This document shows, piece by piece, positions 1 to 64,000 of a stretch of DNA of 64,000 nt (position 1 is the stretch's first letter; the number at the start of each line of letters is the position of its first letter). Both the position numbers and the translations under genes were made by a program. The notes beneath the pieces were generated by a model. It was not told the origin of the DNA and did not search any database. It saw nothing but the letters and a program-made list of their open reading frames with translations. Origin of the DNA: Candidatus Forterrea multitransposorum CG_2015-17_Forterrea_25_41 (lineage in GTDB: Archaea; Iainarchaeota; Iainarchaeia; Iainarchaeales; CSSED10-239); contig CP045477.1 in assembly GCA_009392915.1 (NCBI GenBank), forward strand, positions 416,001-480,000, in the 5' to 3' direction.

Positions 1-140
1 GTTTTTTTACTAAATATATGTCTTAATAATCTACTCTTTCCAGAATTATTTCCACCTACAAAAATATTTAGTTTTGATAAACTATTAATAGTATCTGGAT
101 AACCTTCAAAATTTAATTTAATATTTTTAATTAATTCCAT
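1..140 (-). CDS. N-terminal fragment (approx 46 aa, truncated by window start) of an AAA_15/OLD-family-like ATPase. The ATG at 138-140 overlaps the hsdS stop codon.
   Basis: Reverse-strand translation MELIKNIKLNFEGYPDTINSLSKLNIFVGGNNSGKSRLL..., with a Walker A-like GGNNSGKS. The ATG overlaps the TAA of the upstream hsdS by 1 nt. Confidence 0.45.
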   Translation of the reverse strand, partial: MELIKNIKLNFEGYPDTINSLSKLNIFVGGNNSGKSRLLRHIFSKK

Positions 141-1432
141 TAATATTTCACCCTTATTTTTCCAGACATTAATTTAGGTAATAATAAATCTCTTATTTCA
201 GATAATTTCTTATTTTGCCTTTTATTTTCTGAAATTTTAATAAATGTACTTCTGATCATTGAATTATATTTTTTCAATATTTCATTTGATGGATTCAATA
301 TCTGTATTTTCTGAATGTTTTCATTATTAATTGCTTGCATTGTTGTACCATTACATAAGTTATTTTTTATTATTTCAAAATCATCATTTAATACAAAATT
401 CCAAATATAATACAAAGCATTTTCTTTTATGTCTAACCCAGCAAATCCAGTAGATAAAATTAAATTTTCTAATTCCCAAGCGCTATACTTATCAAAATAA
501 GTTATTTTTTTACTATTTTTCATTTTAGCAAACCACACTGTATTCTCTTTAGGTTGCATATTTGCTCTTGATGGTCTTTTTATAAATGTAATTTTAGTAT
601 TATAATTTATTATTTCAGAATTATCTATATCTGCAGTTGCAACATATGTTTTTTCATCAAAGTCTTCTGTACCAACCTTTGTAAAAGACGTTAGATTATT
701 GTCTCCTAAATGCCCAACATCCCATCCTTTAGGTATTTCTTTTTTTAATTCTTTATTATAAACCATTTCTCCTCCACTAGATTTATAAGGTTCTCCTTTT
801 TCATTTGGAAATTCAAAATCAACAAACCATCTTTTAAATAAAGTTTTTCCTATTTCTTCAAGTGTTTGATTCATTTTTCTGTTTAGTTCTATTTTTTCAT
901 CTAAATCAGAAAGGATTTTTGCAATTTTTAACATTTCATTATTATTTTTTGGAACTATAACTAGTAATTTTTTAATATCCCCTAAACTAAGTGTTTTTTG
1001 TGTAGAACCACCAACATTTTTTTCAATTTGATTTAAAATATATTTAGAATTTAAGGCATAATATAAAAAATAACTGTTTATATTCGGGTTAATTATCACC
1101 GTATTTTGCCCTAAACAAAATAATTCTGTTGTATTTACAAAACTTGTAATTCCATATGTTCCAACCCTAGTCATTATGATATCATTTTGCTTTGGGATAT
1201 AATTTTTAGTAAATTCATCATAAATAGATTTAGTAACTTTTAATGTATTTGATAAATCTAAACTACCTGATTTCACATCAGTTACTCTTACCATTGATAT
1301 TCCTTTATTAACATAAATTGGAGTTTTATGACAAGAATCAATAACTATAGATATATCATTTAATGATTTAACGTCCCAATCTTTAGGAATTAATCCAATT
1401 TCTGTTTTTTTAAATTTTATTTTATTAATCAT
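140..1432 (-). CDS. hsdS: Type I restriction-modification specificity subunit HsdS.
   Basis: 430 aa. Two target-recognition halves separated by a conserved central helix (KKLLVIVP...LDEKIELNRKMNQTLEEIGKTLFKRWFVDFEFP) and a C-terminal LLPKLMSGKIRV motif typical of HsdS. Sits in an operon with hsdM. Confidence 0.8.
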   Translation of the reverse strand: MINKIKFKKTEIGLIPKDWDVKSLNDISIVIDSCHKTPIYVNKGISMVRVTDVKSGSLDLSNTLKVTKSIYDEFTKNYIPKQNDIIMTRVGTYGITSFVNTTELFCLGQNTVIINPNINSYFLYYALNSKYILNQIEKNVGGSTQKTLSLGDIKKLLVIVPKNNNEMLKIAKILSDLDEKIELNRKMNQTLEEIGKTLFKRWFVDFEFPNEKGEPYKSSGGEMVYNKELKKEIPKGWDVGHLGDNNLTSFTKVGTEDFDEKTYVATADIDNSEIINYNTKITFIKRPSRANMQPKENTVWFAKMKNSKKITYFDKYSAWELENLILSTGFAGLDIKENALYYIWNFVLNDDFEIIKNNLCNGTTMQAINNENIQKIQILNPSNEILKKYNSMIRSTFIKISENKRQNKKLSEIRDLLLPKLMSGKIRVKY

Positions 1433-2400
1433 AATATTTCCAATTTATGTTCTGAATTAACAATTTCATAAAAATCATTAATATAAGTAATTATGTTTAA
1501 ATATATCGTATTATTTTTTACATCTGATACTTCTATGTGAGAAGTTATTTCAAAAATAGATCCTGTTCTTGTTTCTTCAGGAATATTAATATTCTCAGAA
1601 TACTCTAAAATTCTAAAATTTTTAATTTTAACTTTATCTTCTCCAATTTCAATTTGATTTAATTTAGACATATAATCATTAATATAACTTTTAAAATCAT
1701 ATGAATTGCTAAATTCCTCAATTGAATTAATAAAATTTTCTTCAGGATAAATATTATCTAATTTAATAAATAAACCATCACCTATCGGTTCTATAACTAT
1801 ATCTTTATTAAATAACTCTTTAAATTCTAATGCACAATTTTTATTAAATCCTAAATCCCTTGTAATTAAAAATACATTTTCATAATCATCAAAATCTTGA
1901 GATAATATTGTCTCCCATATCAAGGCATCTTTAAAACCAGAATCAGATTTTTTATCTTTATTAAAAGGAGACTTTTTTTCTAATGCTCTTATTTTTAGAT
2001 CATTAAATTTTTGAAAAATTAAATCATCAGAAATTTTTAAAATTTTTATTTTGTTTTCAAAAATATAATTTCCAATTTTATCCAAAATAAAATCTTTTAT
2101 ATTAAAATCATCTGAAATTTTAAATAAGTTAATTTTCGAATCAATATAAGCATATCTTTTTTTAATGTCACCTAATTTTCTGCTATCGGATTTAAAACAA
2201 TCTCTTCTTTGTTTTTCTAATTCAAATAAAGTTATATCTGTTATTGATAATTTAATATATTCAAACAAATTTTTTTTAAAAATATAATCATACAATTTTT
2301 TAAAATCATTATTAAATGTAAAAGTATGATAATAAATATTATCACTACTATTTTCTTTTAACACATTTGTATCAAAAATAATTATTGTTTTTGGCATCAT
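1429..2400 (-). CDS. PIN-like nuclease-domain protein (N-terminal approx 190 aa) with a C-terminal domain of unknown function.
   Basis: N-terminal IIIFDTNVL, plus downstream acidic residues including FLITRD (the hhTxD-type PIN motif). 4-nt overlap with both neighbouring genes. Confidence 0.45.
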   Translation of the reverse strand: MMPKTIIIFDTNVLKENSSDNIYYHTFTFNNDFKKLYDYIFKKNLFEYIKLSITDITLFELEKQRRDCFKSDSRKLGDIKKRYAYIDSKINLFKISDDFNIKDFILDKIGNYIFENKIKILKISDDLIFQKFNDLKIRALEKKSPFNKDKKSDSGFKDALIWETILSQDFDDYENVFLITRDLGFNKNCALEFKELFNKDIVIEPIGDGLFIKLDNIYPEENFINSIEEFSNSYDFKSYINDYMSKLNQIEIGEDKVKIKNFRILEYSENINIPEETRTGSIFEITSHIEVSDVKNNTIYLNIITYINDFYEIVNSEHKLEIL

Positions 2401-2879
2401 TTAAAATCAAATATTTTCTTTTTATTAGAATAATTAATTATTATTTTATATTTTAAATTGTTTTCTAAATTCATCTCTTTTTCAAAATTTTCTTTTGAAC
2501 TATAATTTAATTTAACTAATATTTTATCAGTGTGATTTGGTTGTAATAGAAATGGAAATATAACTGGTTTATATGATGGTAGAGGATAACTTGTTTTTAA
2601 ACCAACACCCAAACTTACAGATTCAGATACATTCAAATAAACTGAATTAGGCATAAATTTAGTTTTATTATGATATAATTCCATCTTCTTAATTGTAGTT
2701 GGTCTTTGACCAACATTACTTAAATAAAAATAAATCCAAATTTCATTTTCATCCATCTTAACTTCTAAAACTTCTTTTTCAACATATAATTTAGGTTTAT
2801 TTTTACTTTCTATATAAAAAGATAATAATATACCTAATATTGCAACTATTAAACCCAATATACTAATTATATATTCCAT
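2397..2879 (-). CDS. Small single-pass membrane protein with a beta-rich C-terminal domain, hypothetical.
   Basis: N-terminal hydrophobic helix ISILGLIVAILGILLSFYI. Overlapping start and stop with its neighbours. Confidence 0.4.
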   Translation of the reverse strand: MEYIISILGLIVAILGILLSFYIESKNKPKLYVEKEVLEVKMDENEIWIYFYLSNVGQRPTTIKKMELYHNKTKFMPNSVYLNVSESVSLGVGLKTSYPLPSYKPVIFPFLLQPNHTDKILVKLNYSSKENFEKEMNLENNLKYKIIINYSNKKKIFDFK

Positions 2880-3370
2880 TAGTTATCATTTTTCTTTTTA
2901 AACTTTCTAATTAATGCTAATAATAGTTCTTGTTTAAAAAATATTATACTTAGTAATTCTATACCAAAAGCAATATTTAAAACAACAGATAATTTAAAAT
3001 TATTAATTATTGTTTTGTAAATACTTATTTGACTATTTTCTATATTTTCAAATTTTTGATTTAAATTAGTTATTTGATACTGTATAATATTATAATCATT
3101 TTTTATTTCTTCAAAATCTTTTTTAGTTATATTTTCTGTTATTAATTTGTTATAGTCAGACTGACAATTTTTTAGTTGTGAACTAATCTGTATTATATTG
3201 TTATTTAATGTAATTTTATTTAATTCACAATTATTTAATTTATCTACAATAGGTTTACATTTATCCTCTGATAATAAACCAAACAATCCTTGTATAATTG
3301 GAATAAATATCATCACAATTATAAACACAACTAAAATACCTCCAATTATTGCAAATGGATTATCCGCCAT
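2879..3370 (-). CDS. Small membrane protein with two TM segments flanking a Cys-containing coiled-coil region, hypothetical.
   Basis: N-terminal TM helix (FAIIGGILVVFIIVMIFIPII), a Q/N/K-rich heptad-like middle region, and a C-terminal hydrophobic segment. Start lies 2 nt after the hsdM stop. Confidence 0.4.
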   Translation of the reverse strand: MADNPFAIIGGILVVFIIVMIFIPIIQGLFGLLSEDKCKPIVDKLNNCELNKITLNNNIIQISSQLKNCQSDYNKLITENITKKDFEEIKNDYNIIQYQITNLNQKFENIENSQISIYKTIINNFKLSVVLNIAFGIELLSIIFFKQELLLALIRKFKKKNDN

Positions 3371-3372
3371 AT

Positions 3373-4890
3373 CTATTTCACCTCAAAGCCGATTCCTTTA
3401 AGATTTTTCTTAATCTCTTCTTCTAATTTCTTAGATTCTTTAAATTGTTCGCTTAATTCTTTTGTAAGGCGAGTCATCTTTTCTTGAAAAACTTCAGGAT
3501 CTTCCTCTTCTTCCTTAAAACCAACGTAACGGCCAGGTGTAAGAATAAAGTCTTGCTTTTCAATCTCTTCAAGAGAGGCTGATTTACAAAAAGAAAGCTC
3601 ATCTTGATAACTTTTTTTGTTTATCGGGTCTTTTGACCTCCAAAGAGAAACAGTTTCTGAAATTTTTGTAAAATCTTCTTCAGTGAGTTCTCTTTGTCTT
3701 CTGTTAATCATTTGTCCAAGATTTCTAGCATCAATAAAAAGAGTTTCTCCTTTTCTATGTGCAGGTTTATTTCTATTAACAAACCAAAGACAAGCAGGAA
3801 TCATTGTATTATAAAATAATTGAGATGGAAGAGCAATAATACACTCTACAAGATCATCTTTAAGTATATTTTTTCTAATTTCTCCTTCTCCAGAAGTATT
3901 AGAACTTAAAGAACCGTTTGAAAGAACAAAACCAGCAATTCCTTTAGATCCTAAATGATAAATAAAATGTTGAACCCATGCAAAATTAGCGTTCCCTGCA
4001 GGAGGAACTCCATATTTCCAACGAGCATCCTCTCTTAATAGATCTCCAGACCAGTCTGAATCATTAAAAGGAGGATTTGCAATTATAAAATCAGCTCTTA
4101 AGTCTTTATGTTCATCATTTAGAAAACTACCTTCATTATTCCAAACAACTTTATTATCAATACCTCTTATTGCAAGATTCATTTTACATAATTTCCAAGT
4201 TGTTTGATTAGATTCTTGACCATAAATAGATATTTGACCTATTTTTCCACCATGTTTTTCAACAAACTCTTCAGATTGAACAAACATTCCTCCAGAACCA
4301 CAACAAGGGTCAAATATTCTTCCTTTAAAAGGTTGTATTATTTCAACTAATAATTTAACAATAGATTTAGGAGTATAGAATTGGCCTCCTTTTTTTCCTT
4401 CAGCAGAAGCAAATTGTCCTAAGAAATATTCATATACTCTTCCTAAGATATCTTTACTATTATCTTTAGAATTAAAAGAAATTGTTCCTATAAGATCAAT
4501 TAACGCTCCTAATTTTGTTTTATCTAAAGATGGTTTTGAATAATCTTTTGGAAGTATTCCTTTAAGTGTTGGATTTTCTTTTTCAATTAAATCCATTGAA
4601 TCATCAATAATTCTTCCAATTTCTATATTTTTTGCATTATCTTGAAGATATTCCCATCTTGCTTTTTTTGGAACATAAAATACTCTTTGAGAGACATATT
4701 CATCTTTATCTTCTGGGTCTGCATATTCTTCTTCTTTTAGTTTAGTATATAGTTCTTCAAAAGAATCAGATATATATTTTAAAAATATTAAACCTAAAAC
4801 TACATGTTTATATTCTGCAGCATCCATATTACTTCTTAATTTATCTGCTGCTTTCCAAAGCTTTTCTTCAAATCCTAAATCTTGAGTCAT
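3373..4890 (-). CDS. hsdM: Type I restriction-modification N6-adenine DNA methyltransferase subunit HsdM.
   Basis: 505 aa with an AdoMet motif ([10 protein letters not shown]) and the catalytic NPPF ([12 protein letters not shown]). N-terminal HsdM_N-like region present. Confidence 0.9.
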
Positions 4891-4960
4891 AATTAATCTC
4901 TTCTTTTATATAAATATAATATACATCTAAACACTTTTAAAGGTATTATGTATTAAAAAA

Positions 4961-5347
4961 CTATTCAAATCTAATCTCTTTTCTATCATCTTCTATTGCT
5001 TGTTTTATTTTATTATATTCTTCTTCACTTAACTCTATTATATTACTATAAGTATAATCTTCCTTTGCAAGCTTAAATCTTTCTTGTAAAGAACGTGCAC
5101 CAAGACCTTTATTAGATAAAAGTAATAAAGAAAGTTTAATCTGATAAGGATATGGTTTTTTCCAAGAAGTAAATTCATTGTCTACTTTTTTAATAACTTT
5201 AAATATTCCAAAAATTACTCCTTGACCATAATATACAATAATATCATCTAAATTAACTAAATCTCTTTCATTTTTGTCTATAAAACCACAATATTCTTTT
5301 GTTTTAACAAAAGATTCCCAAGAATGGTTAATTAAGTAATATTTCAT
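4961..5347 (-). CDS. EVE-like (PUA-fold) domain protein.
   Basis: 128 aa. Pattern MKYYLINHSWESF ... DDIIVYYGQGVIFGIFKVIK ... PYQIKLSLL resembles the EVE consensus (YWLxK..P..F / GDLxFFYHS..IVGIAEV). Lies 70 bp upstream of hsdM on the same strand. Confidence 0.4.
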   Translation of the reverse strand: MKYYLINHSWESFVKTKEYCGFIDKNERDLVNLDDIIVYYGQGVIFGIFKVIKKVDNEFTSWKKPYPYQIKLSLLLLSNKGLGARSLQERFKLAKEDYTYSNIIELSEEEYNKIKQAIEDDRKEIRFE

Positions 5348-5349
5348 TT

Positions 5350-6729
5350 TTAATCATATCTAAATCCATATTTTTCAGTTAATTTTTGCCATTCATCATG
5401 ATATTTTTTCCATTCATTATATTCAAATTCATCTAATACCTGGCCAGAACCATAACTATCTAATTTATTTTGCAAAAATTTTAATCTCAAATTATCATCA
5501 TATTCTTCTTTAACACTTTCAAAAGATTTACCTTCAGAAACAACATAAATATTTGGCTTTGAAATTAATTTACCTACTCCAATATAATCTCCATCACTAT
5601 CTGTAATAATACTTGGAGTTGTTGTTTCTATAAAACAATAACCAGAATTATTATAAGAATATTTAATTGGGCATTTTAATCCTATTGAAGCATGCTGCTC
5701 TAATTCAAAACTAAAAATTGCAACACCATAACCTAACTCTTTTAACATTAATGCAAGTAAATTTGTTTTATCCCCACAAACTCCTGTTTGATCATATAAT
5801 GTTTCATAAGCATATCTATTACTATAATTATGATTAAAAGAATCCCAATCATAAGGCATTGTTTGAACTAAACTGATTGCAATCCTTGCTTGATCATCAG
5901 TATTATTTGTTATTTTTTTAATTTCATTAATTAATGGTAGAATATATCTTTCTTGATCTTCAGTATTAACATACATTAATGACATATATTCAGAAGTAGG
6001 AGGAGATTCATAAGAAGAATAAGTTACTGTTCGAGGTAAATTTGACAAATAATAATTAAACCCATTATAGACAGTGTAATTAAAACTATTAGGTACACCT
6101 CTTAGAGTATAATTTAACTTAATTGGCTTAGGTTCAGTTTGCAATTTATGTAAACACTTCCCATTAATATAAATTTCATCTATATCACATAAACATTTTT
6201 CAGGAAACTCAATTAAATTACCTTTCTGACAAAAATAAGGCTTAATATTTGAACAATTATTATATAAAGTACCATCTTCACACCTATTAATAACAAAATT
6301 AAATAATAAATTCATAATTATATAAATTAGAATAATAATAATAACAATATTTCTTAATTGTTTAAATCTAATTTTTTTAAGTAAATGAATAACTAAAGTT
6401 AAAATTAAACTATTTAGTAAAATTATTATAAAAAAGTTAAAACTAACCTTTAATAATAGATAATTAAAACTTAATAAAATAATAACATAAACTAAAGTCC
6501 ATATAAATAAATAAAAATTAAATCTAAATTTATTTTTATAAATTATAACAGTTATTATGCGTGAAAATAAACTAAATATGATTGCTATAAATACTAATTT
6601 AGTGGTATTATTAACAATATTTAATAAATTTAAAAATAAAGAAGATAAATAATATAATAGACTATAAATTAATATCCAAAATAGAAACCAGTAAGATTTA
6701 TAAAATCTAAAAATATTATTATTTCTCAT
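5350..6729 (-). CDS. Membrane-anchored protein with a Cys-rich ectodomain and a transglutaminase-like cysteine protease core.
   Basis: First ~140 aa are multi-TM, followed by a Cys-rich segment. The C-terminus carries GVCGDKTNLLALMLKELGYGVAIF...EQHASIGL...GYCFIETT, which resembles a transglutaminase-like C/H/D triad. Confidence 0.4.
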   Translation of the reverse strand: MRNNNIFRFYKSYWFLFWILIYSLLYYLSSLFLNLLNIVNNTTKLVFIAIIFSLFSRIITVIIYKNKFRFNFYLFIWTLVYVIILLSFNYLLLKVSFNFFIIILLNSLILTLVIHLLKKIRFKQLRNIVIIIILIYIIMNLLFNFVINRCEDGTLYNNCSNIKPYFCQKGNLIEFPEKCLCDIDEIYINGKCLHKLQTEPKPIKLNYTLRGVPNSFNYTVYNGFNYYLSNLPRTVTYSSYESPPTSEYMSLMYVNTEDQERYILPLINEIKKITNNTDDQARIAISLVQTMPYDWDSFNHNYSNRYAYETLYDQTGVCGDKTNLLALMLKELGYGVAIFSFELEQHASIGLKCPIKYSYNNSGYCFIETTTPSIITDSDGDYIGVGKLISKPNIYVVSEGKSFESVKEEYDDNLRLKFLQNKLDSYGSGQVLDEFEYNEWKKYHDEWQKLTEKYGFRYD

Positions 6730-6746
6730 TTTATCACATTAATATT

Positions 6747-7028
6747 TCAATGTCTTTTTTTAATTGATCTTTTAGAAATATTAGAACTTCTATATCTTAC
6801 AGGTTTACTTTTTCTATAAGAATCTTTTAAAACAGAATCACTTTCATTTTTTAAATCATGAATAGTTGGTTCTTTATAACCTAACTGCTTTAAAGCAGAA
6901 TCAAATATCTTTGTAAAGCTTAAGTTATTCTCTTGTACAAATCTTTCTTGACTTTTTGTAATTCTCATATTTATTCTTATATTTCTTCTTTCTGGAGAAG
7001 TATCTCTTTTTACATCTTCTATATTCAT
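6747..7028 (-). CDS. Small ribbon-helix-helix-like DNA-binding protein (start taken at the internal Met, MNIEDVKRD...).
   Basis: A beta-strand (IRINMRITKSQ) followed by two helices. Basic C-terminal tail. Confidence 0.3.
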   Translation of the reverse strand: MNIEDVKRDTSPERRNIRINMRITKSQERFVQENNLSFTKIFDSALKQLGYKEPTIHDLKNESDSVLKDSYRKSKPVRYRSSNISKRSIKKRH

Positions 7029-7164
7029 ATAAATCAATCCCTTAAATACACTTTTCCCAATCAAGAGCATAGTGTATATACAACTTTGACACAACGAGTT
7101 TATAAATAGATCGATTACACTAAAATATAATAAAAAGAGAAGATTAAAAAATAAATCTTATCTA

Positions 7165-7890
7165 CTAAACTTTAATCTCTATTAAAACAGGATTATGGTC
7201 ACTAAATCTTCTAATTTCATCATTTTCAAGAACTTTGCAAGAAATAATGTTTTTAAAAATAGGTTTATTCATAAAAAAGTAATCATTTTGCCACTTAACT
7301 TTACTTTTTTTATGTCTTAAGGTCTGTACAGGATATTCTTTATCAGTTAAATCAAAAGCATCAAAAAAATTAAAATCTTTTAATCTATCAAAAAAAATCT
7401 TATGAGAGTTATTATATTTATATATTAAATCAAATTGAATACTTGCATTTAAATCTCCCCCCAATATAATATTTCTTTTACCATTAAGTTTACCATAAAA
7501 CAAAGGAGATAAATCAGATAACATGCTATGTAGATTAGGAATTGAATAACCATCTGTCATAAGACCATATAATGATATAAAAGTAAGTTTTTTATTATTT
7601 ATAACAGTATTTGCTATTGTTAAAGATCCATTAAATTTAGTATTTATTGTTTCCTGAGAAAGATTGTATTTTTTACTATAAATTCCAGATCCCCAATTAC
7701 GATTTTTATCAATTTTATTCCAAATAAGATTTGAATCTTTTTTAATATGTTCAGGAGGATTTGATTCTTGAAATAAATATATATCTGCATCAATATTATT
7801 TAAAAAATAATCCCAAATATCTTTATTTAGCTTTTTATTTTTCCAATAATCCATATTCCAAGTAACTATTTTAATATTCATTCTTATCAA
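7165..7890 (-). CDS. Endonuclease/exonuclease/phosphatase (EEP) family protein.
   Basis: N-terminal KIVTWNMDYW (TWN motif) and C-terminal RFSDHNPV (SDH motif), both characteristic of the EEP fold. Confidence 0.7.
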   Translation of the reverse strand: MIRMNIKIVTWNMDYWKNKKLNKDIWDYFLNNIDADIYLFQESNPPEHIKKDSNLIWNKIDKNRNWGSGIYSKKYNLSQETINTKFNGSLTIANTVINNKKLTFISLYGLMTDGYSIPNLHSMLSDLSPLFYGKLNGKRNIILGGDLNASIQFDLIYKYNNSHKIFFDRLKDFNFFDAFDLTDKEYPVQTLRHKKSKVKWQNDYFFMNKPIFKNIISCKVLENDEIRRFSDHNPVLIEIKV

Positions 7891-7898
7891 TTTTTATT

Positions 7899-8738
7899 TT
7901 AAATAACCTTCTTAATATTCTTTTCCAAGTAAACAATAAACTTATCTTTATTCTTTCCTTTTAACTTTTCCCAAGAATTATATACTTTTCTTATTTTATC
8001 TTCTAAAATAATATCTTCTTTATCATTATATCTGTATCTTGCATATTTTTCTTTATTATAACCTAACTTATATGCTAAAATATTTTCAATAGTAGATGTA
8101 AAAGTTTCACTAAATGACTGCTTTTTTATTCCACCATATTTATCTAAAATATATTTTTCAATTCTATTATATATTTCATTATTTGAATTAATTACATGAA
8201 TAAGTTCATGAATTAATAAAATATATATTCTATTTTTAGTAAATTTTCTATAATCAACATCATCTCCTATAGATATATGAAAAGATAAATTTGTTGCAGA
8301 ACCTCCAAAACCAGGCCTTGTATTATTTGCAACAAAGAAAGTAGAGCTTACTTTTGTAGAATTATAAATAACATCTAAATAAGGTTTAATTATTTTAAGT
8401 TCTTTCTCTTTAAAATTAGTTATAAATGTATTTAGAAAATCTTCTGATTTTTTATTAATAACAATAGGAAATAATTTTTTTAAAACAATTAGATGTTTTT
8501 TTTCAATATTACTTAATTTTTTTTTATTAACAATATTATCTATTAAATTTTTGTAATTAAGCCTATTTGTAGAAATAATACTATAATCTTTATTAATCAA
8601 AAAAATTAAATCTACCATTTCTTTTAATTGATTTTTATTAGCAAAAGTATAAACTTTATCAATATTACAATATGCTTTACAAGCAAGTCTTAAATCTTTT
8701 GAAGGTTTTATTAAGTTTAGTTTAATATCAACACTCAT
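7899..8738 (-). CDS. Hypothetical protein with a HExxH motif (possible zincin-like).
   Basis: LLIHELIHV motif. Start lies 8 nt upstream of the EEP gene. Confidence 0.3.
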   Translation of the reverse strand: MSVDIKLNLIKPSKDLRLACKAYCNIDKVYTFANKNQLKEMVDLIFLINKDYSIISTNRLNYKNLIDNIVNKKKLSNIEKKHLIVLKKLFPIVINKKSEDFLNTFITNFKEKELKIIKPYLDVIYNSTKVSSTFFVANNTRPGFGGSATNLSFHISIGDDVDYRKFTKNRIYILLIHELIHVINSNNEIYNRIEKYILDKYGGIKKQSFSETFTSTIENILAYKLGYNKEKYARYRYNDKEDIILEDKIRKVYNSWEKLKGKNKDKFIVYLEKNIKKVI

Positions 8739-8805
8739 AAAGATATCTATTAAATAAAGGTTTTTTAAAAGTTATGTTTAATAAGGAGCTATCATAAACT
8801 AAAAA

Positions 8806-9147
8806 TTAAACATTTACCCAAATAACACAACCTTTCTTATGAACGTAAGGTTTTGGAGAAGAATATCTTTTGATATCAGACAATACCCAAGCATGAGGAT
8901 TATTATATTTTAAATCTAAAACATCTTCTTTCTTTATTTGATGCTTTTCTAAGTTTTTAAATAAAATATCTTTGTTAATTTTTATTGAATCTTTAATAGT
9001 ACATTCACCATATACTTTTTTGCTGCCACTCATAATAAGAGCAATTCTTTCACCAATCTTTGAAGTATTAAAGTTTCTTATCTCCCAAGTCTTTTTTCCT
9101 TCTAAGATTAAATTTAACCATTTTTCTTTAATTATAAGGCCTTTCAT
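8806..9147 (-). CDS. ASCH domain (PUA-like) protein.
   Basis: 113 aa. KEKWLNLILEGKKTWEIR ... GERIALIMSG ... GECTIKD matches the ASCH pattern (K..w...i.sG.KtvE.R...gd.i.l......vvg.a.i). Confidence 0.6.
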   Translation of the reverse strand: MKGLIIKEKWLNLILEGKKTWEIRNFNTSKIGERIALIMSGSKKVYGECTIKDSIKINKDILFKNLEKHQIKKEDVLDLKYNNPHAWVLSDIKRYSSPKPYVHKKGCVIWVNV

Positions 9148-9244
9148 AAAAGATATCTATATTTCAAAAGGCTTTTAAACTCTTTTATGTAGTAATTAAA
9201 CTATTTATTAAAAAACAAAAATATATCTTAATTAAGATGATAAA

Positions 9245-10603
9245 TTATTTATCAATAACTTTCCAATATCCTGCTTTGTCTGAACCTATTCTTTTTATCT
9301 TCTTTTGCTCTTTTAATATTTTTAAATATCTTTCAATAGTCTTTGTACTTAAATTAAATTCTGTTGCCATTTGAGCATAAGTAACTTTATTATTAGCTTT
9401 AATTAATTTTAATATTTTTACACCGACATTTACACCGACATTTACACCGACATTTACACCGACATTTACAGTGTCTTTTACAGGTGCATTTACACCGACA
9501 TTCATAGTAGATTCTATTATTTTTTGTCTTTTAAAAACAATACAAAACCAATCAGTATCTATATTAAACTTAACACTTGGAAAAAGTTTTTTTATTCTTT
9601 TAATACCAGAACCAATCTTTTCAATAAACTCTGTTCTTTGTAAACAACCTGCTAAAATAGGATTTCTTAATATACTTACTTTTCCAAAATCTTTTGGACT
9701 AAAAAGAAGTTTTCCTGGATTTAATATTTCAACTCTATCTTCATACACTTCTACCAATATTCTTCCTTGAACAAAATAATCTCTATGAATCATGGCATTT
9801 AGTACTGCTTCCCTTAAAGCAGCCTCTGGTATTTCAGGGGTTTCAACTCTTCTTAAATTAATAATATCAGCCCGTGTTTTTGTATTTCTTAGGATAAATA
9901 ACACAGCATTTTCAAAATTTGATAAAAAGTCAGATTCAAATACTTTTTTATCAAGCATAACAGCCTTAGTATCTCCTTGGTATAAAACACAACTAATATC
10001 TGCATTTAAAAAGAATTTAGTAATTCTTTTTGAAAATAATAATGCACAGGCATTATTTGGAATATCATTTGTTAAAAGATTTAAATTTTTTAAAATATGC
10101 TCTTTTGATAGAGTTGTTGAAAATTTTGCTTTTTTTCTATATTTAAGAAATTTAGTATTATCTATATCTTTAAAATTAAATGAAGAAGTTTGTTTTTCAA
10201 AAGAAATTTTATTTTCGTTTTGTAAAAAATCAATAATTTCATTTCTATCTAGCTTTTGAGAGTTAGCACCTTGCCTTACATAAAAAGAACCACCTACTAA
10301 ATATGGTTTATCTTTTCCTAAAGGAACATATATTATACCAATATTATCTATGATTTCAAAATTAACAACTAAAGAGGGATCTATGTTTCTTGCAATTGTT
10401 TGTACTTCAGAGGAAAATCTATTGTTTATAGAAATACCTTTTATTTCTCCTTTATCTGTAACTCCTAAAAGAATTTTACCTCCATCTGAGTTTGCAAAAG
10501 CACAAATTGATTTTCCAATTTCTTTATGGTTTAAACTTTCTTTAAACTCAAGAGTATATCCTTCTCCTGTTTTTATAAGATTAAGTAAGTTCTTTTTATC
10601 CAT
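9245..10603 (-). CDS. AlbA_2 (Schlafen-like, formerly divergent AAA) + HATPase_c_4 + C-terminal wHTH putative transcriptional regulator.
   Basis: N-terminal LLNLIKTGEGYTLEFKESL...ICAFANSDGGKILLGV, a mid EAVLNAMIHRDY motif, and a C-terminal wHTH (TIERYLKILKEQKKIKRIG). Confidence 0.7.
   Translation of the reverse strand: MDKKNLLNLIKTGEGYTLEFKESLNHKEIGKSICAFANSDGGKILLGVTDKGEIKGISINNRFSSEVQTIARNIDPSLVVNFEIIDNIGIIYVPLGKDKPYLVGGSFYVRQGANSQKLDRNEIIDFLQNENKISFEKQTSSFNFKDIDNTKFLKYRKKAKFSTTLSKEHILKNLNLLTNDIPNNACALLFSKRITKFFLNADISCVLYQGDTKAVMLDKKVFESDFLSNFENAVLFILRNTKTRADIINLRRVETPEIPEAALREAVLNAMIHRDYFVQGRILVEVYEDRVEILNPGKLLFSPKDFGKVSILRNPILAGCLQRTEFIEKIGSGIKRIKKLFPSVKFNIDTDWFCIVFKRQKIIESTMNVGVNAPVKDTVNVGVNVGVNVGVNVGVKILKLIKANNKVTYAQMATEFNLSTKTIERYLKILKEQKKIKRIGSDKAGYWKVIDK
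9421..9504. repeat. 12-bp tandem repeat (CACCGACATTTA): four perfect plus three degenerate copies, in frame inside the regulator CDS (encodes the (VNVG)n linker).
   Basis: Read directly in the sequence: caccgacattta x4, followed by cagtgtctttta, caggtgcattta and caccgacattca. Confidence 0.85.
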
Positions 10604-10937
10604 TTATATCATTCTTTTTAAAATTATACTTTTCTTTTAATTATTAAAAATTATGTTTTTTTGGAAGGTAATCTCTTTTATAATATATATTAGGACCTTT
10701 AAACTACATATATATTTTGAAAGGGAGAGGCCTCGTGGCCGAGAAAAGAGCTTTATAATTAAAAGTTACTAAAATGCGCAAAATAAAATTAAAAAAAGAA
10801 TATATTTAACAAAAAAAAGTAAAATTATTTTATTTAAATAAAACATAAAGTAAAATATGTTTAAATATGTTTTGCAAAGAAGATATATATTATATATAAA
10901 AGAATATATAACAAAAATTAAAAAAATATGAAAACTT

Positions 10938-13307
10938 ATGGCCTTAGAAAACTGGAACAAAGATTTAGAAAAAGAAATCATTGAATTTGAAATTAAAAAT
11001 AAACTATTTAAGTTTAGAGAAGCAGAAGAAAAAGAAGTCTTTAGTATAGACACACCTCCTCCATACTTAAACAGACCAATACATATAGGACAAGCAACAA
11101 CTTATGCAATCATGGACATGATTGCAAGATATAGAAGAAAGAAAAACTATAATGTTATTTTTCCTCTAGGACTTGACAGAAACGGACTTCCAATAGAGAT
11201 GGAAGCTGAAAAAAAATATAACATGAATATTTTAACAACTCCAAGAGAAGAATATGTTGATAAATGTAGAGAAATTTTAATTGAATACTCTGGAGAAACA
11301 CAAAGTAGTTTTAGAAAAATAGGAATAAGCTTTAATTCCTATGAAGTAAATGAAGAAATAGGTTCAGTATATGAAACAGATTCTCCAAAATACAGACAAC
11401 TAACACAAAAAACATTTTTATCACTTTATAAAAAAGGACTAATCTATGAAGATGAAAAAGTTGTAAACTATTGTCCAGGCTGTAAGACAACAATTGCAGA
11501 TTCTGAAATTGATTATAAAGAAACAGAATCTTCATTTAATACAATTCTTTTCACAGTTAAAGAGACTGGAGAAAAAATACCAATAGCAACCACAAGACCA
11601 GAACTTATGTGCAGTATTGGTATGGTTATCTTTAACCCAGAAGATGAAAGATGGAAAAACTTAGATGGAAAAACAGCAGTAACTCCTTTATTTAACCTAG
11701 AAGTTCCAATAAAAGCACACACTCTTGCAAAACAAGACAAAGGAACTGGACTTGTTATGATGTGTTCTGCAGGTGATTATTCAGATATTAGATTTTTTAG
11801 AGAACATGGTATTAAACCAATAATCTCAATTAACATAGACGGAACAATGAACAGTAATGCTAAAGAGTTTGAAGGATTAAGAGTTAAGAAAGCAAGAGCA
11901 CAAATAATTGAAACTTTAAAAGAAAAAGGCCTTGTAACTGAAGAAAAGAAAATACAACATAAGGTTCCTATCTGTGAAAGAAGTAAAGATGAAGTTGAGT
12001 TTATTGCTCAAAGTGAATATTATTTAAAACAACTTGATTTTTTAGAAGATGTTAAAAAAATAGGAAATTCAATGAATTTTACAAATCCTGCAAGTAAAAA
12101 AATATTTGATGATTGGCTTAACACAGTTTCAACTGATTGGCCAATTTCAAGAAGAAGATATTATGCAACTGAAGTTCCTTTATGGTATTGTAAAGACTGT
12201 GGAGAAGTTATCTTAGGATCTGAAGATAAATATCAACAACCATGGAAAGAACTTCCAGAAACAAAAACTTGTCCTAAATGTTCTTCTGAGAACATAGAAG
12301 GAGATAAAAGAGTTTTAGATACTTGGTTTGATTCTTCAAACACTCCTCTTTATATACATCATTTTGGAAGTGATTTTTTTAATAAACATCCAGTATGTTC
12401 TCTAAGACCACAAGGTAAAGAGATTGTTAGAACCTGGCTTTATTATACAGTTTTAAAAGCTTATTTAATGAATGGTGGAGTTATCTTTAAAGATGTATAT
12501 ATCCATCAACATATCTTAGATGGAAAAGGATTTAAAATGTCAAAATCTAAAGGAAACATTATAGATCCTCAAAAAATCTTAGATAGTTATGGTGCTGAAA
12601 GTTTTAGATTATGGGCTGTAACTGAAGGTAATTTAGATCAAAAAGATTTTATGTGTTCTGAACAAAATATTAAAGCTGAACAAAAAACATTAAATAAACT
12701 TTGGAATGTTTCAAAGTTTATAACTCAGTTTAAAAAGAATGATTCTGTTGACACTAAGTTTACAGAACTTGATTTAACTTTAAGAAAAGAAATAAATGAG
12801 CTTGTAAAGCTTGCTGATAGAGATTATAATAGATATAATTTCCATATACCTATAGTTAAAGCAAAATATTTCTTAAACAATACTCTTTCTTCAAACTATT
12901 TAGAACTTGTTAAAAGTAGATGTTATAATGGAGAAGGAAAGTTTAAAGAGGAAGAAAAGAATGGTGCTATTGAGACTTTAAGATATGCTCTTGAGAAATT
13001 ACTATATATTCTTTATCCAGTAATACCTTTTACAACTAATATTATTGTTAAAGAAATATATGGAAAAGATATTAATGAAATTTATTTCCCTGAAGCTGAA
13101 GAAATTACAAGTAAGTTTACAATTGAAGATATTGAAACCTTAAACAACAGTATTTGGAAATATAAGAAAAATAATAATATTTCTCTAAAAGATTCTGTTG
13201 AAAAAGTTACTTTACCTTTAAAGTATGAGATTATAAAGGATGATATAAAGGTAACTCATAATATTATAAACCTAGAGTTTAAAGAAGGAGAAGAAATTAT
13301 TATTTAA
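10938..13307 (+). CDS. Class Ia aminoacyl-tRNA synthetase, most consistent with valyl-tRNA synthetase.
   Basis: 789 aa. PPPYLNRPIHIGQA (HIGH-region variant), KMSKSKGNIIDP at ~residue 533, DWPISRR, CP1-like insert with two C-x-x-C knuckles. HIGH-to-KMSKS spacing matches ValRS better than Leu/IleRS. Confidence 0.55.
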   Translation: MALENWNKDLEKEIIEFEIKNKLFKFREAEEKEVFSIDTPPPYLNRPIHIGQATTYAIMDMIARYRRKKNYNVIFPLGLDRNGLPIEMEAEKKYNMNILTTPREEYVDKCREILIEYSGETQSSFRKIGISFNSYEVNEEIGSVYETDSPKYRQLTQKTFLSLYKKGLIYEDEKVVNYCPGCKTTIADSEIDYKETESSFNTILFTVKETGEKIPIATTRPELMCSIGMVIFNPEDERWKNLDGKTAVTPLFNLEVPIKAHTLAKQDKGTGLVMMCSAGDYSDIRFFREHGIKPIISINIDGTMNSNAKEFEGLRVKKARAQIIETLKEKGLVTEEKKIQHKVPICERSKDEVEFIAQSEYYLKQLDFLEDVKKIGNSMNFTNPASKKIFDDWLNTVSTDWPISRRRYYATEVPLWYCKDCGEVILGSEDKYQQPWKELPETKTCPKCSSENIEGDKRVLDTWFDSSNTPLYIHHFGSDFFNKHPVCSLRPQGKEIVRTWLYYTVLKAYLMNGGVIFKDVYIHQHILDGKGFKMSKSKGNIIDPQKILDSYGAESFRLWAVTEGNLDQKDFMCSEQNIKAEQKTLNKLWNVSKFITQFKKNDSVDTKFTELDLTLRKEINELVKLADRDYNRYNFHIPIVKAKYFLNNTLSSNYLELVKSRCYNGEGKFKEEEKNGAIETLRYALEKLLYILYPVIPFTTNIIVKEIYGKDINEIYFPEAEEITSKFTIEDIETLNNSIWKYKKNNNISLKDSVEKVTLPLKYEIIKDDIKVTHNIINLEFKEGEEIII

Positions 13308-13393
13308 TTTCTTTTTTTATAAATTTTATATTTTACCCTGGAGAAACTACTTTTTTTAAATGTCCAGGGTAAAGAATAATTTTGTATTAAAAA

Positions 13394-14014
13394 CTATTTA
13401 TAGCTATTAAAAAGAAACTCTGCTTGCTTCCAATTTACAACATTCCAGAAAGCATCAACATACTCTGCTCTCTTGTTTTGATATTTAAGATAATATGCAT
13501 GCTCCCAAACATCTAAAGCTAAAATTGGTTTTAAGCCTAAAGAGATTGCAGAATCTTGATTTCTTGTCTGTATAATTTCAAGTTTTCCTTCCTTATTTAA
13601 AACAAGCCATACCCAACCAGAACCAAATAAAGTTAAAGCTTTTTCTTTAAATTTTTCTTTAAAGTTTTCAAAACTTTCAAAAGAAGTTACAATTTCTTTT
13701 TCTAAAGCTTCAAAAGGTGCTTTATTTGAGGTAGGAGATAAAATATCCCAAAAGAAATTATGATTGAAATATCCTCCACCATTGTTAATGATCGCTTGCT
13801 TTTTATCTTCTGGTAGAACAGATAAATCTTTTAATATATCAATAACTGACATGTTTTCAAGAGATGTACCTTCAATTGCTTTAATAAACTTATCATAGTA
13901 GGCTCTATGGTGTTTTGTATGATGAACACTCATTGTTTCTTTGTCTATAAATGGTTCTAAGGCATCATATTCATATGGAAGAGATGCAAATTGATTTATA
14001 TTGTTTTCACTCAT
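13394..14014 (-). CDS. sod: Fe/Mn superoxide dismutase.
   Basis: HHTKHHRAYYDKF and DVWEHAYYLKYQNKRAEYV signatures. Confidence 0.85.
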   Translation of the reverse strand: MSENNINQFASLPYEYDALEPFIDKETMSVHHTKHHRAYYDKFIKAIEGTSLENMSVIDILKDLSVLPEDKKQAIINNGGGYFNHNFFWDILSPTSNKAPFEALEKEIVTSFESFENFKEKFKEKALTLFGSGWVWLVLNKEGKLEIIQTRNQDSAISLGLKPILALDVWEHAYYLKYQNKRAEYVDAFWNVVNWKQAEFLFNSYK

Positions 14015-14153
14015 TTTAAAATCACACTCCTTTGGTTATAAGAATTTTTTTAAGTAAAAATATAAGAATAAGATTATATGAAATAACAATCATATATATA
14101 ATAATAGAGAAAAAGGTTTAAAAAGGGTAAGATTAAACCTTAAAACTTAACTT

Positions 14154-14945
14154 CTAAGAAATATTACCCCATTTAACTAAAGTTGCCTTTTCTATCTTTT
14201 TAAAAACTAATTCTTCCATTATAAGCCCAATAATAGCTATTAAAAATATACCAATTAAAACTTTATCAAAAGAAAAAGTCCATTGTGCAGTCCAAATAAA
14301 CTTTCCAAGTCCACCAAAAATTGAAATTAACATTTCAGCTCCAACTAAAGATCTCCAAGCAGAACCAAAACCTAATCTTATACCTGTCATAATTTCAGGA
14401 AGAGCACCAGGTAATATTACTTTTAAAATAATTTTAAATTTTGAAAGTCCAATATTTTTAGCAGCCAAAATCCAATTTGGATTAACATTTCTAACTCCAC
14501 TAATAGTACTATATATCATTTTCATAAAAGCAGAAATAAATATTACAATCCAGATAGTTTCTCTTGTAAATCCAAAAAATAAAATAATAAAAGGAATCCA
14601 TGCAAGTGAAGGAACTAAATATATGGCCCCTAAGAAAGGAGATATAATTTTTCTAAAAGTTTTATTAACTCCAATTAAGATACCTAATAATATAGAAGTA
14701 ATTAATGCAAGTATAAATGCAGGGATTGCATTTTTCATACTTATAAACAATAATCTAAATAATGTTCCATCTATTAATAATTTATAAAACTCCTTTAAAA
14801 CTAATAATGGAGACGGAAGCATCCAATGAGGTACCCATTGAAAAACATAGATTAATTGCCAAAGTACAATTAAAAATACAAATGGAATTGATCCAAGTAA
14901 TATATTTTTAATGTTTTTATTCTTTATATATCTCATATTGTGCAT
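14154..14945 (-). CDS. ABC transporter permease (NitT/TauT-type).
   Basis: Six TM helices. Sits in an operon with a substrate-binding protein and an ATPase. Confidence 0.7.
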   Translation of the reverse strand: MHNMRYIKNKNIKNILLGSIPFVFLIVLWQLIYVFQWVPHWMLPSPLLVLKEFYKLLIDGTLFRLLFISMKNAIPAFILALITSILLGILIGVNKTFRKIISPFLGAIYLVPSLAWIPFIILFFGFTRETIWIVIFISAFMKMIYSTISGVRNVNPNWILAAKNIGLSKFKIILKVILPGALPEIMTGIRLGFGSAWRSLVGAEMLISIFGGLGKFIWTAQWTFSFDKVLIGIFLIAIIGLIMEELVFKKIEKATLVKWGNIS

Positions 14946-15921
14946 TCTTTAATTTTTCTTCAAATCTTTTATCAAATAAATCATCAATAGTTAAATTAAC
15001 ATCTATTAAATTATTTTCTTGAGCATATATAGCATAATCTAAAAAATTATCTAAATCAACCCATAAATTAAATTTTAATAAAGATAAAGAGTTTATAACT
15101 TCTTCTTTAGAATAGGAAATTATATCTTTATTAACAGCATTAATATGCTTTTGTAAAAGATTATATGTTTCATCAGGATTTTCAACCATAAACCTATGAC
15201 TTTCAATATATCCATCAATAAATTTTTCAACAACTTCTGGATTACCTTCAAGATAATCAGTATTTACAACTAAAGAAGTATTTAAAAAATATCTTTTATC
15301 ATATCCTTTTTCCTCCCATTCTGGAAGAATAATTGCCCCTGATTTAAAAAATTCTTCTTTACCTTCAGCACCTTTCAATGCTGCAGAAATTATTTTTTTT
15401 TCAACTAAAGCAAGAGGGGTATATGCATTTTCAATATCAACATAAGTATATTGAATATCTAAATTATTTTCTTTTAAAATTCTATTAAGCACATAACCAC
15501 TAGTACTATCAACTCTTGTTGCAATAGAGGTATTATTTAAATCTTTTAAGGTTAAAATATCATTAGGTCTTACATAAGCCATACTTGGTGCTAGTGCCAT
15601 TGGAGCAATAAATTTAATATTTATTCCTTTTGAAATTGGATCTATAAAATTATTTGCACCACCAGTAACTAAATTTACTTGGTTACTTGATACTGCTTGA
15701 CGAGAATATTTAGTAGAACTAAAAGGAACATATTCTACAATAATTCCTTGTTTTTCAAATAAACCTAATTCTTTTCCAACAAATATAGGAGAATGACCAA
15801 AACTATCTTCACTATATCCAATAATTATGTCTGATTTTACTTTTGAATTATTATTAAAAATAAAAATTCCAATTATTATTAATATTATTATAATGGGTAT
15901 TACCCAAAATTTTAATTTCAT
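14917..15921 (-). CDS. ABC transporter substrate-binding protein (NitT/TauT SsuA/ThiY-like).
   Basis: N-terminal signal/TM anchor. Its position between the permease and the ATPase supports the call. Confidence 0.55.
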   Translation of the reverse strand: MKLKFWVIPIIIILIIIGIFIFNNNSKVKSDIIIGYSEDSFGHSPIFVGKELGLFEKQGIIVEYVPFSSTKYSRQAVSSNQVNLVTGGANNFIDPISKGINIKFIAPMALAPSMAYVRPNDILTLKDLNNTSIATRVDSTSGYVLNRILKENNLDIQYTYVDIENAYTPLALVEKKIISAALKGAEGKEEFFKSGAIILPEWEEKGYDKRYFLNTSLVVNTDYLEGNPEVVEKFIDGYIESHRFMVENPDETYNLLQKHINAVNKDIISYSKEEVINSLSLLKFNLWVDLDNFLDYAIYAQENNLIDVNLTIDDLFDKRFEEKLKNAQYEIYKE

Positions 15922-15937
15922 TTAATCTCAACTCCTT

Positions 15938-16768
15938 TTATAATTTAACATTTAATATTTTATTTTCCATATCATTACTAACAAAATCAGACTCTTTAGT
16001 TTTAATAAAATCCTCTTTCATTTCTTTTTCAATATCTTCTCTTAATTTAATGATTTCTAAACTATTAAGTTTTCTTGGTCTTTTATGCTTTAAGTTATAG
16101 ATTTTTTTAATCTTTGCAGGTCTTGGGGATAATAAATATATTCTATCTGCAAGATAAAGTGCTTCATTAATACTATGAGTTACAAAAATAACTGTTTTTT
16201 TTGTTTTAAGCCATATTTTTTCAATTTCTTCTCTTAAATGTTTTCTATATTGATTATCTAGAGCAGATAAAGGCTCATCCATTAATAATAATTTAGGATC
16301 TACAACTAAGGCTCTTGCAATTGATACTCTCTGTTGCATTCCTCCTGAAAGTTTATGAATATTCCACTCTTTAAAATAATCTAAACCAACTAAAGAAATA
16401 TATTTATTTACAGTTTTTTCTTTTTCTTTTTTACTAAGATTTGAATTTTCTAAAGCAAAAGAGATATTTTCAGAAACAGTTCTCCATGGAAAAAGAACAT
16501 AATTTTGAAAAACCATCATTCTTTCTGGAGAAGGAGCTATAATTTCTTTATCTAAAAATAAGATTTTTCCTTTAGTTTGTTTTAGAAAACCAGCTAAAAG
16601 ATAAAGTAAAATAGTTTTACCACAACCACTTGGACCTAAGATACAAATAAACTCTCCATCTTTAACAGAAAAAGAAATATCATCTATGATTTTAAATTCA
16701 GAATTATTTTCAAAAAAAGACATGGATACATTCTTTAAATCCAACATATATATTTTAGAAGAGAACAA
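15938..16768 (-). CDS. ABC transporter ATP-binding protein.
   Basis: Walker A GPSGCGKT, ABC signature LSGGMQQRVSIARAL, Walker B LLLMDEPLSALD. Confidence 0.85.
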   Translation of the reverse strand: MFSSKIYMLDLKNVSMSFFENNSEFKIIDDISFSVKDGEFICILGPSGCGKTILLYLLAGFLKQTKGKILFLDKEIIAPSPERMMVFQNYVLFPWRTVSENISFALENSNLSKKEKEKTVNKYISLVGLDYFKEWNIHKLSGGMQQRVSIARALVVDPKLLLMDEPLSALDNQYRKHLREEIEKIWLKTKKTVIFVTHSINEALYLADRIYLLSPRPAKIKKIYNLKHKRPRKLNSLEIIKLREDIEKEMKEDFIKTKESDFVSNDMENKILNVKL

Positions 16769-16824
16769 TTTTTAAATAATGATTATTTATGTTTAGAAAG
16801 AACCTTTATGTTTAAGTTTAAAAA

Positions 16825-17169
16825 TTATTTCTTTTTTAAGGACTTTTTAATAGATGTTATCCCATATTCTAAAGGGATGGTATCTAGATTTAAATGAACT
16901 CTATTAATCTCTAAGACTTCAAGAAACTCTCTATAGGAAAGACCAGCAATTTCTGAAGCTGCAGAAATGTTTACAAGATTATTTTTATAAGCTTCTATAC
17001 CCTTTGAAACCCTATACTCAGAAATATCTTTCTCAATTAAAGACCTGATATACTCTGATTCAGTAAGATTTTTCTCTTTTGCAATAGTATAAACAATACT
17101 TGATAAAGAATCTTTAAGTCTTAATGTTTTCACATTCATTTTATCTTTTTCATCTATTTTCTTAACCAC
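16825..17169 (-). CDS. UPF0175-family antitoxin-like protein with an extra N-terminal RHH-like segment.
   Basis: C-terminal EYRVSKGIEAYKNNLVNISAASEIAGLSYREFLEVLEINRVHL matches UPF0175 (LYKEGKISLGKAAELAGMS..EF..LL...GI). Confidence 0.55.
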   Translation of the reverse strand: MVKKIDEKDKMNVKTLRLKDSLSSIVYTIAKEKNLTESEYIRSLIEKDISEYRVSKGIEAYKNNLVNISAASEIAGLSYREFLEVLEINRVHLNLDTIPLEYGITSIKKSLKKK

Positions 17170-17184
17170 AATAAACCATCTCCT

Positions 17185-17697
17185 TTATTTTAAATAACTT
17201 TCAATATTTTTTAAATATTCTTTTGAAATTGATCTTTCAATTAACTTAATCTTTAAAAGAAAGTCTTTTTTAGATATTTTCTTTTCAAAGTATAAAAACA
17301 ACATAAATTCAATAATATTTGAAACTAGTATATTATTTTTTTTACAAAAATCATAAGGTCTTCCATTATCAATAAAAGATATATATCCTTTCTCTAAAGA
17401 TAAAGCAATACAGAATATTTCTCCAGAATTTTTTGAAACTTGACTTTCAAGCTCTTTTGAAACCTTTAAAGGATCTTTAATTATTATTATTTCTTTTTTT
17501 TTAAGTCTTCTATACTCTCTAACATCTAATGGTATAAAAACCTTATACTTAAAAGATTCAAAGAAAGTAAGTTCAGCTTCAACTTTTGAAGGAAATATAA
17601 TTTTAGAATAATATTCTAAAAATATATCTAAAAGATCTACTTTAACCAAATGTATCCAAAAGGAAGTATCTACTATAGCTATAGAGGCGTCTTTCAT
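17185..17697 (-). CDS. DUF3368 (COG2405) PIN-like toxin-like protein.
   Basis: IVDTSFWIHLVKVDLLDIFLEYYSKIIFPSKVEAEL and GEIFCIALSLEKGY...FIDNGRPYDF match the DUF3368 consensus. Confidence 0.55.
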   Translation of the reverse strand: MKDASIAIVDTSFWIHLVKVDLLDIFLEYYSKIIFPSKVEAELTFFESFKYKVFIPLDVREYRRLKKKEIIIIKDPLKVSKELESQVSKNSGEIFCIALSLEKGYISFIDNGRPYDFCKKNNILVSNIIEFMLFLYFEKKISKKDFLLKIKLIERSISKEYLKNIESYLK

Positions 17698-17752
17698 ATA
17701 TTATATATAGACCAAAAAGTATTTAAATGTATTACATAGTAATACGCATCAA

Positions 17753-18391
17753 TTAAATTTTTAATTTGTTTTTATCAACAATCTTAGATAAAAGAACAGA
17801 GTCTTTCTTTTCATAAAATTCAAAAGCATCTAAAATATCTAAATAAACATTTTCTAAAATATTGTTTGCAGTCTTTTTTGAAATCTTTTTAGTTTTATTT
17901 AATTTTTTTAAAAAAGAGATTACATCTTTAATGTCCTTACTTATATTTTTTTCATTAAAATTATTAAATTTAATAGTAAGGTCTTTTAATTTTAAAAAAT
18001 CTTTATCAACTTTGATAAATACAACTTCTTTTTTATTTACTTCTTTAAAAAACTTATAATGTTTCTTTAAAAAATCATAAATATCTTTATCAATTATGCT
18101 TTCTTGTATAAAATGTTTCTTATGATTTAATTTAGAGTATACAAAATGCTCTAAGAAACTATTTGTTTTACCTTCTTTTTTAAGAAGTAAAAGTAAATAG
18201 AAATAAATATGAAAGATACTATTTGAATAAAGATTATGCTTTTCACAATAGACTTTAACATAATTAAAAAAAGAATCTAAATCGTTTTTTAAAAGAAGTT
18301 TTAAAGATTTAGAAATAAACTCATCATTAATGTAAGAAGGTTTCTTAAAGTATTTTTTTAAAGTTAAATTATTTTTTAATTTTAAAAGCAT
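17753..18391 (-). CDS. Hypothetical K-rich protein.
   Basis: An ORF with coding-like composition and no recognisable motif. Confidence 0.3.
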   Translation of the reverse strand: MLLKLKNNLTLKKYFKKPSYINDEFISKSLKLLLKNDLDSFFNYVKVYCEKHNLYSNSIFHIYFYLLLLLKKEGKTNSFLEHFVYSKLNHKKHFIQESIIDKDIYDFLKKHYKFFKEVNKKEVVFIKVDKDFLKLKDLTIKFNNFNEKNISKDIKDVISFLKKLNKTKKISKKTANNILENVYLDILDAFEFYEKKDSVLLSKIVDKNKLKI

Positions 18392-18518
18392 AATTTATCA
18401 CTAATTAACATATATATTATATACATGTCCTTTTTAAATACATATTTTTTATTAATTTCAAACCAAATAAAATAAATATAAAAAAAGAGATAAAATATAA
18501 TATCAAGGAGGGATCTTT

Positions 18519-19175
18519 TTGGAGTATGATAAAGAAAAAATGGAAAAGGCAAATAATTTAGTTAAAATACTAGAAAAAAAAGAAATACCTATTGAAATAA
18601 CTAATTTTAAAGAAGAAACTATTAAAGAGTTAAATAATTTCTACAATTACAACATAAACCCTGATTTTAAAATCATTCTTTTAGATAAAAGAGAAGAGTT
18701 TGATATTATTTCTGGAGAAAAAACCAAAGATTGGATGATTGGTAGAACCATATATGTAATTGGAAAAATAATAATATTTAACATAGATGCAGTTGAAAGA
18801 GAAACAAATCACAAAAAAGAAGATTTTTATAAAACTTTAAAACATGAAATTGCACATCTTTATTTTTTTAAAATAAGCTCTAAAGGTCACCCTAAATGGT
18901 TAAATGAAGGAATGGGATATTTTCTTGCAAAACAAGACTATAAAGATCTTCCTTTAGAACAAGCAGTTGAAGCAATAGATCAATTTAATAGCTTTGATGG
19001 AAAACATTATCCACATAGTGCAAAATTAGTAAGATTACTAATAGAAAAATATGGAAAAGAAAAAATTATTGAATTAATTAACTCTTGGTACTATAAAAGA
19101 GATGAGTTTGAAAATAATTTTAAAGAGATATATGGTTTTAAGTTTACAAAAGAAGAGCTTATTAAAAATCTTTAA
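18519..19175 (+). CDS. Putative gluzincin-like metallopeptidase-fold protein.
   Basis: HEIAHLYF HExxH motif followed by WLNEGMGYF (a possible third ligand Glu). Confidence 0.3.
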   Translation: MEYDKEKMEKANNLVKILEKKEIPIEITNFKEETIKELNNFYNYNINPDFKIILLDKREEFDIISGEKTKDWMIGRTIYVIGKIIIFNIDAVERETNHKKEDFYKTLKHEIAHLYFFKISSKGHPKWLNEGMGYFLAKQDYKDLPLEQAVEAIDQFNSFDGKHYPHSAKLVRLLIEKYGKEKIIELINSWYYKRDEFENNFKEIYGFKFTKEELIKNL

Positions 19176-19768
19176 TATTGTCTAATCTTATCAATATTAA
19201 GCTCCATAGTTACCTTATGAACCTCTTCTGTTAATTCCATATCTTTTAAAAGATATTTTTCAATAGAGGCATAGTCTTTCTTATGACAAAGCTCTGCAAC
19301 CATAGATCCATCAATATCATCTATTAAAGAAACACCAATAGCTTCTCCAAACTCTTTTAAGGTTCCTCTGCTTTTACCATATCTAAAACAAGTAATATAA
19401 TCTCTTAAGTCAAGTATTTCTTTTAAAGAAAAATGTTGTATCTTTACTCTATTAATAAAGCTTCTTGTAACTAGAAAAGAAATATCAAAACTTTTAATAT
19501 TAAAACCAACTATTCTAAAGACAGGATATTTTGTTTTAAAATCTTTAAAGTAGTTCCAGAACTTTTCTAAAAGTTCTTTTTCATTCTCTCCAATTAAAAT
19601 AACTGAATCTTTATCTTTTTCTTTAAGACCAATAGCTATAACTTTTGAATCAACTGGGTTAATTAGCTTTTGTCTTTCCTCTTCCTCTTTTTCAAAATAA
19701 CCATCAAAGGTAACAGGACAGGTTTCAATATCTAAATATAAGTAGTTCATATAGATATATGGTAGCAA
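19172..19768 (-). CDS. DnaQ/DEDD-like 3'-5' exonuclease (PolB-exo related, RNase H-like fold).
   Basis: YLDIETCP (Exo I-like) and IVGFNIKSFDISFLVTR (Exo II-like). Confidence 0.5.
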   Translation of the reverse strand: MLPYIYMNYLYLDIETCPVTFDGYFEKEEEERQKLINPVDSKVIAIGLKEKDKDSVILIGENEKELLEKFWNYFKDFKTKYPVFRIVGFNIKSFDISFLVTRSFINRVKIQHFSLKEILDLRDYITCFRYGKSRGTLKEFGEAIGVSLIDDIDGSMVAELCHKKDYASIEKYLLKDMELTEEVHKVTMELNIDKIRQY

Positions 19769-19815
19769 AAATATATATCTTTATCTAAAGAGGGTATCTG
19801 GCCGAAGAAAGCTAT

Positions 19816-20352
19816 TTACACTTCTAAAAAATAAAAACAAAGATAATTTTCTTTTTCTTTTTTTCTCTTTACAAACTTAAAATTATTCTTTAAAATATTT
19901 ATTTTACTAAAAATATTCTTAGGGTTTACAGTAATTAATATCTTTTTACAACCTTTCTTCTTTAATATTTCAATTCTTTTCTTTATAAAAAAGTCCTGTA
20001 TTCCTTGTCCTCTATATTTAACATCTACAGCAGTTCCAAAAAGAAAAGCAGATTTTAACCCTTCTTTTTTTGAAATATTATATTTTTCAAAATCTTTTTT
20101 TACAGGAAAAAGATATCCACACCAAGAAATAATCTTATCTTTATCTAAAAGAAGTAAAAGTTTTCCTTTTTTTAATTTTCTTTCAAAATTTTCTTTACTA
20201 TGTAAAGGATAAAAATCTATAGTTGTTGTTTTTGCTATTCTTTTATCAAATAAACAAAGTGAAGGAATATCTTTTTTATTTGCAAACCTAAGTTTATATT
20301 TTTTTGAAATCATAATATCATAAATTACATGTATTTTAAATAATATATACAA
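19816..20352 (-). CDS. GNAT family N-acetyltransferase.
   Basis: GTAVDVKYRGQGIQDFFIKKRIE resembles the GNAT motif A (R/Q-x-x-G-x-G/A). Confidence 0.5.
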   Translation of the reverse strand: MYILFKIHVIYDIMISKKYKLRFANKKDIPSLCLFDKRIAKTTTIDFYPLHSKENFERKLKKGKLLLLLDKDKIISWCGYLFPVKKDFEKYNISKKEGLKSAFLFGTAVDVKYRGQGIQDFFIKKRIEILKKKGCKKILITVNPKNIFSKINILKNNFKFVKRKKEKENYLCFYFLEV

Positions 20353-20490
20353 AAGCTATATTTTTAAACAAATCTATTTAAATAAATATATATGAAGTAA
20401 CTACTTTATAATTTATAAAAAAAGTTTTCTTTATTTATATTTTTCTTTTTAAGAGAAGAAGACTTTAAAAAAATACAAAAAAACATATTT

Positions 20491-22314
20491 ATGAGTGAAA
20501 CTAAAGAAAAAACAAAAAAAGTTTCTTACAAAGAAAGAATAAAAACTTTAAAGTTAATCTTAAAGTGGTCCTATAAGTCATCTCCTTCAATATTTATAGG
20601 TGTAATTCTTTTAACAATTGTAAGTGGACTTTTAGTTGTTGTAACTCCATATGTCTACAAAATCTTAATAGATTACTTAACAACCTTAGACCTTACAACA
20701 ACAATAAAAGTGACTTCTTCTATAATATTTTTATTAATCTTATATCTTCTAACTATCTTTGGAGTTTATTTTTTCAATGAAATGAACTATCTTCTAAGAA
20801 CTAAAATGTCTTTAAGAATAGAAAAATATGCAAGTAGAAAGTTAATGGAAAAAACAACTTCTCTTGATTTAGAATATTTTGAAGATTCTGAGTTTTATGA
20901 TAGTTTATATAAAGCAAATCAAGTAATTGGACAAACACCAGGAATTTTAAGAGACTTTGTTTCAGTTTTTAGATTTTTAATAGCATCAGCTGCAATATTA
21001 ATCTCTTTAATTGTATATGATATAAAAATAGCTATACTTGTTTTAATAGGAACAATTCCAACATTATTAGTTTCTTTAAAATATGTAAATGTAAATTATA
21101 TGGTGTTTTCTTCAAACTCAAAAGAAAAAAGAAAAGCAAAATATTATCTTAATTTAATAAATACAGATAAAAAGTCTGTTAAAGAAATAAAACTATTCTC
21201 ACTTAAAAATACTTTTTTAAACAAATTTGAAGAACTTTTCAAAAGTGCAATAAAAAGACAAGATAAAGCAATCAACAAACACATGTTACTTGTATCTTTA
21301 AGTATTCTCTTTAACATGGCTGCAATGGTTTTTGCTTTAATAATTTCTATAAACCTATTTATTAAAGGACAAATAACCATAGGAACTATAGTTTTCTTAT
21401 TTGCTTTAATTACAGATTTTTCATATAATGTAAGTGTTCTTTTTGAATTATTTGGATATCTTAACACTTCAGTAACAGAATCAAATAGTTTAAGAGAAGT
21501 CTTAGTCTATAAACAAAAAATGATAACAAACAAGAGAAAAGTTTTCCCAAAGAAACTAAAACAAGGAATTACTTTTAAAGATGTATATTTTAAATATCCA
21601 AAAACAGAAAAATATGTTTTAAAAGATATAAACCTTACAATTAAGCCAGGGGAAAATATAGCTATTGTTGGAGAGAATGGCTCAGGAAAAACAACCTTTA
21701 TTAAACTTCTAACAAGGCTTTATGATACTTCTAAAGGAAATATCTTAATTGAAAATAAAGATTTAAAAGATTATAATTTATCAGAGATTCATAAAAACAT
21801 AGGTGTTATCTTTCAAGACTTTGTACAATATGAAGTAACTGTTAAAGAAAACATACATTTTGGAAATATTACAAAATCACCTAAAAATATTCAAGACTCA
21901 GCAGTAAAATCAGGAGCTCATAACTTTATAAAAGACTTTGATAAAAGATATTTAGAAAATTTAGGAAGAACCATTGAAAAAGATGGAAAAGAACTATCTG
22001 GTGGACAATGGCAAAAAATAGCTCTTGCAAGAGCTTTCTTTAAAGATTCAAAGATACTTATCTTAGATGAACCAACAGCTGCAATTGATGCAAAAGCTGA
22101 ATATGAGTTATTTAAAAGATTTAAAGCTTTAACCAAAAATAAAACAACTATCCTTATCTCTCATAGATTTTCAACTGTGAGAATGGCTGATAGAATCATT
22201 GTTATGGATAAGGGTAAAATTGTTGAAGAGGGTAGCCATAAAGAACTTATGGAAAAGAAAGGTGTCTACCATAACTTATTTACTCTTCAGGCTAAAGGAT
22301 ATGATATAGAATAA
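20491..22314 (+). CDS. ABC exporter, fused TMD-NBD (MsbA/MdlB-like).
   Basis: Six TM N-terminal half; Walker A GENGSGKTT, signature LSGGQWQKIALARA, Walker B ILILDEPTAAID. Confidence 0.85.
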   Translation: MSETKEKTKKVSYKERIKTLKLILKWSYKSSPSIFIGVILLTIVSGLLVVVTPYVYKILIDYLTTLDLTTTIKVTSSIIFLLILYLLTIFGVYFFNEMNYLLRTKMSLRIEKYASRKLMEKTTSLDLEYFEDSEFYDSLYKANQVIGQTPGILRDFVSVFRFLIASAAILISLIVYDIKIAILVLIGTIPTLLVSLKYVNVNYMVFSSNSKEKRKAKYYLNLINTDKKSVKEIKLFSLKNTFLNKFEELFKSAIKRQDKAINKHMLLVSLSILFNMAAMVFALIISINLFIKGQITIGTIVFLFALITDFSYNVSVLFELFGYLNTSVTESNSLREVLVYKQKMITNKRKVFPKKLKQGITFKDVYFKYPKTEKYVLKDINLTIKPGENIAIVGENGSGKTTFIKLLTRLYDTSKGNILIENKDLKDYNLSEIHKNIGVIFQDFVQYEVTVKENIHFGNITKSPKNIQDSAVKSGAHNFIKDFDKRYLENLGRTIEKDGKELSGGQWQKIALARAFFKDSKILILDEPTAAIDAKAEYELFKRFKALTKNKTTILISHRFSTVRMADRIIVMDKGKIVEEGSHKELMEKKGVYHNLFTLQAKGYDIE

Positions 22315-22321
22315 TTAAAAG

Positions 22322-22392
22322 TCCCCTCAACCGGATTTGAACCGATTCTAAAAGGTCTACAGCCCTTTGTGCTATCATTACACCATGAGGGG
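22322..22392 (-). tRNA. tRNA-Tyr (anticodon GUA).
   Basis: Manual fold: 7-bp acceptor CCCCTCA/TGAGGGG with C1:G72 (archaeal/eukaryal Tyr identity), D-stem GTGT/GCAC, anticodon loop CTGTAGA, T-loop TTCAAAT. No intron. Confidence 0.8.
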
Positions 22393-22447
22393 TTTTTTCT
22401 TCTTTAATATTTCTTCTTTTTAAAAAAATAAAAAAAGAGGTCATCTT

Positions 22448-22710
22448 TTATCCTCTAAGTCTCACCATCTTCTTTCTCAAATCATCTGTATCCATAGCTA
22501 TGCTTATAAGGTTATTTTTTAAAAGCCTACTCAGGTTATGCCTAAGCGTTCTATCAGATATATTCAATGATTGATTTAATTGAGAAATAGAAATTGACTC
22601 ACGACTAGATAACTCTTCTAATATCTTTTTAGATGTTTTTGTAATAGGGACACTGGGTTTTTATCCTTTTAACATCACTTAAAACCCAACACCTTTTATC
22701 GTCGTTCATA
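22448..22710 (-). pseudogene. Small Lrp/AsnC-type HTH protein interrupted by a frameshift at an A5 homopolymer (plus-strand T5 at 22659-22663).
   Basis: A 26-codon ORF from the ATG at 22710 stops (MNDDKRCWVLSDVKRIKTQCPYYKNI*). The +1 frame continues ...PITKTSKKILEELSSRESISISQLNQSLNISDRTLRHNLSRLLKNNLISIAMDTDDLRKKMVRLRG* with no start codon. Removing one A merges the two into an ~86-aa HTH protein. Confidence 0.35.
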
Positions 22711-22892
22711 AATAAGTAAATAAAGAGAAAAGCTTTTAAAGACAAAGAAAGTGGCAATTATTTAATTTTGTCCAAGAAATATAGAAATTACCTTTATAGA
22801 GAAAAATACATAAAGTTTATATATATTATGTTTATACTATATAAATATATTATATATATGAAAACTTATAAACAAACGAGGTAGACTTAAAA

Positions 22893-25400
22893 ATGAAAAA
22901 AATATTTTATATACTTATAATCTTTATGACTTTATTTTTTGCAGGAAATTTATTTGCATTCACACCAACATTTTATGTGGGAGACGGAGTAACAGGACAA
23001 GCAACTCAATGCCTTACTCCTAATTACAATACAATAACTGGAGCATTAGAAAATATTTATAGTAACAATATTCCAAATTCACTAATAATTCTTTGTGAAG
23101 GAACATATAAAGAAGATGTGTTTCTTTCAAGTGAACTTGGAATTACATTAATGGGAGAAAATGAAAATGTAATTCTTGAAGGATTAGATAATGAAAATAG
23201 TGTAATTTCTATTTTATATGGAAAAAAATTTTTTCTAAAAAATTTAAAAATTAATTCTGATTCACTATATGGAATTTTTTCAATACAATCAGAAAACATA
23301 AATCTAGAAGATATAGAAATTAATCTTTCTTCATCAACAATTAAAGATGAAAATTCATCAGGAATAAATTTTTCTTATTCAGATAATGTAACATTAAAAA
23401 ATAAAATAGAAATTAATGTTAGTTCTAAAGATAAAGATAAAATAACAGGAATTACAATTAATAATTCTCAAGTTAGTTTAGAAGCTGAAGATTTAATTAT
23501 AGAAAACTTATTTTCAACAAATAATTCAGCAATAATATATGGACTTGAGATTATAGATTCAGAAGTAGATTTAAAAGAAAATATTAAAATAAAAAATATC
23601 AGTGGACTTGAAGCAATTGGAATTTTAATAGATAATTCAGAAATTAATAATACATCTCAAATAAGTATTAATTCAGAGAAAATAGATTCAATGTCAATTT
23701 CTAAAGGAATAGAAATTAAAAATAATTCTCAAATTAATATTAATGGAGATACAATAATTAATCTATTAGAAATAGGTAATGGAAATTCAGAAGCTTATGG
23801 TTTATTTTTAGAAAATACCCAAATACCTTCTTTTGGAGAAATTAGTCTATATGATATTAGAGGAGATTATATTTCTAAAGGAATTTACATAAAAGATACT
23901 GATGCTTTCTTTATAAAAGAAATAATCTTTTCAGAGAATAAAACAAATGATCAAACAACTTTTGTTGAGATAATTAATTCATCAGGAGATATTTCAGAGA
24001 TATATGATTCAGAAGAATCTTTTACAAATTATTCTAATTTTAAATATATACATCTTAAAGAAAATTCAGATATTAGAATTAATAAATTTAATATATATAG
24101 TGGAGATGCTTTCCCTGAATGTTTATATATTGAAGAAAATTCAAAAATAGAAATTACAAATGGTAATTTTCAAAATTGTCTGACAGGTTCTATAAAAAAT
24201 AAAGATTCTCAAATAATATTAAAAGAGACAAATAATTTTAATGAAAATAAAATTATTTCTTTTCAAAGTAATGATTCTAAAATAGAAGTTTACAAACCAG
24301 TAAACTTAAGTTTTTATAAAAATGGAAATAAAATAAACTTAGATTTAATTAAATTTTATAATGAAGATGGATATTATACAAATATATTTTTACAAAATAA
24401 ATCAGATGTAAAAATTGATTTATTATACTATAAACTTGCTTTCAATAATGGTATTGCAGATACTAAAGAATACAAAAGTTATGGGATTAAAACAATTTAT
24501 GACAGAATAAATGAAAATCCAGAATATATTTCTCTTGAAGGATATCAAGAAAATAGTTATAATATAGAAACACAAGAAATGCCTACAGAATTTATTGAAA
24601 TGAGAGCAAAAGATGGTGAGGCAACAGAAACTTCTAACCACTTTTCAGTAGTTGAAAAAGAATGTAGTGTTATTAAAAGTAATACCTATAAATGTTATGA
24701 TATTAAAAAATCAGATTCAATTAATGGTACAGATTATGAAATTGATTTTAAAATACCTGTAAGTTGGATAATTGCAAATGAACTTAAAGGAGATAATATT
24801 TCTCTTTACCATTATGAAAATGGAAATTATAAAAAACTAAATACAGAAAAGAAAGAAATGATTAATAATTATCAAAAATATACTGCAAATATTGAATCAT
24901 TCTCAGAATTTAAGATTGGAGGAGAAGAAACAACTGAAGAAAGTTCATCTTCTCAAACAAATGATTCATCAAGTCAAGATACAACTACAAATAATGATAC
25001 AAATACAGTAGATCAAAATAACAATACACCAGAAACACCAGATCAAAATATTACAACACCAGAAACAATAGATGAAAATAAAGAATGTAATATCACTTGT
25101 GATCCTGTTTATGAATATTTAGACATTGATAATTGTGAATGTATAGATATATCAGATAGAGTAGGATGTAGAATAGAGTGTGGTCCAGGATATACAGTTG
25201 ATAGAGAAAATTGTGAATGTGTAGAAATTGTTCTTGAAGGTGTTAAAACAGGAATTAAATTCTTTAATGGTGTTCTTTATATAGTATTAATAATTGTTAT
25301 AATAATACTAAGTATAATAGTATTTAAAAAGAAAAAACCAAAAATGAGAAAAAATGATACCCACAATCCTAAAAATAAAAAAAACACTAGAAGAAAATAA
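22893..25400 (+). CDS. Large secreted surface protein.
   Basis: Signal peptide, an N/S/I-rich beta-helix-like repeat region, a T/N-rich linker, a Cys-rich stalk, a C-terminal TM anchor and a basic tail. The hydrophobic anchor is LYIVLIIVIIILSIIVF followed by KKKK. The Cys-rich stalk reads CNITCDPVYEYLDIDNCECIDISDRVGCRIECGPGYTVDRENCECVEI. Confidence 0.7.
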   Translation: MKKIFYILIIFMTLFFAGNLFAFTPTFYVGDGVTGQATQCLTPNYNTITGALENIYSNNIPNSLIILCEGTYKEDVFLSSELGITLMGENENVILEGLDNENSVISILYGKKFFLKNLKINSDSLYGIFSIQSENINLEDIEINLSSSTIKDENSSGINFSYSDNVTLKNKIEINVSSKDKDKITGITINNSQVSLEAEDLIIENLFSTNNSAIIYGLEIIDSEVDLKENIKIKNISGLEAIGILIDNSEINNTSQISINSEKIDSMSISKGIEIKNNSQININGDTIINLLEIGNGNSEAYGLFLENTQIPSFGEISLYDIRGDYISKGIYIKDTDAFFIKEIIFSENKTNDQTTFVEIINSSGDISEIYDSEESFTNYSNFKYIHLKENSDIRINKFNIYSGDAFPECLYIEENSKIEITNGNFQNCLTGSIKNKDSQIILKETNNFNENKIISFQSNDSKIEVYKPVNLSFYKNGNKINLDLIKFYNEDGYYTNIFLQNKSDVKIDLLYYKLAFNNGIADTKEYKSYGIKTIYDRINENPEYISLEGYQENSYNIETQEMPTEFIEMRAKDGEATETSNHFSVVEKECSVIKSNTYKCYDIKKSDSINGTDYEIDFKIPVSWIIANELKGDNISLYHYENGNYKKLNTEKKEMINNYQKYTANIESFSEFKIGGEETTEESSSSQTNDSSSQDTTTNNDTNTVDQNNNTPETPDQNITTPETIDENKECNITCDPVYEYLDIDNCECIDISDRVGCRIECGPGYTVDRENCECVEIVLEGVKTGIKFFNGVLYIVLIIVIIILSIIVFKKKKPKMRKNDTHNPKNKKNTRRK

Positions 25401-25791
25401 TATTAATTATTTTCTTTCTGGTGGATCTTCTCTTTTTTTAAGAAAAATAATTAAGAATACTAAGGATATTGATTTTTCTATAAAAGAAGAAGATTTAAAA
25501 AAAGCAAAAGAAGCTTTTAAAGAAGAAAAACTTTTAACTTCTAATAAAAAAGCAATTACATTCTATAAAGATGGATTTGAAATAGAACTACTTTTAACTT
25601 CTGAAAAAACAGATAAACTTTCAAATGATATTCTAGAAAAAAAGCTTTTTGATAAAATTAAGATTAAAAATGAAGAAATTAATTTAATTTCTTTAAAAAA
25701 TCTTCTTTCAATATATAGGTTTGTTTACTTAAGAGATGGTAAAGAAAAACATTTTGAAAGAATAAAGCTTATTGAAAAGTTATTAAAATAA
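25354..25791 (+). CDS. Putative nucleotidyltransferase-fold protein.
   Basis: YFLSGGSSLFLRKIIKNTKDIDFSI resembles a minimal NTase hG[GS]...DxD motif. Confidence 0.25.
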   Translation: MIPTILKIKKTLEENNINYFLSGGSSLFLRKIIKNTKDIDFSIKEEDLKKAKEAFKEEKLLTSNKKAITFYKDGFEIELLLTSEKTDKLSNDILEKKLFDKIKIKNEEINLISLKNLLSIYRFVYLRDGKEKHFERIKLIEKLLK

Positions 25792-25893
25792 TATTTTTAT
25801 TTGTATAATTATGCAAGTGTTTAAAAACCTTTTCTTACATAATTATATTACTTATTCTTAATAATTAACAAAAAAAATAAAAGGTGATTTAAA

Positions 25894-26544
25894 ATGACAG
25901 AAAATAGTTTTCCTTTAATAGGAGATAACTTACCAGAAATGAAAGTTCAAACAACCATGGGAGAAAAAAACTTACCAGTTGATTACAAAGGTAAATGGAT
26001 TGTTTTATTCAGTCATCCAGCAGACTTTACTCCTGTTTGTACAACAGAATTTTATTCTTTTGCAAAGAAAAAAGAAGAATTTGATAAAATAAATACAGAG
26101 CTTTTAGGTCTTTCAATGGATCAAGTTTTTTCACACATTAAATGGGCTGAATGGATAAAAGATAATTTAGATCAAGAAATAAATTTTCCAATAATTGCAG
26201 ATCACGGACAAATTGCAACTAAATTAGGTATGCTTCATCCAAGTAAAGGAACAAATACAGTTAGAGCAGTTTTTATAATTGACCCTAAAGGAATTATAAG
26301 ACTTATAATGTACTACCCACAAGAAATTGGAAGAAATGTAGATGAGATTATAAGAAGTATAAAAGCTTTACAATATGCAGATAAACATAATGTAGCAATG
26401 CCTGAAAACTGGCCAAACCACCCTTTATTAAAAGATAAAGTAATTGTTCCTCCTGCAAAAGATGTTCAAACTGCAGAAAAAAGAAAAGAAGAATATAAAG
26501 ATTCTTGCTATGACTGGTGGCTTTGCTATAAAGACATGGAATAG
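25894..26544 (+). CDS. Peroxiredoxin (AhpC/TSA family, Prx6-like).
   Basis: FTPVCTTE peroxidatic-Cys motif and overall Prx architecture. GGTGA RBS 6 nt upstream. Confidence 0.85.
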
Positions 26545-26573
26545 TTAAAAAAATATAAAACAAAGATTTCCAT

Positions 26574-27017
26574 ATGAGATATTTAATAAAGATATTTAAA
26601 AGTAATTATTGCAAAATAGTTTTTTTAATATCTTTATTTTTATCTTATCTTCTTTTACCTAAAAACATTCTATCTTCATGGTATTTAATTTTTGGAATAC
26701 TTTTTATGATTACAATATCTTTAACCATAACTTGCCTGGTTAGAAATATTAAAGAAAAAATAGTTATTGCAAGAACTTATAAAAACTCAATAATTAATAT
26801 TATTCTTACAGTTCTAGGAATTTCTGCACTTCAAGTATGCGGTATTGGAGCCCCTGTTTGTGCAGCAACTGTTTCAGCTGGATTTCTTGGAACTATTTTT
26901 CCAAGTTTATTTTTAAATTTAAGTAAAGATTTTACAATTATTATAATTATTCTTTCAATAGGAATACAAATATTTTCTTTATACTCAATGAAATGTTTTA
27001 AAGTCTGTTCTAAATAA
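26574..27017 (+). CDS. Small polytopic membrane protein, hypothetical.
   Basis: Four hydrophobic helices. Confidence 0.35.
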   Translation: MRYLIKIFKSNYCKIVFLISLFLSYLLLPKNILSSWYLIFGILFMITISLTITCLVRNIKEKIVIARTYKNSIINIILTVLGISALQVCGIGAPVCAATVSAGFLGTIFPSLFLNLSKDFTIIIIILSIGIQIFSLYSMKCFKVCSK

Positions 27018-27921
27018 CTTTTTTAACCTGCCCTTTAGATAAATATTTAGGGTTTACAAATCTTTTTTTACCTGAAAAAGCAGAATAGTCTTCTGGAACT
27101 TTTAGATTTTTATTTTTTAATTTATTAATAGTAAAAGAGACTAAAGGATCCTTAAATTTTTTAATCTTTTTAATAATATAGTCATCAGTCTTATAGAAAT
27201 CTCTTAAATAAATTATTTTTTCACTTAAAGCTTTTTTTAAAAGATCAATAAAAAGATTATACTTATACATGTGAAGTTTTCCACCCCAATGATTCTCTGC
27301 AAAATATTTATAGTTTTTATAAAAGTTTAAAGCTGATTTTTTAGTATTAAAAATAATTTCATTTTCTACAACAATTAAATCATTTACCATTCTCTCTAAA
27401 GTATTTTTATCTTTTTTATAATAATAAAACTCTCTAAAAGTATAATCAAGCCTATCTGCACAAAGGTCAGGTGCATCTCTTTCAAGTAAAGGATAGTTTT
27501 TAAAATCAGAAATTTCTTCTAAACTGATTTTGTATTTTTTAAATATTTTAATTATTTCTTTATCTTTTTTTAAAAAACCATAAAAAATATTGTCTCCATG
27601 TGCTTCTTCTTGATTCTCTAGAAGATAATCATAAAGATGAGAAAAAGCCATGTGAGAAGCGTCATGCAAAAGACCAGCTATCTTTTCTTTTAAAGGAGCA
27701 TTAAATTTTTCTAAAAGAAGTAAAACACCCACACTATGTTCATATCTTGAAAACTCAATACCATAGTGCCATTTTTTAGGTAAACCTTGCTGTCTAATCT
27801 CTTTTAATCTTAAAATTACTTTTGACTTTAAAAGAGCTATTAGTACAGGTTCAGTTATTTTAAAAGAACCATAGACAGGATCTTTAATAATAACATAATT
27901 TTTATAAAAAGTAAGTTTCAT
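27010..27921 (-). CDS. HD-domain phosphohydrolase.
   Basis: H...HSVGV and LLHDASHMAFSH (HD motif). Confidence 0.65.
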   Translation of the reverse strand: MKLTFYKNYVIIKDPVYGSFKITEPVLIALLKSKVILRLKEIRQQGLPKKWHYGIEFSRYEHSVGVLLLLEKFNAPLKEKIAGLLHDASHMAFSHLYDYLLENQEEAHGDNIFYGFLKKDKEIIKIFKKYKISLEEISDFKNYPLLERDAPDLCADRLDYTFREFYYYKKDKNTLERMVNDLIVVENEIIFNTKKSALNFYKNYKYFAENHWGGKLHMYKYNLFIDLLKKALSEKIIYLRDFYKTDDYIIKKIKKFKDPLVSFTINKLKNKNLKVPEDYSAFSGKKRFVNPKYLSKGQVKKVI

Positions 27922-27985
27922 ACAATAGATATTATACTTTAAAAAGATTTAAAAAAAGAAGTATTTTTTCTTTTTTAAAAAAAAA

Positions 27986-28732
27986 TTATACTTCCATTCT
28001 TGAAAATAATTTACTTGCAATTACAACAGAAAATATCATAAGTGTAATTAATATAATAATACTAATAACTACTGAAAAAGAATTAATTCCAATTAAAAAA
28101 TATCTAATTAAATCAACAGCATAAGTTAATGGGTTTAAAGAAGTAATTATTGAAATTGCTTTTGGAAGATTATCTAAAGGAAATAAAGCCCCTGATAAAA
28201 AAAATAAAGGCATTACTAAAAGATTCATCAGTAATTGAAAACCTTGCATATCTGTTAATTTAGAAGCAATTGCAGTTCCAATTGCTGTAAAAAGAATAGC
28301 TGTAATTAACATTGAAATAATAGATAATAAAGCAAACCAAACATTAAATATCTTAAATCCAAATAATAAAGAAATTAAAAGAATAATTATTCCTTGCATA
28401 ACAGCAATTGTAGCTCCACCTAATACCTTTCCAATCATTATTTTAAGTCTTGAAACAGGAGCAACTAATGTTTCTTTTAAAAAACCAAATTGCTTATCCC
28501 ATATAAGTTCAATTCCAGAAAATATTGATGAAAATAAAACACTCATAGAAATTATTCCAGGAACTAAAAATTGAAGATAACTTCCTTGACCTGCTTGTTC
28601 AAAAACAGGACCAAAACCAAAACCAAAAGCAACTAAAAAAAGTAAAGGTTGTGCAAAAGATCCTATAACTCTAGATTTATTTCTATAAAATCTTTTCAAT
28701 TGTCTTTGCCATAGAATATATACTGTGTTCAT
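27986..28732 (-). CDS. ABC-2 type transporter permease.
   Basis: Six TM helices. Lies immediately downstream of a DrrA-like ATPase. Confidence 0.65.
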   Translation of the reverse strand: MNTVYILWQRQLKRFYRNKSRVIGSFAQPLLFLVAFGFGFGPVFEQAGQGSYLQFLVPGIISMSVLFSSIFSGIELIWDKQFGFLKETLVAPVSRLKIMIGKVLGGATIAVMQGIIILLISLLFGFKIFNVWFALLSIISMLITAILFTAIGTAIASKLTDMQGFQLLMNLLVMPLFFLSGALFPLDNLPKAISIITSLNPLTYAVDLIRYFLIGINSFSVVISIIILITLMIFSVVIASKLFSRMEV

Positions 28733-28746
28733 AATTAATTCAAATT

Positions 28747-29535
28747 TTATTTTCTAGAGTGAAGTTTTCTTCCAAGTCTCATTCTATCAAGATTACTTGC
28801 TTCTTCTTCTCTTATGTTATAACCTGTAATCTTAATAAAAGCGTCTTCTAAACTTTTTGTTTTAGTTTTTTTAAGAATTTCTTTAATATTACCTGTTGTA
28901 ATTATTTTTCCTTTATCAATAATTGAAACTTTTTTTGCAACTTTTTCAACTTCGTCCATATAATGTGTTGTAAAAAAGATTGTTGTTTTTTCAGATTTAT
29001 TAATCTTTAAGATATATTCCCAGATATGTTTTCTTGTCTGAGGATCAAGACCTACTGTAGGTTCATCTAAAAATAATATTTTTGGAACATGTAAAAGCCC
29101 TCTTGCAATTTCAAGTCTTCTTTTCATTCCTCCAGAAAAAGTTGAAACATAATCGTCTTTCCTTTCATAAAGTTCAACAATATTTAATAATTTTTTTATT
29201 CTTTCCTCAATTTCTATTTTAGGAACTTTATATAAAACTGCATGTATTTTCATGTTTTCATAAGCAGTTAACTCATCATCAACACTAGGATCTTGAAAAA
29301 CAATACCAAAAGATTCTCGAACCTTCTTTGAATCTTTAAAAATATCAAAACCATTTAAAGAAACATTACCAGATGTTGGTTTTAAAATAGTTGTAAGCAT
29401 TTTTATAGTAGTTGATTTACCAGCACCATTTGGTCCTAAAAAAGCAAAGATTTCTCCTTTACTAACTTCAAGAGAAATATTATCAACAACTTTAGTTTTA
29501 CCATAAACTTTTGTAAGATTTTTAATTTTTATCAT
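28747..29535 (-). CDS. ABC transporter ATP-binding protein (ABC-2/DrrA-like).
   Basis: GPNGAGKST, FSGGMKRRLEIARGL, LFLDEPTVGLD. Confidence 0.85.
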   Translation of the reverse strand: MIKIKNLTKVYGKTKVVDNISLEVSKGEIFAFLGPNGAGKSTTIKMLTTILKPTSGNVSLNGFDIFKDSKKVRESFGIVFQDPSVDDELTAYENMKIHAVLYKVPKIEIEERIKKLLNIVELYERKDDYVSTFSGGMKRRLEIARGLLHVPKILFLDEPTVGLDPQTRKHIWEYILKINKSEKTTIFFTTHYMDEVEKVAKKVSIIDKGKIITTGNIKEILKKTKTKSLEDAFIKITGYNIREEEASNLDRMRLGRKLHSRK

Positions 29536-29586
29536 AAATAATCATTTTAAATAATAAAGTATACGTGAAAAAGAATATATTAGTAA

Positions 29587-30681
29587 CTATTTAAAAGAAT
29601 TAATGATTCCTCCACCTAAACAAACCTTTCCTTTATAAAAAACACAAAATTGCCCTATAGTTACAAATTTTTGTGAATTTTTAAAAACAACTCTCAAGGT
29701 TTTATTTTTTAAGTTAGGATAAACAATAGCATCTTGTTTTTCTTGACCATACCTTATCTTTACTTTTAATTTAATTTCTTTTTCTTTTAATATTTCATTT
29801 CCAGAAATAAAACTATAATCAGTAACAACTATTTCCTTTGAGAAAAGAGGAGTTTGCTTTTTTGTAACATAGATAATGTTTTTATTCCTATTAAAATCTT
29901 TTACAAAATATTTTTCAGGAAAACCTAGACCTTTTCTCTGTCCTCTAGTGTAAAACCATAAGCCTTTATGCTGTCCAAGATATCTTCCTTCATCATCATA
30001 AATAGGTCCTGGATTTTCTCCTAAACTTTCCTTAATAAACTCTGTTAAAGAGCTTCTATGTGCAAAACAAAAGTCTTGACTTTGTTTCTTTTTAACAAAA
30101 ATATCTAAATTATTTTCTCCAGCAACAAGACAAACTTCTTCTTTTGTAAAAGAAGAGACTGGAAACTCTAATCTTTTTATCCACTCTTGTGGAAGCATGG
30201 AAAGCATATATGTCTGATCCTTAAACTTATCTTTAGGTTCTATAAGTTGATAAGTTTTAAGTCTTTTGTTATATCTTTTAGATGCAAAATGACCAGTTGC
30301 AACTTTCTCAATACCATGTATATTCCCCCATTCAATTAAATGTTTTATTTTATGCTCTAAGTTACAATGAATACATGGATTTGGAACTCTTCCATTCTTT
30401 AGCTCTTTTAAAAAATATTTTACAACAGTTTCTTTAAATTCTTTTTTAACATCATAGATATGGTGCTCTATTCCTAAGTCCTTACAGACTAAAGAAACTA
30501 AGTTTAATGAATCAATTGTACAACAAGCATTTTCTGTATCAATATTTTTAGAACTATCCCATATTGGTAAAGCTAAAGATACAGCTATAGGTGTATATCC
30601 TTGTTTTTTAAGTAAAACTAAGGAAACCATAGAGTCAACTCCACCAGAGACTCCAACAACAATTCTTTTATCTTTTTCCAT
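29587..30681 (-). CDS. mnmA: tRNA-specific 2-thiouridylase MnmA-like.
   Basis: PP-loop VVGVSGGVDSMV, internal Cys residues, and a C-terminal GQFCVFYKGKVCLGGGII matching the MnmA C-terminus. Confidence 0.6.
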   Translation of the reverse strand: MEKDKRIVVGVSGGVDSMVSLVLLKKQGYTPIAVSLALPIWDSSKNIDTENACCTIDSLNLVSLVCKDLGIEHHIYDVKKEFKETVVKYFLKELKNGRVPNPCIHCNLEHKIKHLIEWGNIHGIEKVATGHFASKRYNKRLKTYQLIEPKDKFKDQTYMLSMLPQEWIKRLEFPVSSFTKEEVCLVAGENNLDIFVKKKQSQDFCFAHRSSLTEFIKESLGENPGPIYDDEGRYLGQHKGLWFYTRGQRKGLGFPEKYFVKDFNRNKNIIYVTKKQTPLFSKEIVVTDYSFISGNEILKEKEIKLKVKIRYGQEKQDAIVYPNLKNKTLRVVFKNSQKFVTIGQFCVFYKGKVCLGGGIINSFK

Positions 30682-30761
30682 ATTTAAAAAAACCTTATAC
30701 CTTTAAATAAACTTTCATCTTATATACTATTATAACAAAATATTTGAGGTGAAATTAAATT

Positions 30762-31040
30762 ATGACATATGAAGAAACATCAAAACTTTCTGAAAAAACA
30801 TTAAACCTTAGAAGAGCAATTGATTCTTTAAGAGAAGAGCTTGAAGCTGTTGACTATTACCAACAAAGAGCAGATGCAACAAATGACCCTGAACTTAAGA
30901 AAATCTTAGAACATAACAGAGATGAAGAAAAGGAACATGCAGCAATGCTTATTGAGTGGCTTAGAAGAAACGATTCTCGTTTTGAAAAAGAACTTAAAGA
31001 TTATCTTTTCACAGATAAAGAGATAGGACATCACGAATAG
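30762..31040 (+). CDS. EncFtn-type (encapsulated-ferritin-like) ferroxidase-domain protein, stand-alone and without an obvious C-terminal targeting peptide.
   Basis: REELEAVDYYQQRADATNDPELKKILEHNRDEEKEHAAMLIEWLRRND closely matches the EncFtn core (EELEAVDWY.QR.DA.TDPEL..IL.HNRDEEKEHAAM.LEWLRRND). Confidence 0.6.
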   Translation: MTYEETSKLSEKTLNLRRAIDSLREELEAVDYYQQRADATNDPELKKILEHNRDEEKEHAAMLIEWLRRNDSRFEKELKDYLFTDKEIGHHE

Positions 31041-31128
31041 ATTTTTTTTATAAAAAAAATCTTTTTCTTTTTTTCTTTTTATTTTGTTTTTAAAAAAACT
31101 TAATTTTCTTTTTCCCTTAAAACAAAAA

Positions 31129-32169
31129 CTATTCTCTTGAATAATAATTTTCAAGTTCCCTTATCTGGTCAACCTTAAACTCTTTTGTCATATCTTCAAG
31201 TAAACTTACCTCTTGAGGAGTAATGATTGGTTTTTTAAAGTTTGCAAAATCATCATATGCTATTCTTGGGCATGCAGTATTAACATAACAATCTATCTTC
31301 ATACCTAAAATATATTCTTCCTTTACATAATCTGATGCAAAGAGATATACTTTTTTACCTAATTTTTCTAATTTTTCTTGAATATGTCTTGCAAACCTTA
31401 ATCTAAACTGTCCATGCTTTGAACTTACTAAAATACCAAAAGTTTTAGAAGTTAAAGCTTTTGCAACTAAACCATATCTCTGTCTTACAAATCTATCATT
31501 AATTTCTAATTTTTTAGTTTCTCTTAAAATAGGATTAATAACATAGATATCCCTTTCTTCAAAAACAAAACCTAAGTTGTTTGGATGAAAGACTCCATCT
31601 CCTATGTAAATAATAGGGTTTTCTTTATCAATAATAGTTGAAGAATCACAACCTAAAACCATATGCTTTCTAACATGCATAGTTTCTTTTGAGTCTAAGA
31701 CTTCTATTCCTGAAGAAATTAATTCTTTTTTAATTTCTAAAATATCATCTAAGAAATTAGTTGTTGTAACTAAGTTTATTTTTTTTAAGTTAAGTTTTTT
31801 AATTTCTGAAAATATAAACTCTTTTTCTTCTTTTGAAAATAAATAACCAACAGGTACAAAATAAGTATTGATCAGTGGTTTGTTCATGTAGTTATGTCCA
31901 AAATGAACTAATGCCTTACATCCAAAATCAATAGCTTCTTGGTCTTTGATATCACAAGCACCAAAGCAAGGGTCAACAAACAATACTGGTTTATAGTCTT
32001 TTAATTCTTCAAGCATTTCTGTTGCATATTGTTTTAAGCCTTCAGGTATCTGTATAGCTAGAGGAGAATCTTTTTCTACAGCTAACTTTTCTTTTAATTT
32101 TATTATTTCTTTTAATATTCTTTCTTCATACATATAATTATCACTTTTTAATATATATTTAAGGGACAA
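31129..32169 (-). CDS. dph2: Diphthamide biosynthesis protein Dph2 (2-(3-amino-3-carboxypropyl)histidine synthase).
   Basis: 346 aa with conserved Cys residues (CFGACDI...) and the Dph2 domain organisation. An archaeal/eukaryal-specific gene. Confidence 0.65.
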   Translation of the reverse strand: MSLKYILKSDNYMYEERILKEIIKLKEKLAVEKDSPLAIQIPEGLKQYATEMLEELKDYKPVLFVDPCFGACDIKDQEAIDFGCKALVHFGHNYMNKPLINTYFVPVGYLFSKEEKEFIFSEIKKLNLKKINLVTTTNFLDDILEIKKELISSGIEVLDSKETMHVRKHMVLGCDSSTIIDKENPIIYIGDGVFHPNNLGFVFEERDIYVINPILRETKKLEINDRFVRQRYGLVAKALTSKTFGILVSSKHGQFRLRFARHIQEKLEKLGKKVYLFASDYVKEEYILGMKIDCYVNTACPRIAYDDFANFKKPIITPQEVSLLEDMTKEFKVDQIRELENYYSRE

Positions 32170-32309
32170 AAATGTTTATAAATATATGATAATTAACTCA
32201 TATATTCTTATACTGAAAGAATATTTTTAAGAAAGAAATAAATACTAAAATAATCTATATTATATAACACTTATAACAAAAAAATTAAAAAAAAAGAAAA
32301 TGATAAACT

Positions 32310-33395
32310 ATGAAATCAATATTAATGATAATTACAATAATTTTAATATTCTTTGCAATATACTTTTTTGGACTTTATTTTTCAATAAACAAATTATATT
32401 TTTATTTTAATATAAAGCCTCTTTTAAACCCATTAGTAATATCTTTAGTTATCTTTGGTTTAGTTTTTTTAAGTAATTTCTTGCAAGAAAAGTTTAGTAA
32501 TTATTTAACACAAGGCCTATACAATGGTGCATATCTTTTATTTGCCTTAGCCTTGATGCTTGTTTTTGTAACTGTTATCTTAGAGGGAATAAAGTTTATC
32601 TTTAAGATAAATATCTTAAACCAGACTTTTGGTTTTATAATAATTATAGTTACTTTATTGTTATTTATCTTTTCTTTTATAAATGCCTTAAGCTATAATC
32701 AAAAGGAGATTGTTATTAAGAGTGATAAGATATTAGAAAATACAAAAATTATTCATTTATCAGACATTCATCTTTTTGGTATTAACTCTAAACATAGGTT
32801 TGAAAATGTTTATAAAAAAGCAATTAAGAATAATCCAGACTATATTGTTATTACAGGAGATTTATTTGATAGACCAGGAAAAATATCTTTAGACACTTTA
32901 GAGATTACAAATAAAAATAACATACCTGTTATCTATGCTCATGGAAACCATGACCTTATGTATGGAAAAGAAAAAGTTTTAGATATTTTAAAAGATAGTA
33001 AAGTTATAAATCTTGATACTGATATTTATATAGATGAACAAAGAAACATCACCTTTAGTGGTGTTAGGTATGATAGAGCAAATGACTTTTTAAAAAAAGA
33101 GCTTTCTAAAATAGAGATTGATGCAAATAATTATAATGTTTTATTATACCATGAACCAATTGATATTCCTGTAGCTTCTTCTAAAAAAATAGACTTAATG
33201 CTTTCAGGCCATACTCATGGTGGACAGGCTTTTCCAATAACTCTTTTAGTTAAAGCAATGTATCCTTACTATAGAGGACTTTATGAGTATCAAGATATGA
33301 AAATAATTGTAAGTCAAGGAACAAACTTTTGGGGTCCTAAAATACGTTTAGGAACAAGAAATGAGATAATAACTATTAAACTTGAGAAGATATGA
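32310..33395 (+). CDS. Membrane-anchored metallophosphoesterase (calcineurin-like).
   Basis: N-terminal TM helices, then IIHLSDIHLFG, ITGDLFD, GNHD and GHTHGG motifs. Confidence 0.75.
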   Translation: MKSILMIITIILIFFAIYFFGLYFSINKLYFYFNIKPLLNPLVISLVIFGLVFLSNFLQEKFSNYLTQGLYNGAYLLFALALMLVFVTVILEGIKFIFKINILNQTFGFIIIIVTLLLFIFSFINALSYNQKEIVIKSDKILENTKIIHLSDIHLFGINSKHRFENVYKKAIKNNPDYIVITGDLFDRPGKISLDTLEITNKNNIPVIYAHGNHDLMYGKEKVLDILKDSKVINLDTDIYIDEQRNITFSGVRYDRANDFLKKELSKIEIDANNYNVLLYHEPIDIPVASSKKIDLMLSGHTHGGQAFPITLLVKAMYPYYRGLYEYQDMKIIVSQGTNFWGPKIRLGTRNEIITIKLEKI

Positions 33396-33652
33396 ATGAA
33401 CATTTAACTGAAGTTAAAGATTATCCTAGAAGCTTAAAGGAACTTGCAAATGAGGTTGGTTTTCTAAGGTATAAAGAAACAGCTGAATTTTTAGAATATC
33501 TAAAAGAGAATATTAAGGAACAATCAATTGCTGATTTTAAAAAGGATAGAAAAAAGTTATCCCAAAGATTAGAAGAATGTTCTAAGCATTTAGAGAATGC
33601 AAGAAAAGAAATGGAAGAAGCTTGGAATATCTGCGAGCCTTATATGAAATAA
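33392..33652 (+). CDS. Hypothetical small protein.
   Basis: An ORF with a 4-nt overlap to the upstream gene. Helical and charged. Confidence 0.3.
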   Translation: MNEHLTEVKDYPRSLKELANEVGFLRYKETAEFLEYLKENIKEQSIADFKKDRKKLSQRLEECSKHLENARKEMEEAWNICEPYMK

Positions 33653-33840
33653 TTTTAAAAGAGATTATCCAAATAATTTAACTAGTTCTTTTTTACTCAT
33701 TTTTTTAAAACCATATTTTTTAATATGTTTATTTTGAATATCATTAAGCTTTTGTATATATTCTTCTTTAGGAATAGTTTTAGACTTAATATTGTTTTTC
33801 ATAATTTACATCGGATACATATTATTTATTTTAATAAATT

Positions 33841-35403
33841 TTATTTTCTAATATCTTTCTTTCTTAAAAGCCTATTGTAAGTTATAGCAAACCTATGAGT
33901 CTCATCTCTTATCCTCTGTAAAAGCTTTAAAGCTTTTGATTTTCTTGAAAGCTTAAGAGGAATTAAATTATCTTCTAAAAAGATTTCTTCTTCTTTTTTT
34001 GCAAGAGAGATTAAATTTACTTTTTTATAAAGGTTTAAAGAATCAATTGCTTTCTTAGCAGAAGATAATTGCCCTTTTCCACCATCAATAACAATTAGAT
34101 CAGGAAAATCTTTACCTTCTTTTAAAAGTCTTAAATATCTTCTTTTAACAATCTCTTCAATTGCTAGAAAATCATTATTTCCTTCAAAAGATTTAATCTT
34201 AAATCTTCTATATTCTTTTTTATTTTCTCTTCCCTCTTTAAACTGAACCATAGAACCTACAGTAAACTTTCCTGAAAGATGAGAGATATCAAAACATTCA
34301 ATAACTTTTGGAATTTCTTTTAAAGATAAAGCATTTTTAAGTTCTTCTAAAGCAAAAGTGTTTTCTAAAAATTTAATCTCTATGTTCTTATATGCAAAAT
34401 CTAGAAGTTCTTTTTTTTCTCCAGTCTTTGGAACTATTAATTTTATTTTTTTATTTTTCTTTTTAAAATAATCAATAGTTGATTGTTCTGGAAGATAAGG
34501 TAAAATTATTTCAAGAGATTCTTTCTTTTCTAAATATTTATCTAAAATAAAATCATCTAAAATAGTTTCTTCTTCAAAAACATCTAAAGTATATTCTCTT
34601 TTGTTAACTAAGATTCCTTTTGAAATATTAAATATTACAAAATAAGCTTTATTCTTATGTAAAATATAATTAACTAAATCTTGATTATATGTTTTTGTTT
34701 TTTCAACATTTTGTTTTAAAGATAAATAATCAATGGCATTTATCTGATCTCTTAAAACTAAAGCAGACTCAAAATTATTTTCTTTTGAAAAAAATTCCAT
34801 TCTCTCTTTTAAACTTTTTAAAACATCTTCAGTTTTTCCTTTTAAAAGAGAAGAGATTGTTTCAATAGTTTGAAGATATTCTTCTTTTGATATTTTATTT
34901 ATGCAAGGAGCAGAACATTGTCCTATATGGTATCTTATACAAGGTGTTTTAGGTAAAGTTTTACATGTTCTTAGTTTAAAATATTTATTTATATATTTTA
35001 AAAGATTATCTCGTTTTTCAGCAGAAGTAAATGGTCCAAAAGCTATTTGATAATCTTTTGGTTTTTCTCTTAAAATAAATAATCTTGGGAAAGCTTCTTT
35101 GGTTAAGGAAAGATAAGAGTATTCTTTTGAGTCTTTAAAGATGATGTTGTACCTTGGTTTATGCTTCTTAATTAAATTGTTTTCTAAAAGAAGTGCCTCA
35201 AGTTCGTTTTTTGTAACTATAAAGTCAATTGAGGAGATGTTTTCAACTAAAGCCCTAGTCTTTGGGTCTAAATCTTCTTTTGTAAAGTAACTTGTAACTC
35301 TTTTTTTTAAGTTTTTAGCTTTACCTATATAGATTATCATGTTATTTTTATCTTTATAAAGATAACAACCAGGTTCTATAGGTATTTTTGATAGGTCAAG
35401 CAT
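33841..35403 (-). CDS. uvrC: Excinuclease ABC subunit C (UvrC).
   Basis: N-terminal GIY-YIG (GCYLYKDKNNMIIYIGKAKNLKKRVTSYF), a Cys-rich UvrBC region, a C-terminal RNase H-like/HhH region; length 520 aa. Confidence 0.8.
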   Translation of the reverse strand: MLDLSKIPIEPGCYLYKDKNNMIIYIGKAKNLKKRVTSYFTKEDLDPKTRALVENISSIDFIVTKNELEALLLENNLIKKHKPRYNIIFKDSKEYSYLSLTKEAFPRLFILREKPKDYQIAFGPFTSAEKRDNLLKYINKYFKLRTCKTLPKTPCIRYHIGQCSAPCINKISKEEYLQTIETISSLLKGKTEDVLKSLKERMEFFSKENNFESALVLRDQINAIDYLSLKQNVEKTKTYNQDLVNYILHKNKAYFVIFNISKGILVNKREYTLDVFEEETILDDFILDKYLEKKESLEIILPYLPEQSTIDYFKKKNKKIKLIVPKTGEKKELLDFAYKNIEIKFLENTFALEELKNALSLKEIPKVIECFDISHLSGKFTVGSMVQFKEGRENKKEYRRFKIKSFEGNNDFLAIEEIVKRRYLRLLKEGKDFPDLIVIDGGKGQLSSAKKAIDSLNLYKKVNLISLAKKEEEIFLEDNLIPLKLSRKSKALKLLQRIRDETHRFAITYNRLLRKKDIRK

Positions 35404-35437
35404 AAATATATAGTTAAGAGAAACATTATAAAAATAG

Positions 35438-36541
35438 TTATCTTGGTCTTTTTGGTCTCTTTATCATTGGGTAACCTTTTGAAGGTTTAATTCTTTTAAG
35501 TTTAAAATCTTTAGAAAATAATCTTTTAAGAAAGCTTTCTTTTTTAACTTTTTGTTTTTCTTTTTTTATTTTTTCTACTTTGTTATTTTCACTAACTTTT
35601 TCTTTTTTAACTTCTTCTTTTGGTCTTAATAATCTTAAATCTTTTTCTTTAATATCTAAAACTTTTTTATTTTTTGTTTTTCCTAAAAGATAATTAATTT
35701 CAATATAAAGACCAGCTTTATTTCTATTTGAAACATTTCTATGAAGATATAGTTCTAATTTTTCATTAGGTGCATAATAAAGAGCATAATTTCCAAAAGG
35801 AATCATTTTTCCATTTTTAGTATGTTCAAAACCAAATTGAACCATAGGCATAAATAAAACTTTTCCTTCTTTTATTTGTGTATGCCCTTGAATGGATAAA
35901 AATTGAGAGGATCTATTATTAGTGTATTTAAGACCAGAAGAATAAACTCCTTCTTGAAATTTAAAATCTAAAATTCCTTCATAACTTGTAATTTTTCCTT
36001 GATCTATTTTTATTGATGCTCCAGCACCTATTTTTTTAGAAGTAACTGAAGATTGTAAAGAGGTTTTATCTAAAGGTTTAATATCTTTTAAAACAAAATT
36101 TGAAATTTCTTTTGAAAAACCAAGTCTTACATCTAAAGGTGTTTTTAAAAGTTTTGATAAATAAAGAGTTGAATAGATTCTTGCAAAAGTTAACTCTGGA
36201 ACTAATTTTCCATTTAAATAAAGATTATTTTTCCCAACTTCAACTGCAAAATTATATTGATTATCTTTTTTAAATTTTTTTCCAAATCTATATTCAAATG
36301 CTTGTTCTATAAATTTTTTAGAAGAAGAATCTGCTTCAAAACCATATGTTTTTGAAGAAAAAACATGTCCTTCTTTATAGATTGTAGGATATAGTTCAGT
36401 TGGGCTTATAAACTGTAAAGATTGAGCAGATATTTTTTGAGAACCAACTATAAGAGATCCAGAAACAGCTAAAGCTGTTAAAATTTTCTTTGGATCTTTT
36501 AAAAAAGATTTAATAAATGTAACTGGTTCTTTAAATTGCAT
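35438..36541 (-). CDS. Hypothetical secreted/membrane-associated beta-rich protein with a highly basic C-terminal tail.
   Basis: Hydrophobic segment near the N-terminus, alternating beta-like pattern, and a K/R-rich C-terminus. Confidence 0.3.
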   Translation of the reverse strand: MQFKEPVTFIKSFLKDPKKILTALAVSGSLIVGSQKISAQSLQFISPTELYPTIYKEGHVFSSKTYGFEADSSSKKFIEQAFEYRFGKKFKKDNQYNFAVEVGKNNLYLNGKLVPELTFARIYSTLYLSKLLKTPLDVRLGFSKEISNFVLKDIKPLDKTSLQSSVTSKKIGAGASIKIDQGKITSYEGILDFKFQEGVYSSGLKYTNNRSSQFLSIQGHTQIKEGKVLFMPMVQFGFEHTKNGKMIPFGNYALYYAPNEKLELYLHRNVSNRNKAGLYIEINYLLGKTKNKKVLDIKEKDLRLLRPKEEVKKEKVSENNKVEKIKKEKQKVKKESFLKRLFSKDFKLKRIKPSKGYPMIKRPKRPR

Positions 36542-36724
36542 GATTAATTACTTATTTATATATTATATATAATATATAGAAACAGACATTTAAATATTTA
36601 ATGCTTTATTTTATTAAAAAATAGATATAAATCTTCAAAAATATAATAAATTTAGAAAAAAATAAGAATCAAAACCTTTAAACACTTTCTTACATAATAT
36701 AGTTATTAAGAAAAATTTAGAAGA

Positions 36725-37324
36725 ATGATAATTATGAAAAAAATTAAAGAAAAATTTAACCTAAAACATGAAACTAAAAAACATACGTTAAGAAAATTCA
36801 TTCTAGTTTTTTTAGTATTAATTACATATTTTTTAATAACTTCTTTAAAAATTGGTTTTAAAGAAGGAATTTCAATAACATTATTAACATGGTCTTTTTT
36901 TGTTTTGTCAACTCCGATTGCAGATGCTGGTTTTTTATTAGATTTTCCAATAAGATTAATTACAAAATTAAGAATGGTTTATTCAGAAATAATTGTATGG
37001 GTAATTGCAATAGCTTTAAATATTTTTTATTTTTTTACAAATCCTGAAAGTTATAATCAAACCATACTTCTATCTCTATTTAAACAAATATTATCTCAAC
37101 CATACCCTCTATGGATAATAATTATTCTATCGGGAATAGGAACTTTTCTATCAATAATATTTTTTGATGAACTAATGGATGTTAAGTATCATAAACATAG
37201 AAAAAAATATCACAAACACATTAGTAAATATCAATATATATTATTTGTATTCATTATTCTCTTAATAATTACAATATACTACTTTGTAATCAAACAACTA
37301 GGTATAAATATTCCTTTATTTTAA
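36725..37324 (+). CDS. Hypothetical polytopic membrane protein.
   Basis: Five hydrophobic helices. Confidence 0.35.
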   Translation: MIIMKKIKEKFNLKHETKKHTLRKFILVFLVLITYFLITSLKIGFKEGISITLLTWSFFVLSTPIADAGFLLDFPIRLITKLRMVYSEIIVWVIAIALNIFYFFTNPESYNQTILLSLFKQILSQPYPLWIIIILSGIGTFLSIIFFDELMDVKYHKHRKKYHKHISKYQYILFVFIILLIITIYYFVIKQLGINIPLF

Positions 37325-37327
37325 AAA

Positions 37328-40150
37328 TTAAGAGAAAAGAGGTTTAAGATACTTTCCAGTATAACTTTTCTTTTCTTTTAAAATTTCTTTTACAGGGCCT
37401 TCAAAGATTATCTCTCCACCTTCATCTCCACCCTCAGGACCTAAATCAATTATCCAATCAGAAGCTTTAATAACATCTAAATTATGTTCAATTACTAAAA
37501 CACTGTTTCCCTTGTCAACAAGTTTATTTAAAACTTCAATTAATTTTTTAACATCATGGAAGTGAAGTCCAGTTGTAGGTTCGTCCAACAAATAAAGAGT
37601 CTTACCAGTATCTCTTTTAGATAACTCTTTTGTAATTTTTATTCTTTGTGCTTCTCCACCAGATAAAGTTACAGAACTTTGTCCAAGCTTAATGTATGAA
37701 AGACCAACATCCATTAATGTTTTTAATTTTCTTTTAAGAGAAGGTATATTTTCAAAGAAAGTATAAGCTTCTTCAACTGACATATCTAAAACATCAGCAA
37801 TTGATTTTCCTTTATATTTTACATCTAAAGTTTCATGGTTATATCTTTTACCTTTACATTCTTCACAATCAACATAAATATCAGGCAAGAAATTCATTTC
37901 AATCTTAATTTGTCCATCTCCAGAACATGCTTCACATCTTCCACCCTTAACATTAAAAGAAAATCTTCCTTGATCATACCCTCTTATTTTTGCTTCTTGA
38001 GTTTGTGCGAAAAGACTTCTGATATCATCAAAGACTTTTGTATATGTTGCAGGATTTGATCTAGGAGTTCTTCCAATAGGAGATTGATCAATAGAAATTA
38101 CTTTATCTATTTTATCTTTATAAATAATTTCTTTATGCTTACCAGGACTTTCTTTAGATTTATAAATATCATTCATTAGTTGTTTATATAAAATATCATA
38201 AATTAAAGTTGATTTTCCTGAACCTGAAACACCAGTAACAGAAGTTAAAACACCAGTTGGTATTTTTACAAAAATATTTTTTAAATTATTTTCTTCAGCT
38301 CCAACAATTTCTATAAAGTCTTTTGGTTTTCTAGTTTCTTTTTTAATTTCAACTTTAAGTTCTTTTGACAAATATTTTCCTGTTAAAGAATTTTTATCAT
38401 TTAAAATTTCTTTAGGAGTTCCTTTTGAAACTATATAACCTCCATGAACACCAGCTCCAGGACCAATATCAATTACATAATCTGCTTTTAAAATAGTTTC
38501 ATCATCATGTTCAACAACAATTACAGTGTTACCTAAATCTCTTAGTTTAAATAAAGTTTCAATTAATTTTTCATTATCTCTTTGGTGAAGTCCAATAGAT
38601 GGTTCGTCCAAGATATATAACACACCTGTAAGGTTAGTTCCTAAGTTGGTTGCAAGTCTTATTCTTTGTGCTTCTCCACCTGAAAGAGTTCCTGCCTTTC
38701 TTGAAAGAGTTAAATATCCTAAACCAACTTTTTCTAAAAATTCTAAACGAGAATTAATTTCTTTTAAAATATGTTTTGCAATTTCTTCTTGTTTTTTTGT
38801 AAGCTTTAAATTTTTAAAAAACAAAATTGCATTATTAACAGACATATCAGTAATATCAATAATTGATTTTCCAGAAATTTTAACAGCTAAGACTTTTCTT
38901 TTAAGTCTTTTTCCATGACATTTAGGACATGGTAAAGTTTTCATATATTTTTCCATTTCTTGTTTTCTATAATCAGACTCTGTTTGATGATAAAGTCTTT
39001 CTGTTTGTGGAATTAAACCCTCCCATACACCACTATATGAAAAGTTAGAAGTTCCATTCTTTCCAGAAAGATTAAAATCAATTGGATTTTCAGAACCATA
39101 CATTAAGATATTATATTGTTTTTTTGTAAAATCCTTAATTGGCATTAAAGGAGTAAAACCATATCTTCTTCCAACAGCACTTAAATGTTGTCCTCTCCAT
39201 CCATCAACAGCATTTCTATAAACAGCAATTGCACCATCTGCAATTGATTTTTCTTTATCAGGAATAATTAAATCAGGATCAAAAATCATTTTAATTCCAA
39301 GACCAGAACACTCTTCACAAGCACCAAATGGAGCATTAAAAGAAAACATCCTAGGTTCAAGTTCTTCAAAGGAAAGACCACATATAGGGCATGCCATTTT
39401 TGAAGAATATATTTGTTCTCTTTTTTCTTTTTGAGAATATATTTTTACAAGTCCATCAGGAGATTTTTTAATAGCATTTGTAACTGCTTCTATAAGTCTT
39501 GATTTTTCTTTTTCTTCAGAAGATATTTTATCAATAACTATTTCAATATCATGTTTTTTATATCTATCTAAAGTTATTGTTTCATCAGTTCTTTTTATTT
39601 CTCCATTAACTCTAACTTTAGTATATCCTTCTTTGTTTAGTTCTTCAAAAACTCTTTCATAAGTTCCTTTTTTTTGTCTAATGATTGGTGAAAGAATAAT
39701 TATTTCATCTTTAAAAGAATCTAAAATATTTTCTGTTAGCTTTTGAGGAGATTGATTTTCTATTTTTTGAGAAGGATGATCAGGACAAAAAGGAGTTCCA
39801 ACTCTTGCATATAATAATCTTAAATAATCATAAACTTCAGTAACTGTTCCAACAGTTGATCTTGGATTTTTAGAAGTTGTTTTTTGTTCAATTGAAATTG
39901 CTGGAGATAAACCATCTATAGAATCTACATCTGGTTTTTTCATCATCCCTAAAAATTGTCTTGCATATGCAGAAAGTGATTCAACATACCTTCTTTGCCC
40001 TTCAGCATAAATAGTATCAAAAGCTAAAGTTGATTTTCCTGAACCTGAAAGACCAGTAATAACAACTAATTTATCTTTTGGTATATTTATATCTATATTT
40101 TTTAGATTGTGCTCTCTTGCACCCTTAATAATAATATCTTTTAATGCCAT
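37328..40150 (-). CDS. uvrA: Excinuclease ABC subunit A (UvrA).
   Basis: 940 aa. Two ABC cassettes ([10 protein letters not shown]; [10 protein letters not shown]), signature LSGGEAQRI in both halves, Zn-finger Cys pairs. Confidence 0.9.
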
Positions 40151-40504
40151 GAATTATCTTTCTTTTTAGCTTTAAGTATTTTTATAAAATAAATATAAAT
40201 ATGATTTTTAAATCATATAAAAGTAGTAATATAATATAGAGAGAAAATATTTATAAAAGGATGCAAGGTGCCTGGCCAATAAAGAAAATAAGAAGTTTTA
40301 AAGAAAATCTTTAACTTAAAAGGAGTAGATAAACCCAATAATACATATAAAATTAAAAAATAAGCATAAAATACACTTAAAACCTAAAATATACTAAAAG
40401 TTAACTATTTATTATGTAGTGAATATTTAAAATAAGGTATAAAGATTTATAAAGAGAAAAATACTATTTAAAATATTAAAAGTTTAACAATAAAAATAGA
40501 AAAC

Positions 40505-40785
40505 TATTAAGTGTACAGGCACTTACTGGTCGAAAAACAGTTCAAGAAAACATTTAGCTTTATAAAATCTCAAGTCCGCAACCCAAAAAGCATCAAACAC
40601 TTAGGATACTGCTGCTTCCTTCCGGATCTGACAGGGTTTACTAAGATATTCGATCTTAATGGACGAACCGTCAGCAATTTTACAAAGAGTGCCTCCTTGC
40701 TTATTTGCCTTCCAGTAATAATCACTCCGGCTATGTAGATTTCCGGTAACAGGAGACTACAACCCCCCCAGCTAGCCTATACAAG
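40505..40785 (-). ncRNA. Signal recognition particle RNA (SRP/7S RNA).
   Basis: Reverse strand contains GUCAGAUCCGGAAGGAAGCAGC, the conserved helix-8 motif (cf. GGUCCGGAAGGAAGCAGCC). It is a GC-rich ~280-nt island in AT-rich DNA, with an oligo-T run at the 3' end. Ends are approximate. Confidence 0.6.
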
Positions 40786-40941
40786 TAATTAAAGTGACGA
40801 TACATTTAAAAACACTTTGGACAATATATATAACATAAAAATAATGTATTAATTCACTAAAAAACAAAAAAAGGTGTGTTAATACCTTATATACAAAAAA
40901 GAAGCTTAATTTAAGCTTATTTTAATAATGAGGTGGATTGG

Positions 40942-42054
40942 ATGAGATCAATTGTATCAAATGCAGTAGAGCACAAATCTGCAGCTGCTGAGAACATAAA
41001 CGTTAAAGACAGCGAATTTGCAGCCCCAAAGATCATGGTTATGGGAATTGGTGGTGCAGGAAATAATTCTGTAAATAGAATCTGTGCAATGGGTGTTGCA
41101 GGTGCACAACTTGTAGCTATTAACACAGATAGACAACACTTAGGTATCATTTCAGATGATATAACAAAATTATTAATTGGAAAATCAGTAACTAATGGTT
41201 TAGGTGCTGGTGCATACCCTGAAATAGGTGCAAAAGCAGCAGAAGTTTCAAAAGCAGCATTAGAAGAAATCTTAGATGGTGTTGACATGCTTTTCATTAC
41301 TGCCGGAATGGGTGGTGGAACAGGAACAGGTGCAGCTCCAGTAGTAGCTCAAATAGCAAAACAACAAGGTGCAATTGTAATGTGTATAGTAACTTATCCT
41401 TTCGCACTTGAAAGAGCACGTTTAATTAAAGCAGAAGAAGGAATTGACCTTTTAAAAGATATTTGTGACACAGTTGTTGTTATTGATAACAATAGACTTG
41501 TTGAATTAGTTCCAAACCTTCCAATGCAAGATGCTTTCAGAGTAGCTGATGAAGTAATTGCAAGAACAGTAAGAGGAATTACAGAAACAATTACTCAACC
41601 TTCATTAATCAACCTTGATTACGCAGACATAAGAACAGTAATGGGTGGTAAAGGATTATCAGTTATCGCTGTTGGTGAATCACAATCTGTTAACAAAGTT
41701 GAAGAAGTTGTTGAAGACACATTAAAGAATGCTCTTTTAGATGTTGATATAACTGGTGCAACAGGTTGTTTAATCCATATTACAGGTGGAACTGAATTAA
41801 CTTTAGGTGAAGCTAACGCTGTTGGTGAAATGTTAACTGACCAAACAGATTCAAATGCAGCTGTTATCTGGGGTGCAAGAATTGATCCTACTTTTGAGAA
41901 TAAAATAGAAGTAATTGCTATTTTCACAGGTGTAAAATCACCATTCATCAAAGGAAGTAAAATGTTTAGAGGAAAAGATTCACCACAAAGCTACAACGGA
42001 AGTGGCAAAGGTGGAAGATCTTACGATGACAACTATGGATTAGATGTTTTATAA
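40942..42054 (+). CDS. ftsZ: Cell division GTPase FtsZ.
   Basis: GIGGAGNN and GMGGGTGTGAAPVVA tubulin/FtsZ signatures. Start taken at the ATG (MRSIV...), 5 nt after the GAGGTGG RBS; the ORF track uses a GTG 9 nt upstream. Confidence 0.85.
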   Translation: MRSIVSNAVEHKSAAAENINVKDSEFAAPKIMVMGIGGAGNNSVNRICAMGVAGAQLVAINTDRQHLGIISDDITKLLIGKSVTNGLGAGAYPEIGAKAAEVSKAALEEILDGVDMLFITAGMGGGTGTGAAPVVAQIAKQQGAIVMCIVTYPFALERARLIKAEEGIDLLKDICDTVVVIDNNRLVELVPNLPMQDAFRVADEVIARTVRGITETITQPSLINLDYADIRTVMGGKGLSVIAVGESQSVNKVEEVVEDTLKNALLDVDITGATGCLIHITGGTELTLGEANAVGEMLTDQTDSNAAVIWGARIDPTFENKIEVIAIFTGVKSPFIKGSKMFRGKDSPQSYNGSGKGGRSYDDNYGLDVL

Positions 42055-42211
42055 GTAAAACATCTTTTCCTTTTTTTCTTTTTTTTATTATTTTTCTATT
42101 TCTTTAAAACACAACAATTTTTTATAAAAATACACTATTTTTATACATTTCTTTACACTATTATATTAGTACTTTTAACAAAAATTACAAAAAAAAGGAG
42201 TTTGAAAACAA

Positions 42212-44125
42212 ATGAAAATAAAAATAACATTTCCAGATGGTTCCATAAAAGAAATTGACTCTGGAAAAACAGCAGAAGAAGTAATAAGAGAAGAGATCGG
42301 TGAAGGTCTTTTAAACGCAAGCATAGCTGTAAAAATAAATAATGATATTAAAGACTTATCAACTCCAATAACGAACGATTGTGATTTTAAAGTACTTACA
42401 ACAAAAGATATAGAAGCAAAAGAAGTTTTATGGCATAGTTCAGCACATATCTTAGCTTATGCTATAGAAAAAATATATCCAGAAGTAAAACTAACTATTG
42501 GACCTGCTATTGAAAATGGTTTTTACTATGATTTAGATTTAGACACACCAATAACAGAAGAAGACTTTGAAAAAATAGAAAAAGAAGCTGAAAAAATAAT
42601 TTCAGAAAAACTACCTTTCATAAGAAAAGAATTTAGCTATCAAGAAGCAAAAGAAATGTTTAAAGATAACCCTTACAAAATAGAAATGATTGAAGATTTA
42701 GAAAAAGAAAATCAACCAATAACATACTATTCTTTAGGAGACTTTAAAGATCTTTGTAGAGGACCACACTTAAAACATTCAGGAAAGGTAAAAGCTTTTA
42801 AAGTTTTAAAAACATCAGGTGCCTACTGGAGAGCAAATTCTAAAAATAAACAATTAAAAAGAGTATATGGTATTTCTTTCTTTTCAAAAGAAGAAATGAA
42901 AGAATACTTAATAAAACAAGAAGAAATTGCAAAAAGAGATCATAGAAAAATAGGAAGAGAACTTGATCTTTATTCTTTCCAAGAAGAAGCACCAGGTATG
43001 CCTTTCTTCCATGATAAAGGTTCTTTTATCTGGAATAAACTAGTTGAGTTTGTTTCACAGATAATGGAAGATAGAGATTATGAAGTTAATAAAACTCCAT
43101 TAATCCTAAACAGAAGTTTATGGCTTCAATCAGGTCACTGGGATCACTATAAAGAAAACATGTATTTTACAAAAATAGATAACCAAGACTTTGCAGTAAA
43201 ACCAATGAATTGTCCAGGAAACATCTTAATCTATAAAGCACATCAATATTCATATAGAGATCTTCCTATAAGAGCAGGAGAGTTTGGTTTAGTTCATAGA
43301 CACGAACTTTCAGGAGTTCTTTCTGGTCTTTTCAGAGTAAGAGCTTTTACTCAAGATGATGCCCATGTCTTCTGTACTGAAGAACAACTAAAAAATGAAA
43401 TTAAAGATTTAATTGATTTCATGGATGTTGTTTATAAAACATTTAACTTCTCTTACAGCATGGAACTTTCAACAAAACCTGATAAAGCTATGGGTGACCC
43501 TAAGATATGGGAAATGGCAGAAAATACTTTAGAAGAAGTTTTAAAAGAAATGAAAAAAGACTTTAAGATAAACCCTGGTGATGGTGCTTTCTATGGTCCA
43601 AAAATAGATTTCCATTTAACAGATGCTATTGGTAGAAAATGGCAATGTGGAACAATACAACTTGATTTCCAAATGCCTGAAAAGTTTGATCTAACATATG
43701 AAGCTGCAGATAACACTAAAAAAAGACCAATTATGCTTCACAGAGCTGTTTTAGGCTCAGTTGAAAGATTTATGGGTATTTTAGTTGAGCATTTTGCAGG
43801 TAAATTTCCACTTTGGATCTCACCTATGCAAGTAATTATCCTTCCAATAGCTGATAGACATAACGAGTATGCAGAAAACCTAAGACAAGCACTTAAAAAA
43901 GAAGGTTTTAGAGCAAAGATTAACGATAAAGCAGAGACAATGAACAAAAAGATAAGGTCTGCTCAACTTGAGAAAATAAACTATATTTTAGTTATTGGAG
44001 ATAAAGAGCAAGAAAACCAAACAATAAATGTAAGAACAAGAGATGAAAAGATTTTAGGTGAGATGAAATTATCTGACCTTATTGAACAAATGAAACAAGA
44101 AATTTTAAAGAAAGAGATTAAATAG
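42212..44125 (+). CDS. thrS: Threonyl-tRNA synthetase, bacterial/eukaryal-type with an N2 editing domain.
   Basis: 637 aa with an N-terminal TGS-like region, the editing-domain LWHSSAHIL motif, and a class II core (FRVRAFTQDDAHVFC, motif 2/3 regions). Confidence 0.85.
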   Translation: MKIKITFPDGSIKEIDSGKTAEEVIREEIGEGLLNASIAVKINNDIKDLSTPITNDCDFKVLTTKDIEAKEVLWHSSAHILAYAIEKIYPEVKLTIGPAIENGFYYDLDLDTPITEEDFEKIEKEAEKIISEKLPFIRKEFSYQEAKEMFKDNPYKIEMIEDLEKENQPITYYSLGDFKDLCRGPHLKHSGKVKAFKVLKTSGAYWRANSKNKQLKRVYGISFFSKEEMKEYLIKQEEIAKRDHRKIGRELDLYSFQEEAPGMPFFHDKGSFIWNKLVEFVSQIMEDRDYEVNKTPLILNRSLWLQSGHWDHYKENMYFTKIDNQDFAVKPMNCPGNILIYKAHQYSYRDLPIRAGEFGLVHRHELSGVLSGLFRVRAFTQDDAHVFCTEEQLKNEIKDLIDFMDVVYKTFNFSYSMELSTKPDKAMGDPKIWEMAENTLEEVLKEMKKDFKINPGDGAFYGPKIDFHLTDAIGRKWQCGTIQLDFQMPEKFDLTYEAADNTKKRPIMLHRAVLGSVERFMGILVEHFAGKFPLWISPMQVIILPIADRHNEYAENLRQALKKEGFRAKINDKAETMNKKIRSAQLEKINYILVIGDKEQENQTINVRTRDEKILGEMKLSDLIEQMKQEILKKEIK

Positions 44126-44181
44126 TTTCTCTTTATTCTCTTTTCTTTTTTTTTCTTTCGTTTTACTTTTTTTTAAAAAAA

Positions 44182-44481
44182 CTATTCTTCAAAATAATAA
44201 TTATTATCATCTTCAAGCTTTATAGCTTTTCCATTTACTAAAGCAGAAGAAATCTTTTTTCTAGCATCAATTAAAAGTCTATGAAAAGTAGGTTGAGAAA
44301 TATTCATTCTTTCAGCACATTCTTTTTGCTCTAAACCTAAAAAATCTTTAAGCCTAATAGCTTCAATTTCAACAAAGCTTAATACTTCTTCTTCAATTTC
44401 TCTTAAAGGTATTCCAGCTGGTTTAAAATAATTAGAGGATGGTTTATGTGAAATATTTCTCATTCTTCTTTTTCTTGGCAT
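44182..44481 (-). CDS. DUF134 (UPF0251) family putative DNA-binding protein.
   Basis: MPRKRRMRN...YFKPAGIPLREIEEEVLSFVEIEAIRLKDFLGLEQKECAERMNISQPTF...ARKKISSALVNGKAI matches the DUF134 consensus. Confidence 0.7.
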   Translation of the reverse strand: MPRKRRMRNISHKPSSNYFKPAGIPLREIEEEVLSFVEIEAIRLKDFLGLEQKECAERMNISQPTFHRLLIDARKKISSALVNGKAIKLEDDNNYYFEE

Positions 44482-44500
44482 ATTTTAAAACCTTTTTTTC

Positions 44501-44836
44501 TTAATGTTTACAAGGAGTATTTAAATCTTTTAAATCAGCTATATTTTCAATTACTTCTTTTAAGAAATTATAATCTCCTGTTTTAAGAATAATATTTTTT
44601 TCTACAAATAAATCAATTGCTTTTTTACCCATACCTTTACTAAAAACTGTATCTATATTATTTTCTAAAATTTGATCTACTGGAGATTTAGAACTATTAT
44701 GATCTAAATAATTTTTAATAATTTTTAATTCTTTTAAAACTGTATCATATATTGCAAAAAAATTACAAGTTCCAAAATGATTGCTTAATTTTGAATCTAA
44801 ATTATTATTATCTTCTAATGAAATTAAAATTTTCAT
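44501..44836 (-). CDS. NifX/NifB-like dinitrogenase FeMo-cofactor-binding family (Nitro_FeMo-Co) protein.
   Basis: MKILISLED...LSNHFGTCNFFAIYD matches the HFG(R/H)APYF.I(V)D motif. Start taken at the second ATG, which is preceded by a GAGGA RBS. Confidence 0.55.
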   Translation of the reverse strand: MKILISLEDNNNLDSKLSNHFGTCNFFAIYDTVLKELKIIKNYLDHNSSKSPVDQILENNIDTVFSKGMGKKAIDLFVEKNIILKTGDYNFLKEVIENIADLKDLNTPCKH

Positions 44837-44932
44837 AAATAAATCCTCTAGTATCATTTAATATTTTTAAAATTAAATATTTAATGAATATATATAAATA
44901 TATAAAGAAAAGAAATAAAAGAACTACTCTTT

Positions 44933-45067
44933 TTAAAGAGTAGCTCTTCTTCTAAGACCCCTTCCTTTTGTTTGAGAAACACTTTCTCTTTCAGGATTGC
45001 ATCTTCCTCTTTTCATTCCAGTCATTGATCCTTTTCCATCAGGACCAGTTCCGTCTTTATTCGGCAT
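44933..45067 (-). CDS. DUF5320-like small Gly-rich protein (44 aa), not in the supplied ORF track.
   Basis: Translation MPNKDGTGPDGKGSMTGMKRGRCNPERESVSQTKGRGLRRRATL. The GPDGKG..TGRG..C pattern fits the family usually adjacent to DUF134 and NifX-like genes. Confidence 0.5.
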   Translation of the reverse strand: MPNKDGTGPDGKGSMTGMKRGRCNPERESVSQTKGRGLRRRATL

Positions 45068-45228
45068 ATTAAATTCCTCCTTTTCTTTTATGAATCTATA
45101 TTCATAATCATGTTACGAACAGTTTATAAAGCTATTGAATATATATTCATTTAAATAAAATACAAATATTTATAAAGATAATTAACAACATTAATTTATT
45201 AACAATAATAAATATAGGTGATATTAAT

Positions 45229-46158
45229 ATGGGATTATTTAAAAGAAAAACACCAGTTGTTCAAGAAAAAAAATCAGAATATGGACCAATTAACAGACTT
45301 GTAAGAAATGCTAAAGCAAAATCACAAGCAAAACAAAAAGCAAGAACACTAAAAGAAGTTGCAGAAATTAAATTTAATAAAATAAAAAGTGCTTTAAGAC
45401 TAAGACCTGCAAAAGTAAAAATAACTTATGAAGTTTTATCTAAAGAATATTCTTCTGCAGAAATTAAAAAAATAGATCAAAAACTTGCAATGCTTGAAAA
45501 AAGAGCAGAAGAAAGTCATAAAAGAATACTTGAACTTAAAGGTAAAACATTAAAAGATAATACAAATATCGAAGTTATTAATAGAAAAAAAATTGCACAA
45601 CAACTTCTTAAAGGAGAAGAAGTTAAAAGTATACCTAAAAGAAACGCAATTAATCCTGAAAGCTTAGAGGCAAATAAAGGAACAAAAGCATCTACTAAAA
45701 CCTTAAAAGAAATTGAAGCAGGAGATAAAAAAGTTTTAAAAACAAGAGAACTTGACAAACATTTTACTTCAGAAAAGAAAAGAGCAATGGTTTCAAAAGA
45801 AATAAGAAAAGAAATTGAGAATGCAAGATTAATAAATAAAGAAATTGCAAGTATTCAATCAATAAAATTTAATGACATTATAAAAAATCAACTAAAATCT
45901 TTTGGAACAATAGCAGAAACTAAACAAGCAAGAGAAGAAATTATTAAATCTCTTTACAATAAATATGAAAAAGGAGCAATTAATTTATCTGGTTTAAGAG
46001 ATTTAATTAAATATTTATCTGTTGAAGTTGAGATTGGTAAAAAAATGAATATTATAAATTCTGTTGAAAATGCAAACACTTATCTTTTAGGAAATGCTCA
46101 ACTTATAAATGAAATAAAAGATATTTCTGAAATAAAAAAGAAATTTAAGTTTTTTTAA
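45229..46158 (+). CDS. Hypothetical K-rich coiled-coil protein.
   Basis: A 309-aa ORF with strongly helical, charged composition. Confidence 0.35.
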   Translation: MGLFKRKTPVVQEKKSEYGPINRLVRNAKAKSQAKQKARTLKEVAEIKFNKIKSALRLRPAKVKITYEVLSKEYSSAEIKKIDQKLAMLEKRAEESHKRILELKGKTLKDNTNIEVINRKKIAQQLLKGEEVKSIPKRNAINPESLEANKGTKASTKTLKEIEAGDKKVLKTRELDKHFTSEKKRAMVSKEIRKEIENARLINKEIASIQSIKFNDIIKNQLKSFGTIAETKQAREEIIKSLYNKYEKGAINLSGLRDLIKYLSVEVEIGKKMNIINSVENANTYLLGNAQLINEIKDISEIKKKFKFF

Positions 46159-46164
46159 AAAAAA

Positions 46165-46728
46165 TTAAAGTTTCTTTGAATAAATACCCCAAAGATAATC
46201 TTTTTTATCTTTGTGGGTTCCTATTTTTTTTAAATTAAAAGAAAGATGCTTATTAATTGATCTTTTATTTTTTATTGGACTTTCTAAAATCTCACAAATA
46301 TATAATGAAAAGTCTAAAGACTTTGCATGTTTAAACATCTCTTTATTTAAAGACTCTCCAATTTTTGGAAAACTTCTATTTGAGACTAACTGTTTACCAA
46401 AAAGAACTTTATTTTCTTTTAATAATTTTTCATCAACATCTATTTCTTCTAAAAAACTAGGATTAAGTTTAATATATTTCTTTAAACTATAAGCTAAAAA
46501 ATAACCAACAACTTCTTCTTTATTTTTTGCAACAAAAAGGAAAGTATTTTTACATCTTAAAGATTTTAAAAGATTTTCAATTGAGACTTCATAGACTAAA
46601 AAACCATTATCTGTAACTTCTTTTTTATTTATTTTTAAATTATATTCTAAAAGTTGAGATTTTTGTAAATTATATATTTGTAAAATATCGTTTTTTTTAG
46701 CTTTTGTAATATTTATTTCTGAATTCAT
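46165..46728 (-). CDS. Hypothetical protein, possibly GNAT-fold.
   Basis: LFVAKNKEEVVGYFLAY resembles a GNAT core strand. Weak. Confidence 0.25.
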   Translation of the reverse strand: MNSEINITKAKKNDILQIYNLQKSQLLEYNLKINKKEVTDNGFLVYEVSIENLLKSLRCKNTFLFVAKNKEEVVGYFLAYSLKKYIKLNPSFLEEIDVDEKLLKENKVLFGKQLVSNRSFPKIGESLNKEMFKHAKSLDFSLYICEILESPIKNKRSINKHLSFNLKKIGTHKDKKDYLWGIYSKKL

Positions 46729-46774
46729 AGGTTATTACCAATTAAAATTATATTTTTCTTTTTAAAAAAAAGAA

Positions 46775-46856
46775 TGCAGGGTACAGGATTCGAACCTGTG
46801 AAGCACTAAGCAATGGATTTTGAGTCCATCCCCTTTGACCGCTCGGGAAACCCTGC
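46775..46856 (-). tRNA. tRNA-Leu (anticodon CAA), class II with a long variable arm.
   Basis: Manual fold: acceptor GCAGGGT/ACCCTGC, anticodon loop CTCAAAA, T-arm AGGTTCGAATCCTGT region, ~14-nt variable arm. Confidence 0.8.
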
Positions 46857-46920
46857 TATATAAATATATTAAGAGAAGATATGTTTTTAAAAAGAAGTTA
46901 AAAGAAAATAATATTTATTG

Positions 46921-47520
46921 TTACTTAAAAAGATTTAAAATTAATAAAAAAACAGACAAAGAAATAAAAAAGAACAATTCAAAGATACCAGTGAAACCAA
47001 ACAAAAATAACATTAAAAGAGAGCCTCCTAAAGTTATTAAAAACCAATTAAAAGATTTTAGATATATTTTCTTATTATAAGAAGAAAGATATTTAGAGAA
47101 TAAAAATAAAGAAAACATTAAGAACAAAGAAAACAAAAAAGCAAATATATTATGAAAATTAAAAAAAGAAGTATTTTTAATTTCATAATCAACAAACTCA
47201 TAATCATTTTCAACAAAAGTGTTATCAATGGTTGGAGTTAAAACAGTCAATACTAAAAAAAGTATTGAAAATAAAAGAAATTTAAAAGATTTTTTATCAT
47301 GATAATTATATTTTTTATAAATATTATATATAGTTATAAATAATAAAATACCAGTTATCAATCCCCAAACTATAAACTTAAGCTTATAATCAAATAGATT
47401 TCCTATCTTACTTAAAGTATACTCAAAAGGAGATTCATTAAAGCTAAACCATAAAGTAAACAAAGGTATGCTTATTATAAAATAAGTTAAAACAGTGTTA
47501 TTAAATTTAGTAAAATACAT
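46921..47520 (-). CDS. Hypothetical polytopic membrane protein.
   Basis: Five or six hydrophobic helices. Confidence 0.35.
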   Translation of the reverse strand: MYFTKFNNTVLTYFIISIPLFTLWFSFNESPFEYTLSKIGNLFDYKLKFIVWGLITGILLFITIYNIYKKYNYHDKKSFKFLLFSILFLVLTVLTPTIDNTFVENDYEFVDYEIKNTSFFNFHNIFAFLFSLFLMFSLFLFSKYLSSYNKKIYLKSFNWFLITLGGSLLMLFLFGFTGIFELFFFISLSVFLLILNLFK

Positions 47521-47606
47521 ATATATTCTAATATAATATCATGCAATAATTATTAAAAATAGTATTATTTTTAAAATAAAAAAAAATAGAAAAATAATTC
47601 TAAAAA

Positions 47607-48038
47607 TTATTCTTCTAATGAAGTTCTACCTAGATTTTTATTTACACAAACTTTATTTTCACAAGTACAATCTTCTGGAGAGTAAGCTGCCTCATACATG
47701 AAAATCATTGTACAAATTTCTGGTTTTGTAAATTCAGATTCATATTCTTTGTTTATACAAGAAGTTGGATGACAATCAGAAGGCAAAGGAATACAGTCAT
47801 CATCTATTTGACATCCTTGAAATTGATCTAAAGAATCTATTTGTTTTGTAAAAATACCACCATCTTCTGCAATACATTTTTCAGGATAACTTTCTAATAT
47901 AGGATTTCCTGCAGCAACACATTCTTCAAAATTTGTAATTATTAGCTTATCTTTTACAAAAATAACAGGAAGTAAAATTCCAAGTAAAACAACAATAATT
48001 AATAATACAACTCCTAAAATAATATATTTTTTATTCAT
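47607..48038 (-). CDS. Membrane-anchored Cys-rich small protein, hypothetical.
   Basis: N-terminal TM helix, then about 12 Cys in a ~110-aa ectodomain. Confidence 0.35.
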   Translation of the reverse strand: MNKKYIILGVVLLIIVVLLGILLPVIFVKDKLIITNFEECVAAGNPILESYPEKCIAEDGGIFTKQIDSLDQFQGCQIDDDCIPLPSDCHPTSCINKEYESEFTKPEICTMIFMYEAAYSPEDCTCENKVCVNKNLGRTSLEE

Positions 48039-48084
48039 AATTATACTACACCTTTTTATTTAAAAAAAAGAAAAAAAGAAAAAA

Positions 48085-48963
48085 CTATCTTTTCTTTGAA
48101 TTCTTTTTATTTCTTGAAACTAAATAAACTATCCAACCTAAAAATGCAAATGGAATTATTACAAATAAAAATTTCAATAATGCATTTACACTATTTACAA
48201 AAGATCTTACAAGATCAGATAATTTAACAAGTGCTATATTAGAATAACTGTATTTTTCAGAAATATTTAAATTAATTGTAGAATAATCAACTCTTTGATC
48301 CATGTTCTTTAATGAATCTTCTAAATATTTAATTGTTCTTTCTTGATTAAATATTCTATCATTTAATTCTATTTTATCTGAAATTTTTTCAGCACTATTA
48401 TACATTTCTTGATATCTTAAAAGTCTTTCTCTTTCAACTTCAAGTTCAATTTCTCTATTAGTATAACTTCCAGTTATATCATTTGAATTTTCAGTAAAAT
48501 AAGTAACTTTACCAATCTCTCTTAATTGAGAAACAACAGAATCAAGTTTTGAAGATTCAACTTTAATAGAGTAAGAACCATAATATTCTTCTTTATTACC
48601 ATTTTCTCTTGTATTTAAACTTTCATTTAAAACTATTGAATCAGAAGAAGAAACAATTGACTTTACTTTTGAATCTGCAAGTTTAAATTCTCCACCTTTA
48701 ACTTCTAAAGAAAGACTAGAATTTTTTGTAATTTTTCTATCTTCAACTTCTGGTGCAAAATCTTGACTATAGCTTAAACCATAACCACCAGCATATTCCA
48801 TAGATTTAGAATACATGGCACTATCATTCATTGCAAAAGAATCTCTTGCAGAATAACTAGTTCCATTTGAAACTAAAAAAGTTAAAACTAAGAATGCAAC
48901 AACAACTAAAAGAATTATTAACCAATTTTCTTTTAATCTTATTAATTGTTCTTTAAAGCTCAT
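48085..48963 (-). CDS. Hypothetical protein with N- and C-terminal TM helices.
   Basis: The ORF is flanked by hydrophobic segments. S-rich. Confidence 0.3.
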   Translation of the reverse strand: MSFKEQLIRLKENWLIILLVVVAFLVLTFLVSNGTSYSARDSFAMNDSAMYSKSMEYAGGYGLSYSQDFAPEVEDRKITKNSSLSLEVKGGEFKLADSKVKSIVSSSDSIVLNESLNTRENGNKEEYYGSYSIKVESSKLDSVVSQLREIGKVTYFTENSNDITGSYTNREIELEVERERLLRYQEMYNSAEKISDKIELNDRIFNQERTIKYLEDSLKNMDQRVDYSTINLNISEKYSYSNIALVKLSDLVRSFVNSVNALLKFLFVIIPFAFLGWIVYLVSRNKKNSKKR

Positions 48964-49092
48964 TTTTTTTATTCACCTCGTAACTATAAGTTTAATTAAC
49001 TAATTATTATATAAAAAGATTTAAAAAGAGGAACAAATACTTAGGAAAAAACCTTAAAGAACATTTCTTTTAAAAAATAAAAAAGATTAAAG

Positions 49093-49175
49093 CGCAGAGG
49101 ACGGGATTCGAACCCGTGTAGTCGTGAGACTCTAGCTTAGCAGGCTAGCGCGTTTGACCACTCTGCCACCTCTGC
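49093..49175 (-). tRNA. tRNA-Ser (anticodon GCU), class II.
   Basis: Manual fold: acceptor GCAGAGG/CCTCTGC, anticodon loop CTGCTAA, long variable arm, T-arm CGGGTTCGAATCCCG. Confidence 0.8.
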
Positions 49176-49247
49176 TCTATTTGTTTTATTCTTCTTATAA
49201 ACAATTAGTAAATATTTATGCTTCTAAAAGTATTTAAAGGTATTTTT

Positions 49248-50150
49248 TTATTTTTTAGAGAAAACCTTTCCTAAAAAAACCTTTTTATTAACACCATACC
49301 TTTTAACATCAATATACCCTTTACCTTCTAATTTTTTAAGGTTTCTTGAAACAGTACCTTTTGGTAAAAAACATTCTTTTGAAAGATTTTTTTGCAAAAT
49401 ACCATTCTTTTCTAAAACAATTTTAATTATTTTTTGCTCATTTTCATTAAGTCCTAAAAGAAGATCTTCAGCTTCTATTTTTTCTTTATTTGAAGAAATT
49501 AAAGATTTTTTCTTTTTTAAAATAAACTTAACTAAAACAAAAAATACAAAAAAAGAAATAAAAAATATCATAAAAAACAAAAACCAATTAAATGGTTTTT
49601 TATCAATCATAGAAGAAAAATGAATTGAATAATTAATATCAAAATAAGAAATTGGCTCATTATAAGTTACTAAAAACTTATTATCTTGTATAGTTACATT
49701 TCTATAATCTAGAGAAAGAGAAATTATTTCTGTTTTTTTAGGTAAAATTAAAGAAAAACTATCCACATATTCTTTAAAAATAGGTAAATAACTAACAGAC
49801 CAAACATTTCCATTCTTAAAAGAATAAACATCAGTTAAATAAATTATTTCAAGAGTTAAAGAATTATCTAAAATACAGCAATTATTTAGATTAATTGTTA
49901 AAGTATTAAATGAATAATTATAATTAATATCTTTATTTGTATTCTTTATCTTAAGATCATAAACAGGAATAATTGGAAGAACAATAGAATCTCCTTTTTT
50001 AATTTCTGTAAATAAAACTATATCGTTTACTTGTAAAATACCATTCTCATTAACAGTAATAGAAGTATCTATTTTTTCTATATTATATGCAAAAGAATTA
50101 ACAGAAAATAAAACAATTAATAATAATAATAAAAAATAATAATTTTTCAT
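49248..50150 (-). CDS. Membrane-associated protein with a C-terminal winged-HTH (MarR/TrmB-like).
   Basis: Signal/TM at the N-terminus, a mid TM helix, and a C-terminal LSKECFLPKGTVSRNLKKLEGKGYIDVKR wHTH. Confidence 0.4.
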   Translation of the reverse strand: MKNYYFLLLLLIVLFSVNSFAYNIEKIDTSITVNENGILQVNDIVLFTEIKKGDSIVLPIIPVYDLKIKNTNKDINYNYSFNTLTINLNNCCILDNSLTLEIIYLTDVYSFKNGNVWSVSYLPIFKEYVDSFSLILPKKTEIISLSLDYRNVTIQDNKFLVTYNEPISYFDINYSIHFSSMIDKKPFNWFLFFMIFFISFFVFFVLVKFILKKKKSLISSNKEKIEAEDLLLGLNENEQKIIKIVLEKNGILQKNLSKECFLPKGTVSRNLKKLEGKGYIDVKRYGVNKKVFLGKVFSKK

Positions 50151-50229
50151 AATAATATATAGTATATTAAAATATTTAAAATGTATTATTTAATTTTTAT
50201 TAAAAAAAAAAGAAAAAGAAGAGAAATAA

Positions 50230-51753
50230 CTATTCAGTTATCTCTACATCTTCAGAAGCATTTAAAGAAACATACTTTTCTCTATGTCCAAAAGGAATAA
50301 AACCAAATAACTTTCTTTGTTCTTTAACCTTTAAAACATATTCAAGTTTGCTATCTACAGAAACAAGTTCAACATTTCCAATAACATTTTCTGTTTTAAT
50401 ATTATTTTCAATTAAAACATTGTTAATTGGTTTTATTTTTCTAACCTTTTCTTGATTTGAAATATACATTTCAGTCATACTTTCATCTGTAAATACTTCA
50501 TAGTCTTCTAAAGTCTCAATTAAAACATCATCACCTTTTTCTTTTCTAAGGTCTTTTTTAGCTTCAGCATTTATTGAAACATTAGATATCTTTACTTGTT
50601 CTTGAACAATCATTCTATTTTGAAGTTTTTCTTGAGCTTTTTCTGAAAGTGTATCAATTGGAGCAAAAGCTACAACAAAATTTTCAGAAACTATTGTTTT
50701 GTAAAGAGGATCTTGACTATCAACTATTCTTCTATTAACTAAACTTACTTCAATAGAATATTTGTTATCTCTAAATTCTTTCCCAAATACTTTTTCAATT
50801 AAATCTAGATTATTTTTTATAGATACTTGATAATTATAAGTATATACTCTTCTCATTTCAGGTAATACACTATTTGCTTGATTTCTAGTAGCAACTGATG
50901 TATTTGCTGAAACTGATCCAGAACCAGAATTATTTACTTGATTTGAAGCAGAAACAGATGCTCTTACTCTTTCAATATTCTTAATAGATTCTAAATTTTG
51001 TGATGAAGAAACTTGAGTATAAACTTCAGCTTTCACAGTTGAAACATCAATTTCAGAAGATTCATTTACAGAAACACTTGAATCAATTCTTTCTGTTGGA
51101 ACTGTTATACCACCTTCACGATCTACCATTAAATAAACTACTTTATCTGATGTTGATATATCAACTAAAGGAGTCATTTTAAAAACTAAATTATATTCTT
51201 CTTTTAAAAGTTCTTTTGAAGAGATTACTCTTGCATGGATTTTTGAATTATTATAGATAAATCCAGAATTATCGTTTACAACAGGAGTAAATTTAACACT
51301 TAAACCTAATTTATTTTCAGTTACTGGAGGTTTAGGTTTTTCTATAAATTTTTCAATACCAACTTTACATTCTTGTTCAGTTTCAAAAGATCTGATATTG
51401 TTAACTCCACAACCACTTCCACATTCTACAAACTCACAAGAATATTCTATTTCAGATTCTTGATTATAATTTGTTTTAGAATCTTCTTCTTGAACATCTA
51501 CATTAGTATGAACTTCAGAAGATATTACCCACATAGGAATACAAACAGCAGGACAGATTTCATCAATATTTCCTTGAGAATTATCAATTGTATCTATATT
51601 AATATTTGCATTCATATTAAGATTAGGAGTATTATCATCAACTACAATCATTTCTGTTACATAATCTGCATTTATTGGAGGAACAGCTAAAATTCCTACA
51701 GCAAATATAAAAGCTAACAGAATAACTGAAATTATTTTTTTTATAACATTCAT
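50230..51753 (-). CDS. Hypothetical secreted protein.
   Basis: N-terminal signal-like helix. Cys cluster (CPAVCIPMW...CEFVECGSGCG). Confidence 0.35.
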   Translation of the reverse strand: MNVIKKIISVILLAFIFAVGILAVPPINADYVTEMIVVDDNTPNLNMNANINIDTIDNSQGNIDEICPAVCIPMWVISSEVHTNVDVQEEDSKTNYNQESEIEYSCEFVECGSGCGVNNIRSFETEQECKVGIEKFIEKPKPPVTENKLGLSVKFTPVVNDNSGFIYNNSKIHARVISSKELLKEEYNLVFKMTPLVDISTSDKVVYLMVDREGGITVPTERIDSSVSVNESSEIDVSTVKAEVYTQVSSSQNLESIKNIERVRASVSASNQVNNSGSGSVSANTSVATRNQANSVLPEMRRVYTYNYQVSIKNNLDLIEKVFGKEFRDNKYSIEVSLVNRRIVDSQDPLYKTIVSENFVVAFAPIDTLSEKAQEKLQNRMIVQEQVKISNVSINAEAKKDLRKEKGDDVLIETLEDYEVFTDESMTEMYISNQEKVRKIKPINNVLIENNIKTENVIGNVELVSVDSKLEYVLKVKEQRKLFGFIPFGHREKYVSLNASEDVEITE

Positions 51754-51986
51754 ATGTTATTACCACCTTTTTATTTTTTGTATAAAATTATATAAAAGAT
51801 TATAACTTACTTTAATTAGCCTTTTAAAAATAATTAAAGCTACATTAAGTTATAAACTACAAAATACTTATAAACTTTATTATTTAAATAGAATAGGTGA
51901 AACATTGCGAAACTTTACGAAAAATAAGCTTAAAAACCAAAGAAAACTATATAATTTTAAAAGTTTTTTAAAAATTAGATAATAAG

Positions 51987-52058
51987 CGCCCCAGGCGGGA
52001 GTCGAACCCGCCCCACAACCTTGACAGGGTCGTATCCTAACCGATAGACTACTGGGGC
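51987..52058 (-). tRNA. tRNA-Asp (anticodon GUC).
   Basis: Manual fold: acceptor GCCCCAG/CTGGGGC, anticodon loop CTGTCAA, T-arm GGGCGGGTTCGACTCCCGCC. Confidence 0.75.
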
Positions 52059-52174
52059 TTTTTGTTAAAGATTTTAAATTTATACTAAATAAAATAGTTA
52101 AACTATAAATAAATTAATGCACAAAAACATTTATATTTGTATCTTCTAACAAAATTACATCTAAAAACCATGTA

Positions 52175-52777
52175 TTATTTTATCTTTTTTAAAAAATACC
52201 AAAAAGCAATAAATAACACTACAAAACCAACTAAAAAAATCATTAAAACATTAAAATAATTTAAAACTGATTTTGAAATCTCTTCTCCAAGCTTATAACC
52301 AAGAATTGTTAAAAAAGAAACCCATAAAAAAGATCCTAAAAAAGTGTAAAAAATAAAATCTTTTAAAGGCATTTTTGAAAAACCAGCAGGAATAGAAATA
52401 TACTGTCTTACAACAGGTATTAACCTTCCAAAAAAAGTTGCTGATTTACCATATTTTTTAAAAAACAATTCTGCTTTTTCTAGATGAGAAATATTTATAA
52501 AGAATATTCTTTGGTGTCTTAAAAGATATCTCCTTCCTAAATAATAACCTATAGAATAATTTATTAATGCACCAAAAACAGAACCTAAAGTTCCTAAAAG
52601 AATTACAAGAAATATATTTAAATTACCTACATATGCAAAAGCACCTGCAGGAACCATTATGATCTCTGAAGGAAAAGGAATAAATGAACTTTCAATAGTC
52701 ATTAATAAAAACACCAATAAATGTCCAACAAATCCTGTTAAATAATCAGACAAAAATAAAATCATTTCTTCAAACAT
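52175..52777 (-). CDS. DedA/TVP38 family membrane protein.
   Basis: GHLLVFLLMTIESSFIPFPSEIIMVPAG matches the DedA core. Confidence 0.65.
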   Translation of the reverse strand: MFEEMILFLSDYLTGFVGHLLVFLLMTIESSFIPFPSEIIMVPAGAFAYVGNLNIFLVILLGTLGSVFGALINYSIGYYLGRRYLLRHQRIFFINISHLEKAELFFKKYGKSATFFGRLIPVVRQYISIPAGFSKMPLKDFIFYTFLGSFLWVSFLTILGYKLGEEISKSVLNYFNVLMIFLVGFVVLFIAFWYFLKKIK

Positions 52778-52805
52778 AAGTTTTCGTCATTTCTTTTTAA
52801 GATAT

Positions 52806-53510
52806 CTAAACTATATAACTAGATACAAAAAAGATTAAAAGACTTACTGGAAGTAAAAAACATAAATAAATCCAAACTTTCTTTGAATTACTATCAATCT
52901 GTGATAAATAAATTGAAGAAATTATAACATATTCAACTAAATATACAATTGCACAATAATAACTTACAATAAACAAACTAGAATTAGAAGTTAAACCAAC
53001 AACTGAAATATCAACAATTCCAGTTAAACTTTTAACCAAAGAAATTACAACCCCTAAAATCCCAGGAACAATAAAACCACCTGCAAAAAGAATAGTGTAT
53101 TTTTGCATTAAAAGAATTGAAGTTCTTTCATCAAACAATTCTCTTGATTTTAAAAAATCTTTAACTAAATTTTTATAATCTTTAGAAGTAACTGTTCCAG
53201 TAAAAACTGAATATTCTAAAAGATCTAAAAAATTTGAAAGAAAAGAAGAATTATATTTATTTTTTAAAATATTAAACACTTCTTTAGGGGTATGCCCTTT
53301 GTTTATTTTATTTAAAATTAATTTAAATTCAGAAGATATTAATTGATTACTGGAAGATGCAAGCTTTACTAAAATTACTTTTAGATCATTTGTTTTAACA
53401 AACCCAGAGATTCTTAAAACTTCATCAATTAAAGCATCTTCAAATTTCTTTCTCTTAATACTAAAAAAATAATCTCCAAATAAGTAATTTAAATACTTCA
53501 TTAATTTCAT
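52806..53510 (-). CDS. Type II/IV secretion-system F-domain membrane protein (TadC/FlaJ-like half).
   Basis: Cytoplasmic helical domain followed by three TM helices. Adjacent to a similar protein and a secretion ATPase. Confidence 0.45.
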   Translation of the reverse strand: MKLMKYLNYLFGDYFFSIKRKKFEDALIDEVLRISGFVKTNDLKVILVKLASSSNQLISSEFKLILNKINKGHTPKEVFNILKNKYNSSFLSNFLDLLEYSVFTGTVTSKDYKNLVKDFLKSRELFDERTSILLMQKYTILFAGGFIVPGILGVVISLVKSLTGIVDISVVGLTSNSSLFIVSYYCAIVYLVEYVIISSIYLSQIDSNSKKVWIYLCFLLPVSLLIFFVSSYIV

Positions 53511-53533
53511 AATTAATTAACTCTCATTTTTAT

Positions 53534-54280
53534 TTATGGAAGATTAGCTTTCATTGTTAGGAATATAAACATATCAATTATTGGAAATAAAATAACAATT
53601 ATAAAAATAACAGATAAAGGTGTAAAAGATAATTCTAAAAAATTACTACCAACTAATAAAAACATTAAAAACAAAGCAGGAACAATTGCAGAAACAACAA
53701 TATAGATTAAAGATAAAAGACTTAATTTAGTGGAATAATTTTTAATTAAATAATTTTGTTTTTCAATAATACTTGAAGATAATGTTCTTAAAGATTCAGA
53801 TTTATTTAAAGAACCAGTAGATAAAACATCTTCAATCTGATAAAAAACTCTCTTTAAATCTGAGTTTTCAACACCCACAGAAATAAAAGATTCAGAAAGA
53901 GAATAACCTAAGACATTTACTTTATATAAAACTTTTTTAATAATTTGCCCAATTAAAGAAGAATCAACTCTATTTTCTAAAGCAATTTTTAAAGAAATAT
54001 TCTTATCTAAATCATTTGCAAGGTTATTTAAGAAAAAAGGAATTTCTTTATTTATTTGTCTTTGATGATTTTGAAGCTTAATCTTGTATTTAAAAAAAAT
54101 AATAAAAAAGAACATAAAGAAAAACATAATAAATAAATTAAATAAATAACTATAAGATAAACTAATAACCACTGAATCAATTAATAAAAAAATAATTAAA
54201 ATTATTAAATAGAGAATAATAAATAACAAAAAGTTCTTTCTTGTAAATATTTCTTTCTTTAAAAAAATATAATCAATCAT
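53534..54280 (-). CDS. Type II/IV secretion-system F-domain membrane protein (TadB/FlaJ-like half).
   Basis: TM helices flank a T2SSF-like cytoplasmic domain (IGQIIKKVLYKV...). 8-nt overlap with the ATPase gene. Confidence 0.45.
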   Translation of the reverse strand: MIDYIFLKKEIFTRKNFLLFIILYLIILIIFLLIDSVVISLSYSYLFNLFIMFFFMFFFIIFFKYKIKLQNHQRQINKEIPFFLNNLANDLDKNISLKIALENRVDSSLIGQIIKKVLYKVNVLGYSLSESFISVGVENSDLKRVFYQIEDVLSTGSLNKSESLRTLSSSIIEKQNYLIKNYSTKLSLLSLIYIVVSAIVPALFLMFLLVGSNFLELSFTPLSVIFIIVILFPIIDMFIFLTMKANLP

Positions 54281-56036
54281 AATCTTTTCTAATTAATATT
54301 TCATCAATTATTTTTTCTTGTTTCTTATAAACTTTAAGATAATCTTTTTTATTTTTAATATCAAATGCAAATTTTAATTTATCATAGATTTTAATAGAAT
54401 CATTAACTTTAATTAATTTATTTTTATAAATATCAAAATAAAATAAAACATTTAAAGAAATTTTTCCATCTTTATATATAACTTCACAGATTTCAGTAAT
54501 ATTTCTTAAATCAATAGATTTACCTTTTAAATATTTATTATATCTTCTTTGAGTTATAATTAAATCAATTACACCTAAATCAGTTTCTAAAACACCATAT
54601 GACTTAAACCTTAATAGAGCTTCATTAGCACTTTGAGAATGGAAAGTTGTATATGTACCTTTTGCTTGACCACAAAGCATAGATTCAATTAAATATTTTG
54701 ATTCTTCTCTACTTCTAATTTCTCCAATAACAACTCTATCAGGTCTCATTCTTAAAGTGTTTATAACTAAACTTTCAAGATTAATTCCAATCTCAGGATT
54801 TACAAGTGTAAAAACTTTATGTTTATGAGGGATATTTATCTCTCTAACTTCTTCAACAACAACAAATCTTTCATCTAAAGGAACAAAAGAAAGTAAAGTG
54901 TTTAAAGTGGTTGTTTTTCCAGAACCAGTATTTCCAACAACAATTATATTTGAATCTGTTAAAAAACAAAGACTTAAAAAAACTAAAGCTTCTTTTGAAA
55001 CTGTATTAAAAGAGATTAAATCTTTAATTGTAAATGGTTTTTGAGAAAATTTTCTAATAGTAATACAAGCACTTTCAGTTATTGGGTTTATAACTGCATT
55101 AAGTCTTGAATTATCTTTAAGATAAGTATCTAAAATTGGATTTTTTAAAGTAATATATTTATTTGAGTGCCAAGAAAGTTTATTAATTAAATCCCTTATT
55201 ACTTGAGAAGAAGAATAAGAAAGATTACTTTCAAGCCAACCATAATATTTATGATAAACATAAAGTGATTTTCCTTCTCCAATAATTACAATTTCTTCAA
55301 GATAAGGATCTTTTAATATTTCTGTTAATGGTCCATAATTATAAAGATTATTAAAAGAAATATCTATAATATAATTAAATTGATCTTCTTCAAGCTCTAT
55401 GTTATTAACATAACAATAATCAATTAATTCTTTTTCAATATCTTCTTTTATTCTTTCAGTTGAAACTTTTTCAATATATTCTGTTCTAGTTTTATAAGAA
55501 TCTAAAATAAAGTTAATAACTTCAATTTCTTGGATTGAAAGATTTTGATGAAAAATTAAATATCTTTTAGAAGAATCTTTCATTTCAAATACATTTTTAG
55601 AAATATTTCTTAAGATTTCTTTTTTTAAATCTAAAACAACATAACCTAAATATCTATTAAGAATATATTTCTTTTCATCATCAGTAAACTCATCCATTAT
55701 CTTTAATAAAGCAGGATTATTTTTATAACAAAACATAGAAAAAGAACTTAAAGCACATAAATCACATTTATAAGCTTTATTTTTTCTTAAGATAATAGCA
55801 TTATGTGGACAAGCTTTAAGACACTCACCACACCCATCACATTTTTCAGAATCAATTGCTACAACGCCTTTAGAAACATAATAAATAGCATTTTTTTTAC
55901 AAGCTTTAATACAAGGAGCATCTTTACAATTGGTACAATTGAATACACAAGAAGAGTCTTTTTTTGTAAAATTGTAAGGACAATTTAGAAAAACATCTGT
56001 ATCTTTGATAAAATCTTCTGTTTTCTTAAGATACAT
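54273..56036 (-). CDS. FlaI/CpaF/VirB11-family secretion ATPase with an N-terminal 2[4Fe-4S] ferredoxin-like domain.
   Basis: N-terminus: CTNCKDAPCIKAC and CDGCGECLKACP (CxxCxxCxxxCP). C-terminal core: Walker A VVGNTGSGKTTTL, Asp box VVVEEVREI, Walker B RMRPDRVVIGEIRSREE. Confidence 0.75.
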   Translation of the reverse strand: MYLKKTEDFIKDTDVFLNCPYNFTKKDSSCVFNCTNCKDAPCIKACKKNAIYYVSKGVVAIDSEKCDGCGECLKACPHNAIILRKNKAYKCDLCALSSFSMFCYKNNPALLKIMDEFTDDEKKYILNRYLGYVVLDLKKEILRNISKNVFEMKDSSKRYLIFHQNLSIQEIEVINFILDSYKTRTEYIEKVSTERIKEDIEKELIDYCYVNNIELEEDQFNYIIDISFNNLYNYGPLTEILKDPYLEEIVIIGEGKSLYVYHKYYGWLESNLSYSSSQVIRDLINKLSWHSNKYITLKNPILDTYLKDNSRLNAVINPITESACITIRKFSQKPFTIKDLISFNTVSKEALVFLSLCFLTDSNIIVVGNTGSGKTTTLNTLLSFVPLDERFVVVEEVREINIPHKHKVFTLVNPEIGINLESLVINTLRMRPDRVVIGEIRSREESKYLIESMLCGQAKGTYTTFHSQSANEALLRFKSYGVLETDLGVIDLIITQRRYNKYLKGKSIDLRNITEICEVIYKDGKISLNVLFYFDIYKNKLIKVNDSIKIYDKLKFAFDIKNKKDYLKVYKKQEKIIDEILIRKDYD

Positions 56037-56140
56037 CTATAATTTAATTATAGAATAAAAAGATTAATAAATAGATCCTAAAATCTATAAAACAGGTTTT
56101 TTAAAAAGATATTTATATCTATCTATATTTAAATATAAGT

Positions 56141-57061
56141 ATGGAAGATGAATATATTATTATTTCAACAAACAAAGAAAAAGCCCAAGCAACAACAATT
56201 GCAAATAAACTAAATCTTACACTTGGAGATATTAATATAAAACAAGTTCAAGGTTCAGAAACAAGTGTTGATGTTAAAAGTTATGTAAATTATAAAAAAG
56301 TATTTTTAATATATAACATATCTCAACCAGTAAATGAATCAATAATGCAACTTTTATTTATAGCTGATGCCATAAGAAAAGAAGGTGCTGAAAAAATATA
56401 TTTAATTACTTCTTATCTTCCTTACACTAAAATAAAATATAGAACAGAATATAAATTAAATTTTAGTTTATTTTCAAGACTTTTACAAGAAACAAATATT
56501 GATAAAATATATACTTTTGGTCTTTATTCTCCAAAAATAAGTTTTTATCTTAAAATACCTCTTTACAATGTTCCTTTAATAAATCTTTTTTCAAAAGTTA
56601 TTGAAGATAATTTCACTAAAAATAAAAATCTAATAATAACTACAATAGATTATGAAATGCAAGAAACTTCAAAAGATATTGCTAAAAAAACAAAATCAGA
56701 AGTTATTTTTCCAACAAAAGACATAATTAACAATAAAATTAAATTTAATATCTCAGGAAATGTTAATGGAAAAGATATTTTAATAATTTCAGATTCAATA
56801 TTTACTGGAGAAAACATTATTGAATATTCAAACTATTTAACACTTAAGGGTGCAAAAAACATATCAGTTATAGCAACACATGGTATTTTAGATAAAAAAG
56901 CAATACCTCTAATTGAAAAATCTGTGATTAAACAAATATATGTAATTAATCATAATTATCAAAAATCAGAAAAAATAAAAATAGTTTCAACAACTAAGAT
57001 AATTGAAGAAATTATTAAAAGAACTGTAGATAAAAAGAACCTTAAAAACGTATTAAAATGA
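56141..57061 (+). CDS. Ribose-phosphate pyrophosphokinase-like protein (divergent PRPP synthetase).
   Basis: The N-terminal half aligns with Prs (IISTNKEKAQ...SETSVDVKSYVNYKKVFLIYNISQPVNESIMQLLFIADAIRKEGAEKIYLITSYLPY). PRTase-like ILIISDSIFTGENI. Confidence 0.5.
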   Translation: MEDEYIIISTNKEKAQATTIANKLNLTLGDINIKQVQGSETSVDVKSYVNYKKVFLIYNISQPVNESIMQLLFIADAIRKEGAEKIYLITSYLPYTKIKYRTEYKLNFSLFSRLLQETNIDKIYTFGLYSPKISFYLKIPLYNVPLINLFSKVIEDNFTKNKNLIITTIDYEMQETSKDIAKKTKSEVIFPTKDIINNKIKFNISGNVNGKDILIISDSIFTGENIIEYSNYLTLKGAKNISVIATHGILDKKAIPLIEKSVIKQIYVINHNYQKSEKIKIVSTTKIIEEIIKRTVDKKNLKNVLK

Positions 57062-57132
57062 TTTAAATATCTTTCTATACTATATAATATATACTTGTTT
57101 TTGTAAACAATAATTAAAGGTTGTGATGAAAA

Positions 57133-57612
57133 ATGATAAAAAGTGGAATGAAAAACCAAAATGAAAATAATGATAATTATTTAACAATTATCCTTGATGA
57201 TGGGGATGAAGTTGTTTATTGTGTAGAATCTGCTTTTAAAGAAAACTCTATCAAGAAAGCTATATTAGTTTCTGCAGATGGAAAACTAAGAGATTCAAAA
57301 ATGGCAATCTCAAGAGCAGGAAACCTAAGACAAAGAATATATTCAGAACCTTTAAAGATTAAACAAGTTTCAGGAGAATTTAATAAAATAAATGATGATT
57401 ATTTTGGAGATGTTAACATCTCTCTTGAAAAAGACCCAATCCATACTGTAAGTGGAGCTTTACTTAAAGGAATTGCAGATGGAGAAGTAACAATTAGATT
57501 TAAAATAATTAAAGATCTTGATTATCAACCTAATAATACAAAAACAATGGTTAAAGAAAAAATAATACAAGAAACTGTTAAAAAAGAACCTAAGCCTATG
57601 ATTATAGCTTAG
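57133..57612 (+). CDS. PCC/DUF296-like domain protein, hypothetical.
   Basis: KAILVSADGKL and VSGEF...DVNISLEKDPIHTVSGALLKGIADGEV resemble PPC-domain motifs. Confidence 0.3.
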   Translation: MIKSGMKNQNENNDNYLTIILDDGDEVVYCVESAFKENSIKKAILVSADGKLRDSKMAISRAGNLRQRIYSEPLKIKQVSGEFNKINDDYFGDVNISLEKDPIHTVSGALLKGIADGEVTIRFKIIKDLDYQPNNTKTMVKEKIIQETVKKEPKPMIIA

Positions 57613-58376
57613 TTTTTTTCTATTTTTTTATATATTTTTAAAATTATTTTTCTTATATTTCTTTTTAGTTTGTTTTTAAAATTTGGATTATTCTTACAAT
57701 AGTTATAAGAATATATTATAAAAAGCAAAAAAACAATTACAAAAAAATAAACTAAAGTATAATCTTTTTCTTCTTCTTTATAGACTACTATTTTTTCTAA
57801 CCTAAAGGGAAGATAACTTTGAGAAAAATCATCTGTTAAATAACTAAAGTTTCTATCAATAATATAAAATTTATTTAAAGATTCTGAAAATACACTATTT
57901 GTTTTAATTATATCTTTTGGAAAATCATAATAAACATTTAAATCATGTAAAGAATAAGTTACAAATAAATAATCTTGATAGTCTTTTTTAGAAATTACCC
58001 TTAAATGAATTTCTTTCTTTGAAATATTTAAAGAATCGTAAAGTTGAGTATAACCAGAAATATTTAAATCTTTTTTTAAAGAAATTTCTTTTTCAGAAAT
58101 AATTTTAAGTTCTGGAAGAGAATCATATTCTTTTAATATCTGCTCATATCTTAAAGAATCATTAGCATCTATTATGGAAAAATCAATTAATGGAAAATCT
58201 AAAAGATAATTATTAAATTCATTTTTTAAAAGATTATAATCTTTTTCTAAAAGATAAAGATTACTTTCAAAATCACTTGCATAAATAAAAGGTGTAAAAA
58301 ATAAGAAGAAGATAAATATTAAGATACAAAAGTAAGATTGTTTAAATAAAGAATTAAGTAAATCTTTATTATTCAT
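57609..58376 (-). CDS. Hypothetical protein with an N-terminal signal/TM helix and a C-terminal TM helix.
   Basis: ORF with hydrophobic termini. Confidence 0.3.
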   Translation of the reverse strand: MNNKDLLNSLFKQSYFCILIFIFFLFFTPFIYASDFESNLYLLEKDYNLLKNEFNNYLLDFPLIDFSIIDANDSLRYEQILKEYDSLPELKIISEKEISLKKDLNISGYTQLYDSLNISKKEIHLRVISKKDYQDYLFVTYSLHDLNVYYDFPKDIIKTNSVFSESLNKFYIIDRNFSYLTDDFSQSYLPFRLEKIVVYKEEEKDYTLVYFFVIVFLLFIIYSYNYCKNNPNFKNKLKRNIRKIILKIYKKIEKN

Positions 58377-58415
58377 TATAAAAATATTAGTTATTAGAAA
58401 ACTATTTAATTATTA

Positions 58416-59180
58416 CTATTTTTTAAAACCAGATATAAAAAATAAAGTTTTCTTTTCAAAAACTTTAAATAACTCAAATCCCTTAAACTCAGGAGAATAT
58501 TTAAGAAGAGAAATATTTTCTTCTAAAAACCATTTTTTAACTTCTTTGATAGTATGGTAAGACTCAAAAGGAACTAAATATCTATCATAAATAGAATTTT
58601 TTGGAGCATTCTTTAATGGTTTTAATAAAAAAGAATGATTAAAATAATAATCTAGTTTTTTAGGATCTTTTGAAAAGAAAGTATGTAGTAAAAACCTAAT
58701 AATTCTATACCTTAATCTTGCAAATTTATGATAAAGTGCAATAGTTATGACACCATTTTTTTTTAAAAGAGAAGTTAGTTTTTTAAAACCTTTAAAAGCA
58801 TCTTCTGTATGATGTAAAACCCCTATTGAAAAAATATAATCAAATGTTCCTAAATCACTTAAATCATCATTTAAAATATCTTTTTGAAAAATTTTAATAT
58901 TTAATTTTTCATCAATTACTCTCTTTCTAAGAACAGACAACTGTCCAGAAGATAGATCAATTGAAGTAACCTTTGCCCCTTTTTTTGCAAGAAAAATAGA
59001 TTTTTCTCCAGTTCCACATCCAGCATCTAGTATTTTTTTACCTCTTAGGTCTTTTAAGTCTGCTTTAGAGTAAGAAATAATACCAGAAATTAGTTTATTA
59101 TGTTTTTTTCTTTGACGATTAGTATAAAGTTTAATTAAAGGATAATTATAGTTATCATAATAATTTTTTACTTCTTTCAT
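58416..59180 (-). CDS. Class I SAM-dependent methyltransferase.
   Basis: Motif I KILDAGCGTGEKSIFLAKKG followed by the post-I acidic residue (VTSIDLS). Confidence 0.7.
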   Translation of the reverse strand: MKEVKNYYDNYNYPLIKLYTNRQRKKHNKLISGIISYSKADLKDLRGKKILDAGCGTGEKSIFLAKKGAKVTSIDLSSGQLSVLRKRVIDEKLNIKIFQKDILNDDLSDLGTFDYIFSIGVLHHTEDAFKGFKKLTSLLKKNGVITIALYHKFARLRYRIIRFLLHTFFSKDPKKLDYYFNHSFLLKPLKNAPKNSIYDRYLVPFESYHTIKEVKKWFLEENISLLKYSPEFKGFELFKVFEKKTLFFISGFKK

Positions 59181-59836
59181 AATTTAATCAAAGACTTTAG
59201 TTTATTTAAAGTTATTTCTTTAGTACTTTTTACAATTAAAGAAGCTTTTAATTTTTTAAAATCAGAAACTGTAGTAAATTCTGATAACACACCTACAGAT
59301 TTTAGACCAGCTCTATGAATAGAAACAATACCTTGAAGAGAATCTTCTATTCCTACACATTCATTAGATGAAAGTTTTAAAAAAGTTAAAGGATTATAAA
59401 AAGCATCTTTGTAAGGTTTATGTCTTTTAATATCTTCAGAAGTTAAAATTAAATCAAAATAATCTAAAAGATTAAATTTATTAAGTAAAAACAAAATATT
59501 TTCTTTTTCATTTGAAGAAGAAATAACAATTTTAATATTATTTTTCTTTAATGTTTTTAAAAGATTAATTATACCTGGGTTAGGTTTTATTTCTTTTAAG
59601 AAAGAATAAAAAATATCATGTTTTTCAGAAATATAATCTGAAAGCTTTATTGAAAGATTATATTTTTTATTTACATATTTTAGAAAATCTTTAGTTGTTG
59701 TTGCAAGATTTTCTTTTTGTTCTTTTTTTGTAAATTTTATATTATATTTTTTAAAAAAAAGTTCTCTAGTCTTAAGATAATATTTAGCAGAGTTAAATAA
59801 TACTCCATCAAAATCAAAAATAACAGCTTTTAACAT
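59177..59836 (-). CDS. HAD-superfamily hydrolase (beta-phosphoglucomutase-like subfamily).
   Basis: N-terminal VIFDFDGVLFNS (DxD motif I) and downstream S/T and K/D motifs. Confidence 0.7.
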   Translation of the reverse strand: MLKAVIFDFDGVLFNSAKYYLKTRELFFKKYNIKFTKKEQKENLATTTKDFLKYVNKKYNLSIKLSDYISEKHDIFYSFLKEIKPNPGIINLLKTLKKNNIKIVISSSNEKENILFLLNKFNLLDYFDLILTSEDIKRHKPYKDAFYNPLTFLKLSSNECVGIEDSLQGIVSIHRAGLKSVGVLSEFTTVSDFKKLKASLIVKSTKEITLNKLKSLIKL

Positions 59837-59908
59837 AAATTTACACCTATAAAAAAAATGATTAATAATAAAAAAAAAGAAAAAAGAAAAAATGATTTTA
59901 AAAAAAAA

Positions 59909-60370
59909 TTATCTATCTTTCCATGCAACAAGACCTATTATTACTAAATATGCAATTCCAACAAAAATATTTACTATTGGAATAATAGCTAAAATAGGTA
60001 CTAAAGCAAGCCATCCAGGATACTTTCTTTTCTCAAAGATTCTCCACATGGATATTAAAGCTAGAACCATTACAGCAGCCCATCCTAAAACAGGAACTAA
60101 TAGTAAGAATATTAATGCCCAATGGAATCCACCAAGCTCTAAGATCATTGCATAATTTGCAATTGGGATCCATGCAAGCCAAGCTTTTTTATATTTTAAT
60201 TTTTTTCCAATAGTTTGGAATGCAAGTGCTGTATAAATATATAAAGCAACACCAACTATACCAGCTAATAAAGCCATACCAGCAATTAAAGCAATTATAC
60301 CACCTAATGCTTCAGGACTAGCTGTCATATTAGTGCTATCAACTGCAGCAAATAACATATTTGAAAACAT
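59909..60370 (-). CDS. Small polytopic membrane protein (A/G/L-rich, higher GC), hypothetical.
   Basis: Four hydrophobic helices. Composition distinct from its AT-rich surroundings. Confidence 0.45.
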   Translation of the reverse strand: MFSNMLFAAVDSTNMTASPEALGGIIALIAGMALLAGIVGVALYIYTALAFQTIGKKLKYKKAWLAWIPIANYAMILELGGFHWALIFLLLVPVLGWAAVMVLALISMWRIFEKRKYPGWLALVPILAIIPIVNIFVGIAYLVIIGLVAWKDR

Positions 60371-60475
60371 TTATTACGCCTCCGTTTTTAATTGTAATTT
60401 ATAACATATATAACATATAAAAGATTTATAAAGGTATTATTTTTAAAAATACCCTTAAATTTCTTTTAAAAACCC

Positions 60476-60946
60476 TTAAATTTCATCTACAGAATAAACA
60501 AAATCTAAATCTATTTTATCATATGAGAATAATTCTTCATCTTTAAAAAATCTTGCAATTTCAATATCTGAAGAAACTTGTGAATCTGAAGCATGTACAA
60601 CATTACATTGCCCACTTAAAGAATAATCTCCTCTAATAGTTCCAGCTTCTGCTTCATAACCTTTTGTAACACCTACAAGATTTCTTACAACAGTAATAGC
60701 ATTTACACCTTCAATTACAAGTAAAACAGAAGGAGCACTTTGCATAAATCTTTTTAAATGAGGGAAAAAAGGCTTATCTTTTAAATGAAAATAATGTTCA
60801 CCTATTAAGTCATCATTTAAGTGCATCATTTTAAGTCCTACAAGTTTTAGTCCTTTTCTTTCAAATCTATGTAGGATTTCTCCAACAAGACCTCTATTTA
60901 ATGAATCTGGTTTAAAAATAACTAATGTTCGTTCCATATTTGACAC
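60476..60946 (-). CDS. ndk: Nucleoside diphosphate kinase.
   Basis: ERTLVIFKPDSLNRGLVGEI...NVVHASDS (active-site His region), 156 aa. Confidence 0.85.
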   Translation of the reverse strand: MSNMERTLVIFKPDSLNRGLVGEILHRFERKGLKLVGLKMMHLNDDLIGEHYFHLKDKPFFPHLKRFMQSAPSVLLVIEGVNAITVVRNLVGVTKGYEAEAGTIRGDYSLSGQCNVVHASDSQVSSDIEIARFFKDEELFSYDKIDLDFVYSVDEI

Positions 60947-60954
60947 CTCTAAAT

Positions 60955-62145
60955 TTATTTTCTTTCTAAAATGTATATGTATCTATTGATTTTTGAATCG
61001 TTTGCAGCTGCATAAAAAATAGGATTTTCAATTGAAATTTGGTTTGTAATTTTTGATGTATCTAAATAATCAAAACCATTATTTAAAAATACAGAATCAG
61101 AGACTTTTAATAATTGATTATCATATGTCTTAAGTTCTGGTAAGATACAAACAATTCTTGTTTTTGGTTTTAAATTACTATAAAGATTTCTAAATAAATC
61201 AGAATAAAGTTTATTTAAAGAATCAACTATACTTTTAGCTCTTAAAAAATTTGGTAATTTAGAGATAAAAGGACCCATGTATGGTTCAAAAACAACTCCG
61301 TCTACAGAAAAATTAAGTTTAGATGAATCACCATGAAGTACAGTAAAATCATTTGTATATTTAAAATAAGAAACAGCCCAGGCTAAATTTTTCTTAGAGC
61401 TTATAACTTTTTCTCTTTCTTTGTCAATTCCTAAAACATTATATCCTTTAGATAAACCTTCTATTAAAAAATTTCCAAAACCACAAAAAGGGTCTAAAAT
61501 TCTTTTTCCTTTTTTAAGACCTAAAATATTTATCATTATTTTAATAAGTCTAAAAGAAGTTGAATATAATTTTTCTTGTTCAGGTCTTAAAGTATCTTTT
61601 TTAATTATATCTTTAGGAGAATAACAAACAACTGCATATCCTAAATAATATTTATTATCAACTTTTGTAAAAAAGATTTCAAAACCTTTATCTAAAGAAT
61701 AAGAAAAATAATTATTAGGATTAATAATTGTGTTTTCTTTTTTATCTTTAAACTTTTTTGCTTTTTTTAAAACACCTTTAACTTTCTCTAGTTTAAATTG
61801 TTCTTTAAAAGATTGTTTTAAAAAATCAAGATCATCTTGAGAAATAAATTTATGTGAGATTCCATAATTAAATTTATTTGAATAATCTTTATCAAAAAAA
61901 TTTAAAAAATCACTAGATAGTTTATTAGAACTATAAAAGACTTTATAGATCCTTGTAGTTCCACCTAAATCATCTATGATTTTTGAAAAATCTACTTTTT
62001 GTTTAAAATCAAAAATAGCATAAGTATCTGTACTTGTAATATAAGAAAAGGAAATATTATTTAGTTTAAAATAAGAAAATACCTCAAGTATTGATAATTT
62101 ATAATCCCTTCCAAATAAAAATAAGTACATATATTTCAAACACAA
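60955..62145 (-). CDS. Putative RNA (guanine-N2) methyltransferase, Trm11/THUMP-family-like.
   Basis: Motif I ILDPFCGFGNFLIEG (DPFCGSG-type) and a motif IV-like FEPYMG. The N-terminal half could be a THUMP-like domain. Confidence 0.4.
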   Translation of the reverse strand: MCLKYMYLFLFGRDYKLSILEVFSYFKLNNISFSYITSTDTYAIFDFKQKVDFSKIIDDLGGTTRIYKVFYSSNKLSSDFLNFFDKDYSNKFNYGISHKFISQDDLDFLKQSFKEQFKLEKVKGVLKKAKKFKDKKENTIINPNNYFSYSLDKGFEIFFTKVDNKYYLGYAVVCYSPKDIIKKDTLRPEQEKLYSTSFRLIKIMINILGLKKGKRILDPFCGFGNFLIEGLSKGYNVLGIDKEREKVISSKKNLAWAVSYFKYTNDFTVLHGDSSKLNFSVDGVVFEPYMGPFISKLPNFLRAKSIVDSLNKLYSDLFRNLYSNLKPKTRIVCILPELKTYDNQLLKVSDSVFLNNGFDYLDTSKITNQISIENPIFYAAANDSKINRYIYILERK

Positions 62146-62190
62146 TTGTTTTTATTTTTTTTAAAAAAATGAAAAAATAAAAGAAGAAAA

Positions 62191-62919
62191 TTACTTCTTC
62201 TTTTTATCATCTTTTTTAGCAGCAGGAGCAGCTTTACCAGCTGGAGCTTTTGAATCTTTACCAGCAACAACTTTACCTTTTGCAGCTTTAAGTTCTTGAG
62301 CTTTTGCTTCTTCTGCTTTCTTTTCTTCTTCTGCCATAGCAGCAAGTTTTCTTCTCTTCTTTGTAGTTCCAACAGATTTTAAGTTGTCTTTATTTTCTTC
62401 AATTACAACTTTCATTCTACAAGGAAGTTTAGAATCAAGTCTTTCAAAGACTTTTTTTACAAATTCAACATTTGCTTCATCAACTAAAACACTAAATAAT
62501 TTTTGATTAGATTTAACTCTTGCAGCAACACCAACAACTTTTCCAAAAGGGCATTGACTCATACCTTGTTGAATTCTGTCGGCTTTAGCACCTTGAGCTT
62601 GTTTATTTTCTCTTAAGAAAAATTGAGGATATACTCTTAATTTCATATAGAAATTTTGAGCAGTTAATTTTTTATTTAAGTTTCTTACAACAGTTGTTCT
62701 TACAGATTCTAAAGCTGAATCTCTAATTTGTATTTTTTCAGAAGTTACATAATGAACTACATGAGAATATTGTTTTTCTCCAAAACCCATATGGTATTGT
62801 CTAACTTTAATACCTGGAGTTCCGCCTACATAGTTCTTTCTATGCACTCTTTTTGCAACTCTTGTATATGCTCTTTTATTTACTTTTGGATTATAACAAT
62901 GTCCTGGTCTAACACCCAT
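62191..62919 (-). CDS. rpl10e: Ribosomal protein uL16 (L10e) with a ~60-aa K/A/E-rich C-terminal extension.
   Basis: MGVRPGHCYNPKVNKRAYTR...GTPGIKVRQYHMG...LRVYPQFFLRENKQAQGAKADRIQQGM...FGKVVGVAARV aligns with the archaeal/eukaryal L10e. The tail ...KKRRKLAAMAEEEKKAEEAKAQELKAAKGKVVAGKDSKAPAGKAAPAAKKDDKKKK is additional. Confidence 0.8.
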   Translation of the reverse strand: MGVRPGHCYNPKVNKRAYTRVAKRVHRKNYVGGTPGIKVRQYHMGFGEKQYSHVVHYVTSEKIQIRDSALESVRTTVVRNLNKKLTAQNFYMKLRVYPQFFLRENKQAQGAKADRIQQGMSQCPFGKVVGVAARVKSNQKLFSVLVDEANVEFVKKVFERLDSKLPCRMKVVIEENKDNLKSVGTTKKRRKLAAMAEEEKKAEEAKAQELKAAKGKVVAGKDSKAPAGKAAPAAKKDDKKKK

Positions 62920-62925
62920 AAATAC

Positions 62926-62930
62926 TCACC
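62926..62930 (-). promoter_or_regulatory. Shine-Dalgarno GGTGA, 6 nt upstream of the uL16 ATG.
   Basis: Reverse strand reads GGTGAGTATTTATG. The same GGTGA / GAGGTGG motif is seen upstream of the prx, ftsZ and thrS starts. Confidence 0.5.
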
Positions 62931-63290
62931 TATAATTTTAAATTTTTTTATAAATTAACTCCTTTATTTTAAAGTTTTACTTAGTAACAAAGAAATTGTC
63001 TAATATAATATATATATAGAAAAGTATATAAAGTAATATTTTAGAAGTAAAAATAAGATTAAAACTTAATTAAATTGAAAGTAAGAACAGGGATCTGTTA
63101 TATAGGATAACAGTGTGCTCTTACCTTCTTCTTTCTGCCTTTTTTTTCTATTTGTGAAATTAGGTAATAGATTACCGTAAATATTATTGATAAAACTCTT
63201 TTTATAGGTATGGGGGTTGTAAAAAAAAACTAAAATAAGAAAAAAGTTTAGAAAACTAAACTCTTTTATGTTGAAGATAAATTAATAAAA

Positions 63291-64000
63291 TCATCCATAA
63301 GTAGTTGCTTTAATACTTTTAACTACACCACTTACAAGAACCCAGCCACCCCATTGACCAGTATTTCTGGATGAATTGGTTACAGATAAAGTCCAACCAG
63401 GTTCACTGTCACCAACTTCCCAATATTTACATTTTTTAGAAGAACCAAAAGCTTCTACTTTAATATTATAATTACCAGCAGGAACTTTCCAAGATCCATC
63501 TTTATCAGTTGCAAGTTGTGAACCACCATATTTAAGATATAAACCATCATTTCCATAATCATTAGTTATTGAACAAACATATGAAGCACTTGTTGAAGAA
63601 TAATTAAAAGTGAGACCTGCTTGAGAAGTATCATTTTCAGAAGCTAAACTAACTACTCCTTCTAAAACTAAATTACCTTGTGTACTTAAACCCTGGTAAA
63701 AGAAACCTGCAGAAGACCAAAATTCATTTAATTTAACACCACCACCTGAGAACGCAGGCTGAGCTACAACTGTACCACCTGATTGCGACCAACCAGACAA
63801 ACTAGTAATACTAGTTTGATTTAATAAAACTACAGCAGGAGCTGATAGAACAAGATTAATACTTGAACTTGTTGCTGTTCTTGAAGCACCATCTGTTACA
63901 GTTACTCTAATATATTTTGTACCAGTAGTTGAAAATGAATAAGTTGGATTTGAAACTGAAGTTCCAAAAACAATCCAAGTACTTTGATTTGTACTATATT
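63291..64000 (-). CDS. C-terminal ~236 aa of a larger G/S/T-rich secreted surface protein (5' part beyond the window end), beta-rich, with a local GC rise.
   Basis: The reading frame stays open upstream of the TTG chosen by the ORF track, through 63801-63833 at least. Composition is SGGTVVAQPAFSGGG...GSWKVPAGNYNIKVEAFG. Confidence 0.45.
   Translation of the reverse strand, partial: YSTNQSTWIVFGTSVSNPTYSFSTTGTKYIRVTVTDGASRTATSSSINLVLSAPAVVLLNQTSITSLSGWSQSGGTVVAQPAFSGGGVKLNEFWSSAGFFYQGLSTQGNLVLEGVVSLASENDTSQAGLTFNYSSTSASYVCSITNDYGNDGLYLKYGGSQLATDKDGSWKVPAGNYNIKVEAFGSSKKCKYWEVGDSEPGWTLSVTNSSRNTGQWGGWVLVSGVVKSIKATTYG

Follow-up and report, generated by a model that had tools for sequence, protein, structure and literature searches.

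A type IV filament-class ATPase with a fused, predicted poly-[4Fe-4S] domain in DPANN archaea

Few prokaryotic motors are as well studied as the type IV filament ATPases, and the inputs known to act on them are nucleotides (c-di-GMP), partner proteins and, for bacterial members, a structural zinc site. In the 64-kb stretch of DNA analysed here (the window), a gene for a motor of this class also encodes an N-terminal iron-sulphur (Fe-S) domain, which raises the question of what such a domain might do on a filament ATPase. The earlier note, made from the sequence alone, had read the locus as a Tad- or archaeal type IV pilus-like module whose secretion ATPase carries a ferredoxin domain. That reading as a whole was partly supported: the fusion, the platform proteins and the absence of a pilin were borne out, whereas the type of ferredoxin and the number of cysteines had to be amended. 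The note also did not know the combination from characterised systems, and indeed no description of an Fe-S/secretion-ATPase fusion was found in the full-text literature that we searched. Automatic annotation pipelines already label both domains; new here are the recognition of the family, its actual fold, its predicted number of clusters and its reductive evolution.

The fusion protein and its ATPase

The features of the locus are as follows.

52175..52777, minus strand: VTT/DedA-family membrane protein (Pfam VTT_dom, E = 2.4e-23)
52806..53510, minus strand: platform protein 2, a half-size T2SSF protein of 234 aa with about 3 transmembrane segments (match to PF00482; paralog of platform protein 1)
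53534..54280, minus strand: platform protein 1, a half-size T2SSF/TadB-TadC-like protein of 248 aa with about 4 transmembrane segments (orthologs match PF00482)
54273..56036, minus strand: Fe-S-domain/secretion-ATPase fusion of 587 aa (open reading frame, Pfam T2SSE and Fer4 families, AF2 model, identity to NCP72030.1)
54276..55031, minus strand, within the fusion: C-terminal RecA-like ATPase domain, aa ~336-587 (invariant columns, Foldseek)
55032..55691, minus strand, within the fusion: linker helix, conserved 'LGY/LGW' strand (G131) and ATPase N-terminal domain, aa ~116-335 (AF2 secondary structure, phmmer alignment to 2OAP)
55692..56036, minus strand, within the fusion: N-terminal poly-[4Fe-4S] domain of HycB/DmsB type, aa 1-115, with predicted ligand sets for clusters [II], [III] and [IV]
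56037..56140, no strand assigned: divergent AT-rich intergenic region of 104 bp common to the fusion gene and a PRPP synthetase gene, presumed from its sequence to be a promoter region

The 587-aa reading frame was uninterrupted, running from the Cys-rich region into the ATPase without a stop codon, and it matched T2SSE and Fer4 families, confirming that a redox-cofactor domain and an ATPase of the type IV pilus/Tad/FlaI class share one polypeptide. A separate upstream gene for the N-terminal region, which the earlier note had named as grounds for giving up its idea, was rejected together with an internal start: M113, the sole internal Met considered as an alternative start, was not conserved, and in seven homologous contexts both Pfam families lay on single, full-length gene calls of 540-602 aa. 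A search for such fusions in other genomes, as the note had proposed, yielded >130 distinct sequences from several sources and three DPANN lineages, at 35-98% identity and with invariant ligands. Of the 120 best homologs, which reached down to 35% identity, the majority had both domains. All of these data come from metagenome assemblies, and some lineages have lost the domain repeatedly or reduced its clusters (see below), as might be expected of a mis-assembled or mis-called fusion or of a decaying, functionless ferredoxin remnant. However, the identical protein, recorded in NCBI as NCP72030.1, occurs on 38 independent contigs of up to 840 kb, and the AF2 model is confident. The homologs, the invariant ligands, the identical contigs and the loss of cysteines in whole sets effectively refute an artefact or relic; the fusion is real and under selection.

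Pfam T2SSE (PF00437) matched aa 294-498 (E = 2.3e-35; 122 bits against a cutoff of 24.9). Both Walker motifs quoted in the earlier note were located, GNTGSGKTT at residues 368-376 and RMRPDRVVIGE at 429-439 (a box extended to 441 in our domain map), along with an Asp box (E395/E399) and a His box (H466). G368-T375, E395/E399, R429-D433/E439/R441 and H466 were invariant in 92 sequences, a motif set indicating that the ATPase is probably catalytically intact. In the AF2 model (pLDDT 92.9), this part of the protein formed a two-domain fold (NTD and CTD) that was superposable on solved secretion ATPases, with Foldseek matches to 2OAP (E = 2e-33), 4II7 (E = 3e-32) and 8RJF (E = 1e-29). The phmmer alignment spanned residues 55-450 of afGspE from A. 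fulgidus (2OAP). The proteins afGspE, FlaI (4II7) and CpaF/TadA (8RJF, 9E24) have the same architecture of NTD and RecA-like CTD and the same four boxes that are invariant in the fusion family. They were the closest known proteins (best sequence matches, E = 5e-45 to 1e-34; TM 0.67-0.75 on target for the best fold matches), but identity was only 22-25%, and the solved proteins have no Fe-S domain and differ in their N-terminal ~55-120 residues. The protein failed both the FlaI equivalog (NCBIfam NF058587; 175.2 bits against a cutoff of 550) and the TadA/CpaF equivalog (TIGR03819; 146.8 bits against 373). Relatives lacking Fer4 begin at the LGW motif.

Fold, ligands and cluster loss in the Fe-S domain

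The two Cys motifs quoted in the earlier note, CTNCKDAPCIKAC (C34-C46) and CDGCGECLKACP (C66-C76), were found in the protein, and Fer4 families matched aa 33-95 above their cutoffs (Fer4_11, 30.8 against 26.2; Fer4_6, 33.3 against 25; Fer4, 32.2 against 21.1). Loss of the motifs from orthologs would have spoken against the idea; instead, 12 Cys were invariant in the 92 sequences, where mean column identity was 44%. The eight cysteines that the note had listed are thus conserved, but it had overlooked C19 and C91/C94/C103, which are equally so. Conservation of the Fe-S domain was on par with that of the remainder (47% versus 44%), and C30 was poorly conserved (2%). C208 (91% conserved) was considered as an extra ligand and set aside, as P0100 and P0118, relatives without Fer4, appear by eye to have an equivalent Cys.

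The assignment to a 2[4Fe-4S] ferredoxin did not hold. A plain bacterial-type ferredoxin of this kind has ~55 residues and only two CxxCxxCxxxCP motifs, and the domain did not conform to it. The domain instead consisted of two ferredoxin-like halves, with ~110 residues superposable on four-cluster Fe-S beta subunits, and, modelled as part of the whole protein, came out with high confidence (pLDDT ~90, pTM 0.78). Its four-cluster relatives were DmsB, PsrB/NrfC (2VPW_B), FdnH (1KQF_B), ArrB (6CZ7_B), HDCR HycB3 (7QV7_G), the W-AOR Fe-S subunits 9MQX_E and 8C0Z_F, and WOR5-B (6X6U_B). Twelve of the 16 family Cys were present in the fusion protein; motif I Cys1-3 and motif IV Cys4, and with them one cluster, were missing. 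The predicted ligands are C34, C37, C42 and C76 for cluster [II], C66, C69, C72 and C46 for cluster [III], and C91, C94, C103 and C19 for cluster [IV]. By these patterns the module is predicted to bind three clusters here and four in its ancestral form. Unlike the DmsB/PsrB/HycB subunits, which belong to oxidoreductases, it is joined covalently to a motor ATPase, and no catalytic or membrane-anchor partner is encoded nearby.

With a fold and a cysteine spacing that match beta subunits dedicated to electron transfer, the chain might be an electron relay that docks to ferredoxin, hydrogenase, PFOR or some other redox partner and passes electrons on. Such a relay could couple ATP hydrolysis to electron transfer in the manner of the nitrogenase Fe protein or benzoyl-CoA reductase, link the six chains round the hexamer, or feed a conductive filament. 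Its best matches include HDCR HycB3 and AOR Fe-S subunits, which polymerise into electron-conducting wires. In addition, the ancestral state had a full four-cluster wire, and the clade of the studied protein has kept a three-cluster chain that we take to be contiguous from the cluster order in NarH/FdnH.

The distribution of the clusters bears on this alternative. The fusions formed one clade in Iainarchaeota, Micrarchaeota and Undinarchaeales; in a neighbour-joining tree without support values, this was a separate DPANN clade with bacterial CpaF proteins as the outgroup, and the tree and the Cys patterns together placed the full four-cluster set in the ancestor. Among 133 distinct Fe-S domains, each ligand set was all-or-none in 118, a figure that counts sequences and not events because the 12-Cys state arose only once. 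All 16 Cys were present in 65 of these domains, and cluster [IV], which adjoins the linker into the ATPase, was complete in 131. Cluster [I] was lost in the clade of the studied protein, cluster [II] separately in P0018/P0021 and in P0156/P0276, and cluster [III] in P0216. This pattern suggests that the Cys behave as true ligands, being lost mostly in complete sets rather than at random.

On the same neighbour-joining tree, the Fe-S domain was completely lost at least four times inside the clade, and it was present in roughly 29 of the top 150 50%-identity clusters, many of the others being without it. Repeated complete loss and absence from many relatives argue that the domain is accessory rather than catalytic. 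A scan of a genome collection was dominated by bacterial CpaF matches because the search patterns lay within the ATPase core, and it informed only the Fer4-less relatives and outgroups. No split variant, with a stand-alone ferredoxin gene upstream of a Fer4-less relative, was found in L006-L012, and in relatives with a long N-terminus, where other sensory domains might have replaced Fer4, Pfam gave divergent Fer4 or nothing.

These losses count against passage of electrons along the chain: the first cluster to go was the one that, in the enzymes, lies towards the catalytic subunit, the middle cluster disappeared in two lineages, and the whole domain was lost repeatedly. Loss of the middle cluster with retention of the flanking ones, as in P0018/P0021 and P0156/P0276, would break any wire and still be compatible with a scaffold. 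It is consistent with a structural or mechanical role, in which redox-inert clusters would rigidify the N-terminal module without any sensing, and the module would dock on the platform proteins or the membrane or serve as a lever in the ATPase cycle. ABCE1/Rli1, a ribosome-recycling ABC ATPase with an N-terminal 2x[4Fe-4S] domain and no known electron-transfer role, provides the precedent; it embodies the same concept of an essential mechanical NTPase with an N-terminal ferredoxin-like Fe-S domain outside a redox enzyme. The high confidence with which the Fe-S domain was modelled together with the remainder also fits this role, which we nevertheless consider unlikely.

Gene neighbourhood and the nature of the machine

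The ATPase, platform and VTT/DedA genes all lie on the minus strand. As the earlier note had stated, two GspF/T2SSF membrane proteins follow the ATPase, the first overlapping the stop region of the ATPase gene by 8 nt; a 23-nt gap separates the second. Platform protein 2 matched T2SSF above the cutoff (30.1 against 25.2). Platform protein 1 alone was sub-threshold (18 bits), but all 6 of the 6 orthologs in its family alignment matched (best E = 8e-11), and the two families were homologous by hhalign (probability 98.8%). The platform-protein profile had no matches among solved structures. The VTT/DedA gene begins 28 nt downstream of the platform protein 2 gene and was present in homologous loci L001, L004 and L086 but absent in L002, L003 and L085; its membership of the module is doubtful because it is a conserved neighbour only in Iainarchaeota-type loci. 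A sigma-70 promoter scan of the upstream region gave background levels only, and that model is not applicable to an archaeon.

Across seven homologous contexts, the core common to different phyla consisted of only three genes, for the ATPase fusion and two T2SSF proteins. No conserved oxidoreductase or cofactor-bearing membrane partner was encoded near the module in these contexts, neither the window nor the flanks of the seven loci contained a gene for a molybdo/tungstopterin or hydrogenase catalytic subunit, and the platform proteins contained no cofactor motifs. Taken with the pattern of loss, the lack of a conserved partner and of cofactor motifs in the platforms makes an electron relay improbable in our judgement.

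As in archaeal type IV pilus systems, an ATPase and a T2SSF platform are present. The archaellins, FlaH, FlaF/G and single two-domain FlaJ of a FlaI-type locus were absent from the window and the seven homologous loci; in contrast to the archaellum, the platform here is split into two genes. The order of an ATPase followed by two separate, translationally coupled single-domain T2SSF proteins resembles bacterial Tad, but the Flp pilin, TadV peptidase and secretin (RcpA) of Tad loci were not found. EpdL-EpdJ-EpdK of Methanococcus maripaludis is reportedly another split-platform type IV filament core. Compared with the TadA-TadB-TadC and EpdL-EpdJ-EpdK cores, the module here carries an Fe-S domain on its ATPase and has no TadV/EppA peptidase, Flp-type pilin or accessory genes. 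A 'CpaF-family ATPase + TadC + TadC' arrangement is listed for Micrarchaeon Mia14 (PMC5498576 supplement), and that paper makes no mention of an Fe-S domain for the Mia14 ATPase.

No ORF with a class III signal peptide, no Peptidase_A24 and no second T2SSE were found in the 64-kb window, in agreement with the earlier note, which had seen no pilin nearby. The regex scan used for pilins recognises the genuine ones of the L003 genome, and multi-TM ORFs were checked with Pfam. Likewise, no pilin, minor pilin or prepilin peptidase adjoined any fusion locus inspected (flanks within +/-10 kb), so that the link to filaments comes entirely from the homology of the ATPase and the platforms. From this homology, the output of the module is probably a pilus. 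The missing genes would also suit a translocase working without pilins, which might, for instance, take up or export DNA or protein where the cell touches its host; it would use the ATPase and platform chassis while its Fe-S domain plays any of the other roles proposed here. The L003 genome has, apart from the fusion locus, a canonical T4P locus that encodes an ATPase and a platform of its own, pilins with class III signal peptides and a giant LamG adhesin, which makes the Fe-S module a second system there. However, all characterised T2SSE and T2SSF pairs, to our knowledge, work with pilin-like substrates, the core genes of the M. maripaludis Epd pili are said to be encoded apart from their pilins, and the absence near other loci extends to +/-10 kb only. 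We regard a translocase as improbable too.

Possible inputs to the motor

The reading that we tentatively prefer, at somewhat less than an even chance, is a core for type IV filament assembly in which the motor bears an accessory Fe-S domain as an input for redox state, O2 or Fe-S status. In a tiny-genome, Iainarchaeota-like DPANN archaeon whose pilins and prepilin peptidase are presumably encoded elsewhere in the genome, the FlaI/TadA/GspE-class ATPase and the two half-size TadB/TadC-like platform proteins would form the cytoplasmic/inner-membrane core of an archaeal pilus-type machine. The clusters would be reduced or oxidised, or intact or degraded by O2, ROS or iron shortage. Their state, above all that of the always-retained cluster [IV] directly before the linker helix, would reach the ATPase N-domain by way of the linker and gate motor activity there, and filament assembly would run only under suitable redox conditions. 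The genes for SOD and a 1-Cys peroxiredoxin within the window indicate that the organism handles O2 and ROS, and we count them as support. The sensing role proposed for the domain has a parallel in the MshEN domains of MshE/PilB/GspE-class ATPases, which are N-terminal c-di-GMP-binding regulatory inputs. This parallel is one of logic only, namely an N-terminal input domain on a filament ATPase that is dispensable in relatives; fold and ligand are entirely different, and no similarity in sequence or structure is known.

Known Fe-S sensors typically use one cluster. A chain of three or four is more elaborate than these, and its fold is that of electron-transfer subunits, which speaks against a sensor.

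A bolder proposal, which we regard as a long shot, is that the chain is working electron-transfer hardware. FlaI/TadA/GspE-class ATPases are hexameric, and six three- or four-cluster wires round the hexamer could link a low-potential electron pool, the cell's or the host's, to the motor. Electron gating might be coupled to ATP, each assembly step might be licensed by reductant, or the chain might form the cytoplasmic end of a conductive surface filament. If this is true, the module would be the first type IV filament machine coupled to redox, and DPANN symbionts would gain a direct molecular link from energy status to host attachment.

The family provides a ready-made experimental series, in which members with four, three or two clusters stand beside relatives that have none and cluster [IV] is nearly always retained; with these cluster states, recombinant protein would allow a direct test of what the Fe-S domain does. 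For type IV filament ATPases, a motor-borne, conserved multi-[4Fe-4S] module would be a kind of input or cofactor not known before. The three DPANN lineages that carry the fusion are thought to rely on surface filaments for contact with their hosts, and their biology is almost entirely genome-inferred. Our sequence comparisons and structural models suggest that, in a DPANN archaeon, the assembly of surface filaments may be tied to redox state.

An iron-sulfur domain fused to a secretion ATPase

The earlier note had described a ferredoxin-type Cys region and a secretion ATPase in one polypeptide, followed by two GspF-domain proteins. On inspection of the sequence, the reading frame of the fusion gene was unbroken, and Pfam annotation, named there as a check, placed T2SSE at aa 294-498 of the 587-aa protein (E 2e-35) and several Fer4 families, including the four-cluster family Fer4_11, over aa 33-95, all above gathering cutoffs. 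The module is as follows.

54273-56036 (-): Fe-S/ATPase fusion gene, 587 aa; ORF with Pfam T2SSE and Fer4
53534-54280 (-): platform ORF 1, 248 aa; 8-nt overlap with the fusion gene; T2SSF by orthologs
52806-53510 (-): platform ORF 2, 234 aa; 23-nt gap before it; T2SSF above cutoff
52175-52777 (-): VTT/DedA protein, 200 aa; closely spaced fourth gene

An AT-rich 104-bp gap 5′ of the fusion gene is shared with a divergent PRPP synthetase gene. The G+C content of the window is ~23%.

The full set of secretion-ATPase superfamily catalytic motifs was present in the 587-aa protein and invariant across a 92-sequence family alignment. Judged from its sequence, the protein is a catalytically competent ATPase of the FlaI/TadA/GspE class, closest to afGspE (2OAP), FlaI (4II7) and CpaF (8RJF). 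It belongs to the superfamily but scored below the equivalog thresholds of FlaI (175 bits versus 550) and TadA (147 versus 373). The 234-aa protein matched T2SSF above cutoff, whereas the 248-aa protein alone gave a weak match; all six of six orthologs in its family alignment matched (best E 8e-11), and the two families are homologous (hhalign probability 98.8%). The ATPase is translationally coupled to a split TadB/TadC-like platform, which resembles those of the Tad and Epd systems and the 'CpaF-family ATPase + TadC + TadC' locus of Mia14, a cultured Micrarchaeon. The reported lack of a nearby pilin gene also held: no class III signal peptide was detected in the 64-kb window by a scan that picks up the genuine pilins of a related locus (L003), and Pfam identified no prepilin peptidase, also sought at the note's suggestion, among the multi-TM ORFs of the window.

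Cysteine conservation and ligand sets

Of 5.8 billion proteins searched, 3616 matched at E < 1e-10, and both Fer4 and T2SSE were found in most of the best 120, down to 35% identity, so that fusions do occur in other genomes. When 108 full-length homologs were aligned, twelve Cys were at least 96% conserved (C19, C34/37/42/46, C66/69/72/76 and C91/94/103) and C30 was not. In the curated 92-sequence alignment the twelve were strictly invariant, with a mean column identity of only 44%. Half of the family carried four additional Cys, giving the classical four-motif pattern: CxxCxxCxxxC(P) for motif I, CxxCx4-6CxxxC for II, CxxCxxCxxxCP for III and (K)CxxCx3-8CxxxCP for IV. The ATPase N-terminus is a conserved poly-Fe-S domain, and by its Cys pattern it is bigger than previously thought; the assignment as a 2[4Fe-4S] ferredoxin fails against twelve conserved Cys, three predicted clusters and a four-cluster-type pattern in half of the family. 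Because the ORF, Pfam, motif, platform and signal-peptide checks agree, every element of the original observation was confirmed; in its interpretation, the idea of a redox domain on a motor stood, the cluster count and fold class were wrong, and 'Tad' applies only by analogy.

The clusters of DmsB/NarH/FdnH-type proteins each draw their ligands from two motifs, Cys1-3 from one and Cys4 from its partner. Ligand sets were therefore counted by this rule (cluster number = motif giving Cys1-3) in 133 distinct Fe-S-bearing N-terminal domains. All four sets were present in 65, and 48, including the query, lacked exactly motif I Cys1-3 and motif IV Cys4, residues that lie ~90 positions apart in sequence and yet are absent together. 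P0018 and P0021 had further lost exactly motif II Cys1-3 and motif III Cys4, which were also absent, in a four-cluster background, from P0156 and P0276. The whole cluster [III] set was missing from P0216, and P0189, scored partial by the automated alignment, had motifs I and IV only when read by eye. Every set was either complete or absent in 118 of the 133 domains; several of the other 15 resembled 5′-truncated gene calls or spacing variants. As far as alignments can tell, the Cys of the family behave as cluster ligands, their losses obeying the Cys1-3 plus partner Cys4 rule. From this pattern three clusters are predicted for the query: [IV] (C91, C94, C103 and C19), [II] (C34, C37, C42 and C76) and [III] (C66, C69, C72 and C46). 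The cluster [IV] set, which lies directly before a linker helix (aa 119-127) and a conserved LGW/LGY strand, was complete in 131 domains, [II] in 127, [III] in 124 and [I] in 72.

Distribution and genomic context

When 1.84 billion representatives were searched exhaustively with a profile, 5849 relatives were found at E < 1e-30, and the Fe-S domain was present in ~29 of the best 150 50%-identity clusters. By source names, fusions occur in Iainarchaeota/Diapherotrites, Micrarchaeota and Undinarchaeales. The exact 587-aa protein (NCP72030.1, '[archaeon]') was found on 38 contigs of up to 840 kb, with cluster-mates named Candidatus Iainarchaeum; the source is accordingly an Iainarchaeota-like DPANN archaeon. 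That the fusion is an artefact is extremely improbable, since its occurrence on 38 independent contigs and in >130 distinct sequences effectively rules this out. Most fusion homologs carry a weak record of PF27713 'UCP018868', a recent Pfam family with no mention in the literature searched. Seven relatives of 830-1600 aa (P0083, P0087, P0102, P0105, P0122, P0123 and P0131), one of them named Hydrothermarchaeales, contain two to four tandem T2SSE units, so that subunits of a normally homohexameric motor are joined covalently in one chain.

A tree of the ATPase core was computed by neighbour joining; it lacks support values and can be taken only as indicative. Proteins with the Fe-S domain grouped with their nearest Fer4-less relatives in one clade, apart from bacterial CpaF and from the other archaeal T4P ATPases. 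Within this clade, the 16-Cys form was a basal grade and the 12-Cys form a single derived clade, to which the query belongs and inside which the 8-Cys pair is nested. Full-length Fer4-less members appeared at at least four places. Because these proteins begin at the LGW motif and no stand-alone ferredoxin gene lies 5′ of them at the loci inspected, the Fe-S domain must have been deleted from them and not split off as a separate gene.

Among seven fusion loci inspected, only the three-gene core of the ATPase and two T2SSF genes was common across phyla, and neither pilins nor an oxidoreductase adjoined it. At Iainarchaeota-type loci the core is preceded by PRPP synthetase and PCC genes and followed by VTT/DedA; at Micrarchaeota-type loci it is preceded by PIN or DUF192 and followed by PAC2. 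A small DUF192-like gene directly 5′ of the ATPase and a PAC2 (proteasome-assembly-chaperone family) gene directly 3′ of the core recur at L002, L003, L085, L006, L007, L009 and L011 (by Pfam in the first three, by motif alone in the rest), and these loci, Micrarchaeota-type or related to that type, include Fer4-less ones. In L086, an Iainarchaeum MAG, the Fe-S ATPase gene is separated from the T2SSF genes by an additional 327-aa ORF (11889-12872) without a Pfam match. The Micrarchaeota-type locus L003 has a separate canonical pilus locus 1-10 kb upstream of its Fe-S module (L003 1-8841). Besides two T2SSF genes, this pilus locus encodes an ATPase of the ordinary kind (647 aa) and proteins whose class III signal peptides are of textbook form (…SKG/MIGIEFVV…, MRG/QFYVISLVF…), indicating that there, at least, the Fe-S module is one of two systems and the additional one. 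The same pilus locus encodes a 1452-aa LamG (Laminin_G_3) protein with a long internal exact duplication of ~620 aa.

Other features of the window are listed below.

140-4890 (-): type I restriction-modification system; HsdM at 3373-4890 (E 4e-111)
9245-10603 (-): Schlafen AlbA_2 + HATPase_c_4 + HTH protein
13394-14014 (-): Fe/Mn superoxide dismutase (Sod_Fe_C E 6e-42)
25894-26544 (+): 1-Cys peroxiredoxin (AhpC-TSA E 1e-31)
40512-40783 (-): archaeal SRP RNA, located between uvrA and ftsZ (Rfam RF01857, 118 bits)
44182-44857 (-): gene pair, DUF134 (sigma-70 r4-like HTH) and NifX/Nitro_FeMo-Co family
48085-51753 (-): three genes beyond the VTT gene and tRNA-Asp

The last three genes encode a secreted protein of 507 aa that matches no Pfam family, a protein of 300 aa in which a signal sequence and a TM segment are combined with a winged-helix domain (HTH_24/MarR) at the C-terminus, and a DUF4349 protein; they are probably outside the module because they are syntenic only in a near-identical MAG (L001). 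L001 also has the DUF134 and NifX/Nitro_FeMo-Co pair, a widespread pairing. The restriction-modification system, in which two small single/double-TM ORFs (2397-3370) lie between a 323-aa ORF (1429-2400) and hsdM, may form a small defence island with the Schlafen-type protein. The window also has an FtsZ gene and four tRNAs (Tyr, Leu, Ser and Asp), tRNA-Asp just downstream of the VTT gene.

Possible roles of the Fe-S domain

The three-gene module may assemble a type IV filament, its pilins being supplied by genes outside the locus, with the Fe-S domain as an accessory input on the motor ATPase. That the module is instead a pilin-independent translocase, a question separate from that of the Fe-S domain, seems quite improbable. 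We tentatively favour a sensor or gate of the motor as the role of the Fe-S domain, because the domain is evolutionarily dispensable and the motor is not, and because the never-lost cluster [IV] adjoins the linker into the ATPase N-domain. In bacterial homologs, N-terminal inputs such as MshEN c-di-GMP domains act at the position before the N-domain. A purely structural, ABCE1-like Fe-S module is unlikely. A true relay function, in which electrons pass to a partner, come from one or travel round the ring of the hexamer, would suit a fold of electron-transfer type whose best matches are nanowire-forming HycB/AOR subunits; we consider it distinctly unlikely. The cluster order in NarH/FdnH is I-IV-II-III, and the loss of the middle cluster of the chain in two lineages, which would break a wire, together with the absence of a conserved redox partner nearby, favours a sensor or gate.

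The superoxide dismutase and 1-Cys peroxiredoxin indicate that the organism meets oxygen or ROS, and oxidative-stress defences kept in a very small-genome archaeon bear on any O2-labile Fe-S protein. L086, too, has a peroxiredoxin gene, ~5 kb upstream of its module.

The earlier note had found the combination unfamiliar from characterised systems, and our full-text literature search returned no paper describing a Fer4-T2SSE fusion. The Mia14 paper and supplement (PMC5498576) mention no Fe-S domain, and the archaeal T4P census (Makarova et al. 2016, PMC4858521) does not mention Fe-S, 4Fe, iron-sulfur, ferredoxin, Diapherotrites or DPANN. Pipelines already label the architecture (e.g. JGI 'CpaF family ATPase/Fe-S-cluster-containing dehydrogenase component'); the fusion is therefore visible in databases but uncharacterised and undiscussed in the literature searched. 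To a specialist, an Fe-S module of three to four clusters on the motor of a pilus would be surprising, although all that is said of its function is inference, and the natural series of four, three, two and no clusters makes the question experimentally tractable.
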